Part shown: positions 1 through 64,000 of the stretch, one piece after another | Layout of the letters: each line of letters starts with the position of its first letter | Numbering within the stretch: position 1 is the first letter of the stretch | Origin: Isurus oxyrinchus | Lineage: Eukaryota | Length of the DNA: 64,000 bases | Direction of reading: 5' to 3' | NCBI GenBank assembly: GCA_026770705.1 | Contig: JANJGN010000016.1 | Location: 36,208,001-36,272,000 of the forward strand | Translations under genes and position numbers: made by a program | The notes under the pieces: generated by a model | Told to the model about the DNA's origin: nothing | What the model saw: the letters and a program-made list of their open reading frames with translations, nothing else | The model's database searches: none

Positions 1-2349
1 CAAAACTCATACCAGCTGCTTGGAAAAGACTCACAACCTTCAGGTCAGGACTCTTCAGTGAAGATCCATTTTGGGGCCTGCAGGTTTCAGGAAGCCTTCC
101 CTTAGCCTGGGATTGGGAGTTGTGCTCTCCATTGAAGGCACCTCCTCTGAGGAGGAAGGGAGGGCCAGAAGGGGGAGGTGGCCAGGGGTGCACATTCAGC
201 CTCCAGGGGAGCCACCTTTGGGAGGAGAGGCGCAGGCACAAGGGGCGCAGGGCCAACAGGATGTCCGAGGCAGAAAGAGCCACGGAAGACACCAATATCC
301 TGCTGCCAGGGTTTACAGGCAGCAAAGCAGTTACCTCAATATGTCTGAGGTGCAGTGCCGAAGGAGGCTCCGTACCTCAAGGGGGACAGTCAACTCTATC
401 TGTCAGGTGATAGGCCCTGAGATCATCGCTAACTGTGTGGGTGGGCACCCCATGCCAGTGGCTCGAAAGATCATAGCTGCCCTCAACTTCTATGCCTCTT
501 TCCAGGGCTCAGTGGGGGTGATCTTGTGGAGTCTCCCAATCAGCTGTCCACACTTGTGTCAAACAGGTGACAGAAGCTCTATTCAGGCGTGCATTGACGT
601 TCATCCACTACCACTGGGACCAGGCCAGCCAGGCAGAGCAACCTAGAGGCTTTGCAGCCATTTCTGGCTTCCCCCACGTCCAGGGTGCAATACACTGCAC
701 ATATGTGGCCATCAAGGCTCCAGCAAGTGAGCCCTTTGCCTTCATCAACAGGAAGGGATTCCACTCCATGAACGTGCAGATAGCGTGTGATCATAGGATG
801 CAGATTCTGCAAGTCTGTGCAAGGTACCCAGGCAGCTCCCACAACGCCTACATCCTCAGATACTCCCAAGTGTCGGGGCTCTTCAGTGCTCCAGCGCAGC
901 TGGATGGATGGCTGCTGGGTGACAAGGGCTATCTCCTCAGCAAGTGGCTCATGACACCTCTCCGCCATCCAAGAACAGAAGCTGAGCAGCGGTACAATAG
1001 GAGCCACACCTCCACAAGGGCTGTGGTTGAGAGAGCCATCAGTCTTCTCAAGATGTGCTTCCGATGCCTGGACCATTCAAGGGCGCGCTCAAGTACCCCC
1101 CAGATCATGTGTTGCTGATAGTGGTTGCATGCTGCGCTCTCCACAGTCTTGTGCTGGAAAGGGGGGACACAGTGGAGGGAGAAGATGTAGGCACAGTTAC
1201 TGCGAATGTACATGATGAGTCAAGCAGTGAGTCTGACGATGAGCATGCGCAGGGAAATGCTGAGGGGGTAGACGCTGACCCGGCCATACTCCAGGGAGGT
1301 AGGGACGCTGGGAGCCTTTAATCCAACGCACCTTCCGCTAGAACACCACAGATGGACCTCCAACATAATAAGCCTATGCTGCAGGCTCCATACTCGATAC
1401 CTGAGCGCTACATCTGCCTGGATAGGAACATTAACTAAGGGCCAAGTCAATAAAGCTCAATGTGACACAACCCACTCATAACATTAGGGTAACCATCCAC
1501 CTGCAGAGGAAAAGAAACAACCTCAGCCATGGTCACATGTATAAATTTAATGATATAACAAAATGATCTTAAATAAACAAAATGACAAAGGTGTTAAACA
1601 CCACACCAACTAATCATAACCTCGTTGTGGGGCAACACAAGAGCACCGATGAGAAACCCGTGGAGTTTACGCTTTCGGGTGCTATGTCTAGGTGCTATCC
1701 CCTCGCTAGAACTGGCATCTGAGACAGGCTGCTCACTGTGCTGTCCTGTGGTCTCAATGACCTTGGTGGTCGTCCTTTGGCCCGTGGAGCCTGTGCTGGC
1801 TGCACCTGGGAGGGAGGACGGGGGGAAAGCCTATCTGCTGGGTTCACTGACCAGTGCCAACATGGTATTCACCCTTCCAGAGAGCAAAAGGTCATTAAAG
1901 CACTTGTGACACTGGATCCAGGTGTGCCACCTCCTCCCAGGCACATTTGGTCATGTGGGGGGGACCTCCTTCTCCTGCCGAGGAGGGCAGCAAGACAATC
2001 GCCCGAGAAACCAGGTGCACAGTGGCCCGCTGCCCTACCCTCCTGCCTGTCATGCTCACCAGCGGCGCTCTGGGGAGCCCTCCTGCTGGCCATGTTTGAC
2101 AGCCTTTGCAAGGCTGCAGGAGGTCTTCTAAACAGGCCGCCAGGTCGCCATTGGACCCGGAGGTCATAGCAGTCCCACTGCCACCCGCCCGCTCCCGCTC
2201 TCCTCGGGAGCCACATTTCACGCTGGGCGGGCCTTAATTGAGCCGCCTGCGTAAAATGGCAGTGCGGACCTGTTCGTGGGCAGCGATCGGGTCAGCGCCT
2301 GCACACACCCACTCCCACATGGCCCCCCAACAGACAGGAAATTCTGCCC
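1..2349 (+). mobile_element. PIF/Harbinger DNA transposon, degenerate; left end outside window
   Basis: Transposase fragments on +, remnants of a second ORF on - (about 1625-2200), and a right TIR-like end CAGGAAATTCTGCCC (2335-2349) like other Harbinger ends in the window. Confidence 0.85.
71..1340 (+). pseudogene. Harbinger (HARBI1-like DDE_Tnp_4) transposase, frameshifted
   Basis: Motifs GFPHVQGAIHCTYVAI, INRKGFHSMNVQIACD, ARYPGSSHNAYIL, WLLGDKGY and RAVVERAISLLK are split over ORFs 71..646, 567..1118 and 1055..1321. The first catalytic Asp reads His. Confidence 0.92.
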
Positions 2350-2446
2350 TGAGATTTGTTTTAGTTAAAGTCTGTCATATTTGATTGACAACAGTCTGTG
2401 ATGAAATAGCATTAATTAACTTATTTTCTTTTCATCAAACTCAAAG

Positions 2447-2542
2447 CTGTCGGAGATTATATTCTTACTGCACCACAGGTTATGGGACGTATTGTCAGCC
2501 TTCCAGGCCCACAAGTTGCAGAGATCAAAATGGATGTTGTAG
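2447..2542 (+). CDS. Host gene exon A (VGDYILTAPQVMGRIVSLPGPQVAEIKMDVV)
   Basis: Pyrimidine tract then tcaaag| acceptor; strong donor AG|GTAAGC; 96 nt. A second, Cys-rich frame is also open, so the frame is inferred from the next exon. Confidence 0.65.
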   Translation: MSEIIFLLHHRLWDVLSAFQAHKLQRSKWML

Positions 2543-5500
2543 GTAAGCAACTAATTAGACTTCACTGAGTTCAGTATAAAATAGAATTGGGTTGAATGGG
2601 CTCATCCCTACTGGAGGCTCTGTATGTGGAACTGAGTTGCATTATATTGTCCTTTCACCTCTGGGACTCAGATTTGAATCAGCCCAGGCTGAGAGGATAA
2701 AGGTTTTCTGTCTATGCTGGCTGCAAGGAAATGACTTTGGACAGTCTTGACCTAATGGCCATTAGTTCACATCATTAAACTGCCTCATTTAGATCCATGC
2801 TAGGAAATTTTAAATCATCACCACTGATGGAAAAAAAATCATTCTTGTTTCCATAAATTAAGATAATCTAGTTTGAGATAATCAGCAAAAGAACCTGAGT
2901 GTAGAAGAGAATATTTTTTACACAGCACGTTATTATGATCTGAAATCACTGCCTGCGAGCGTCTTGGCATAGATTCAACAGTAATTTTGACTGTACATGA
3001 AAACTAAAAGATTTACAGGGCTATGGGGAGGGAGTGGGGCTGTGGGTTAATTGGATAGATCTTTCAAAGGGCCCAGATAGGCATGATGGGTTGAATGGCC
3101 TCCTTCTGTGCTGTAAGATTCTACAAAATAGGTTCTCAGAGAAACAGCTGATCCCATGTGGAAATTTCATTTATTGGCGTGGCTAACATTATGCATTATT
3201 TTTGTTGAAAATTTCAGGCTATGGTGCCAGCTTAAACATAGCCAAAATTTGTCACCAAATTTATTTACCTACAAAAATTAAGTGAATAAGCTAGTCAGAA
3301 TGTGAAAAATAAGTTAGGAGAGTGCAAATTCCACTCATTATTCTGGAAGAAAGACAGAAGTTGCTATTATTTCACATTTTTGCACATCATTGTGTTGTCC
3401 CAGGTTGCCAATTCAATGAATTGCTTTTGAAGTGTAATCATTGATGCTATGTAGGCAAATGTGACAGTAATGTCCACAAAGAGCAATGAGGTACTGGCCA
3501 GTGCATTTTGCTTTGTTGATTGGCTAGGATACCAGGAGACTTTCCCTGCTGTAGCACAAATGCACCCATGGGATGTTTAATTCCAAATGTACTGAAATGG
3601 ATTTCCTGTTTATTATTTCACCATGGCAGCCAGTGGAATGTAAGTTCAATTAATAAAATCTGGAATTAAAGGCTAGTCTCGGTAATGGTAACTACTAAAC
3701 CATTGCCGATTGTCATAAATACCCACCTGGTTCACTAATGTCCTTTAGGGAAGAAAACCAGCTGTCCTTACCTGGGGCAGAATATTTTGTTCGTCGGGTG
3801 GGCATGCGCCTGACCCGAATGAGCGTAAAATAACGTGCGATGACATTGGCTGAGTGTCCCGATGTCATCGAGCACTTGCATGATATTTCAGTCGGTGGGT
3901 GCATACACGCAGGAGTCAGCAGCGCACCCGCCGACAATTAAACGACCTATTAAGGCCATAAAGGTCATAATTAAAAGAAATTTTTTGCTGCTCAGGCAAA
4001 AAGGCCAAGCGGCCTTTGCACTTTTTAGGAAAGCGCATCCACAGGCAGGATGAGGTTTCCAGCAGCAATTAAAAATAAAATAAAAATTTCAACATTTCAT
4101 TAAGAATGTGTCCCTGCTCATGTGACAGAGTGACATGAGGGGACATGATTTTAATATTTTTAAATTCTTTATTTTTTATTTTAAAAATCTTTCAGTTCCG
4201 AGCTTTTACTGTGCGCACCAGCGTGCATGGGTGAACTTCTGCGCTCACCCTCCTTTCCCCACCCCAGTGGCACTGAGCATTGCAGCGCGTGATTCACGCT
4301 GGATGGCCATTATTTGGCCAGTGTGAAATCATGGTTGGGGCCCGGTCGCGGGCAGCATTCTGTTTTGCGTCCGCTTTTGCTCGCCCTTGCTAAGCCCGCC
4401 TGACGACCGGAAAATCCTTGTCCTGGTCTGGCCTACATATGACTCCAGAGCCACAGCAATGTGGTTGACTCTTAACTGCTGTTGTGATACAGCAGTTTGT
4501 AAAGGCTGACTATTTAAAATCCCAGAGGGAAACTTTAAACAACTGTCATAACCTATATTTTCAATAGGTATGTTTGAGATGCAGCTCTAAATTCAGAAAT
4601 GAAACCACCAAGTCTCCAGAGATTTTTTTACATAAATTAATTCAACATTTATTAATTTAACAAGGAATTAACACATACACATGTCTACAACTTACTTCCA
4701 TAATAACTTCTAAACAAATCCCCAAATTAATCACTTCTAAGTAAATCTCCACCAAGGCAACAATAACACATAGACTTAAAGAGACACAAGGCAAAGCACA
4801 TTTTATCTTACAAATTCAAAATGAGGTTCCTTTCAATTTGGCTCCTTTGCACATTTATAGGCTTACAGGCACTTAGATCTCACATGCCTCTGACTTACAC
4901 AGACAAAACTCTTCTGTATATACCTAGCCTTTCCTTTGAATGCAATTCCTCATTGTATCACCAGGCCTTTTGAACTCCATCTCTTCTAGGAATATAACCC
5001 CTTTCATAGTACCAATTTTATTAGTAATATAAACATTTTGCTTGGTATCTCCTAGCTAGGTGCAAGATTTCACCCCCAGTCTTTGAATGATTTATTCAAC
5101 AAAATACAAATGTACCCTCTACCTTACCGTTTACATCTCAAAACTACTATACATCAAAACACCCAGACTAGCTGGCTTTAATCCAATTAAGACACACATG
5201 CTCACAACCACAGAGACAGACCCTACTACAAGTCCAATTTAAAATAATGGGTTTTTAACAACAAAATCAATGATTGTTTAATGGTCACCATTACCAACAC
5301 TAGCTTTCAATTCCAGATTTTTTTAAAGTTGAAATGTGAGCACACAGATTCAAATCCCACCATGGTTACTGTTGGGATTTAAACCTGTGCCTAGCTTGGC
5401 TTCTGATTACAAACCCAGTGATATTACCGCTATGCCATCTTCTCCCCAATTAAAATGTTGATTACGTCTGACTTGCTAACAGGAGTTTGACCACTGAGTC

Positions 5501-8500
5501 AAACTGACACTTCTAGTTGACATTTGCTGGGATTTTGTCAACAGCGTGCCATTCCCAACATCGTAACCACAACAGTCTGCCCTTGCACTCATTTCCCCAT
5601 TTCCCAGCTGATTACAATTAAAATTAGAAGTGCCGGTGGCGTGCATGTAAAACATGTGCAATTCAGTGGTGGAGGAAGATTTTCATTGGTGAAACCTGCC
5701 ATCAGCTGACAATACAGCAGTGGGCTATGACAGAGCCTCCTAGTCAAAGAAGAAAACTCTATCACGGCCACAACTTTCCTTCCCAACTACATTAACATTG
5801 ACATAAGACTTGCGAGCATAAAGATGGCATGGGAGCTTTTCAGAATTAAATTTCACTTATAAATATTTTACATCACATTGGTTTCACTTTACACACGTGT
5901 ACATCATTGTTATTTGTTCAGGATAGCTTAGTCAGAGAGCTAAATATATTGGCATGCCACATCACCACATGTCTGGCAATCATTGATGGTTACAGCGAAG
6001 TTTGGAACATTTCCTTTATTGTGCAAGAAACTTTTTTTTGTTCACCTTTTATTCAATGTTCATGTTATTGTCCAGTACTGACCACTCTGTGGAAATATGG
6101 CTGAACTCACAGCTGTCCCTCCCTTCTGTGCTTTGTAAATGACATTGTCCAAGATCACTCTCAGTGGGGATAATTTTTGTAGGTGAACTAAAAGTCCCGT
6201 AAGGACTCTTCTGCCACGCAATATACTGAGATGGATCCACATTTGGATGGTCCTGACACCACCATTTTCTTTCAGGCCCTTCCTACTTCAGTATTCCATG
6301 CCTCCGACCCTACCCTCTGTCCTCCCCTGGATCCTTCTTCCATCCTTCCATGCCCCTGACCTCATTCCACGACCCCCCTCACCACTAACTCACCCTTACC
6401 GATCCCAAACCTCCATGCAAGCTGTCATGCTCCTGCTCCCCTCCCTTGTGCCGCACAATTCAACAAGGAAACTGCTGTTGGGGAATCGAAATTTCACATC
6501 CTGCCTAATTAAGCACGCCACATTTCCCACTCTTGTGGGCTCCATAAAATCTGATCGTGAACTGGGTGCCACGAGATTCTCATGCACCACTGACATTATC
6601 TTGAAGGTGGGACATAATTTTAAAATGTCTTCTGCTAATAAGTATGCATGACATGCAAATCTATTACAATTATGAACCCGCCACAGGCCATCGTAATGCT
6701 CGACATGCCGCAAACACATCTCTGACTTTACCTCTGTATCTCAGCCCACTGTTGGGAAATCAAAATTTCACATCCTGTCTAATTAAGCGTTGGCACATTT
6801 CCTGCTCTTGTGGGCTCCATAAAATCAATACCCCCAACTCCCCCCCAACTCCCACCCTGCATTGAGTATATTTTATTTAGAGTCTGTGGTAACACCACAA
6901 ATGTAAATTCAATGATTTAAAGCAACAGAACCATAGGGCAGGATTTTCCCTCCATTTCCAGGTCTCGACCCCATGTGGGGGGTAAGCATTCATGGTCTCA
7001 CATTTCAGGGGGCATCCCTTTAATTGGCCTGGAGGTGGGTTTGGTGGTCAATTAGGAGAGGTGGGGACGGAGGCAGGTCTGCTCTTGAGAGGGGCTATTT
7101 AAACAGGTGACACAGCATTTTTGTGGCTGCTGTTTCACTACTGTATTGTTTAGTTGTAAGTTCATAGAATTGGAGAAAATTAGAACATCTCAGAAGAGCT
7201 AAAGGCCTGAAATCCAGGGCAGAACAGCCACCTGAAATGCTGCTGTGGACCTCCTGGAGACCATAAAGGGGAGAAGGAGGGTCCTCTTCCCTCAGGGTGG
7301 CTGGAGGAGGCCACCCACCCAGATAAAGCAAGCCTGGATGGAGATAGCTGACACAGTCAGCAGAAGGAGCCTGGTGTACAGAAATTGGATCCAGTGTTGG
7401 AAGATGTTTAATGACCTTGTTGGATCCTTGTTACTAGTTTAGTTGAACTAATGGATCCAGGTTGCACACTTGTTTTGGGATGACCAAGTTGGTACCATTG
7501 ACATAGCAGATCAGCAGACAGTTCTGAGGGAGAACACGTTCTAATTATTTACAAAGGAACTCAGCAGCTACACTTGTGTGCTAACAATAAAACCCTGTTT
7601 CTACATTACAGACTCTTACTCTAGACTACTCACTTCTGACTACAGACTACTAAGGTAGCCCGCACTACCCTGTTATTTACTCAGAAATATATTTTACAGT
7701 TACAATTACAATTCTTCTCAAAATATCAAATTATTTACACAGATAAGTAATTCACAAATTCAGGTTTTCTGGGGGTTTCCTTATGCGTGTGGAATGCCTC
7801 AGCTCTACAGCTTCAGATGCTTTGTCAGGAACCTGCTTTTCTGGTGTTGTCTGAACATGAGGTTCTTCAGTGGGCACCTGCAAATCTGTTTCCTCAACTC
7901 TTGCAGGTACAGCCGATCCTTCAAACACATCTATATTCTGTTGAGTTCTTTCAACAAGAGATGTTGACATAGTCGTGAACACTGGAGGAATCATTTCCTG
8001 ATACTTTATTTCTCTCCTCCTTATAAGATCTTTATGTCTCCGTGTGATTCGGTCTTCTGCTTTCATGTGGTAAGAAAGAGGCCCAGTGACTGCACTTATT
8101 TCACTTGGTAACCACTTAGGTCCTTCACCAAAATTTTTAACATATATCATCTCTCCTACAGTAAACATTTTTTCCCGACTATGCCAGTCATGTACAATTT
8201 TCTGATCCCCCTGACTCCTTTCCACCTTCCCCCCTAAATTTAGCATTACTAAACTCAATATTTTTCTAAGGCAGCGATTCATCAACAATCCGCAGGTGTG
8301 ATACCTGTTGCCGTGTGAGGGGTGGTTCTATAAAGGAAAAGAGAACATGCTAATTTGGTTGCTATGGAGTATCCAGTTAATTTCTTCATACGATTTTTGA
8401 ATGTTTGAACTGCTCGCTCAGCCAGTCCATTCGAAGAAGGGTGATATGATGAAGTTTGTACATGAGTAGTACTGTTGAGACTGATAAAGCGTTGAAACTC

Positions 8501-11500
8501 AGCACTCGTAAATGAGTTCTGTTGAAGGGTCATGAGGACTCGAAACGTCAACTCTTTTCTTCTCCGCCGATGCTGCCAGACGTGCTAAGTTTTTCCAGGT
8601 AATCCTGTTTTTGACTTGTAAATGCAATGCCATTATCTGTTAAAACCACTTCTGGTAGTCTGTTGATGTCAAAACTTTGACGTAGTTTGTCAATTGTAGC
8701 AGAAGACGTTGGTGACTTTACCTCATATATGTCCATCCATTTTGAGTGAGCATTAACAATAAGGAGAAACATTGTTCCCATAAAAGGCCCCACATAGTCA
8801 ATATGCAATTGCACCCATAGCCTTCCTGGCCACTCCCACAGGTTTAACGGAACTGTTGGAGGTAACTTTTTCACTTGTTGATACCGTATACAACTTTTCA
8901 CTCGGCTGTCTATTTCTCCATCCATCCCAGGCCACCATAGATAGCTGCATGCTATGGTCTTCATTCCAGAAGTACCTGGATGTGCACTATGTAATTCAGA
9001 TAACAAAGGCTTTCGTCCTTTTGGAGGAACAATCACCCTAGCTCCCCACAATAAGATACCATCCTGGCTGGCTATCTCATATCTTCTGTGAAAATACGGT
9101 TTCATTTTGTCAGATTCCTGCTCTTGTGACCATTAATGAAGAATTTGTTCTCATACTTTGGACTTGTCCAATCTCTAATCTGTCTGGCACATACCGGTGA
9201 TGAATCTAAGAAGTTCAATAATAAAACAAATTCTTGAGGAACTGGAACAACCTCATCATTTTCTTTCAAAGGCAAACCACTAAGTGCATCAGCATCTACA
9301 ATCTGATTTCCAGGCCTGTGGATGAATGTATACTCATGCACTGCCAGAATCAACGCCCATCTCTGTGTTCTTGCTGAGGTTATGGGTGGTCTAGCCTTGT
9401 CCTCGCTGAATAATCCTAGCAAAGGCTTGTGGTCCTAAATAATAGTAAAATGATGACCGTGTACATACCGGTGAAATTTCTTGACACCAAAGATGATTGA
9501 CAAGCCTTCTTTCTCTATCTGTGAGCATCCCTTTTCCGCTGTTTTGCGCATTCTTGATACATATCCAATAGGTCATTCTTAGCCATTGTCCATTCATTGG
9601 GAGAGCACTGCTCCCACACCACAAGAAGATGCGTCAGATGTCAGAACAAACTCTTTTCTTTGGTCAACATACACCAATAGGGTGGACGAATGCAACAGTT
9701 GTTTCACCTTTGTGAAAGCTCCTTTCTGTACTGTTTGCCAAGACCACGCTGGTTTTTCTTGAGTAGATAATAGAGGGGTGCCAGTTCTGTTGTCAAATTA
9801 GGCAAAAAGCATCCATAGTAATTGATCATCCCCAAGAATGATTTTAGCTCAGAGGTGTTCCTTGGTGCTGGTGTCTCTCTAATGGCTCTCACTTTTACTT
9901 CAACTAGGTGGAAGCCCTGTGCATCTACCCTATGATCTAAATAGACTACCTCTTTTGCTTGGAACATGCACTTTTCTTTTTTTAAACACATTCCCACCTG
10001 TGAGAAAAGCTTCAAAACTTCTTCCAAGTTTGCCAAATGTTCCTTTTCTGTGAGTCCTGTCACTAGAACATCATTTAAATAACTACAACATGAGGCAATC
10101 CCTGCAGTAAATTTTCCATTGTCCTGTGGAATAAGGCACATGCAGAGGATACACCAAAAGGCAAACGGGTATATTGGTACAACCCTTTGTGTGTATTAAT
10201 TGTGACAAACTTCTGGGAGGCCTTCCCTAACTCCAATTGTTGATAAGCATGGCTCATATCAAGCTTCGTGTAGGCGGTTCCACCTGCCAACTTAGCTTAC
10301 AGGTCTTCAATTTTTGGTATAATGTATTTGTCCAACTTAGCCACTTTACCAACAGTAAATTTGTAGTCTCCACAGATTTGAACGCCTTGGTCAGGTTTAA
10401 GTACGGGGACTATCGGTACTGCCCATTCCGAGAACTGCACAGGAGGAATCACTCCCAGTTTCTCTAATCTGTCCAATTCGGCTTCTACCTTTTCCTGCAT
10501 TGCATATGGTACTGGTCTTGCCTTCATAAATCGGGGGGTAGAGTCTGGATCAACATGAATTTTTGCTCGTAGCCCTTGGACCTTCCCAAGTTCAGCTTGG
10601 AGTACATGCAGGAAGTGAACACTGACATACACAGGATGCATGCCACAGTATCTAGCATGGAACAGTCAGTGGCAATGATGGCACAATGATGGCTGGTGCT
10701 GTCCACCAGCCTTCCAGAATGCCAGCCAAGGGCTGAGGATGTCACCTAGAAGGATGAGGGTGCCACCCCTCATGTGATGTCATATCATCATCCTTGGCTT
10801 CCTTGGCCCCTGTGCATCTGTGCAGCAGGACTCAGCGATGAAAGACTGCCTCTGCAATGATGCAGGTGCAGCAGTCTGGAGAATGTCCCCACAGGCACCG
10901 CCACAGGCATCTCAACTGTGGGCAGAGACAAACGAGTAAGCTGCCTCCACTTCCCCTGAGACCATGAGGAAAGCACTTCAGTGAAGTGGGTGAATGCAGA
11001 GGCCACTGCATTGGGCAGAACATTGAGTGAGTCACTGGGGCGATTCTACCTGTAGCTGTGCACTTTTTTCCTATTTGTAAACATTTGAAACCAGAGGTCT
11101 GAGCCTCCTTTATTTAATAGCAGGGACAAGGAAAGGGGTGTGAAGTTATAAAAGAAAGCAAAGGTTTATCAGCTGTGATGGTGAAATCTCTTGGAGATGT
11201 ACATACTTCATTGGCAGTAAAAGGTTAATTGTTCCAGACTGCACCTTCACTGGGAGTGTTAGCATAGGCAGCTCAGGGTGAGAGCTGTCCATTCGTTCCT
11301 CCTGGGACTGAGGGGTTCATTTGAATCAGATGATCCCTGATGTTAATGGTACCCTGGCAAGATGCTTGAGCCTCGCACTGTGCCCAGCCACATCCCTGCA
11401 CAGCCCATGCACCTCCATGTTCTGCATCATCATCCTCCTTTCACTCCTCCTCTTCCATATCCTGCTTCTCCTCTTCCTCCAATGAGCTGTGTCCTTCCAG

Positions 11501-14500
11501 GGCTTCATCCTCTTCAAGGTCCACACATCTCTGGAGGGCCATACTATGGAGAACACAGCAGACCATAAAAAGGGAATGGGGCCCTTGAGAAAAGGTATTA
11601 CAGGACACTGCCTGACCACTCCAAGCACTGTATCTTAGAAGCCTGATGGCCTGCTCAATGGTTGTGCTCGTGAGCAGGTGGCTTAGGTTGTATCGCTTCT
11701 GTGCCTCTGGCTTGTGCTCTTGTAGAGGGATGAATAGCCATCTCTTAAAGGGATACACCTTGTCCCCTAGAACCATCCCTGGTGTTTGAGGGGGGCGCTG
11801 GTGAAGGCGGGTGGGAAATGAAGAACTGCAGCAGCCTGGACTCCCAGGCGATGAAGGAGTCATGAGAGCTGCCAGGAAAACAAGCACATACATGAAGGAA
11901 GCCAGTGGTCGCTGATCAGTTGAATATTGAGGGAGTGGAAGCCCTTCCTGTTGATGAATTGCACAGAGCAGTCACTCAGTGCCTTGGTGACCACAGAGAC
12001 TAAGCACCTTAAGGCAATAATAAGAAACATCCCTCATGACAATAATAAATATTTAAAACCTTGTTTGTAAAATTCAAAATCCTCCTTCCTTCCTCTAACA
12101 TAACATCTTATGTTATTATGTACCTGTAGTCCTCATATCCTTCCTCAATAACTTCACAATTGCAATAGTGGAAAACAGGTGACCCAGATCTTTCTGTCAG
12201 ATGAACACAACCACCTTTTTTTTATCACAATCAGGAAAGAATGGGATGCGCCACATAAATCTACTAGAATTATCGAGGAAGGGAGTCACTTGAAGGATTT
12301 AGTACAGCTCCATTTGTGTGTACAGTTCAACAGTTTAGCCAGTGAGTCAGTGAACCATGCAGACTGTGAGTGTTCCAGGATTGAACCACGGTCTGTACTG
12401 ATTTTGCTGAATTGAGCCAGAATGGCACTAGAGCTGCCACAGTGGCCTCAGCATGACTTAAATTAGATGAGGGAAAATCAGCCATCAATTCCTACCAGCA
12501 ATGCTAATGTGAACACTAGGTGAACATTGAATCAGTTGAGGCTCTGATGCTCCATTCTCATTTAGTTTATCAGCACTCAGCTAAATTTACAAATGAACAA
12601 TGGCAATTTGAATAAGGCAGTCGAAGAATGTTAGTGCCCTTGGAATTGTACTCCTTCAGGGAAGAAGTCAATGCCTTCATGGCGAAGTGGAAAAAATTGT
12701 CAGGGTAAAGAAGGTCAATTTTCAAGATTTAGGGTGGGAATTTTTGGCCACGCCCACAGCTAGGATCATCTGGTCCTGCCGAAAGCCAATGGACTTTTAG
12801 CTAGGTCGTTGCAGCCCCCACAGAGTCCTACCACGGTGGGGACAGAAAATCCCAGCCTTAGAAATTATTAGCATTCATTGGTAACTTAGCCAGCTGGAAC
12901 TAAAACTAATTCCACATTACGAACTGTAATGTGATACTAAGTGAATGTGGAGTACATAGTAGTTTAATGTAATCTCCTGCTGATTACACTGCTGACAAAT
13001 ATTATGGAGAAGGGAAAAAGAGGAGAGACCCTTTATGGAATTTTATCTTGCAGGTTTGACACGTCTTTTTTTACAAGGCTGAAGCTACACACCATGATAA
13101 AACAAATAATAATGACCTGCAACAGGAACAGGGGAAGAGCAGAATGACCATATTCAACCTATACCTTGTATCTTTATGATCCCTAGGCAAGTGCTTACCA
13201 TAGTACTTGCATCTTCCATTAACAATTTCACATTTACAATAATGGAAAAGAGGTGACCCAGATCTTTCTGTGATAAACCCAATCACCTTTTATTAAGTAC
13301 TTTATTAAATATTGCTGTAACCAACATTCCTCAAACCAACAAATTGGTTGCTTTTTGCATTGATGATTATAATACCTTGCTAAGTGAAAACTGCAAATAT
13401 ATTTGCCCAAAAGTACAAGAGTAATATTCATTGTGAAATAGTTCGGAACAGCTTAAGAATGTGAAAGGTGCCATATAAATGCAAATTCTCTTTTTTTCTG
13501 TGCATTTTCCAAAGTTTTAATTATGGAACCTTTTACTAAAGCAGCTGACACCAGTTTGCTGGTCACCCATCAAGAATTTAACGCTGGCAAACATTACATC
13601 TACATGGATCTGCGACAGCTAGAATGGGATGAAGTGCAAGGCTACTGGAAACTGCAAATTGCAATAGGAAACCGGTAAATCTAACCAACACTTTTAAAAT
13701 AATGTTTTCCAACATAAAAAATTATTAATTGCTTCTTTAGCTCTCCTTTGCTGCTTTTTTCTGTTCCTATTTCTTTCCTTTCAGGAGAACAGAAAAGGGT
13801 AAAAAGATACCAAGGTTTGCAGACTGCATTCTCCAGAGTTCCTTCCAAAACCCTTTCTCTCCATCTCTTTGGTGTTGTCATGGCCCCTACTCTCCCCTTC
13901 CTACCATACTCTCATTACCATCACTTACCCTACTAACTCTCACTGTTGTTCCCTTTTGATTATAGTGAATACTCTGTCTTTCTATCCCCCTCACTTTGCT
14001 GTCATTCACTTCACTCTTCACACTCTATACACTCCTCATTCACGCAGCTGCCTCATTATTACTGTCAACCTATTGACTTTGACCTCCAAGAGATATTACT
14101 TGCTTTAAAAATTCAATTTGCAGGTTTAAGAAATAGTCAAATTTAGGTGATTTAAAATCTGTCTGTTTGCTATATATTTATCTCTCTTTCTCTTGTTTTC
14201 TCTCTTCTGCCTTCTCTGAAATAACATAACATTTAAGATAAAACTTAGCTGAAGGAAGATTGGCCAAATTTGTTCTCTAGCTTTTCGTCAAATAATTTTG
14301 AGAAGCAAATGAGCACAAACATACAAATGTATGAAAATGTTGGACTTTGACCCCAATCCCTTCCTTACCTACCTGCTGCCCCTAGGTGACTTTATCTGCA
14401 AGTTCAGCTTCTACACTTGCAGAGATGATATCCAGGAGTATATCTGCAGTACCCATCTTAACTCTTGCATTGCCTCTATACTATTAGACTGCTTGTCTGA

Positions 14501-17500
14501 TATCCAGTTTTAGATGAGCCACAATTTCCTCCGGCTAAATATTGGAAAGACAGACCAAGATGGTTGGACTTTCTCTTGTTTAAGATGGTCATTTCCTGAC
14601 CTTTATGAATATTACCTGTCACACATTAACTGAAGCCTGCATGTTGTTCAACTCCTGCTGTAGGCTGGCACGAATTGCTTCAAACACCTCAGTTTCACTA
14701 GGGCTCCTTGGTGTTGTCATGCACTTCACTCCTTGGTGCCATACTTGGTTGAATGCTGGATGCAGTCTCTTGGATGTGATGATTCAGGTCACTTTGCACA
14801 CACACTTTTTATGGATTAAAATACTGAATTCTAATGACAATGATGGTACTTCTTTATGCAGATTCACTTCATGGTTACCTGGGGAAGAAGTTAACGATGA
14901 CTTGAACTCCACTTATGGAGGTACAACTGGTAAAAACATAATTTTTTTTAGAACTTCAGTAACATTTCTGTATTAATGACAAAATAGAGCAAGATTACTT
15001 TGTTTCCAATATTCAGACAATGTGGAAAGGAATTGTTTTGGACAGTTGCCTAGTCCTACTTGAATATTTCCCATTATTATTTTCAGTTAATAATATGCAC
15101 AGGGTTTGAAAAGCAAAGTTGTCACTACTGTAAATGCAGTCAGTCAATACTCTGTGAGGGTCCTTGCAGCCTGAATCACCAATGTTCCCTGTAGCAATAT
15201 GATGTCCAATTCAAGTATCAACTGGCACTGTCTTATAGCTGCAATGGAGTTCCTGATTCTCAATAAAGAATATGAATGGTAACAAGCAAAGGACAAAGAA
15301 ATTGGATTTGATAGTCAATTCCAGTTGAAAGAAATAGCACTATTGCAGGAGTGATGGGCTGAATGAATTTTTTCTGTGCTGTAGTATCTATGATCAGCCT
15401 TCACTTACTGTGTAGTAAAGGGAATACATTTTGAAATTCGTACAATTTGCAATAATCTGGGCAATGCAACACATGTGCTTACAATAGGAAGGACACATAT
15501 GGATTTGATTTGCTGTAACTTCTTAAATCCTTAAGGATGTGTATAGTCTCAGGCTGACTTAAATTGTATTGTTTCAACTGGGTCAGTGTTATCCCTTCTG
15601 TTATTCACAGAATCATTTTCCCTCTCAACAGGCTCACAGCAGTTTCTGTAAGCAGACCTGCCCCTTTTGATCTGGAAGCTATATTTTTGATTATAATCTT
15701 TCTTCCAGCAGATTTCATGGCCTGAAGGTTAACAACTACCTTAGTTCTAGTAATTAGTTTACTGAATCAAATAGAGTGCCCTCCTTGTGTTTGGATGGTG
15801 CCTTGAACTGGTGGATATTTAACTGGCCATCATATAACTGACCATCATAACTAACACATTTATTTATGAATAAATAAGGGTACAAAGCATAAAGCATTCC
15901 ACAAGTACTAGAGAATGCAATATAAATCATAAAATGAAAAGAAGAGTCTTAATGAACGGACTAATTAAGCACAATAAATGCATTTAGATAAACTTAAATC
16001 TTTTTAGTTTTTACAAAGTTAATGTATTGTGAAGCCAGTTCAGTTTTCAAGCACAGTTCAACATGACAACTTCAGGTGAGGCATGATAAAGTCCATTGGC
16101 ATTCAATGCAACAGTCCCTACTTATTGGCCAGGATTTTCTGTGCCCGCTAGCACGGGTGTGTTCGGTGGCGTGAGCAGATAATATGGCATGACAATATGG
16201 CACGACAGTGTGAAACCAGTTTGCAATCGTCCACTGAGCTAACCAATGGCGGGCCATGTTTCCCACCATGGAACATCAGGAGCTTCACTGTAATACATCT
16301 GCATATCATTATTAGGCCAGCCCACTGGAATAGTGTCCCCCCACCGCCCGCCCCAACTAGATCATCCGCCCACGTCAATTTATTTCACAGCATATATAAG
16401 GCATGCACTTGGCAGGCTGAACTTCATCAGGACTTCAAGATTTGTTTGTCTACCTTGTTTTGGTCAGCACTCACAGTCATCAGCGCCAGGCTTCACAGGC
16501 AGCACCACATCACTTTTAGGGGGGCTCACAGGCCATAGGTGGGTGGCTGTTCAATGGCTGCAGGGCTAGGACTTGCTTGGGGAAGGAGGAGAAGTGGCGT
16601 CAGGCAAGGGAAGAGGCTGCATGACGAGGGTTGTACTGGGGAAAGAGGGTATCCCAGGGTGTGTGTGGGGGCACATGTTGACCTGTGCAAGTGGCCTCAA
16701 GATGGCAAGGGCTGAGGAGAATATCTCCAGAGGAGATAAGGCCAGATGGACATGTGAGGGTATGTGTGTGAGACTGGGTGATGATGTCGTTTGAACTGCC
16801 AGTGAGTGTGTTGCCAGTGAATGTGTGATGGGCTTGAGTGTGTGAGTTTAGAGTGATGAGATGGTTGCCTTACCCTGGCTGCACTGATGAGATTATTCAT
16901 CCTCTATCTGCATTGGATGGCCAACCTCTTCTGTGCAGCAGTAGCACTGATCACCACTGCCATCACCTACCAAACCAGGGTGGTAATGTTGCTGCCTCTC
17001 CTGTGGCCAGAGTGGGGATAGAGGACATCCCAGCAGGCCTCTTGCCTTTTAGGGCCATGTCTTCTTTGTTGCAGTCCCAGGCTGGAAGCACTGAACACAG
17101 CTGTATTTAAAATGTGCCTGGCATGATGAAGCAGTGAGGTGATGGCGTGGCAGGTGAATCAGATCCCGTCCACCGTTGAAACAGTGTGTATCCCGGAAAT
17201 GCCTAATTAATTATGATGATACGGCGTGAAAAGCCAACATTGCAGTCAGCAGGCAAAAATGTCGTTTTTACCACCCACTACCACACAGTGCAAATCTGGG
17301 ACGATTCTGCACATTATATCTGATTAGAGTGATTGTTAGCACTGTCTTAAGAAGTTTTTAAAACTGTGAAAATTGTGGGATTCTTCTATAGCTTTTCATT
17401 CTGTAAAGATACTTGAACTCTATGAATTAACTAGAATTTACTTCATTAAACGTTGCAGCTTCTACTCAACCTGACTGCATCCAAAAGCCCTGTTACTCAC

Positions 17501-20500
17501 CAGACTCTGTGAGAAGCATGGTCTGTATAATAATACATCATGGAATGAAGCTAATTTTATTATTTTTAATTTGTGCTGTTTCAGTATTTTGTTATCCTAC
17601 TGCTTCAGTGTATTATTCAATTTGTAAATAAACCTAGGCAAATTGATTAGCCTGTATACATTGGTTTGACATTTGTTATTTTCTGCCTAGCAGAAGGGAC
17701 AAGGAGAATGTATTAGACTCTTTCTCAAATGATGGAATTGGTACCATTAAAATTGAATTATTATCCCACACATTGCGTGCATAATGGCGCAGGTTTTTGA
17801 TTTACAGGAGAGTTGGTGTGCTTTTGAAAGCTGCCCTTTTACCATAAACACAAAACGAGAATCTCTGCTGGTTAAAGTATTGTGAAACATACCCCTTTCA
17901 GCATCCACTGGAAGTTTCTAAAGGTTTTTAACCTTATGAGCTATCATCAATAGACAGCCAAAGCAGTGGTGTTCCAAAGAGTTGAGTGTTCTCAGGTTGA
18001 AAAATGAAGAGAGCAAGGGACTTAGACAATTTAAGATTAGCAGAGAGACCAAGGTCAGTTAAAAAAAACAGTAACTTTGAGCAGAGTGTCCAGCCTCCTC
18101 CAAAATAAGCACTCATATTTCATGAAAAGGACTCAGTTTAAAATTTTGTTCTATTAGTTTTAGGGGAAGATATTCCTCCTGACTAACAAGTCTCCTTGGT
18201 ATTATGAATATAGGAAAATCAGATGGAGAGGAGCATAGCCCTGCAAGGGGAACCTGCCTGATTTTCCATTGGATCTGCCTCCAAATTTTGTAATCATTCA
18301 ACTTTTTTTCCTCTCTTGTTAGCTCTTCTTTGTCTGACTATGTCTCACTTCTGCCAAATGGTGAATGCAAGTCAGCCAACTTCAGTATGTTTATTTTTCA
18401 GGTACTGAAGAAGCACATGCTAAACCCAAGATTACGAAGAAGCTCAAAAAGCAGTCAGCAGCTGTCAAATCTGGGACAAAGGTGGGAAAGAAAACAAAAA
18501 CAAAACAAAGACACTGAGTGTGGTTGGGGGTGCGGTGCTTGGCGGTGCGGCGGGGGTGTTGGGGTTGGGGTGTGGAATCCAAACTGCTTCAATTCTACCG
18601 TCATAATTCAATCCAAAAATATGGTTTTCAACATGATCTACTTAACCTATATTGACATTAGGCTGAAAGTATACTTTTCAGACTGTCACAGCTGACAAAT
18701 TCCTTGTTAAAACTCAGTTGTTCAAGACTGAACCACTTCTCTCTTCATATGCAAAGCATTCCATTAGATAATAGCTAGATAGTGCGAATATTAGTAAAAC
18801 AAAATTCAATCCATAATACTATCAGTGAATCAATCCATTAAAAGCTGGAGGGGAAGGATGGATAAGAAGACAGCATATGCTTGGCTTGAATGTAGTCAGG
18901 CTTTTCAATGTTTAGAAATGTTTATACAGAGCAATATCATTTCTCTCAGGAGAATGAAAAAAATTGTGTAACATGAATTACTGTTATTTTGCTCTGTAGG
19001 CAAATTTGTCTGCCATTTTATATGCAGTGTTCCTTTGGTTGTTTTGATTTTGGAATGTGAGAATCCCATGTTGTTTTTTGAATAATGCCATAGGCTCTTT
19101 GTCAACCACCTGAACAGACAATACTTTGATTCAATCTCTCATGCAGCTTTATTAAGCAAAATTGGGCTCACAATGTTAGGGGTAATATATAAACATGGAC
19201 TGAGGATTGGTTAATGACAGAGAGTAGGAATAAATGGGTAATTTTCCTGATTGGCAGGCTCTAACAAGTGGGATACAAAGATCAGTGCTTGAGTCTCAAC
19301 TATTTACTAGATCGATGACTTAGATGAAGGGACAGAGCAAAATGTCAAACCAGGTTTATAAAGTGAGCAGGTGATAAAACTTACTTGGACTGCTGTATGC
19401 CAGTAGATTAGGGGCTGAATTTTGAGGTTGTCAGGCAGGCACAGTGGGTGGGCCCGGGAGCAGCCAGGAAATGTCCCGCTGCCTGCGATCGGCCCCTAAC
19501 CACAATTTATCATCACCTTTTAGCCTATTTTCGATCTTATTTCCCACCACTGTCCCCTCCCCCCACCCCACCTCCACAAGGGCCATCTGTCCCTTGTTCA
19601 TGTTGTTCTTTCCAGAGTGCTTGTCCTGCTATTATCACATTCTGATTTCTTACCTTAATGCCACCATCAATTCCTCCTTTAGCCTGTACCACTGCCATTA
19701 ACACCCCTTTTGTTCTTGACATATTTGTCAATCTCTCCTTTGCCCCCACCTATCACTGGTCTTCTATCCTGCTTCACCTGCTCCACCCACCTTAAACAGT
19801 ATAAATTACATTTTTAGTTCTCTATTGCTCTGAAGAACAGTCATATGGACTCAAAACGTTAATTCTGCTTTTCTCTCCATGGATGCTATTAGACCTGCTG
19901 AGGTTTTCCAGCATTTTCTGTTTTTGTTTCAGATTTCCAGCATCCGCAGTATTTTGCTTTTATCTAAGTGTCTGACTTCGTCATGCTCAGGTGCTCCGCC
20001 TCCATAGGAGTTTAGGATAAATGCAGCTCCGGATCCCTAACTTTAACTGCCAGGTGTTACTGTCATTTCGGGGAGCGTAACACAGCCGACTGAGTCAGCT
20101 CTAAGTGCAGTCACAGCAGCAGTACTTCATCATCCCAAGTATTATGTATCTGTGTCACCATTGATGTAACATTTTGTGCAAGGTTGCGTTAGTTCCGATG
20201 GAGGAGCTTTGCCAGATTGAAGGCCACTGAGGACCGTGCACATGCTCCTGCGTCTTGTAGGGAGCTGTTGCAACTGGCATGTTGGATGGACGTGTGAACA
20301 GGCAGCACTCTCTGATGTCTGATCCTGGGATGCCCTCCTCCAGGCAGCAATGATGCACTGTCATCCAGAAGCTCGTGGGTGAAATTAGAGGAGTAGCTAT
20401 GCTGGTGATCATGCTGGCTCATGGCGGAGAGAGTTGTCCAGGAATATCCTCAGTGCATCTTGTCATCCTCCTGGAATCTGCTGGTAATGAGGTCCTCACA

Positions 20501-23500
20501 AGCACACCTGCCTTGTCTGGCCCATGCAAAAGGCCCCTCTCCTGCATCCTTGGCTTCCAAGACCTTATCACCATCATCCCCTTCGAGGTCCTCCTCATTG
20601 GAGGAGATATGCTACTCCTCCATCTCATCATCTGCCAAGCCCTACCCCCGTTGCAGTGCTAGGTTATGTAGCATGCAGCAAGCCACGACGATATGTGAGA
20701 GCCTCTTGGGAGTGTTCTGGAGTGCTCCACCAGATCTGTACCAAATTGGAATCGCATTTTCGGGATCTCTGTGGTCTTTCACCAATGTCCAGATTGTGCT
20801 ATGAGCCTTATCATACCTCCGCTCAGCAAGAGTTTGAGGCCATCGGATGGGTGTCATCAGCCACGTCTTTTGCAGGTAACCCTTGTCCCCAAGGAGCCAA
20901 CCCTCTATCATGTGTGGTCCCTCAATGATGTCACGGATCTGAGACCTACTCAGGATGTACGCGCTGTGGGCCCTACCTGGGTATCTGGCGCACACCTGCA
21001 TGATAAGTTTGTTATGGTTGCACACCAGCTGCACATTGAGCGAGTGGTAGCCTTTCCAGTTGACGTACTGGACTGCCCATTGCCAGGGAGCTTTCATAGC
21101 CACATGAGTGCAGTCGATGGCACCTTGCACATGTGGGAGACCAGGAATCTCAGCAGAGCCCGTTGCATTTTGCCCTAGCTTGTTTGATCTCTGTCAAAGG
21201 TGATGTAATTGTGGGCCTTTGCATAAAGGGCATTTGTGCCTCTTGGATGCAGTGGTGGATGGTCACTTGAGAGATCCCGCAAAGGTCCCCGGTGGAGACC
21301 TGAAAGAAGCCACTGGTGTAGAAGCTGAGTGCAACGGTTACTTTCACAGCCACGGGCAATGGTTGCTCTCCAAGTCCCATTGGTGCCAAATCCTGCAGAA
21401 TGTGACAAATGTGACTCACCAGATCCCTTGACATACAGAGGCATTGGTGACACTGGTTCTCGCTCATTTGCAGGTAACACGTGTGATGTCCATACACCCT
21501 GGGCCTAGTGAGGCACCCACAAACCAAGGCTCTTTGGGATCATCCTCTGCGTCTGCAGGAGGACCTGCTGTCACTTGGTCTTGGTTCTGCTCCTCCATTT
21601 GGCAAGCCAGGCACCTTGTTCTCATTCTCCCCTTCTGCCTATAAGCAATACTGCAGGCAGCGATAACACCAGGCTTCATCTGCCTGGTGGTCTCCTCACT
21701 GTAGTATCAATGAGAAACACACAACAGTCATCATTTTTTTTTCCAAAGGTCCACCTTCTGTCAAGGAATTGTCTGTGATTGTGGGATCAAAGCCTTTTCA
21801 CGCATGCCATAGAGTACTGGCCCCTGAAATGATGCCCAGTGCAGGGTGCACATGAACATTCACCACAAACAATTCCCCAGGCTCCTGCCCACTTGACTGA
21901 CTGCTGACAGCTTCGGCCAGGTGACTGGAAGCTCTGTTTTCAGCCAATGCACTGGGATCATCATTACCTACACTCCAAGACTGTGCTGTTTGGACTAACC
22001 GTGAGAGTGAATGTTCACTGAGCACATGAGATTACTTTAGGGAATCTGGAGGCTTCTCCTTTGTGATTAGTGCGTGGCCACATTTCCAAGTGGGTTCTCA
22101 AGCTTTCATAGGCGCCTAATAGTTCTGCAGTTCCATAATACTTTGGTGAATTTGAAGGCTGTACGAACGAGGGGTTAAGGCTAGGGGAACAATCATTGCC
22201 ACTTTGAGGAACCAGTGTTGGATGAATGGGCCTTATTGCTTCACTTGGCTGACTCCCTGCTTATCAATTGAACAGCTGCTAACCTGTCTCAGATGTGCCT
22301 CTATTCCCATTGTGGAACTATCAATTCAGTTGGGTGGTCTTTTAGTGCAACACCCCACCCCTCCCAGTCATGTGTCTCAGTGCAACCTTCACTGCTCATT
22401 ACTGTCAGTGAAGCCCTTGCCTTGCAGCTCCTTCCCTTCTCTCAGTCCTGCCTGGCCCCTTCCCCAGTTGAGCCTTTACCCTGCAGCACAGTAAAAGACA
22501 CCTCCGCCTTAATCCTAGTGTGGTAGCTGCAGAGACTTGCCTGTGAGACCCTCATGAGGCTGCTGTGCAGCCTGCGAAGCCTGGTGCTGAACCCCATGAG
22601 CGCTGTGCAATATAAGGCATGCAAACTAACCTCAGAGCCTTGAGCAAAGCGCAGGTCGCCAGCTGCATGTCATTTAAATCCTGTTGTGAAACACTTTGGT
22701 CTAATTGCAGCCGATGTGGGCTCTTCATCCAGCATGGAGGATAATTCTAGCGAATAGGCAACATAATGAGATGCTGATTCATGCGAATGACATCCACGAT
22801 GTTCGGCAGTGGGAAACGTGGCCTGCCATTGATGGCTGAAACGCACAATCGTATCCTCATTTTACTTCATTGTAAAACTGGTTTTGGGCCTCCTCGTGAG
22901 GTTTAGCCCTCACGCTCGCCACGACACCTGTGGCGATCGGGGGCAGAAAATCCCAGCAAATGTGTCTCTCTATATGTACACAAATAATTATCCAATGAGT
23001 TTCCCTCACCTTTACTCTTAGTCTTAATTTATACAATTAACAAAGAGGTCTTACTGCAATTTAATATGGTCTTGGTGAAATCAGACCTGGAGTCCTGTCT
23101 CTGGTTTTAGTCTCCTTACCTAAGGAAGGATTTACTTGCCTTAGAGAGAGTGCAACAATGGTTCACTAAACCGATTTCTGGGATGAGGGGATTGTCCTAT
23201 GAGGAGAGATTGAATGGACTATGCTAATATTTTCTGGAATTTGGAAAAACGAGAGGTGATCTCATTAAAATATATAGAATTCTTAAGGGGCTTGACAGCG
23301 TAGCTGCTGGGAGAATGTCTTCCCTAACTGTGGAGTCTAGGACTAAGGGCCACAGTCTCAGGATAAGGGGTTGGTCATTTAGGACTGAGATGAGGAAAAT
23401 TTTGTTAACTCAGAGAGCTGTGAACTTCGGGAATATTCTACCCAGAGAGCTGTGGATGCTCAGTCATTGAATATTATTTCAAATCAGAAATCAACAGATT

Positions 23501-26500
23501 TTGGGTGCTAAGAGTATTGAGAGATATGGGGATAATATGAGAAGTTGTGGCTAAGTTACAAGATCAGCCGTGATCTTATTGAAAATCAGAGCAGGTCAGG
23601 GTCCAAATAGTCTGCTCCAGCTCCTGGTTCTTAATTCCTTATGTCCTTTGAAGGTAGTTTAGATTATATACACAAATTCTGGAATACAGTTTATGGCTCA
23701 GAAGCAGGATTGGAGCTAACTCAGCCAAGCTCACACACTCTAATTTTAATAAGGTCAGAATGGAAAAAATTATCATTCATTTGTTTCACAAGATTTTATT
23801 TAAACATCAACAATACCTAACATATTCTAAGTTATTTGAAAATTACAGTGGATTTAATTGTTGCTCCTTGTTATGATGTGGCAGATGATTTGTGCCAGTC
23901 GGACCAAATCCATGAGGGAAACTTAAATGTTTTGCAATTTGTATTTATTACGAGATGTATGCACTGAATTCAGAAGTAATAAGTCTACCAAGACCTTTAG
24001 AGACTTTAAAAATTAAATTAAAATATTTATTAACAAAATATTTAAAAATTATGGGTTTATGGAAATCTTTATATAAATTTGTGAATTTAGTAAAGATGCT
24101 TAATTGTCACAACACTCATTATTTGTGAACTTTCTGATTTTAACAATCTTCTCAGACACATCTGCAGCCCTTCACAGCAACATATAAGCAAACTTTGTTG
24201 GACGAATGGGTTTCCAGGTCAAAAGCAGGGGGAAAAGTGGGAATGAAACCATGCACCACCAGAATGACACATAATGCTGCAGAATTAAATATGGTGAGGT
24301 GTACTGACTTGTTCTTTTGTGACTTGTTTATATGTGAAGTATAACTCATCCATTTGAACTAGGAGGCTCTAGTGGAGCATGGAGCAGCAACTGAGTCCAT
24401 CTAAAAGTTCCTCAGCTTGCAATATTCTTATTCCTCCTTGAAGAGTATGAGTTGACCTAGTAGAATGAAGTGATGCCTGCCAACATAAGGTTGTCATATC
24501 GGCTATTGGTACTGTTGTGTTTTAGAAATGTCTTTGATAATTATTTGTATGAATATCACACATGCTCCAAAGCAAACCTGCAGAGCTGTCAATAGGGCAA
24601 ATCTGAAACTAGCTGAGCTCTTTCAGAAACTGTCTAAAATTACAATACTGTCCCTAAGTAAGTTAATTGATGCAGGATCCTGGGTTCTTCTGCAATTTAT
24701 TTCATTCTACTTGTAAGTCTTTCTATTTGTGACCATGGAAATTTAATGGCCCTGCATCGCCCTGGAAACCAGCAGCTGGCATCTACCTAACACTTTCTTT
24801 GTCACTTATACCCTCTCATCTCCTTCCCCACAGTTTGGAAAACTCCACCCTCGTAGTGGATATTTGAGGAGCTGCAAACCTGTCGCAGTTCTCTCTCTAG
24901 TATATGGGCTGTGTTACAATCATGATCCTTGTATAACCAATAATGTTTAAAAAGAAATTTGAACTTCCAGTTAATAACTGTAAAGGGCGACACAACATTT
25001 AACATTTTAGCATTTTTACTGTAACAAATGACTAAAGCATTATATGCTAAACAATATTTTTGTAATTTATACTTTAAACTACAGAAAGGAATGTCCCTCT
25101 TTCACATTTATCATTATTACTTACACATCACATTCTCTACAGAATTACTGTCCTTGTAGCAAACAGTCCATAGTCACTTCCAGCTTCCATTAGGTTCACA
25201 TTTTCTCATTTCACCGGTAATTTTGACCATCTCATGTTTTCCTCAGTTTTCAGAGAGTTCTCCAAATGCACAACCAGCCGTAAAACCTTCTCCAATGACT
25301 CTCCCTCCTCCCCCACCCCCGGCCTTGCCTGGATTCCTAAAATGGCTGCGAAATGCGTCTCTTTGACTAGCACCAAATCAGCTCACAAAAATCCTGCAGC
25401 CTCTTCTCTCTGCTGATCACAGCAACTACCGTACTTTTCATCTCTCTTTTTCCTTCTGCCCCAAAAACCTGGAACCAGCAAGTCTATTTACTGTTGGCGT
25501 AGCTTATGTTCCCAGGGGTGAGGACTTTGCAGTTTGCTCAGCTAGTCCCTTTTCTTAGTCAGGCTTGTTGTCAGGCAGAACTCAGAATAGTCACATGACC
25601 CTCTTCATTTTGACCTAAGTTTAAAGACACCGTCCAAAACATCATAATTGTAACAATTGCTCTCTCCTTGTAAAATCCAGCTGTCGGCTTGCAGCCCCTC
25701 ATGGCATGACAGATAAGTTATTAACTTTTTTCTGGTATTGAGTTGCTACGCATGGGGTATTTGCATTGGTTGTAATTGCACTGGGCTTCTCCTTCCATTA
25801 CTGCTAAGCATCTCTCCTTGGGATACTGTGTCACTATGTACCAAACTGACCCGCTGTTATAAATTATCCAGCAGCACGCCAATAACTCTATTCACTAACT
25901 TGGAGCTATGCCCTACTCTTGACCTCCTGCACATTTTGGTAAATAAACCTTGGTGTTCTACTCCCGATAAATAAGCTACTATTCACTGATGGTCCAATTG
26001 TTGGAAATTATCCTGATTTATTCAAATGAAGCTGCCTACAGCAGGATTTCTCACCTTACCTTGGATAGCCACCAATCATGCACCACCCTATTTCTACTCA
26101 GGATTTTTTAATGAGAGATACTAGGCTAATCAAACCTATTTTCCATATGATTACCATTGATGTTCAGGGAATATTGATGCAGAACTTTCCTTTGGGAGAT
26201 TCAATAGACAGAATAGCATCCACAATAGCCAGATTGTACATGGTTTGTTGAAGGGAAGGATTGATGATCTCATTTTACTCATTGTTTCTTTGTACAGCGT
26301 CATACAAAAATGCTGTTTTTGCTGAGATGTGACAATAGGTGCAAAAGTGAGAACCATTGGAACATTTCCTGTCAGCAGAGTCTAAATTATAGTATTTCCT
26401 TGCATTCCTAAGTGAAATATTCTTTAGAGTATTGTATTTACTATCTATTAACAGTGAGAGAGCAACTGCACCCAAGAAAATAAAGTCCATTCTTGGAATG

Positions 26501-29500
26501 AGAAAAGCCACACAGGTATATCTTAAGTTGAAGATGTGTACATTTATAATCAGCTTAAATTTCTCATTTAGATTATGCCTACTGCAACTGCTGACTTGAC
26601 AGAAAAGCCTGGGACATCTGTAAAACAAAATAAGCAGATAAAGAATAAAGAAAGGTACTGTGGCAGTGAATTCTTATGGTAGGCTGGGCTGTATGAATAA
26701 AAACTGTCCTCAGCTCAAAACGGTGAAGTGCTTTTCTAAATTCTGAATTAACCAGAATTGAGAATTAAAAGATTAATTTGTCAACACACCAGGGGTGTGG
26801 CACTTATAATGTATGATTCTTAAATTACAAGTCTTGCTAATGTTTCCTTGCTAATGTTCTCCCACCCCTTCCCTTGTCCTCCCTTCTCTCCTTGGCTCTG
26901 GTTCCACAGAGAGTGATCAATAGCTCACCCAAGGGGTGACTATCCATATCTTGGTCTTGATAGTGAATCCTGGATTTACTACAACTGGCCACTTGTTGTG
27001 GAGTTGTTAATAAGATGGACAATAGTGGAATATCTGTTTAGTTTTGTCCTGTTGGAACTTCTCCGACTTTGTTTGACAGCAATGTTGCTGTTGAATGACT
27101 TTAGCCAGTTGGGCATTTTATTAACACCTGAACACCTTGCATGCCATTTCCTAATATATAGGTACCCACACAACAAGTCTAAAGAATGCCAACTATGGCT
27201 GATTTCAAGGCCCAGAGAAGTGGTTTGAATTGATAATATTTCAATCATTTGTGACTGTTTTCATTTAGCTTATTTGTTTTTCTGCTAGCACTTAATTTCT
27301 CATGAGCCTTGGTAACAATTCTCTAAATAAATGTTTCCCCCTCTACACAATTACTAAGTAATGAGTTCCAGAATCCTTGGTGTTTGGACTGTTAAGAGGA
27401 CCTGTAGAGTCTAGTCAATCTGCACAAATATTGCTCTGTCCTCATCTGCACATTTGCATCTGATTATGCTTTTGTAGATGCTTATCTTCCCTAAAGAAGC
27501 TGAGACCGATGATCCAAGTACCACTAAGATATGCAAATACTTTCAATGTAATGTTAGATCCTTCCTTGGAATGACCTTGATCACAAAGCAGCATGCAATT
27601 TTAAAAAAATTCTCATCCTTGTTTTCAAATCCGTCCATAGCCTGGCCCTTCACTACCTCTGTAACCTGCTGTAGCCCTACAACCCTGTAAGATATCTGTG
27701 CTCCTCCAATTCTGGCCTCCAACCATCCCAATTTTTATTGCCCCAGCATTGATGGTCACGCCTTCAGCTGTCTAAGTTCTAAGCTCTGAAATTCCCTTCC
27801 TAAACCCCTCCCTCCTCTACCTCACTTTGGTCCTTTAAGACAAAACCTATGTCTTTGACCAAGCTTTTGGCTGCATACTTTAGTATCTCATTATGTGGTT
27901 CAGTGTCATGTGTTGTTTTATAATATGCCTATGAAGTGCCTTGGGACAATATAAATACAAGGTGTTGTTGTTGCTTTCAGTGACAGTTCATGAAGTAAGG
28001 ATGCCAGGTTGATCCACATTACCTGAAATGGCTGCACCTGCCACTCATTAACTAAGAGACCTGCAAGCCCTGGTGCACCTATCTTGCTGTGACAATTTGG
28101 GACTGTTTCCAAGGGTTTGGATAGTGAGAGGGAAACATGCGGAGCTGTTCCATCTGCTGAAAAAATGCCTGAGGCTACCACATAGTTATAGGTCTGACAC
28201 ATCAATAAGAGTAATGTTCAGTTGTGACTTGAAACTCTTCTCCAAGTTATGATGCCATGAGTAAAACAGAGAGCAACCTTCCACTTCAATAACCTGTTAA
28301 TAAATGGTGACATAGAATCCTCAGGTGCTGGGAATTCTGCGATGAGTAACTCACCTCCCCAAAGCCTGTACACCATCTACAAGGCACAAGTCAGGAGTGT
28401 GATAGAATACTCTCCGCTTGTCTGGTTGAATGCAGGTCCAACAACAATCAAGAAACTTGACACCTTCCAGGGCAAAGCTGCCTGCTTGATTGAGACCCTA
28501 TCCACCACTTTCCACATTCTCTCCTTCCACTACCAATGCAGTGGCAGCAGGGTGTACAATCTACAAGATGCACTGCAACAGCTCACCAAGGCTCCTTAGA
28601 CAGCACCTTCCAAAACACAACCTCTACCAGCTAGAAGGACAAGGGCAGCAGCTGCATGGGAACACCATCCTCCAAGCCATACACCATCCTGACTTGGAAA
28701 TATATCGTCGTCCTTCACTGTCGCTGGGTCAAAATCCTGGAACTCCCTCCCTAGCAGCACTGTGGGTGTACCTACACCACATGGGGACAAGAAGGTGGCT
28801 TACCATCAGCTTCTCAAGGGCAATTTGGGATGGTACTCCCACATCCCCTGAAAGAATTAAAAAATGGTGAGCATAGGACAATCCCAGCCCATAATATTTA
28901 ATATTTAAGACCAAAATCTAAGCAGCACAAGAAAAATCATGAGTGTTATTGCAACCAAATATAGGGCAGTCATTTTGGGCTGGAACTGAATTTATTTTTA
29001 TAACTGGTGGCGGGGTGGGGGGGGGAATAAATGGGCCTGAATATTTAGGATGGCAGCGGCTTGCCAACTCTGGCTGCCCTACAGCCATTTTATGCTCAAG
29101 TGAGTGTTGATTGGCAGTAGGCAGGACTTCTGCCCCTCTTTCGGGAAGATGCTAACCAATCTGATTGGCTGGCAGCTCTCCAATCCCTGCAGCAACAGCG
29201 CTGCAGTGGCTTGAAGAGGAACTGTAAGGAGCTGCCTGAGACTAAGTCCTGGGAACCAAAGACCCAGCTAAGTGTCAGGGGTCCCATGGCAGGGTGGGTA
29301 GGGAAGGCCTGAGGTCACCAGGGGCCGATCGGAGTCACGGGAGATAGGCCAGGTTGGGAGGGGGGGTCCAGAGATCACCAGGCCTTAAGGGGAGGGCACC
29401 CCCAGTCAGAAGGGGGCTTCTGATGGAGGCCACCCCCTGCCCAACCCCCACAACATGCTGCAGCCCGAGAGCTAATTTTATTTATTTTCGGGTTTCCCCC

Positions 29501-32500
29501 ATAGAGCTTCAATCTGCATTAATTGGCCGCTTAAGGGCCTCAGCTGGGGCAAGGGTGGGCTTCCCGTCCAAGTCTTTGCCCACCCCAGCATAAAATCGCT
29601 GCGAGGCTGGGGAAGGCAGGAACCCGGAGGGAATCCTGCCCCTGCAATTTCACACTCCCCCAACTCCTGCCTAAAAACCCACCAGGGGTGGAAAGCGTCA
29701 AATTCTGGCCATGATTTTGAATCCCAGGTTAAAGGTGATATAATAGAGACAAATTTACATTTCTCTTGTGTGGTCCTTTGTGTTATGAACAGGTACATTT
29801 TGATGGATCTACAGGGAGCTGATGCAATAATCACTGTAATTTTCCCTCTCACAGACAGCCAGACAGTGCATTGGCTTATCAGAAGAATTGTTTTGAAGTA
29901 TGGAAAAGCCATGCCCCAAAGATATTCAGGAACAGAAGAGCTGCGGTAAAAAGTACAAAGAAAGAAGTATTAAGTATATAAAATTCATTTTATTTTCATG
30001 ATGTCTCCTGCCTAAAACTTTGCACCTTTACCCACAATTTCAACCGCTTCCCCAACTGCTTTAGCTTAAGCATAACGTGCACATCCTTGATTTAAGATGA
30101 GTTTTAATCTCCATTATCAGATCTAAATGACTTAATTACATTTTTGATCCAGCCTCAATCATCACTGCCAAAACCCTCATCTCCATCTTAGTGCCTATTT
30201 GGTCTGATTTCTTCATGCCTTCTTTTCCTTAGATGCACCATTCACAAACTCAAACTTGTCAGAACTTTGCCTGCAGCTTATCATCCTTGTATTTGCATAT
30301 AATTTTCAAATTTCTCATTTTCAGCTTCATCTGCAAATCCCCCGTGATCTCTGCAATTTCTTCCAGTCCTCTCTACATCCCATTTGGGCTTCTGATTCTG
30401 GCCAGAACTCTAACAACATGCCCCATTTGTGATAGCAGAGCTTTCCACCTCAATGTAATCTGCAATTCTGTCGCTCAGCCTATCTTCCTTTCCAATCTCT
30501 TTGCATCTTCAAAAGTCATCTCAAAGCCTACCTCTCTGTCAATACATTCAGCCAGTTCCACTAATACATCTTCCAATTACCATTTGGCATGTGACCACCC
30601 CCACCAACTTCCAACTTCAGGAGTTTGCACTGCACCAATGATTTTACATTATAAACTCTGTACTTGTCAAACTGAGAGCCATTGCTACCTAAGGAATGTA
30701 TTAAGCAGTTCCATGTATGCTTAATGAGAATGAATTCCCCAACCTTGAAGAACATTCGCCAATCCAAGGAGCATGAATTTTCAGCAACTGTAAGAAATCC
30801 CTATGAAAGGAGCTTGGGGACTTTCAACCCAGCTCCTTGTGAGCATCAGCCCCAAACACAATAATTTGGCACAAGTTCCTGGTCTTACCTTGGTAAAGAG
30901 AGTATTGTCTTCAGACCAGAAATATACTCCATAGAATTAAGGAAAAAGAAGTTTTACGTCTAGGTGATACCATGAAAACATAATGAGGAAAAAGAAACAA
31001 AATGAAGAGATGCAGTAGGAGAAAGATCAAAATAGTAAAAGGCACTGACATGCACTTTACGTATTTCAATTCTTGCTTCCAGGTGTTAATAGCCCCCGTA
31101 AGAAGCTACCACTGAAAAACCAACCAAGAAGAGAGACTGATAAATCAGTTTCCACCATGCCAGTTCATAGTTCCTTCAGAAGACCTTGTAACATTGATTC
31201 ACAGAGCTCTTCATCATACAAGTCATGCCCCATTTATGCTCCTCACGATCTTCTACAGTACAGAATAGGCAGAAAGAGATTTTCTAATGTAAATTCACAC
31301 AGCAACCAAAATCAGGTGAAATAAGCTCGTATCTCATAATGGTTTTAAAGGATCTTTAGACTTTTGTACTTTAAGTAAGAGAATCATTGATTATATAGTT
31401 GTATTTCCAATGATCAGTTATACATTCTTAAAAAATGATATTATATGAGCAAGCTACTTATGGTGTGACCATGGGCCTCTTGCTTCCCACCCCACGCCCC
31501 ATCCCTCATCCCAAACTTCACCTTCTGAATTCCTGTTTTCATATGCTTAAGACTTGTCAATTGCACAGCCCCAGGACCCCTGGGTGAAGGAAAAAGAGTG
31601 ACAAAACAGTACTGATGAAAAAACCCCATCACCTAATCTGTCACTCTCAACCACCAGCTCTGGAACTGCATGTGCCTTGGAGAGTATTATCAGGTTGGGA
31701 TCGGCTTGTGATGAGTCACCAGGCACGAGTGGGCTGCAACCAGGCATGGGTGAAAGAATGGGATGTTTACCAGCTCATTGGAGAGCAAGGTAGCAGATGA
31801 GTACCACTACAGAGGACTCAGATGAGGGTCTTGATTGCTTGGCATACAGGGGAGTGCTGAATGGACATGTACGCCAAGCTGCTGGGTGCATTGGTTGACA
31901 TGCCAGACAACCTTCTGCCACTGCAAGGAACAAGGAGGAGTCCAGTTCCAACTTGGCAGAGGGGATGATAAAAAGCTTGCCCTCTGGGCAGCCTCTACCC
32001 CATATCTATCGTGTTGCAGACCCAGAGACACTGCTACTGTTGACCCCTATCTGTTTCATTCTTTGTGCACACAGGTCACCTTCTTCACCTACAGTGAGGA
32101 TGCAATGGCACTCTGGCAAATCCAAGAGCTCATCAAAACATATCCAAAAATATTCTAGCATGCTTTCAGACACTTTGCAACAGAAAAAATTCCACAAAAC
32201 TATCTTGCCTGCAATCAGGGTGCCTGACTCTTTAAATTTCACTGCAGCAGGGCCCATCTTGCACTCCCGTGCTTCCTTTTCATGACTAAGCAACACAAAC
32301 ATTGCCTCCAGGCTCAGTGCCCAAATTGGGGATCCAGGTGCCACATCAGCTGGTTGTGCTGATGGTTCTGCATGCATCCATATCCTTGCAGAATGCCATG
32401 CAGCAAGCTAGAAGTAAAGGCGCACTGCTGAATTTTGTACTCAGTATCATGCAAAGTGAACCATTTATGATAAAGTAATGGTCAATGAAATAGCATCACT

Positions 32501-35500
32501 GTGTTACAGATCATATGTGCAGTAATCTTCAGTATTTTAATCATGCATTTAATTAAAAAACACAAGATATGCAAAAATAATGTTGTGCTGGATTGTATGG
32601 AATGGTATATTCGCTATCTTTGTTTAGGATATGGAGCAGTAACTGAATTAATCTGAAATTTCCTCAGCTTGGAGGTATCATCCTTTTTGTATGCAACCTT
32701 ATTATTCATTAACACCTGCAGAATTTTCTAAGTGGCCTTCATTCTATTTGTTATGCTTTCTGTTTGTGCTCAACAGGAACAAACAGACCTGGAAGCCCAG
32801 CATACGAATTACAATGCTGAACAAACAGATAAAGTAACTAAGGCAGCAATATGGTAAAACACCATTTTTCTTGTTTTTCTTTCCTTGATCACATATTAGC
32901 TTGAAGCTCTCTTCCTCCCCCATTGCTCTGAAAAATGGTGCACTATAGTGGTTTAGTAGCGGCTCATTTTTACCTCACAGCCCCTATAATCCTACAACAG
33001 CTCCATATTTGGCTAAACAATAATAATAATGGAATCCTGGCCATTGTCTATGTACACCAGCTTATTGGAATGCACCAGATGATTCTCCTTATATTCCATA
33101 AGCAGTTTAATATACACTTTATCAGAAGAAGACATAGCCTATAAACATACAGAATTTATTCAACTGGACAGCAAATGAACAGTGCTTATTGCTGCAATTA
33201 CCAATTGTAATGATTTCTACAAATGTACATCAAAACAATAAAATGTGCTTTTCCATACGTATATTGAACCATGAAAACTGACATTCACTTCTTCCATCTT
33301 GAATCACTGCCAGACTCATATGAGCTTGGTTTCAGTTGGCTACAGATTGATTGTTCGCATCTTCCAGCTGCAAATAAAAGACCCAAACTAGAAATTTCCT
33401 GCCACAGAACTGTCAATCAAAAGGATCATAGCTAGTCATTGGCCCTGCTGCTTCTCTCAATTCTCAGACACAGTTCTGTTGAAGGGTCATGAGGACTCGA
33501 AACGTCAACTCTTTTCTTCTCCGCCGATGCTGCCAGATCTGCTGAGTTTTTCCAGGTAATTCTGTTTTTGTCTCAGACACAGCTGTCAGTCAAAATCATC
33601 ACTCTAGGCTGATTCTTTGATTCAAGGAAAAGACTTTAACAGGCACATTCCATTTAATTGCATGGATTGGATGCCTTTTTACAGTCTTTGCCACATGAAC
33701 TTCTTCAATTTCTCCTAGGCCCAGCAAACCCAGAACATGCAGTCACCCTTCAACCTGATCCCGGGCATCTTGGACCTTTAAGAGGTGGATGGCCCTCTGC
33801 TTAATGCAGCACCATGCTCCTTCGCCACATGTCAGAGGCATCATTACTGAAAGTGGGAAGCTTTCCCATGGCCAATAATTGCACACATCTCAGAACATGT
33901 GCTACACCCTCAGCTGCTGCATTATTTAATTCCCAATCAGGGAAAGCAGCAACCTGTTTCAGAGAAGCTGTTTATTTTTGACCTGCAGCCGACGAACTTC
34001 CAAGTTTGACTCCTACATTTGTTTTTCAGGAGGTCCATTCAGATTAAGGGTAAAGGTATCATGTCAGCACTTAACGGTCAGGACAGCCACCCTGCTCAGA
34101 TGGGAAAATCGAGGTTAGTGTATAGATGCTAAGTACTGGATTATATACCCTGCAATGTTTCACAACTTCTCACCTGTATGTACTGTTGGGAAAAAAGTAG
34201 ACGGAAAACAAAACAAGGCTGACTTAACGTATCTCCTAATGGTTGATTACAAACCAGTATCGAAAGAGACTTTGGAGCAGGTTTTCTTTCTTAGCTGTCT
34301 AACAAATAATACATAGAGGCAGATGGAGAAACCATAAAGGCAATAGAACCTATTTGAACATGGTGAAAATTGAATTTTAAAAATCCAGCAGATGTAGCTG
34401 GTGAAAATTGAAGTACCAAAAGTACTAGACCAATTAAATGTTGATGGCTTTCTCAAATAGGCCTTTACACTTTCTCTGTTTTTCGATGTTCAGTTCCTTA
34501 TTGTTACAGTGTGAGGAAAACGAAAAGATTCCACTTGACATTGACGTAATGAACGAGAATCAAAAGGCTCATTCCGGAATGCAAGATGATTGCAACCCTG
34601 AGGTAGGGATTAATGATAACAAGCCCTGGCTCTACATAGAACACCACCTAAATGAATCCATGTGGCATGTTACTCAATTCTTTTAAATCTTTGATGGCGT
34701 TTGAATTTTTGAAGAGGTTAGTGTTTGTACATCGAAAAAAACAATTGTTCTATTTCCTTTTTGTATTTTATATTTGTTCTCACACTTTAAAATTCCCTAC
34801 ACCGTGCTCGGTTTTCTGGGAAAGAGAGCTTCTTCCCTGGTCTCTGTCAATAGTCCAAATCATTGCATTGTCTGAAATGGAAATTCAGCATATGAACCAT
34901 CACAACGGAGATCTGCATCACACTGCTCTGTGAACTTAAACTATGTAGTATATTTTATACAATATAATAAAAAGTAGTTTTATGCTGGCATACATTCCCA
35001 TTGAGTAAGGGTGGGAAATTGTCTTGTGTAGTGTTGCTCCTAGCTAATACTATTTGGATCAAATACTCCTGTGGTAGCAAATTCCACATTCTAAACACTC
35101 TTTGCAAAAGATATTTCTCCTGAATTCCCTATCGGATTTATAGTGACTATCTTACACCTTCTTTGTGGCTCCTAATTCTGCTCTTGCCCACAAGTGAAAA
35201 TGCCTTTTCTATCTCTACTCCATCAAACAAAATATAAAAACTGATAGCAAAAGCTTCTACAAGTATATAAAAGGAAAGAGAGTAGCTAAAGGGAATGTTG
35301 ATCCCTTGGACGACGAGACTGGAGAGTTAATAGTGGGGAACGCAGAAATGGCAGAGATACTTAATCAATATTTTGCCTCAGTTTCACAGTGGAGGACACT
35401 AGTACCACCCCAATAGTAACAGGTAGTGCAGAGGATATGGAGAACGAGGAACTTAGAACCATCAGTAGAGAAAAAGTACTGAGCAAACTATTGGGATTAA

Positions 35501-38500
35501 AGAGTGACAAGTCCCCAGGACATGATGGCCTACATCCCAGGGTCTTAAAGGAAGTGGCAGCAGAGGTAGTGGATGTGTTGGCTACAATATTCCAAAATTC
35601 CTTGGATTCTGTAAAGGTTCCAGTGGATTGGAAAAATGCTAATATAACACCTTTATTAAAAAGGTGGGGAGGCAGAAGGTAGGAAACTATAGACCAGTTA
35701 GTTTGACATCTGTCATTGGGAAATTGTTGGAATCCATTATTAAAGAAGTAGTAATGGAACATTTGGAAAGTCAAAATGCAATCCATCAGGGTCAGCATGG
35801 TTTTATGAAGAGTAAATCGTATTTGACTAATTTGCTTGAGTTCTTTGAAGATGTGACAAGCAAAGTGGATAATGGGGATTCGGTAGATGTAGCATATCTG
35901 GACTTTCAGAAAACCTTTGATAAGGTGCTGCACAAAAGATTAATACACAAGATAAGATCACATGGAGTTAGGGGTAATATGTTAGCTTGGATAGAGGATT
36001 GGCTAACCAACAGAAAGCAGAGAGTCGGGATAAATGGGTCTTTTTCTGGATGGCAATCTGTAACTAGTGGGGTGCCACAGGGTTCGGTCCTTGGGCCCCA
36101 ACTATTTACAATCTATATTAATGACTTGGATTCAGGGGTAGAAGGTACTAAAGCTAAATTTGCAGGTGGCACCAAAATAGGTGGGAAAGTGAGTTGCAAG
36201 GAAGAAATAAGAAATTTACAAATGGATATGGACAGGTTAGGTAAATGGGCCAAAATTTGGCAGATGGAGTTTAACGTGGATAAGTGTGAGGTTATCCATT
36301 TTGGTCGTAAGAATAAAAAGGCGACGTATTATTTAAATGGAGAGAAACTTCAGAATGCTTCAATGCAGAGGGATCTGGGTGTCCTCATGCATGAATCGCT
36401 GAAAGCTAGTATGCAGGTACAGCAGGTAATAAGGAAGGCAAATGGAATTTTGGCATTTATTGTGAAAGGAATAGAGTATAAAAATAGGGAAGTATTGCCA
36501 CTGTACAAGGCATTGGTGAGACCGCACCTGGAGTACTGTGCACAGTTTTGGTCCCCTTACTTGAGGAAGGATGTAGTTGCATTGGAGGCGGTTCAGAGGA
36601 GGTTCACTGGATTGATTCCAGAGATGCAGGGCTTGTCTTATGAGGAGAGATTGAGCAGTTTAGGCCTATACTCGCTAGAGTTTAGAAGGATGAGAGGAGA
36701 TCTAATTGAGGTATATAAGATGCTAAAGGGGATAGACAAAGTAGATGTGGAGTGGATGTTTCCCCTTGTGGGGCATTCTAGAATGAGAGGCCATAGTTTT
36801 AGGCTAAGGGGTGGTAGATTTAAATCAGAGATGAGGAGGAATTACTTTTCTCAAAGGGTCATGAATCTATGGAATTCACTACCTCAGAGTACATGGATGC
36901 CAGGATGCTGAATAAATTTAAGGAGGAAATAGTAATGGGTTGAAAGGTTATGGGGAGAGGGCGGGAAATTGGAGTTGAGGCAAAAATGAGATCAGCCGTG
37001 ATCGTAATGAATGGCGGGGCAGGTTCGAAGGGCTGAATTGCCTACTCCTGCTCCTAGTTCTTATGTTCTTATGTAAACCCTTTCATAATCTTAAGGAGCT
37101 ATAAGAAGTCATCTCTCAGTCTTCTCCTTTCTAGAAAAAAGAGCCCCCAGCATGTTCAATCTTTCCTGATAGGTATAGCACTTCAATTTTGGTATCATTC
37201 TAGTAAATCTTTTTAGCGTTTGCTCCATTGCCTCTATATCCTTTCCATAATATAGAAGCCAAAACTGTTGACAGTAGTCCAAATGTTGGCTAAGCAAACT
37301 TCTATGCAAATTTAATCACAGCTTCTCTGCTTTTAAATTATATTCCCCTAGAAAGAAAACTGCAATGCTTTGCTTACTTTATTCTTATGGCCTTATTAAT
37401 CTCCGTTGTCACATCTCGTGACTTGTGCAGCTGCGCTCCGCATTCCGCTGTTTCTCTACCTCATTTAGGCTCTTATTTTCCAAGAAGTATGTAGCCTCTG
37501 TATTCTTAATGCACTACTTCACATTTATCTATATTGAAGTCCTTTTGCCAATTACACAGAAAGAAGGAAAGACTTGCATTCATATGTCACCTTTCACTGT
37601 CACAGGATGCCACCAAACTCATTACAGCCAATGGTGTACTTTTGATTTTGTCACAGACGAAATTTTTGTGATGCTTTTTATTACCTGTGATCAATATGTT
37701 TATATGTAATATGTATGTGTTTTCTTATTATCATGCACTTTCCCTGGAATTTAAAATGCAATGTCTCACTCACTCGACTCACACACACACTATCACACAC
37801 AGAAATTAGATATAGGCGAAGGTAAAATAGTATAATTGCAATTTATGATTTTCTCAGTCTCCTTCATGGCAAGCCTGTAGTTTCTTAGATGAGCTGATGC
37901 ATTAATTGGAGTGAAGGCCTTGTAAAGCAGAGAATTCTCAGCAAGCTGTGAGGCTTCTTATAGTCTAATTTCCAGGAGGTTGGTTCTCAGGTGAACTTGA
38001 AGTTGGAACTGGTTGAGGGAGTCCTTCTCGCACTTTCAAGGTATTGCTGTTTATTACCTTGGCTGCTTAGATGACTTGTAGCTGATTCAATGGCTTTCCG
38101 ATGGAGTACTATCTACAGAACAACTCCTTGCTGTTATTTTAAAAGCAAAAAGTCTGTCTTGTCATGTGATCTTTTTCAAGTCCAAAGTTTTTAAATATAA
38201 GGTCAGTGGCTGTATCCATTATACATCCTGTGTGATGGCTTTCACACCTTGAGAGTTTGGGACAGCCAATGTATCTGAATCACCCATTCAACTTGAAATG
38301 ACCCTTTTGAATTAATTTCAGGAAAAGGCGTTGAGTCAGCATCAGTCTGGAAGGTTCCTTTTGTTCCCTCTTGAGACAGGAAGTGTTTTAATCCATGAGA
38401 GAAGTCAGGAGATCCTTGGGTAGCCATTTTTTTTCAGTTGTTTCTGGTTAGCTTAAAATATAAAAATTATTTTTAATTTCAGAATATTCTCGGACATGAA

Positions 38501-41500
38501 AAAGTATAGTTGCTATTGTAATTAGGAAACACAGCAGCCAATGTTCACAAAGCAATCTTCCACAAACAGCAATGTGTCAACATCCAAATAATTTGTTTTT
38601 TTTAAATAATATTGATTGAGGGATAAATACAGCCCATGGCTTCGGTTGGAGATCCTATGTTCTTCAAAATAATGTCATGGGATCTTTTACTGAGAAAGCA
38701 GACAAGACCTCAGCTTAACATCTCATCTGAAAGATAGGACCTGCAATAGTGCAGCACTTTCAGTACCTTGGTGTCCTATTTCACCCTAATATGTGGTTCC
38801 AGCCATTTCTCCTTAACATCACCAAGACTGCCAATTTCCACTTCCCTAACTTCTCCTGACTCTGCCCCTGCCTCAGGTTATCTGCTGCTGAAACCCTTAT
38901 CCATGCCTTTGATAACTCTAAACTCGATTATTTTAATGCACACCTGGCCAGCTTCCCAAATTCTACCCCCTGTAAACCTGAAGTCATCCAAAGCTCCGCT
39001 GCCCGTACCCTAAGTAGCATCAAATCATGTTCACCCATCATCATCATTGCTGGCTGTCCCTCAATTTAAAGATGGCATTGACTCAGGGTTGTGAGTTTCT
39101 GCCAAGCATCTTCATGCAGCTGAACAGGCTGATTCTCCACCCACAGGACTTTGAGCACATGGGGCAGGACAACCCACTGTTAGTGGGATCCAGAGTGCAG
39201 GATTTGCCTCCTTTTCCCTCCTTCTCTACTACCGCTCTGACTCATCATTAGGACTAGTTGTTTGGTAGCACAGAACTTGGGTATTGCTGAGAAAAGAGAC
39301 TTTTTAGTCGAAGCTTTTCGTCTGGTACGCATCTGGACAATTTGCAAGAAAATACCAATGTCAGGGAAAATAACATACTTATACTGTATGAGAAGAGAGT
39401 GCTGATTGGTTGGCAAGTAGATTCTGATTGGTAGAGGCGTTTCCATGGAGAACGCACCAGTTTATGGTGACTGACAGTTAACTGGTACATTCTCCATAGC
39501 AACACCTCTGCCAATCAGAGCCCAATCAATCAGCACTCTCCTCTCATACAGTATAAATATATTGTTTTCCCTGACATTGGTATTTTCTTGCGGATTTTCC
39601 TGATGAGGCTTCGACAAAAAAAACTTTTCTCAACAATACATCATTAAGACAATGTGACTCAAAGCGTGATGCAGCTTGATGGACAAGTTGTCACCATTTT
39701 GAATGCTTGATAGCAAGCTCCGCCCAGTCATTAATGTCAATTCTGCCGTGCTCCAAGGAGGGTTTCAGAATGTCTTTGAAGCATTTTCTTTGTCCTCCCC
39801 TGGAACACTGGACATTTGAGAGTTGAGCAAACAGGACCTGGCAAGGGAGATGCTCTTCGGCCATCCAGGCACAGTTTCCAGTCCATCGAAGTTGATTTTG
39901 CAGAAGTTTTGCCTAAGTACTTGTGGTGCTGGCTTCAAGGACACTAACATTTTTTCAATGGTCCTCTCACTGAATACAGAGAATGCAATGGAGGCATTGT
40001 TGATGGAATTTCACAAGTGTTCTTATATGTTGCTGATACCCAATCCAGATCTCACACAGTGAAGGAGTGTTGTGGCAACAACTGCTCTGCACACTCAGAC
40101 TCCTGTTGCCTTTGTTGTCAAATACTTGCTGCCATAGTTTGTAGAAGGATGAGCTAGCGCAGCTAATCTGGAGTTGGATTTCCTCCATCACCCATCACCT
40201 TTGTGCTCACAGACCTACAATAGCTCCACAATTTTACAAAAACAGCAAGTGCTGAAAAAACCCATTAGACTTGAAACATTAACTCTGTTTCCCACTTCGC
40301 AGATGCTGCCAGACCTCCTAAGTTTTTCCAACACTTACTATTTTTATTTCAAATTTCCAGCAATTGAAGTATTTTGCATTCATTTAAAATCCTATTCATG
40401 TTTCCAAATCCCTCCATGGCCTCACCCCTTATTATCTTTGCAATTTCCTCTAGCCTTACAACTCTCTGAGATATTTGCACTCATGTAGCTCTGGCCTCTC
40501 GAACATCCCCAATTTTAATCACTCCACCTTTGGTGGACGTGTCTTCAGCTGCCTAGGCCCTAACATCTGGAATTCTGTCTCTAATCTTATCTGCGCTGCT
40601 TCCTTCCTTTAAGATGTTCCGTAAAACCAACCCCTTTGACCAAGCTTTCAGTCATCTGCCCAGCTATTATCCCTTATATGGCTTGGTGTCACATTTTGCT
40701 TTAGAACGCTCCTGTGAAGCACTTGGGATGTTCCATTATATTAAAAGTACTTAGACATACAAGATGTTGCTGTTATAATACTTCACTGGAGTGTCGGCCA
40801 GAATTTTGTGTTCAAATCTCTGAAGAGGGATTGTAATTCACAACCTTCTGGCTCAGATGCAAGCGTGCTAGCCACTGAGCAACGTGTAATCCTAGAAGTT
40901 TATTAATGTCTTCCTGCATTATGTCAAAGTCCTTTCTCTGTATTAATTACACTCCCCACTTTGGTGTCACCCACAAATTTTGAAATTTTACTTCCTATTG
41001 CTTGGCGGCCATTCATGCACACCTTCTTCTGTGCAGCAATTTTCAAGACAGACACCATGGGTGCAGTGGTCTATATGGTTACCATTTATGTGCAGGGAAT
41101 ACTAATGCAGAACTTTCATTCAGGAGATTCAATAGGTGAAATAAAATCAACGGCAGCTGGATTATACACGATTTGCAGAAGGAAACAATTGATGGTCTCA
41201 TTGTATGTCTAAATTTTTCTGACAATACAATTACAAAAATAGAAAAGGTGCTGTTTTACTTGAAATGTTATAATGGGTGGAATATTGTGAACGACTTGAA
41301 AATCTCTGCTTCTCCCTTTGACATGGGATAAATTAATACATATTCTGCTTGCATTTCTGAAAAATAAAATATTCTTTAGAGTGTTGTATGTACTATCTGT
41401 TAAGAGTGATACAATGACTGCAGCAAACATGTAGCGCAGTATTTAATGGAGGCAACGGAAGTCTCAGCCACCAGCTGAAGAGCTGGTGAGAGTGCTGTGT

Positions 41501-44500
41501 CGCCTCTTTTTGGCAAGGCCCACGGCATTAAGTGCCAAATCAGACACATAACTGGCAAGCCTTTCCCGGGATCAAGGATCCTGAGGTTAGAAATCCTGAC
41601 CTCCAAGAGCTGCTGGCCAATCAGAGCCCAGTAGGTTTTAATTGCTCAGGGGCGGCACCGCAGAGGCGGTGGCTGCTGCCGGCACTGCTCACCTGATTAC
41701 ACAGATCACCATGGACCCAGGCATGGGGTGTCATGGGAGGTGGGTCGCAACGGAAGGGGTAGGGATTCGGCAGCAAGGGCAGGGGGTCACTTCGAGCAGG
41801 TCCCCTCCACTTGATATTGGTGCCTCAATCAGGCACTGACCACCTAAAAACAGGTCTTGAAGCCCACAAGAAAACACGCCAGGATTTGCTTTACAGGCTT
41901 CCTGCATGCTGAGCACCCCCGCCCGCCACTGAGTAAATACCAGCAGCAGTGGGATGAGACTCTTAAGTGGGCATTTGATTGCCCTTAAGGGCCTCATTTG
42001 GCAGCAGGGCAGGAAAGCTGTCCATGGATCTTCCCACCACAGACTTAATCAGGGCAGCGGTGGGAAGGCAGTGGGGGTCTCCACCCGCCACCCTCTCAAC
42101 TGATTTAATGTCCCCCCCACCGCCACCAAACTCACCATGGGGGAGGGCATTAGATTCCGTCTGTAGAGTCCACTTCTGGCATGAGAGAAGCCACATGGGA
42201 ATATTTGTAAGTGGGAGAATGTGTGCATTTAATCAGCTTTTATTTCTCATTTAGCTTGTGCCTGCTGCAACTGCTGACTCAACAGAAATGTTTGGAGCAT
42301 CTGAAAACTGGAATAAACTGGCATACAATGAAGAAGGGTAATGTGACAGTGAACTCTTATTCACTGTGTGAATGAAAACTGTCCCCAGCTCAAAGCTGTG
42401 TGACATTCAGCTCTGAGCTTTGAATCAATCAGAATTGAGAATTGAAATATTGGCCCAGAATTTGCTGGGAAAATAACAGCAATTTAAATATACATGCAAT
42501 TAACGGTGTAAAAATAAATCAGCGATTTATGGTGAGGAAGGGACATCTTGTGCATTGCAATTCAGCACAAATTGCTGGATAACTTGCACAGCTTTCTTCT
42601 CAACCTTACAATAAAAAACAGCTCACTTTCAATCTCCAAGTGAGTTTCAAGAAATTACTACATTTTTGCTGTTGAAACAAATTTAATGTGCTGCAGGAAT
42701 TTAGGACTGGTACTTTATGATGTCCTCTAATCATGACATTTATATTCCTGCAATGCCACCCAATCTCTTCGGATAAAATTGGAACAATCGAAATTGTGGA
42801 ATCTCATTCTAGCAAGTAGTAAATTATTCTTCAAGGCTTTTAAAAATTAAAAAAATTATGTTTTTGAAGAATATTTCTTAGTTTTCCTTTCTATCTTTTT
42901 TTTTCTTTTTTAATCTAATCTTTCTTTCCCTCTTTTCCTTCCTCTTTCTGTGCCTAATTTCACTCGAATTCACCCACTCTCCTTCTCCGCTCTTCCTGTT
43001 TCTTTTTCTATCCTTAAATTGGATAAGGAATAGACCCTTGGTCCCTCCATTCATAAGGTCCCAGATGCCTCGCTGGCTCCGATGTTATCAGCTTGCCCTT
43101 CCTCAATTTTTGAGCTGAAGGGTGATGGAAAAACATCTAATACTGGTGACATGTGATGAAATATCCTTTGTCCAGCAAATTCAGGGCCATTCATTTGTCA
43201 ATACTGCTGCAGTGTGCTACTTTTCAATATGTCTTTGTAAATTTGCAGGTTTTATCTAATGCTTCGTTGCCATAGTTCTCCCATTCTCCTCACAATCATG
43301 GGCTCAGGAACGAGAGTGAGGTCGAAAGTGGGTGGCGACTGAGCGGAATGTTAAAAACGGAGCCAGGTGGAGCATTCCTGTTCCTCCCAGCTCCACATTT
43401 AAGGAAGTTACTTTGATTCTTGGTTGCAGGCAATTCCTCTTGCTAGTTTCCTCGAGTACAGCCACAATGGCATGGGCTGCCTTAGGGCAAAATAACTTTG
43501 GAGAGGGGATTCCAAGCTGATGTTGGGCCCCTTCCTAGAAAATGTAAATACCTAATGCCTGCATCAGGCATGGGTAAAGAACAGCTCTTGGTTGTCATTA
43601 CCCAATATGGTGAGCAACGCATTTCCAGTCAGTAGTGTGCACATGACCACCATTTTGAGGCTTAGGTGTCCACATAGCCCCTGTTTTTCTAGGACATGGG
43701 GCGGAATTTTACAGCCTGGTAATTGCAGGGGTGGAGTCGGGGCCAGAAAATGCAGCAAACCATTCAAAAGTCCATTGACTTTGGCGGAACCGGAAGATCC
43801 CGCCGGTGGGAAGGGCTGTAAAATTCCACCCATGGAGTCGGGTTCTACGTAGTGCACACAGAATAATTCCAGCTCATAATATTTAAGACAATATCGAAAC
43901 AACACAGGAAAAATTATGACTCATCTTGTGATTATAGGGTGGAATCTTCAGTTCCGGAGTCTAAGTCCTCTAGCGGGGGGGAAAGTTGCACGATTTCCCC
44001 AGGTGGCTGGACAGCTAAACACGCACAAACTTCCATTGTTCAGCTCATTAATTATGCATCACCGAGGAGCACAGCGAACCTTGTGGTGGGGTGGGCAGGG
44101 AGTCACACACCCCACCATTACCTCATGGGTCGAAGGTGCCGGACAGCCATTCACTCAGTGTAGGCCAGGAACTCTGCAATAATCCTCCAGAGTCCTTGTG
44201 GTGGCAGCTTATACTGGAGAAGCTGGCAGATGTGAGCACCTACGTCCTGGGACCTAAGAGGGCGCCTCCTGCATTGCCTTTCACTCACTTTAGATAAGAA
44301 CACGGTCTACAATAAATCCATGGTTGGGCCAGTGCTCACCATTGTAGTGGAATGTGTTCGCCAGCATCTTGACCTTCTTGAGGTCCGACTGCCTCTTGTT
44401 GCTCAGGCCCTTAAGCCTCCTGGTCCTGTGCCAATCCTCCTGGGCCCTCCATCTCCATTACCAAGGCAGGGTTGCCTGCAGCCTGCATCATCGACACAAA

Positions 44501-47500
44501 GTGGATCTGTGAACGAATTGAAGTGATAAATTTAGTGAGCATGTTCTTTACATATTTCCCCCATCTCAAAACCAGCAAGCCAGTGCTAAGCCCTTTACCT
44601 GGCCTTCATCTAGACATGGCATCTCCACCGATTCAAGGTGAAGGACATCCTAGAGGACCAGAGCTGGGTGTTTTTCCTGTTCATACATGACTGTGCATGG
44701 AGACATTGCTCTTTGACTAGGGTGATGAGAGCCATGTGCAAGAAGCCCCACTCTGACACTATTCTGCTTGTCTCCACTACCGTCGAGAATCTATAGAGAG
44801 ACCATTGCCTTGGCAACATAGAAACACTAACCACATGAGCCCTTGTCATCCAGGAACTCTGCAATAATTTAGCCAGGAGGATGGAGGCTTAGAGTCACAA
44901 GTTGGCTGCCATCCACCAGCTGTGCCCCTTGGAGGAATCTACCTCCATCCCTCCCTTCATCCCTGCCTCTGACTGCAACAGATGACAAACTGCGCATAAT
45001 GAACAGCAGTTCCACACCTTGCTGGGATCTTAGAGTTATGAGACCTATGAGTCAGGAATAATCCTGCTGCTGTATAGGCTTCACCATGGAGAGGAGAACA
45101 CAACTAAGCATGGTTTTCATCCAGTTACCTCTTGCACTAACCTGGAACTCCAGCCACCCAAAAAGACCCTCCTCCCACTCCGAGGGATCTCACTTACCCA
45201 CTAACTGCCTGGTCAAAGTCAGATTAGAAAAGTGGTGCGCGTCACTTTCCAGACTCGGTCCATCACCTTCTACCTTCCCCTGTCACCCACCAGCTTCTCC
45301 CCATCATCCTTGACCCACCCAATATCACCATTTCTCTCCTGTCTGTCACCCTTGAGCCTCCCCATTACCCTGGACCCTATTACAGTCTGCCTCCACCTGC
45401 TTTCCCTCCCCTCAGAGCTAACACCCATTATTGTCCCCACATCCATCCTGACCCTGCCCCCTCCCATTATCTGAGTCCCCCTATAGTCAATAGTCCCCCT
45501 CCACAAACCCCCAATGAGCAAAGGCGTTCACGCACCAAACACTCGTTCTGGACCTGTCAGCCCATCACATTGCACTTCTTCCACTGACAGTGAGTGGTCC
45601 CTCCTATCACCAGTATCCTGAGTTCACCTCCCAGGATCCTCCCACAACCCCAACCCCATTGACACCATCAACCCTGCCCTTTAAGCCACCCTTTCCACCA
45701 TCCACCCTCTTCACTGAACACTCTCCCCCCATCTCTTCCCCAGACACCCACCCCTCAACAATTACCCGCTTAGCCTGCCTCCCGTGTCTAGCCAATCTGC
45801 AGCTTTTGCTATGGGCTGTCAATATGAGTGAAGTGATGTGAGGTCCTCAAGAAGACCAAAGCAGCATCTACTGACCCCAAAGCCATGGAAGAAGTGAAGC
45901 TCTCCAGATGCATGTCACTTACATACAATTGTAAAACTGCACATTCTAAATTCTCATTGGCGGAGAACTTAGTTTGAAGGGCGAACTTAATCCTGGCATG
46001 GTGGTCTTTTAATGAGCATGCATGAGATGCTAATGCATGCAAATGGGGTTCCTGACATTGTTCGTCAGAAGCTTCACCTGTCTTTAATCCACCTTGAAAG
46101 TCCAACAGTTTATCCCACCGTCGGGAAAGAGATTTTTTGCCACCTGCCAATTTAAGTGCGCCCACCCGCCACAATTCACACTGTTAGCAGAAGTGGAAGA
46201 TTCCACCCAAAGCATCTAAGGCAGTCACAAAGGAACTGGAGCTGTAACATATTTTCATATATTTTTCACATATGAGGGAAAGACCGAATTTTTAATACCA
46301 GAGTAAAGTTAGTTCAATAAAGACAAATTGATTTTTCTTTTATATGGTACAGTGTGTTGTGTGAACAGAGATATTTTGAGGGAACTGGTACAATGCATAT
46401 TGTGCTTTTCCCTCTCACAGCAGGCGTAGCCGGCCAGACAGTGCATCGTCCTATCAGGAGAAGTGTATTGAAGCCTGGAAAAACATCTCCACAGAGATAT
46501 TTGGGCACAGAGAAGCAGTGGTAAAAAGTATGAAGAGAGAAGTTTAAAAAATAAAATGTATATTTTTTTGGTGATGGTTCTGCCAAAATTTGTGCACCCT
46601 TGCTCTCAATTTCATTCCTCTTCCCAGCAGCTTCTTTAGACTAAACATAACAAAGCACATCCTTGATCCTATTATGAGTTTGAATCTACATTATCTGGTC
46701 AAACAACATGATTGCTAACTTCCACTTTTGTCCCTGTTTCAACCCATCAATCCCAACATCCCATCATGCCACCTGCCACCCCTCTGCTTGTTGACCTGGC
46801 CTCAGAACCCATAGCACATTGATTTCTAAACTTTCATTTGCATCCTTATCTACAAACCCCTCCAGGACCATACACAAGCAGACCTATGCAGTCTCTTCCA
46901 AGGTCGCCCTACATTTCTACTTGTAGATTTTGTTCTTCCATTGCAACCTAGTTGTGATCTCCCATCACTATGCTTAACCTACATCAGCAGATCCACAATG
47001 CAGTCTGGACTACTGTTTCAAAATCCAATTTTGAAAACCACCTTGAAGTCTAGTTCTCTGACCTTGCTTTCAACCAGTTGCACCAATACTTCTTCCAGCT
47101 GATGTCTTTATGAGGTGCTGTCTGAATGTGAGCATTCTGTCAACGATGATGTCTTGATTAACAGGGTGGGGATTGTGCTTCAGTCTCCAGCAATCCAGGC
47201 TGATGCTCAATCCTCTCTTCGCATTGGCACTGTGAAGGTAGTATGTGCTAGAGACTATTTTACCGGTGCTCGCTTTTAGGCCCCATGTCTTACAATAATT
47301 GGCGAGCTTTTCAATGTTGTCATTTAATGCATCTTCCAGCTTAGGGCAAGTCTGAGCCTGTGTTCCACAGCTGATGTTTCCTGCATAGAAAAGCTTCTGG
47401 GACAGGTTTGGGGGTAGGTCACATTTTTTTATTCGTTCATGGGATGTGGGCATCGTTGGCTAGGCCAGCATTTATTGCCCATTCCTAATAGCCCTTGAGA

Positions 47501-50500
47501 AGGTGGCGGTGAGCTGCCTTCTTGAACCACTGCAGTCCATGTGGTATGGGTACACCCACAGTGCTGTTAGGAAGGGAGTTCCAGGATATGGACCCAGCGA
47601 CAGTGAAGGAACGGTGATATATTTCCAAGTCAGGATGGTGAGTGGCTTGGAGGGGAACTTACAGGTGCTGGTGTTGCATGTGTCTGCTGCCCTTGTCCTT
47701 CTACATGGTGGCAGTCGTGCATTTGGAAGGTACTGTCTAAGGAGCTTTGGTGGGTTTCTGCAGTGCATCTTGTAGATGGTGCATGTTGTTGCCACTGTGC
47801 ATTGGTGGTGGAGGGTGTGAATGTTTGTGGATGGGGTACCAATCAAGCAGATATAAAAACAAAAAACTGCGGATGCTGGAAATCCAAAACAAAAACAGAA
47901 TTACCTGGAAAAACTCAACAGGTCTGGCAGCATCGGCGGAGAAGAAAAGAGTTGATGTTTCAAGTCCTCATGAATCTTCAACAGAACGAGGTGAATGCAA
48001 GGAGAGGGGTGAAATATAAGCTGGTTTAAGGTGGGGGGGGGGTGTGGGGTGGGGGGGAGGGGGGTGGGGGGAGAAGTGGAGGTGGGGGGGTTGTTAGGAT
48101 AGGAGCAGATAATCAAAAGATGTCACAGACAAAAGAACAAAAGAACACAGAGGTGTTGAAGTTGGTGATTTTATCTAAACGAATGTGCTAATTAAGAATG
48201 GATGGTAGGGCACTCAAGGTATAGCTCTAGTGGGGGTGGGGGGGCATAAAAGATTTCAAAATAATGGAAATAGGTGGGAAAAAAATCTATATAAATTATT
48301 GGAAAAAACAAAAGGAAGGGGGAAGAAACAGAAAGGGGGTGGGGATGGAGGAGGGAGTTCAAGACCTAAAGTTGTTGAATTCAATAGTCAATCCGGAAGG
48401 CTGTAAAGTGCCTAGTCAGAAGATGAGGTGCTGTTCCTCCAGTTTGCGTTGGGCTTCACTGGAACAATGCAGCAAGCCAAGGACAGACATGTGGGCAAGA
48501 GAGCAGGGTGGAGTGTTAAAATGGCAAGCAACAGGGAGGTTTGGGTCATTCTTGCAGACAGACCGCAGGTGTTCTGTAAAGCGGTCGCCCAGTTTACGTT
48601 TGGTCTCTCCAATGTAGAGGAGAACACTTTGCGAGCAACGAATGCAGTAGACTAAGTTGGAGGAAATGCAAGTGAAATGCTGCTTCACTTGAAAGGAGTG
48701 TTTGGGCCCTTGGACGGTGAGGAGAGAGGAAGTGAAGGGGCAGGTAATACATCTTTTGCGTGGGCATGGGGAGGTGCCATAGGTGGGGGTTGAGGAGTAG
48801 GGGGTGATGGAGGAATGGACCAGGGTGTCCCGGAGGGAACGATCCCTACGGAATGCTGCTGGGGGGGTGAAGGGAAGATGTGTTTGGTGGTGGCATCATG
48901 CTGGAGTTGGCGGAAATGGCGGAGGATGATCCTTTGAATGCAGAGGCTGGTGGGGTGATAAGTGAGGACAAGGGAGACCCTATCATGTTTCTGGGAGGGA
49001 GGAGAAGGCATGAGGGCGGATGCGTGGGAGATGGGCCAGACGTGTTTGAGGGCCTTGTCAACGACTGTGGGTGGAAAACCTTGGTTAAGGAAGAAGGAGG
49101 ACATGTCAGAGGAACTGTTTTTGAAGGTAGCATCATCAGAACAGATGCAACGGAGGCGAAGGAACTGAGAGAATGGGATAGAGTCCTTACAGGAAGCGGG
49201 GTGTGAGGAGCTGTAGTCGAGGTAGCTGTGGGAATCGGTAGGCTTGTAATGGATAATGGTGGACAGTCTATCACCAGAGATTGAGACAGAGAGGTCAAGG
49301 AAGGGAAGGGAAGTGTCAGAGATGGACCACGTGAAAATGATGGAGGGGTGGAGATTGGAAGCAAAATTAATAAATTTTTCCAAGTCCTGACGAAAGCATG
49401 AAGCAGCACCGAAGTAATCATCGATATACCGGAGAAAGAGTTGTGGGAGGGGGCCGGAGTAGGACTGGAACAAGGAATGTTCCACATACCCCATAAGGAG
49501 ACAGGCGTAGCTGGGGCCCATGCGGGTACCTATAGCCACACATTTTATTTGGAGGAGGTGAGAGGAGTTGAAGGAGAAATTGTTCAGTGTGAGAACTGAG
49601 GAGAGTAGTGGTGGATGGGGATTGTTCAGGCCTCTGTTCGAGGAAGAAGCTAAGGGCCCTCAGACCATCCTGGTGGGGGATGGAGGTGTAGAGAGATTGG
49701 ATGTCCATGGTGAAGAGGAAGCAGTTGGGGCCAGGGAACTGAAAATTGTTGATGTGATGTAAGGTGTCAGAGGAATCACGGATGTAGGTGGGAAGGGACT
49801 GGACAAGGGGAGAGAGAAGGGAGTCAAGATAACGAGAAATGAGTTCCGTGGGGCAGGAGGAAGCTGACATGATCGGTCTACCGGGACAGTTCTGTTTGTG
49901 GATTTTGGGTAGGAGGTAGAAGCGGGCCGTCCGAGGTTGGGCGACTATCAGGTTGGAAGCTGTGGGAGGAAGATCCCCAGAGGAGATGATGTCAGTGACA
50001 GTCCTGGAAATACTGTTTCCCTGGAAGGGCTGTTTCCAGGACTGTCACTGACTTCACCTCCTCTAGGGATCTTTCTCCCACAGCTTCCAACCTGATAGTC
50101 GCCCAGCCTCGGATGGCCCGCTTCTACCTCCTACCCAAAATCCACAAACAGAGCTGTCCCGGTAGACCAATCGTGTCAGCTTGCTCCTGCCCCACAGATC
50201 TCATTTCTCATTTCTCATTTCTCATTTCTCATTTCTCCCTTTTCTCTCCCCTTGTCCAGTCCCTTCCCACCTACATCCGTGATTCCTCTGACACCTTACG
50301 TCACATCAACAATTTCCAGTTCCCTGGCTCCAACCGCTTCCTCTTCACCATGGACGTCCAATCCCTCTACATCTCCATCCCCCACCAGGATGGTCTGAGG
50401 GCCCTCAGCTTCTTCCTCGAACAGAGGCCCGAACAATCCCCATCCACCACTACTCTCCTCCGTCTGGCCAAACTTGTTCTCACGTTGAACAATTTCTCCT

Positions 50501-53500
50501 TCAACTCCTCTCACTTTCTCCAAATAAAAGGTGTGGCTATGGGTACCCGCATGGGCCCCAGCTATGCCTGTCTCTTTATGGGGTATGTGGAACATTCCTT
50601 GTTGCAGTCCTACCCCGGCCCCCTTCCACAACTTTTTCTCCGGTACATCGATGATTACTTCGGTGCCGCTTCATGCTCTCGTCGGGACTTGGAAAAATTT
50701 ATTAATTTTGCTTCCAATCTCCACCCCTCCATCATTTTCACGTGGTCCATCTCTGACACTTCCCTTCCCTTCCTTGACCTCTCTGTCTCAATCTCTGGTG
50801 ATAGACTGTCCACCAATATCCATTACAAACCCACCGACTCCCACAGCTACCTCGACTACAGCTCCTCACACCCCGCTTCCTGTAAGGACTCCATCCCATT
50901 CTCCCAGTTCCTTCGCCTTCGTCGCATCTGTTCCGATGATGCTACCTTCAAAAACGGTTCCTCTGACATGTTCTCCTTCTTCCTTAACCGAGGTTTTCCA
51001 CCGACGGTCGTTGACAGGGCCCTCAACCGTGTCTGACCCATCTCCCGCACATCCGCTCTCACGCCTTCTCCTCCCTCCCAGAAACATGATAGGGTCCCCC
51101 TTGTCCTCACTTATCACCCCACCAGCCTCCGCATTCAAAGGATCATCCTCCGCCATTTCCGCCAACTCCAGCATGATGCCACCACCAAACACATCTTCCC
51201 TTCACCCGCCACCAGCAGCATTCCGTAGGGATCGTTCCTACGGGACACCCTGGTCCACTCCTCCATCACCCCCTAATCCTCAACCCCCACCTATGGCACC
51301 TCCCCATGCCCACGCAAAAGATGTAACACCTGCCCCTTCACTTCCTCTCTCCTCACTCCAAGGGCCCAAACACTCCTTTCAAGTGAAGCAGCATTTCACT
51401 TGCATTTCCCCCAACTTAGTCTACTGCATTCGTTGCTCCCAATGCGGTCTCCTCTACATTGGAGAGACCAAACATAAACTGGGTGACCGCTTTGCAGAAC
51501 ACCTGCGGTCTGTCTGCAAGAATGACCCAAACCTCCCTATCGCTTGCCATTTTAACACTCCACCCTGCTCTCTTGCCCACATGTCTGTCCTTGGCTTGCT
51601 GCATTGTTCCAGTGAAGCCCAACGCAAACTGGAGGAACAGCACCTCACCTTCTGACTAGGCACTTTACAGCCTTCCGGACTGAACATTGAATTCAACAAC
51701 TTTAGGTCTTGAACTCCCTCCTCCATCCCCACCCCCTTTCTGTTTCTTCCCCCTTCCTTTTGTTTTTTCCAATAATTTATATAGATTTTTTTCCCACCTA
51801 TTGCCATTATTTTGAAATCCTTTATGCCCCCCACCCCCACTAGAGCTATACCTTGAGTGTCCTACTATCCATTCTTAATTAGCACATTCTTTTGGATAAA
51901 ATCACCAACTTCAACACCTCTGTGTTCTTTTGTTCTTTTGTCTGTGACATCTTTTGATTATCTGCTCCTATCACTGCTTGCTTGTCCCTACAACCACACC
52001 ACCCCCCCACTTCTCTCCCCCCACCCAACCCCCCACACCACCACCACCACCCCACCCACCCCCCCCCGCCCCCCCCCCCCGCCCCCACCTTAAACCAGCT
52101 TATATTTCACCCCTCTCCTTGGATTCACCTCGTTCTGTTGAAGGGTCATGAGGACTCGAAACGTCAACACCAATCAAGCAGGCTGCTTTATCCTGGATGG
52201 TGTTAAGCTTCTTGAGTGTTGTTGGAGCTGCACTCATCTCGGCAAGTGGAGGGTATTCCATCACACCCCTGACTTGTGCCTTGTAGATGTGGACAGGCTT
52301 TGGGGAGTCAAGAGGTGAGTTATTCACCACAGAATTCCTAGCTTCTGACCCGCTCTTGTAGCCACATACTTACATGGTTAGTCCAGTTCAGATTCTGTTC
52401 AATGGCAACCCCCAGGATGTTGTTAGTGGGGAATTCAGTGATGATAATGCCATTGAATGTCAAGGGGCAATGCTTAGATTATCTCTTGTTGGAGATGATT
52501 GTTGCCTGTCCCTTGTGTGGTACAATCGTTACTTGTTTTTTATTAATTTACAGAATGTGGACTTCACTGGCTAGGCTAGCATTTATTGCCTGCCCCTAAT
52601 TGCCCATGAGAAGGTGGTGGTGAACTGCGTTCTTGAACTGCTGCAGTCCCTGTGTTGTAGGTACACCCATCATGCTATTACTTGCTACTTGTCAGCCCAG
52701 GCCTGGAAATTGTCCAGGTCTTGCTGCATTTGGACATGGAGGGCTTCAGTATCTGAGGAATCACGAATGGTGCTGAACATTGTGCAATCATCAGCGAACA
52801 TCCTCACTTCTGACCTTATGGTGAAGGGAAAATCGTTGATGAAGCAGCTGAAAATGGTTAGGCATAGGACACTACCCTGAGGAACATCTGAAGTGATTTC
52901 CTGGAACTGACCACCACCATCTTCCTTTGTGCTAGGTATGACTCCAACCAACAGAGAGTTTTCCTCCTGCTTCCCAAAGACCCGAATTTTGCTAGGGCTC
53001 CTTGATGCCACACTCATGTCAAGGGCAGTCACTCTTACCTCACCTTAGAGTTCAGATCTTTTGTCCATTTTTGGACCAAGGCTGTAATGCGGTCAGGAGC
53101 TGAGTGGCCCTGGCGGAACCCAATCTGAGCATCAGTGGCCAGGTTATTGCTAAGCAAGTGTCTCTTGATAGCACTGTTGATGACCCCTTCCATCACTTTA
53201 CTGATGATCGACAGTAGACTGATGGGGCGGTAGTTGGCTGGGTTGGATTTGTCCTGCTTTTTGTGTGACATACCTGGGCAATTTTCCACATTTCCAGGTA
53301 GATGCCAGTGTTATAGCATTGGTGCACAAGTTGAACAGGATTGGAGCTACGACAGACCCCTGGGGTAGCCCATTTGTCTATTTCCTAGTCAGACACTAGT
53401 CTTTTCACCCACACTGTTTGTCCCAGAGTAGTTGTTGAATGCTGTCAGTAACCCTGGGGAGGGAGAATTCCTGAAATTTTGATGAATAGGCCAATGTGCC

Positions 53501-56500
53501 AGACTGTGTCACATGCTGCCATATGCTACAGTGAGGTCAAGGAATATTGTCCCTGATTCTTTTGAAAGCCATTTTCAATGAAAGTGGTTAATGCAAGGAC
53601 CTGATCACTTGTGCTTCTTCATTGTCAAAAGCCTGCTTGGTCCAAACTCAGGATGTTCCCCACTTCTGGTCTGATCTGCTGTAGAATTAGACATTCTACT
53701 ACCTTGAAGCATTCTGATAGCAGGGATATTAGCCGATGGTTTGATGGTAATTTTTGGTCTCTGCCTGGTTTGGGAGGCTGAAGACATTAGACATGCAGCA
53801 AGATTTTGGCAGTCTTCCTTCACATATGATCCATGTAAAGAATTGGGCCAACCAGGAGTGGGCCAATGGGTCAAGGTGTTTTAGGAACTCAGGGAGGATA
53901 TTGTCATAACCAGCAGCAGTGCCCAACTTGATGGCTTGTAGTAATTTGTCCAACTCCAGGTTGGTGAAGGGGTCAGATTTGGAATCGCTCCGAATATGCT
54001 TCTTCACTCTTTTTTTCTAGCAGTGCCTATCTCATGTGAAGGAAATGGCTCACTACTATTGGCATTTACAGATAGGCGGCTTGGCACTAATTCTTGCTGG
54101 GCTGCTCCAAGATGGTATACGACTATCCAACATTTCCAACTTGAGCAGGTGCAGTCCAGGTTCTTGATTGTCTCTTCCCATCTGGCCCAGCAAGTACAGT
54201 CCAGGGATTCAATCAGATGGTGTGCCACATCTGGGTCACCAGAGGACTCATATTCCCCAACTAAAGAGCTCCCTATCTCATTTAGACTGTTGGAAGAAAG
54301 GAAACACAGACAAGTGTTACTTGTAAGGGGCTGCAGGAAAATCATTGGATGAGTCAGCCTGCTATTGGCTTGCTTACCTCCTTGCAGCTAACTACAATGT
54401 GGGAGAGGCTAAACCCTGGGCACAGATTGCTTACCTGTGTCCTTAGTTGGGAATGTACGTGGCATGTGGGGTCCAAATGAGAGAAACAGAAAAATACTTG
54501 AATGAAGACACATTAGAAATTTATTGGAGGATAGATTCTCAGGAAAATAATGATGGCTTGATAAACGTAATAGACCTTTAAATGTTTGTGGGGAAGATGA
54601 GGAGTTGAGAAAGTGCAGTGGGAGGAAGAGTAAAATGGGAAAACAACACTGATGTGTACATTATTTATTTCAAATCTTGCTTTCAGGTGCTAATGACTCA
54701 CCCAAGAAGCTTCTCATGAAACACCAACCAAAAAGGGAGACCCGCAAGACACTTTCCATCATATCACTTGATGGTGGCTTCACAGGATCATCCACACTTG
54801 AGTCAAAAAAGTCTTCACGATACAAGTCAGACCTCATTTATGCTCCTCAAAATCTTCAACAGCACAGAGTAGGCAGAAAGAGGATTTCTACTGACCATTC
54901 GCTCAGCAAACAAACTGAGGTGGAATTAACTCATAGATCTAAAATAATTTTAAGGAACTTTACATTTCCATTGTTACAACCACAGCTGATGTTATTTGCT
55001 AAGCAAGCCAAATCCCAGAGGGAAACTTGTCTTACTGATAATAACCTTTTTTTTTGTATTTTGAAAATGAGAGACCTCAGAAGCATAGAATCCCAGTAAC
55101 ACTTCTAGGATTTTAAAATTGAAAGGTATAAGAAGAAAAAAAATTAAGCACACAAGATTAAAATTACACAGTTAAAACAGCCTTACAAAACATCCCCCCC
55201 GCCCCACCAAAAAACCCACTTGGTCAGAACACACAAGTAAACTACTTGACCCAACAACTCCCTTATAGATTTTTAACTATAAAATTTTAGTAATATTACC
55301 GAAGGCAAAATTTGTACATCTCATGACTTCTCACTCTCTTCCATTCTGCTGTGGAAATCCAAGAAAGTTCAGAAAACAAACTGCTTTCTGAGACAAAGAC
55401 TTTTTTGGTCTCACTGGATGGCTGTTTCAGATTTCACAGTTTTCCTCAGCACAGAGTTGGTCTCGGGCCACCTCCCCCACACAGCCACCACAGCTCAACT
55501 AAGAGCCTTTCCTTTAATATCTTTTATCCCTTTCATCTTATATTCCATTGTTCTCAAACACCTTTTTGAACTCAACTTTTCCAAACATAAAAATCTTTCA
55601 TGTTTTCCTATTGCCTCCACTTCCAGGTCAAATAAAATTTAATAATCTTCCCTTGCTTACTTATGAAACCTTTGAAAGTTATAAAGGTCCATTGTCACTT
55701 CTAAACTCCACTTTGAAATTTAACAGTCAAGTCCCTACCTATCACCTAATGCAAATTTTAAAACCCAACCTATTTACTTGTAAATTCTCTTCACCAGAGC
55801 CTCTCATTACAAATGCATGCATCTAGCTACTTACCCTTTTATCTCTCAACTGTCACAGACAAGCTGTCTCTATGAACCTTTCCCCCGGATTAATTACTCA
55901 TGGACACACACACACACGTACAGATACACACAGAGAGACATCCTTCTTCACAAAATATCACCATATTCCCAAAATATTAAAAACAACATCCATCTTCACA
56001 CCATATTAGTGATAAGGGTATCACTGACAATGCAATTCTATTTCCAATAATCAATCAGTTAATTATTTTGAAAATAATTATTGTATTATTGATTAAGATC
56101 CACCAGTTCAGCCATTTTCAATATCACTAGAGTTGTGCAGAAATGAGCTACACCTATTTCAGAGTCAACCACATTGCTGAGAGTCTGGCAGCCCATGTAG
56201 GATGGCAGATTTCCTTCACTGAAGGGCATTAGTGAACTAGAAATAAAAAGAGAAAATGCTGGAAAAATTCAACAGGTCTGGCAGCCTCATTGGAGACAGA
56301 AACAGAGGGCAGAATTTTCCGGTCCCACCTATTGCTTCACAGTACAAGGGGACAGTGATAGACACAGTCAAATAAATATTGAATTTTAATATAATTACAG
56401 CGTATTTTGAGTATGATGAGACACTAGACAATTTTCTAGTCTCGCGGCAATTTAACTATTTTTGGTGTGCTTTCCAGCTTCTGCCTGGGAGTCTGCTGGA

Positions 56501-59500
56501 ATACTGGGATAGGTGGGGAGCAGAGTGTTGTTCAAGTTGGCTATGTAAAGCCTCTGAAACTTACCTTAGAGTAGTGTTACAGCTGATTTTGAAACTTCGG
56601 CCACTTTTTTACATTGATATTTTACCAAGTAATGTTGCAATGATCCACTTTAGCTTTTGGGACAATTAAATCTTAAATATTCACTGCACCACCTGTAACA
56701 TTACTGGGTGCCAGGAATTAATAGATGAATTTTCTCGTTTGTATATTATTTCAATGCAGCCACCTAATAATGGCTGGTCATTTATTTGTCTAAGGAGGCA
56801 TGATTTCTTTGTCAGAAGTTATGGGAAAATGGGCTAAATAATGGACATGAAATTAAACAAGTGAGTGTGAGGTGCTGCATTCGGTTAAAAAAAACAACAG
56901 CGGTAATTTGTTTGCAAGTAGGCTTGGTGCTATGGAGGTGTAGTAGGATTTGGAGGTACAAGTAAAAAATCAATTTAAAAAAACTAATGGCCAGGATTTT
57001 ACAGCCCCTCCCACCCGGCGGGATATTACGGCCCCGTCGAACTGAATGGAGATTTAAATGGCTCGCCGCATCCATCGGGGGAGGCTTTATTGATAGGGGG
57101 GGTGATGATGGTGCAGTGATAATGTTCCTAGCTTTGTCATCCAGTGACTTAGGCCAATGCCTGGGGACATGGGTTCAAATCTCAACGTGGCAGCTGGCAG
57201 AATTTAAATTCAATTTAAAAAAAAATCTGGAATAGAAAGTTAGTCTCAGTATTGGTAACCATGCAGCTATCTTTGATTGTTGTAAAAACACATCAGGTTC
57301 ACTAATGAAGAGGAATCGTATGGACTTGAAACTTTTCCTATAGCAGGCGGGCTGGGTGGGAATGGGCGGGGGCAGTCATGGAGCCGATTGCAGCCCACAA
57401 TTGGCTGTGCACTGCCATTGTATCAGGCAAGCCAATTAAGGCCTGCCCAGTGTAATACACGGCCGGTAGCACTCGGCGCTCGCTGTGCCAGCGGGGGGAG
57501 GAGGGAGAGCCGGGGCCATGTGCGTGAAAGAGCGCAGCAATCTCCCTGAGGCACGGATCTGCCTCAGGGAGATTGAAAGGATATTAAAAGGATTGAGTAA
57601 ATCAATTAAAAATTTATTTAAATGTGTCCCCTCATGTGACTGTGTCACATAAGTTGGGACATGTATTCAAATTAATGAAAATGTATTTAATTTTTAATAA
57701 AAGGTTTAGGAAACCTCATCCCAACCGTCGATGAGGTTTCCTGAAAAATACGAAGGCCATTTGAGCTTTTCGTCTGCTCGCCAACCTTAAGTTTGGACGG
57801 GCAACGTTCTTAAGTGGTTTAATTCATTTCTTAATGGCCTTAATAGTCTATTGACATTTCGGGGGGGTGTACACAGCGTACTCTGGCATGCGCCTGCCAA
57901 ACGAAATATCGCGATGGTGCATGATGACATTGGGACGCACACCTGATGTCATCGCGCGATGTTTTACGCATCGGCCTGCCGGGCCTACCCCCACACACTG
58001 ACCGGAAAATTCTGCCCTCTGTTTCTGTCCCCAATGAGGCTGCCAGACCTGTTGAGTTTTTCCAGCATTTTCTCTTTTTATTTCTAGTTCACTAATGCCC
58101 TTCAGGGAAGGAAATCTGCCATCCTACATGGGCTGCCAGACTCTCAGCAATGTGGTTGACTCTGAAATGGCCTAGCAAGCCACTCAATTCAAGGGTAATT
58201 AGGGATTGGCAACAGATGCTGGCCCTGTCAGTGATGCCCACATCCTATGAAAGAATTAAAACAATCTCAAGAGGTATAACCATGAGAGCCAAGACGTGGA
58301 AATGAATCTATATAAAGCCTCGTAAATAATATCAGTTAGAGCACTATGAGCAGCATTGAACTACATGACAATTGATACTTTAGGAAAGGTACACCTGAAA
58401 TTCAGGAGGATGAATAAATAAAAGTACAAAAAGAGACTTGAAAATGTGTTTTTCTTTCTTTGAAACGGATTGTGAGAAGATGATATAAAATAATTTGAAA
58501 TTATGAAAAGGTGAGATAAAATACCAGAGTAGACCTTCTCCAGTAGCTGTGGGGTCAAGAACAAGGTGCCATAGATAAAAGGTTAAATGTAAGGGATTTA
58601 GAACAGAGGCCAGGAGAAAGCATTTTACACAGGCAGTTATAGGGCTGTAGAATTCATTTTGATGATTAGTTTTTGAGGCAGAAACTAAATCATTATTCAA
58701 AATATAGCTGGAGGGGTAGACAAAAGAAAATGTATTGAATGGCTAGGGGAATGGCTAAGTGTAAACAGAACAATTTTCTCACATGGAGGGTAAGTGAGGA
58801 CACAATCTAGTTAGACTGATTGGCTTTGAATTCATGGGCTACATTTCCCCCCATGGGGGCGGTTGTGCGGGGGTGGGCAGGTGCAAGCACAAACCCGATC
58901 AGCACCCCCGATCGTGCCACTATTTTACATGGGTGGGCCAATTAAGGCCCGCCCAGCTTGATGCTCACCCGGAAGCACTGAGCGCTCCCTTTGCAGTGGG
59001 GGAGGGGGATTCCCTCAATCGGGAGTGCGCTCTTTTGCACACATGCATGCGAAAGAGGGCAGAAATCTCGCTGAGACACAGAGGTAGGGCGATCAGTTTT
59101 AGATTTTAAAATTTAAATAAAGGAAAAAAAAACTTTTAAAACATGTCCCCTCATGTGACAGTGTCACATGAGCTGGGACATCTCAATGAATTTTAAAAAT
59201 AATTTTTATAGAATTTTAAAACCCTTCATGAAACCTCATCCCGCCCGTGGATGAGTTTTCATGAAAAATGCGAAGGCCGCCTGGGCTCCTTGCCTGCTGC
59301 TAACCTGAAGGTTTGACGGACAGCTCATTTGACTGTTCTAATTAGTTTTTAACAGGCCTTTGACAGTTCAACGGGCGCGCAGCAAACTCGGATGTGCTCC
59401 CGCCGAACTGAAAATGCAAAGGACGTGCGGTAACGTTGGGACACTCGCCTGATGTCACCCCGCATCAATTTATGCGTCAGCGAGCACCGCCACCCACCCC

Positions 59501-62045
59501 CCCCCCCCCCCCCACCCCGCCCAACCCCACACCCTCTCCCAGGTCCTTGCTCGCCAACCGGAAAATTCTTCCCCCATGTTGTAATTATGTGTTGTATTAA
59601 GTCGGTGTTTCTGGCTTCCAAGTGATTTTATTTTAATGGAGAGAATGCTTTAAAGGTTTTACTATGGCAGGATGTCTTCAAAACCCAACTGTCATTGCTT
59701 TAAGCGGGAATTGGATGATCGCCCGGCTAGCTATGGGGTGGAAATTTACAGGGATAGATGGGCCTGGATGTTTAAATAATTCCTGGAGGGCTGCTTGGTA
59801 TATTCATGGACATGGCAATATTATCAGAAAGAAATTCAATTCTCACTGCTTGTGTTTCAATCATCCCTTTCTATCTCTAGTATGCTTTTGAACTCTTCAT
59901 TACTCTGATTCAAGCCTCTTATGCAGCCCCCTTCTCCTTTCACCTGATCTTTGGACTGGTTGCAATTTCAGCTACCTAGGCCCGAAGCTCAGGAATTCCT
60001 TCCCTAAACCTCTTTGCCTGCTTCTCTCTCCTTCTTTAAGATCCTCCTTAAAAACACTTCTTTAACCATGTATTTAGTCACCCTTTGTAATCATTGTTGT
60101 ATGTTTGTTAGTCTAGTTGAGGAATGATTGCTGAGACATTGGTATGTTCAAACAATAACTGGTTTATTATATATAATTAAACTATGTATAATTATATATC
60201 ACTAAACCCATGACTACGTGCTACACTGCTAGAGCCATGAACATTCTCCCCCTTGACTCCTCATCACATGTTCTCTTACCTCATGATTATGGGAGGTGCT
60301 ATTTACACAGTCCCACACATTAACCCTTACAAATCCTAATAGTACATCTCCTTCCAAGACTTCATCCATATTTTTTACATTCATATTTCCATACTACCCC
60401 ATCTCCACCCAAGTCTCTGACATCACAGATTCAATCTGTCAGGAGGCTTCACAACTCTCCCTGATCATGTTTCTGTCAGATTTGGAAGATCAGTGACCTC
60501 TCTCTCAACTCCTCTATCTTGACTTGGATGGTCTTCATCGAGAGTTGTAGTATTTGGTTCTTTAATTTCTGACTCAACGTCTGGTTCTTCCAAATGTATG
60601 AATAATTGTCATCTTTGATTAATATAAATAAGATTCCTCCAGGTTCTGCAGATGGTACCTTCTGAAATATTTCCTAAATAAAATTTTGGTTGATTGTCAT
60701 CTCTCTGGACTATTACTCCTTCTTTCCCTTGGTCCAGATTCTGGATCAGGACTTGATCTGTTTCTTTCTCTCTTTACTGTTATATTTTTCTCGATCACAC
60801 ATCCCACTCTCTTGATTTGGTTTTTCAGGTTTATCCCTCTCTTTGCATTCGCATGCTCCCTATCCTTGCCACTTGAATTTGCCCTATGATTGTTTTATTT
60901 TCCAGCCTTCCTTACTTCTGGAGTAATAACTCCTTGCAGGCTCTCATTCTTGAACTCTCAGAAACCCTGGACTTCTAGCCCTGGAAGTAATTCTTTCAGT
61001 GGGATGGGAAGTGATGAGGAATTGACCTGATCAATGTCTTGGTCTCTCTCAGAATCCAGCAGACCTGGTTTATCAATAAATTCACTTTCTTTCCAAGTAA
61101 AAAAGGCAGACATTGCGTGGCTTTGTTCCATGTCTAGTTTTTGACTTCTGTCACCGCTAGCATCCTTGATGACCACTTTTGGTGGATGGATAGATGCAGA
61201 TGTATTTTCTAAAAGGTCACCACTGTTGGATGAATGTGGTATTTGAACAGAGTATTCTGTCACCAGATTGTAATTTTCATTTTCAAAGCAATACTACAGA
61301 GTGATGGGTAGTCACTCTCATTCTTGTGTTTTTTCTGGTCTAATTTTTTCACTGTGCATTCGTTGTGAGTGAGTGAACTCCCCCCCCTCCCCCCACCACC
61401 CCCCACCTCCCCCTGGCCCCCGGATATCCTCCTGCAGAACAGGAGGGCTATCAGTCTCTGTGAAGAGTTCCAAAAAGTCAGCACTGAAGTAGCAATCCAG
61501 GTCTTCATTGTAGCTGGATAGTCTCAGTGGTTCATTTCCGAAATCACCCTTGGACACTTACTGATTGACTTCTTCCACTTTCCTGACAAGATTGAGGTCT
61601 TTACAGGTTCCGCTACTAAAAAGAGAGAATTCCTAATTCTGATGAACGTACAATGTTTCCAATATCTGCCTTCCCTTGTACTGGAGCACTACTTGTAATA
61701 GTCTGTTGACTTTTCATTGGATCCTTCGTGGACCATATAGCTGGGTTTCTGTTGGCTGCAGGCAATGCGTTGGTAACCATGGTTCATTGTCTGATAAAAC
61801 TGTTACGCCTGCTCCAGTATCTAGTTTAAAGTTGTGATATGTTCATTGAGGTGTATATCTGCTTTGAGACATCCTAAGGTTATGAAAGATGGTATAAAAA
61901 TGCAAGTGCTTTCTTTATTTTTACTGACCAATACCTGAACTTTTTTGTATTTTTTCCCCAGATTATGCACAGGAGAGCAAAAGACTTATCATTGTCAGAA
62001 AAGAGTGGCTTTGATTTACCTCAGAGTAGATCTAACGTCAGCTAA
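2447..62045 (+). CDS. Spliced host gene, 3' portion of unidentified protein (13 predicted exons; 5' part upstream of window)
   Basis: Exons 2447-2542, 13545-13674, 14862-14929, 18402-18481, 26572-26654, 29855-29952, 31083-31315, 32777-32833, 34510-34602, 42255-42337, 46421-46527, 54687-54919 and 61962-62045 all have AG/GT ends and join without stops (intron phases 1,2,1,0,2,1,0,0,0,2,1,0). Confidence 0.72.
2595..2760 (+). mobile_element. Old tRNA-derived SINE remnant, LF-SINE-like
   Basis: CCTTTCACCTCTGGGACTCAGATTTGAATCAGCCCAGG resembles the LF-SINE tRNA head as I recall it. Confidence 0.5.
2860..3125 (+). mobile_element. CR1 LINE 3' fragment
   Basis: Degenerate match to the 3' end of the CR1 at 35229-37074, including the GGGTTGAATGGCCTCCTTCTGTGCTGT tail. 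Confidence 0.6.
3774..4423. mobile_element. Harbinger-type MITE (family A) inserted in a tRNA-SINE
   Basis: GGGGCAGAATATTTT...GGAAAATCCTTGTCC ends; internal homology to 57331-58017 (inverted) and 58837-59575; SINE sequence resumes on both sides. Confidence 0.8.
4480..5250. repeat. Solo-LTR-like repeat related to 23870-24060 and 54972-56000
   Basis: TG start and shared AAATCCCAGAGGGAAACTT motif. Confidence 0.55.
8515..8553 (+). ncRNA. Minimal hammerhead-ribozyme-like motif (variant core CUGUUGA)
   Basis: AGTT CTGTTGA A GGGTC ATGAG GACTC GAAA CGTC AACT gives stem I AGUU/AACU, stem II GGGUC/GACUC, and a palindromic ACGU stem III. Confidence 0.65.
8515..8613 (+). mobile_element. 99-bp Penelope-derived mini-element carrying a hammerhead motif
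   Basis: Splits integrase motif TDNGIAFTS/AEFQRF; TSD ACTCGTAAATG (8504-8514) / ACTTGTAAATG (8614-8624); near-identical to the terminus of the PLE at 47851-52168. Confidence 0.9.
12732..12857. mobile_element. Short Harbinger-type MITE
   Basis: GGGTGGGAATTTT...GAAAATCCCAGCC ends, flanked by TTA; similar to 43699-43831. Confidence 0.65.
13545..13674 (+). CDS. Host gene exon B (DTSLLVTHQEFNAGKHYIYMDLRQLEWDEVQGYWKLQIAIGN)
   Basis: AAAGCAG| acceptor, CG|GTAAAT donor; only the phase-1 frame is open. Confidence 0.75.
14862..14929 (+). CDS. Host gene exon C (FTSWLPGEEVNDDLNSTYGGTT)
   Basis: TCTTTATGCAG| acceptor; donor after 14929 (or same-phase donor after 14920); phase 2 to 1. Confidence 0.7.
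16127..17312 (-). mobile_element. Non-autonomous Harbinger element with Myb/SANT exon remnant
   Basis: GGCCAGGATTTT...GATTCTGCAC ends with ATT TSD; minus-strand remnant ...IQCR*RMNNLISAAR|GTAAGG around 16870-17050. Confidence 0.75.
18402..18481 (+). CDS. Host gene exon D (TEEAHAKPKITKKLKKQSAAVKSGTK)
   Basis: TTATTTTTCAG| acceptor, AAG|GTGGGA donor; phase 1 to 0 fits neighbours (a second frame is also open). Confidence 0.65.
19411..22957 (-). mobile_element. Harbinger transposon with degenerate transposase (about 20520-21680)
   Basis: GAIDCTHV, VNWKGYHSLNVQLVC, WLLGDKGY and ACCMLHNLAL on -; TIR-like GGGGCTGAATTTT and GAAAATCCCAGC. Confidence 0.88.
19500..19965 (+). mobile_element. Penelope-like 3' end (pseudo-LTR) with degenerate hammerhead, inside the Harbinger end
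   Basis: CTGAAGAACAGTCATATGGACTCAAAACGTT (19830-19860) followed by the GACCTGCTGAGG...CCAGCATCCGCAG tail shared with 47851-47990. Confidence 0.75.
23040..23650 (+). mobile_element. CR1 LINE 3' fragment
   Basis: Homologous to 36490-37074; ends TTCTTAATTCCTTATGT. Confidence 0.8.
26572..26654 (+). CDS. Host gene exon E1 (IMPTATADLTEKPGTSVKQNKQIKNKE)
   Basis: TTTCTCATTTAG| acceptor, AG|GTACTG donor; 83 nt; paralogue at 42255-42337. Confidence 0.8.
27570..27970 (+). mobile_element. L2-like LINE 3' fragment (similar pieces at 30020-30560, 40390-40780, 59850-60090)
   Basis: Shared GCCTTCAGCTG..TCTG.AATTC..TCCCTAAACC..CTTTGACCAAGC tail motifs. Confidence 0.6.
28340..28865 (+). mobile_element. CR1/L2-group (Crack/Daphne-like) LINE 3' fragment
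   Basis: YKAQVRSVIEYSPLVW...KKLDTFQGKAACLI; tail CCCACATCCCCTGAAAGAATTAAAAAA. Confidence 0.75.
28964..29710. mobile_element. Harbinger-type MITE
   Basis: GC-rich island bounded by GGGCAGTCATTTT...AAATTCTGGCC; shares motifs with 41433-42161. Confidence 0.65.
29855..29952 (+). CDS. Host gene exon F1 (QPDSALAYQKNCFEVWKSHAPKIFRNRRAAVK)
   Basis: TTTCCCTCTCACAG| acceptor; donor chosen for phase 2 to 1; paralogue at 46421-46527. Confidence 0.72.
31083..31315 (+). CDS. Host gene exon G1 (VNSPRKKLPLKNQPRRE...YRIGRKRFSNVNSHSNQNQ)
   Basis: TTCTTGCTTCCAG| acceptor, CAG|GTGAAA donor; 233 nt, single open frame; paralogue at 54687-54919. Confidence 0.85.
32777..32833 (+). CDS. Host gene exon H (EQTDLEAQHTNYNAEQTDK)
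   Basis: TGCTCAACAG| acceptor, AAA|GTAACT donor (alternative donor after 32853); phase 0 to 0. Confidence 0.62.
33472..33570 (+). mobile_element. 99-bp Penelope-derived hammerhead mini-element (second copy)
   Basis: Same start (AGTTCTGTTGAAGG) and end (CTGTTTTTG) as 8515-8613; TSD TCTCAGACACAG at 33462-33473 and 33571-33582. Confidence 0.9.
34510..34602 (+). CDS. Host gene exon I (CEENEKIPLDIDVMNENQKAHSGMQDDCNPE)
   Basis: TTGTTACAG| acceptor, GAG|GTAGGG donor; 93 nt, phase 0 to 0. Confidence 0.72.
35229..37074 (+). mobile_element. CR1 LINE, 5'-truncated, with nearly intact RT (ORF 35664..36911), inserted into an older minus-strand CR1
   Basis: NYRPVSLTS, YLDFQKTFDKV, SGVPQGSVLGP, KFAGGTK (decayed FADD), LYKALVRPHLEYC; 3' TTCTTATGTTCTTATGT; antisense CR1 pieces at about 35040-35228 and 37075-37560. 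Confidence 0.95.
39050..40200 (-). mobile_element. RTE-clade LINE 3' fragment
   Basis: Minus-strand remnants KFHQQCLHCILCIQ, LLQNQLRWTGNC, ASSSFYKLWQQVF. Confidence 0.7.
39255..39638. mobile_element. Fold-back (palindromic) element with terminal hammerhead remnants, probably non-autonomous PLE
   Basis: Arms 39281-39462 and 39480-39639 are reverse complements; TSD CATCATTAGGAC (39243-39254) / CATCATTAAGAC (39639-39650); CTGATGA at 39600-39606. Confidence 0.78.
41433..42161. mobile_element. Harbinger-type MITE
   Basis: Absent from the paralogous site near 26480; flanked by TGT(AG) repeats; imperfect TIRs. Confidence 0.75.
42255..42337 (+). CDS. Host gene exon E2 (LVPAATADSTEMFGASENWNKLAYNEE)
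   Basis: Same 83-nt length and phases as E1; TTTCTCATTTAG| acceptor and GG|GTAATG donor. Confidence 0.8.
42452..43188. mobile_element. Harbinger-type MITE
   Basis: TIR GGCCCAGAATTTGCTGG / CCAGCAAATTCAGGGCC; ATT TSD; empty paralogous site near 26772. Confidence 0.88.
43699..43831. mobile_element. Short Harbinger-type MITE
   Basis: GGGCGGAATTTTACAGCC / GGCTGTAAAATTCCACCC; ATG TSD. Confidence 0.85.
43937..46208. mobile_element. Non-autonomous Harbinger element
   Basis: Perfect 13-bp TIR GGGTGGAATCTTC / GAAGATTCCACCC; degraded internal coding remnants. Confidence 0.75.
46421..46527 (+). CDS. Host gene exon F2 (RRSRPDSASSYQEKCIEAWKNISTEIFGHREAVVK)
   Basis: CCCTCTCACAG| acceptor (in-phase alternatives give starts at 46424 and 46430), A|GTATGA donor; paralogue of F1. 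Confidence 0.75.
48370..50010 (-). pseudogene. PLE RT + GIY-YIG endonuclease, left arm, frameshifted
   Basis: GTRMGPSYA, RYIDDYF, NLVYCIRCSQSVLLYIGETKRKLGDRFTEH. Confidence 0.92.
50033..51712 (+). pseudogene. PLE RT + GIY-YIG endonuclease, right arm, with stops and frameshift
   Basis: FYLLPKIHK..PGRPIVS, TMDVQSLY, GVAMGTRMGPSYA, RYIDDYF, NLVYCIRCSQCGLLYIGET. Confidence 0.93.
52132..52168 (+). ncRNA. Hammerhead-like motif at the end of the PLE right arm (decayed mirror copy about 47951-47987 on -)
   Basis: GTT CTGTTGA A GGGTC ATGAG GACTC GAAA CGTC AAC. Confidence 0.62.
54687..54919 (+). CDS. Host gene exon G2 (ANDSPKKLLMKHQPKRE...HRVGRKRISTDHSLSKQTE)
   Basis: 233 nt like G1; TCTTGCTTTCAG| acceptor and GAG|GTGGAA donor. 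Confidence 0.85.
54972..56000. mobile_element. Solo LTR
   Basis: TG...CA ends, 4-bp TSD CCAT (54968-54971 / 56001-56004); absent from the paralogous intron near 31365. Confidence 0.8.
56156..56324 (-). repeat. 169-bp inverted copy of 58000-58168
   Basis: Reverse complement with about 3 mismatches by eye; flanked by CACCTATT direct repeats. Confidence 0.9.
57105..58262 (+). mobile_element. tRNA-derived SINE interrupted by a PLE mini-element (57308-58086), itself interrupted by a family A MITE (57331-58017)
   Basis: B-box-like GGTTCAAATC; TSD GTTCACTAATG at 57297-57307 and 58087-58097; MITE end ACCGGAAAATTCTGCCC. Confidence 0.8.
58837..59575. mobile_element. Harbinger-type MITE (family A)
   Basis: Homologous to 57331-58017; ATG TSD. 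Confidence 0.82.
60095..61800 (-). mobile_element. Degenerate LTR retrotransposon remnant
   Basis: TG...CA LTR-like segment next to polypurine-tract complement TTCTCCCCCTT (about 60244); weak integrase-like remnant near 61750-61800. Confidence 0.5.
61962..62045 (+). CDS. Host gene last coding exon (IMHRRAKDLSLSEKSGFDLPQSRSNVS*)
   Basis: Strong pyrimidine tract TTTTTTGTATTTTTTCCCCAG|; phase 0 matches G2; ends in TAA. Confidence 0.68.
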   Translation: MMHRRAKDLSLSEKSGFDLPQSRSNVS

Positions 62046-62676
62046 GTGAAAGAAGTCCGGAATCGTCTAAATGACGTTTTGATCCAATCTTATTTTCTGT
62101 TACGTTTAATTATTTGTATTTACATTTACAATGCCTTCTATTCAGTGAATAACTTGTTTTCCATCTTATATTCTTCACTTAGCCCAAACTCGCATGATGA
62201 AAAATAATTAGAACTTTACATTACACAAAACCTTTTTGTTTTAGAATGTTATCCAAAAATATGAAGCATTTTATCCTGTGATTATCATAGTCATGATCAA
62301 CATTTTATACAAAAACATTTCTGTGTTCCTGTGTGGCTTACATTTCACTGATCTTTGTCTGTATATTGTCAAAGCTAAATGAAAGCAGCAATCATATACA
62401 GAAACATTGCAATTGTGTTATTTTGTTCAATATATATAATTTTGTGTAAGTATTAATTTACACAACTACAACACAGAAATGGTCATACATATGCTTGCCT
62501 CTGATCTGGAAAATGCTGGCAGCTGAGTGAAGTGATAGGCTAGAATTAGGGCAGAAAATTATTTATTTGATAATTATGTATGGTGGTAATTGCAGATAAT
62601 TTGCATGCTGACTCTCCACCTCTCTGAGACCTCTCTTTTTATATGTAATGAGTGCTGTAGGTATGTAAATTGTTGA

Positions 62677-62790
62677 AGACAAATGCAAAATACTGAAAGT
62701 GCTGGAAATCGAAAATAAAAACAGAAAATACTGGAAATACACAGCAGGTCAGACAGTATCTGTGGAGAGATAAACAGAGGATGGAACCTT
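62677..62790 (-). mobile_element. Penelope-like terminal fragment
   Basis: Similar to 47858-47950. Confidence 0.65.
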
Positions 62791-63169
62791 CTAAACTTAA
62801 TCCCTGTAAGGACAGCAGGACTGTCTGCAAGTCAGGAAACTGATTCACCAATTGGCGGACTTTGCCAAGGCCCTCTCCCAATGCCATGACATAAATATCC
62901 AGCATTCCCCCGGCCAATCAGGGAGGGCAGGTGGGATGACCCACTGGAAATCAAAGAAGAGATTTCTAATTAAAGGGACCACGACATGGGTTAGAAAGGC
63001 TCACCTGTACCTGGATTTTTCATGCTGCAGCAACCAGAGGAACAGAGGAAGGTTTTGCCATGCATCTCACACACTTACCTGGAAGTTCTTCCACTGGATC
63101 CGAGGTGAGTAGTCCCAATGATGGGAGGAAAAGGATTATCTCTCTAATCTAAGCAAGCATGGATGGAAT

Positions 63170-64000
63170 GGACACTGACCTTCCCAGCATTCTCCAACAA
63201 AGCAAGCCTCATGTCAAAACCCTTTGTAGCTCCCCTCATTCCTGTCCCTGCAGGAACCTCACCCCCCTGGTATGGTAGACTATCTCTCTAGTGCCAGGGT
63301 CAAGGATGTCACTGAGCAGCTGCGGGACATTCTGAAGGGGGAGGGTGATGGTCCATGATCAGAGGATTATTTAAATGATGATATATTGGGAAATGTGGAT
63401 GTACAAAGGGATCTGGGTGTTCTTGTACACCAGTCAATGAAAGTAAATAGGCAGGTGCAGCAAACAATTAGGAAGGCAAATGTTGGCCTTCATTGCAAGA
63501 GGATTTGAGTTCAGGAGTAGGGATGTCTTACTGCAGTTATACAGGGCCTTGGTGAGACAACACCTGGAGTATTGCATGCAGTTTTGGTCTCCCTACTTAA
63601 GAAATGATATACTTGTCATAAAGGGAGTGCAGTGAAGGTTCACTAGGCTGATAGCGGAGATGGCAGGACTGTCGTAAGAGGAGAGATTGGTTCAACTGGG
63701 TCTGTATTCACTAGAGTTTAGAAGAATGAGAGGGGATCTGATTGAAACATATAAAATTCTAACAGGGCTAGACGGATGCAGGGAGGATGTTTCCCCTTGT
63801 TGGGGAGTCTAGAACCAGGGGCTACAGCCTTAGGATATGGGGCAGGCCATTTAGGACTGAGATGAGGAAAGATTTCTTCACTCAGAGGGTGGTTAACCTA
63901 TGGAATTCTCTACCACAGAAGACTGTGGAGATCAGGTCACTGAGTATATTCAAGAAAGAAATTGATAAATTTTTGGATATTAAGGGCATCAAGGGGTATG
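63170..64000 (+). mobile_element. CR1 LINE fragment running off the window
   Basis: Homologous to 36330-36950 (LYRALVRQHLEYC..., [14 protein letters not shown]). Confidence 0.88.

Follow-up and report, generated by a model that had tools for sequence, protein, structure and literature searches.

Short hammerhead-bearing copies of a Penelope-like element terminus in Isurus oxyrinchus share a sharp 5' limit

Introduction

What sets the ends of a solitary hammerhead motif that sits in a genome as a short insertion of its own? In a 64,000-nt stretch of Isurus oxyrinchus DNA (assembly GCA_026770705.1, contig JANJGN010000016.1, positions 36,208,001 to 36,272,000 of the forward strand; called the window below), two 99-nt units at separate sites carry such a motif together with part of the terminus of a Penelope-like element (PLE), and they start and stop at the same element positions. 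We call these short copies stubs. Their matching ends had been taken, in an initial annotation made from the window's letters, to argue against random truncation and for either a tiny non-autonomous element or a fixed abortive product. The coordinates of the stubs, of their parent element and of related copies are collected in Table 1.

Table 1. Positions in the window of the stubs, the parent PLE and related features
Feature	Position	Strand	Remarks
Stub 1	8515..8613	+	minimal hammerhead motif + 64 nt, up to putative first RT start site
Stub 1, left TSD	8504..8514	+	11 bp, one mismatch against right copy
Stub 1, right TSD	8614..8624	+	pairs with 8504-8514
Minimal type I hammerhead of stub 1	8515..8553	+	predicted cut after 8549
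Gypsy integrase region broken by stub 1	8300..9132	-	domain matches on either side
Older-subfamily terminus	19785..19965	+	extends upstream of hammerhead; TATAAAT at 19800
Stub 2	33472..33570	+	first two letters shared with its own TSD
Stub 2, left TSD	33462..33473	+	12 bp, exact
Stub 2, right TSD	33571..33582	+	pairs with 33462-33473
Old stub	40250..40382	+	starts at hammerhead edge, ends at long-tail site; no TSD recovered
Parent, left TSD	47838..47850	+	13 bp, exact; right copy 52169-52181
Parent, left arm	47851..50011	-	5'-truncated RT, GIY-YIG, 3' UTR, hammerhead, both terminal sites
Tail of parent left arm	47851..47889	-	39 nt from stubs' 3' end to 3' end of the long copy
Parent, right arm	50026..52168	+	5'-truncated RT, Cys-rich linker CPRKRCNTC, GIY-YIG, 3' UTR, hammerhead
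TATA-like box	52101..52108	+	30 nt before the first base of the stubs; matches weakly (TATATTTC); putative function
Stub-start boundary	52129..52135	+	family majority YAG-TTC, A at 52131, rare C here; fits an initiator, also a splice acceptor
Stub 3, older subfamily	57308..58086	+	exact 11-bp TSD 57297-57307/58087-58097
Old fragment	62677..62783	-	starts near cleavage site, ends at long-tail site; no TSD

The young stubs and their parent element

Both 99-nt units are present, identical at 95 of 99 positions (four differences), and each has a separate target-site duplication (TSD), of 11 bp with one mismatch for stub 1 and of 12 bp without mismatch for stub 2. The opening AG of stub 2 is also the closing two letters of its TSD, leaving its 5' end ambiguous by 2 nt; its 3' end is ambiguous by 1 nt. 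One unit was said to split a Gypsy integrase, and stub 1 does so: minus-strand matches to Integrase_H2C2 (E=2.4e-11) and rve (E=1.7e-4) lie on one side of it and integrase-like sequence (rve_3, E=0.0011) on the other. The proposed make-up of the unit, a hammerhead plus the terminus of the Penelope copy at 47851-52168, agrees with the matches of the stubs to both arms of that copy (98 nt at 92-94% identity to the left arm, 37 out of 37 nt to the right arm). The ends, TSDs and parentage of the stubs are observed. A 23-nt hammerhead pattern, searched with at most three mismatches, has three matches in the window and none in 100 shuffles. The stubs also contain a donor-like CAG/GTAAT (8596-8604 and 33553-33561), which with the YAG at their start would bound an exon of ~82 nt and which is not in the older-subfamily copies. 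Reading a stub as the start of the PLE ORF gave no convincing match among 57 homologues, the best one (E 0.009) lying on the wrong strand.

The description of the parent holds for its terminus, which matches the stubs, but not for its overall form: it is a head-to-head pair of 5'-truncated arms, ~91% identical, enclosed within one TSD, and the stubs' end is matched by the end of neither arm. One of them, the left arm, extends 39 nt beyond the 3' end of the stubs, and the right arm terminates 3 nt past the predicted cut site (52166-52168), which adds a third 3' end to the two tail sites. The parent matches RVT_1 (E=3.1e-7) and GIY-YIG (E=1.9e-4 and 3.1e-4, slightly short of the Pfam cut-off), and both arms align with full-length RT + GIY-YIG proteins, the closest of the 57 homologues being a bamboo shark protein (62% identity). 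The linker motif of the right arm has a similar counterpart in the homologues. A Cys-rich linker is described as the defining feature of Neptune, shared with Nematis (PMC3846280, in the part available), and the motif points to a placement of the parent in the Neptune clade of EN+ PLEs. Both arms carry a C (52131 and 47988) at a position where ~99% of the family depth is A, so both derive from one variant source copy. The inverted parent sits within another repeat (47479-47850 and 52171-52348), of which an uninterrupted relative is found at 28321-28833 (minus strand).

The hammerhead motif lies inside the unit

The motif of stub 1 has a stem I of AGUU/AACU, a stem II of five pairs (GGGUC/GACUC), the core CUGUUGA (A6U), an extra A after A9 and GAAAC-GUC with a palindromic ACGU in place of stem III, with no stem III loop. 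It shares the traits of the minimal type I PLE motif in the available part of PMC4209133 (short helix I, a helix II with G10.1-C11.1, an extra base after A9, palindromic 15.2-16.2), an architecture that is expected there to need a dimer. In the family majority and in each of the four young copies, however, CUGUUGA stands in place of the canonical core CUGANGA: U is the majority letter at position 6 in the DNA runs (among the variants listed, C alone is at 4-7%), and older-subfamily copies retain A6. According to the excerpts of PMC3088659 and PMC7151607, cleavage in Mg2+ is poor for A6C cores, natural as well as engineered; these data concern A6C and not the A6U seen here. Rfam gave no hammerhead match at the gathering threshold over the window and nothing relevant at E<=10 around unit 1.

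The predicted cut falls after nt 35 of 99, which rules out hammerhead cleavage as the source of the stub ends. With the cleavage site lying within the unit and A6U in the core, self-cleavage is not what defines the unit. The hammerhead fold is weak (-5.9 kcal/mol). As for the overall RNA fold of the 99-mers, a candidate that we dropped, 186-194 out of 200 shuffles fold equally well or better. Short head-to-tail repeats of the ~37-41-nt hammerhead alone, with joints from 52166-52169 to 52132-52137, were observed in contigs of two of the sequencing runs described below (X1 and X4); the commonest joint has a depth of 180 and 280, and such repeats could form the dimer that the motif needs.

The 3' end coincides with a putative RT start site

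The 3' end of the stubs is unremarkable. In the window, three stubs end at or near a first site and four copies end ~39 nt further. In the Anolis element PAc, RT has two internal start sites, which bound an optional tail of 30-40 bp and are found 111-118 nt inside the ORF, close to the 5' end of a unit transcript; insertion is unimpaired in hammerhead mutants (PMC11167929, available sections). The stubs have the corresponding traits of PLE insertion products, namely pseudo-LTR (pLTR) sequence, a TSD and a 3' end at either of two sites separated by 30-40 nt. Since priming at one site gives every copy the same 3' end, the shared 3' end is no argument for a separate element. The stubs behave like ordinary PLE insertions for which the priming site is known, but their 5' limit is unusually sharp.

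Other terminus copies in the window

The sharp 5' limit recurs in older material. Stub 3 starts ~6 nt inside the hammerhead edge and ends ~4-5 nt beyond the stubs' 3' site, and its hammerhead is split by an unrelated GC-rich repeat of ~680 bp (~57334-58016, similar to 58937-59360). Its TSD is unlikely to be a chance match, as none of ~300 random stretch pairs shares an 11-mer (pairs less than 200 bp apart were skipped). The 3' half of stub 3 with its flank is part of a 169-bp inverted duplicate (56156-56324 and 58000-58168, 98% identical), either a local rearrangement or an assembly feature. For the fragment at 62677-62783 the upstream half of the hammerhead was not found within 800 nt, and the fragment may be a run-off product of a cleaved RNA, or a deletion.

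No convincing TSD was found for the old copies at 19829, 40250 and 62677, and tests for homology upstream of the edge gave mixed results for two of them: the copy at 19829 failed a first test (score 25 against a shuffle maximum of 30) and passed a narrower one, in which 6 out of 1000 shuffles reached it, and the copy at 40250 was marginally above the shuffles in one test (28 against 25) and not in a second, where 951 out of 1000 reached it. Out of seven independent terminus insertions in the window (a count that leaves out the local inverted duplicate 56156-56324), four start within ~7 nt of the edge, and they belong to more than one subfamily. Apart from the PLE copies, the window has a 422-codon open frame at 35643-36911 (plus strand; RVT_1, E=3.4e-26); this is a fragment of LINE type and is related to 23045-23644 and 63404-63976.

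5' junctions pile up at the hammerhead edge

We aligned the contigs of four out of 24 sequencing runs to positions 52088-52207, i.e. the parent terminus plus 43 nt upstream. X1 and X4 are from one sample of organism A, which may be the source of the window; X14 is from organism B; X15 is from organism A and is guessed to be RNA. Among the partly aligned contigs, loose ends directly before 52132 were found in 213 out of 1089 (X1), 204 out of 716 (X4), 184 out of 906 (X14) and 26 out of 91 (X15). These counts come from the six best-supported rows of each run, beyond which there are 235 further rows; from the lowest of the six, any position beyond them should have at most 10 (X1), 24 (X4), 7 (X14) or 4 (X15) junctions. 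The other such row inside the element, among the best-supported ones, is at 52116 (26 and 24 contigs), where the clipped letters are element letters, an indel artefact.

The letters clipped at 52132 agree poorly with each other (0.36-0.42, as against 0.61-0.98 in the other best-supported rows). In simulation, unrelated flanks give 0.33-0.41, and the observed values correspond to at most ~20% of shared sequence (agreement being taken as the share of letters that match the column majority). The clipped consensus in X1 and X14 resembles the upstream letters of a sister subfamily, so a minority of the peak is probably made of long copies. The three DNA runs show a 3.5-13-fold increase of summed contig depth at the edge, a ratio that is not a copy number; the 67-100-fold rise in X15 is not evidence, as contigs show neither the start nor the level of a transcript and one abundant host transcript could explain it.

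Two properties of the count bear on its resolution: the reference has the rare C at 52131 (the family has A in 1.96M out of 1.98M in X1), so that ends lying a few nt upstream are counted at 52132, and those deeper than a few nt inside the hammerhead are invisible in it. Within this resolution, the pile-up of 5' ends is observed, and the 5' end of the stubs is not random. Over many copies the 5' end is fixed in the contigs of four runs, at the hammerhead edge, and the 3' end is fixed within the window, a trait that an independent non-autonomous family would also have. The case against random truncation is supported for the 5' end, with a sharp boundary in the runs of two organisms and its recurrence in older subfamilies, and the shared 3' end, on which it had also relied, counts little. 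Related DNA was absent from viral contigs and from metagenome contigs (two patterns), and a single GTDB match of 22 nt was taken as chance. For 32800-34300, the region around stub 2, the listing of runs had no RNA run, a negative that carries no meaning for expression.

A run-off cDNA as the proposed source of the stubs

Which process would fix the 5' end? We infer, with a probability of about one half, that the stubs are run-off (strong-stop-like) cDNAs made from an RNA that starts at the A of AGUUCUG, just before the hammerhead. The PLE RT/GIY-YIG protein would nick the target DNA, synthesis would be primed at an internal start site ~99 nt (or ~138 nt) downstream of the first base of the RNA, and the cDNA would be extended to the 5' end of the RNA and then integrated at the target. 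With transcription starting at this A, the RT start site would lie 99 nt from the 5' end, so that a run-off cDNA would have both ends fixed. The first base would be set by a TATA/initiator-type promoter in the pLTR, and the template could be the element mRNA or RNA transcribed from any truncated copy in which the upstream promoter is retained. The hammerhead would be a passenger, not used for cutting the stubs out.

Consensus TATA and initiator motifs are the basis for the promoter comparison. The weak TATA-like box of the parent (Table 1) has a counterpart in an older copy, TATAAAT ~26 nt before the equivalent base, and in the sister subfamily the spacing of the box is kept within 1 nt, though its letters differ. 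The first base of stub 1 is exactly the A in question and lies outside the TSD. A rotifer pLTR is described as having TATA, 20 bp and Inr (PMC3846280, in part), and transcription of PLEs from the pLTR is reported in the available sections of PMC2377424, PMC8557442 and PMC6765202. The stubs are without the TATA-like box that is present upstream in the long copies, and because of this loss they would mostly be dead ends.

Several observations count against a run-off origin. The TATA match is weak. The same letters can also be read as a branch point, a pyrimidine tract (20 out of 25) and a YAG acceptor, and in the available part of PMC4209133 an intron of D. virilis Penelope ends at helix I; that element starts its transcription ~120 nt further upstream and has an internal promoter (PMC2377424, in part). 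Stub 3 starts ~6 nt late. An extra G derived from a cap is not seen in stub 2 and is ambiguous in stub 1.

Of the two options put forward in the initial annotation, the fixed abortive product fits better; an element of its own is disfavoured by the lack of a TATA-like box, by the lack of a diagnostic change in the two young stubs compared, and by the presence of several subfamilies among the stubs. A bolder version, which we consider unlikely, has the stubs as failed intermediates of a retrovirus-like strand transfer in PLEs. Transcription would start at the same A, the downstream hammerhead would end the RNA at nt 35 of the same sequence, creating a terminal redundancy (R), RT would be primed internally close to the 5' end, and the ~99-nt cDNA would normally jump via R to the 3' terminus of this RNA and be extended into a long copy; a stub would be integrated when the jump fails. 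If true, strand transfer would give the PLE hammerhead a role, and would offer a route to pLTR and tandem formation.

Competing explanations for the 5' edge

The stubs could instead belong to an independent, SINE-like non-autonomous family that has an internal promoter, is transcribed from its own first base and is re-mobilised in trans by the PLE protein. The depth step suggests that stubs are more numerous than long copies, in D. virilis Penelope a promoter lies internally, downstream of the start site (PMC2377424, in part), a rotifer pLTR sequence is enough for mobilisation in trans (PMC3846280, in part), and non-autonomous PLE derivatives are known (PMC8557442 and bioRxiv 10.64898/2026.07.22.740005, both in part). 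Against such a family, comparison of just two young stubs with the two arms gives no solo-specific diagnostic change: out of six positions at which both stubs differ from the left arm, four agree with the right arm, one with the family majority and one with the copy at 19829. The stubs moreover carry the sequence of several subfamilies and end at either 3' site. We regard a SINE-like family as unlikely.

Less probable again is a stop or resolution on a longer RNA, in which a hammerhead that is dimerised or bound by protein makes RT stall, or the intermediate is cut by GIY-YIG at this sequence. The edge is indeed the first base of stem I, and for PAc the hammerhead is reported to fold only when protein-bound and the endonuclease to cut its own ORF-pLTR junction (PMC11167929, available sections). 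The weak fold (-5.9 kcal/mol), and the 99-mers folding worse than most shuffles, speak against a structural stop. Moreover, from the general behaviour of RTs, a structural block would be expected at the 3' side of the fold and not once the whole fold has been copied.

We give a still lower probability to the edge being the 3' splice acceptor of a pLTR intron, with stubs made from spliced or splicing-derived RNA. The family has YAG/TTCTG after a pyrimidine-rich stretch, with a branch-point-like pentamer at -30, and the published parallels are the D. virilis Penelope intron ending at helix I (PMC4209133, in part) and a 5' UTR intron common with Chlamys-3 (PMC8557442, in part). Nevertheless, the AG itself is inside stub 1 and outside its TSD, neither stub is preceded by first-exon sequence, and the best donor in 51300-52131 and the matching part of the left arm scores 6/9.

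Ordinary random 5' truncation, with ends matching by chance or microhomology, is already largely refuted and very improbable: most PLE copies are 5'-truncated (PMC8557442, in part), lone hammerhead motifs have been read as truncated PLEs (PMC4209133, in part), the AG of stub 2 overlaps its TSD and at most ~200 other loose ends of X1 are scattered over rows beyond the best six, but one position has ~20 times the junctions of any of these in X1 and X14 (a bound from the best six rows), depth steps within a few bases and the edge recurs in older subfamilies.

Implications

When a product is abundant and its 5' end is fixed, that end locates a transcription start or else a reaction stop with a precision of a few bases, and a direct prediction follows, both for CAGE data and for the in vitro system already published. 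If the run-off reading is true, it exposes a step in the self-copying of PLEs in which the RNA is copied from near its start. Many lone minimal hammerheads in shark-like genomes may be one defined insertion product and not random debris, which matters for repeat annotation and for ribozyme counts. We found no description of a fixed 5' end of PLE stubs in the literature searched, mostly outside subscription papers, and a term search of a shark repeat preprint returned no occurrences; Fig. S2 of PMC11167929, listed in its available part as showing the genomic ends of PAc copies, may bear on novelty.

Comparison with known systems

Minus-strand strong-stop DNA of LTR retroelements is a short, fixed-length cDNA that extends from an internal site of priming up to the 5' end of the RNA. 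The likeness to the stubs is a functional analogy only: strong-stop DNA is tRNA-primed, whereas priming at nicked target DNA and integration with a TSD are proposed here.

Animal non-LTR retrozymes, as described in the available parts of PMC7229834 and bioRxiv 10.64898/2026.07.22.740005, are like the stubs short and non-coding, have a type I hammerhead and are related to PLE pLTRs, and monomers occur. Retrozymes are, however, tandem units (at least two hammerhead units) processed from cut to cut into circular RNA, whereas the stubs are single and TSD-bounded, with ends off the cut site; there is no array in the window, and tandem joints of ~40 nt are rare in the run contigs. We therefore rejected a classification of the stubs as retrozymes. 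The SINE-like hammerhead repeats of Schistosoma (PMC6765202, in part) resemble the stubs as short, retroposed and interspersed units with a hammerhead, of which single copies lose the promoter, but they differ in being Pol III-driven tandem units released by self-cleavage, and their sequence is unrelated.

Non-autonomous Chlamys PLEs, e.g. MRC1 (PMC8557442), are also non-coding and have their 3' end in common with an autonomous PLE; they differ in having pLTRs, head-to-tail arrays and families of their own, and PLEs of the Naiad/Chlamys type are without canonical hammerheads in the available part of that paper. The closest likeness in form is with the 5'-truncated insertions and solo pLTR or tail copies of EN+ PLEs, PAc in particular (PMC11167929, available sections), which share with the window's copies a pLTR that contains a minimal hammerhead, a pair of 3' ends separated by 30-40 nt, long TSDs, truncated arms in inverted arrangement, RT with a C-terminal GIY-YIG and a Cys-rich linker. 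Unlike the EN+ PLE copies described in those sections, whose 5' ends are variably truncated, the stubs have a sharp modal 5' end, a product of ~99 or 138 nt and the A6U core.
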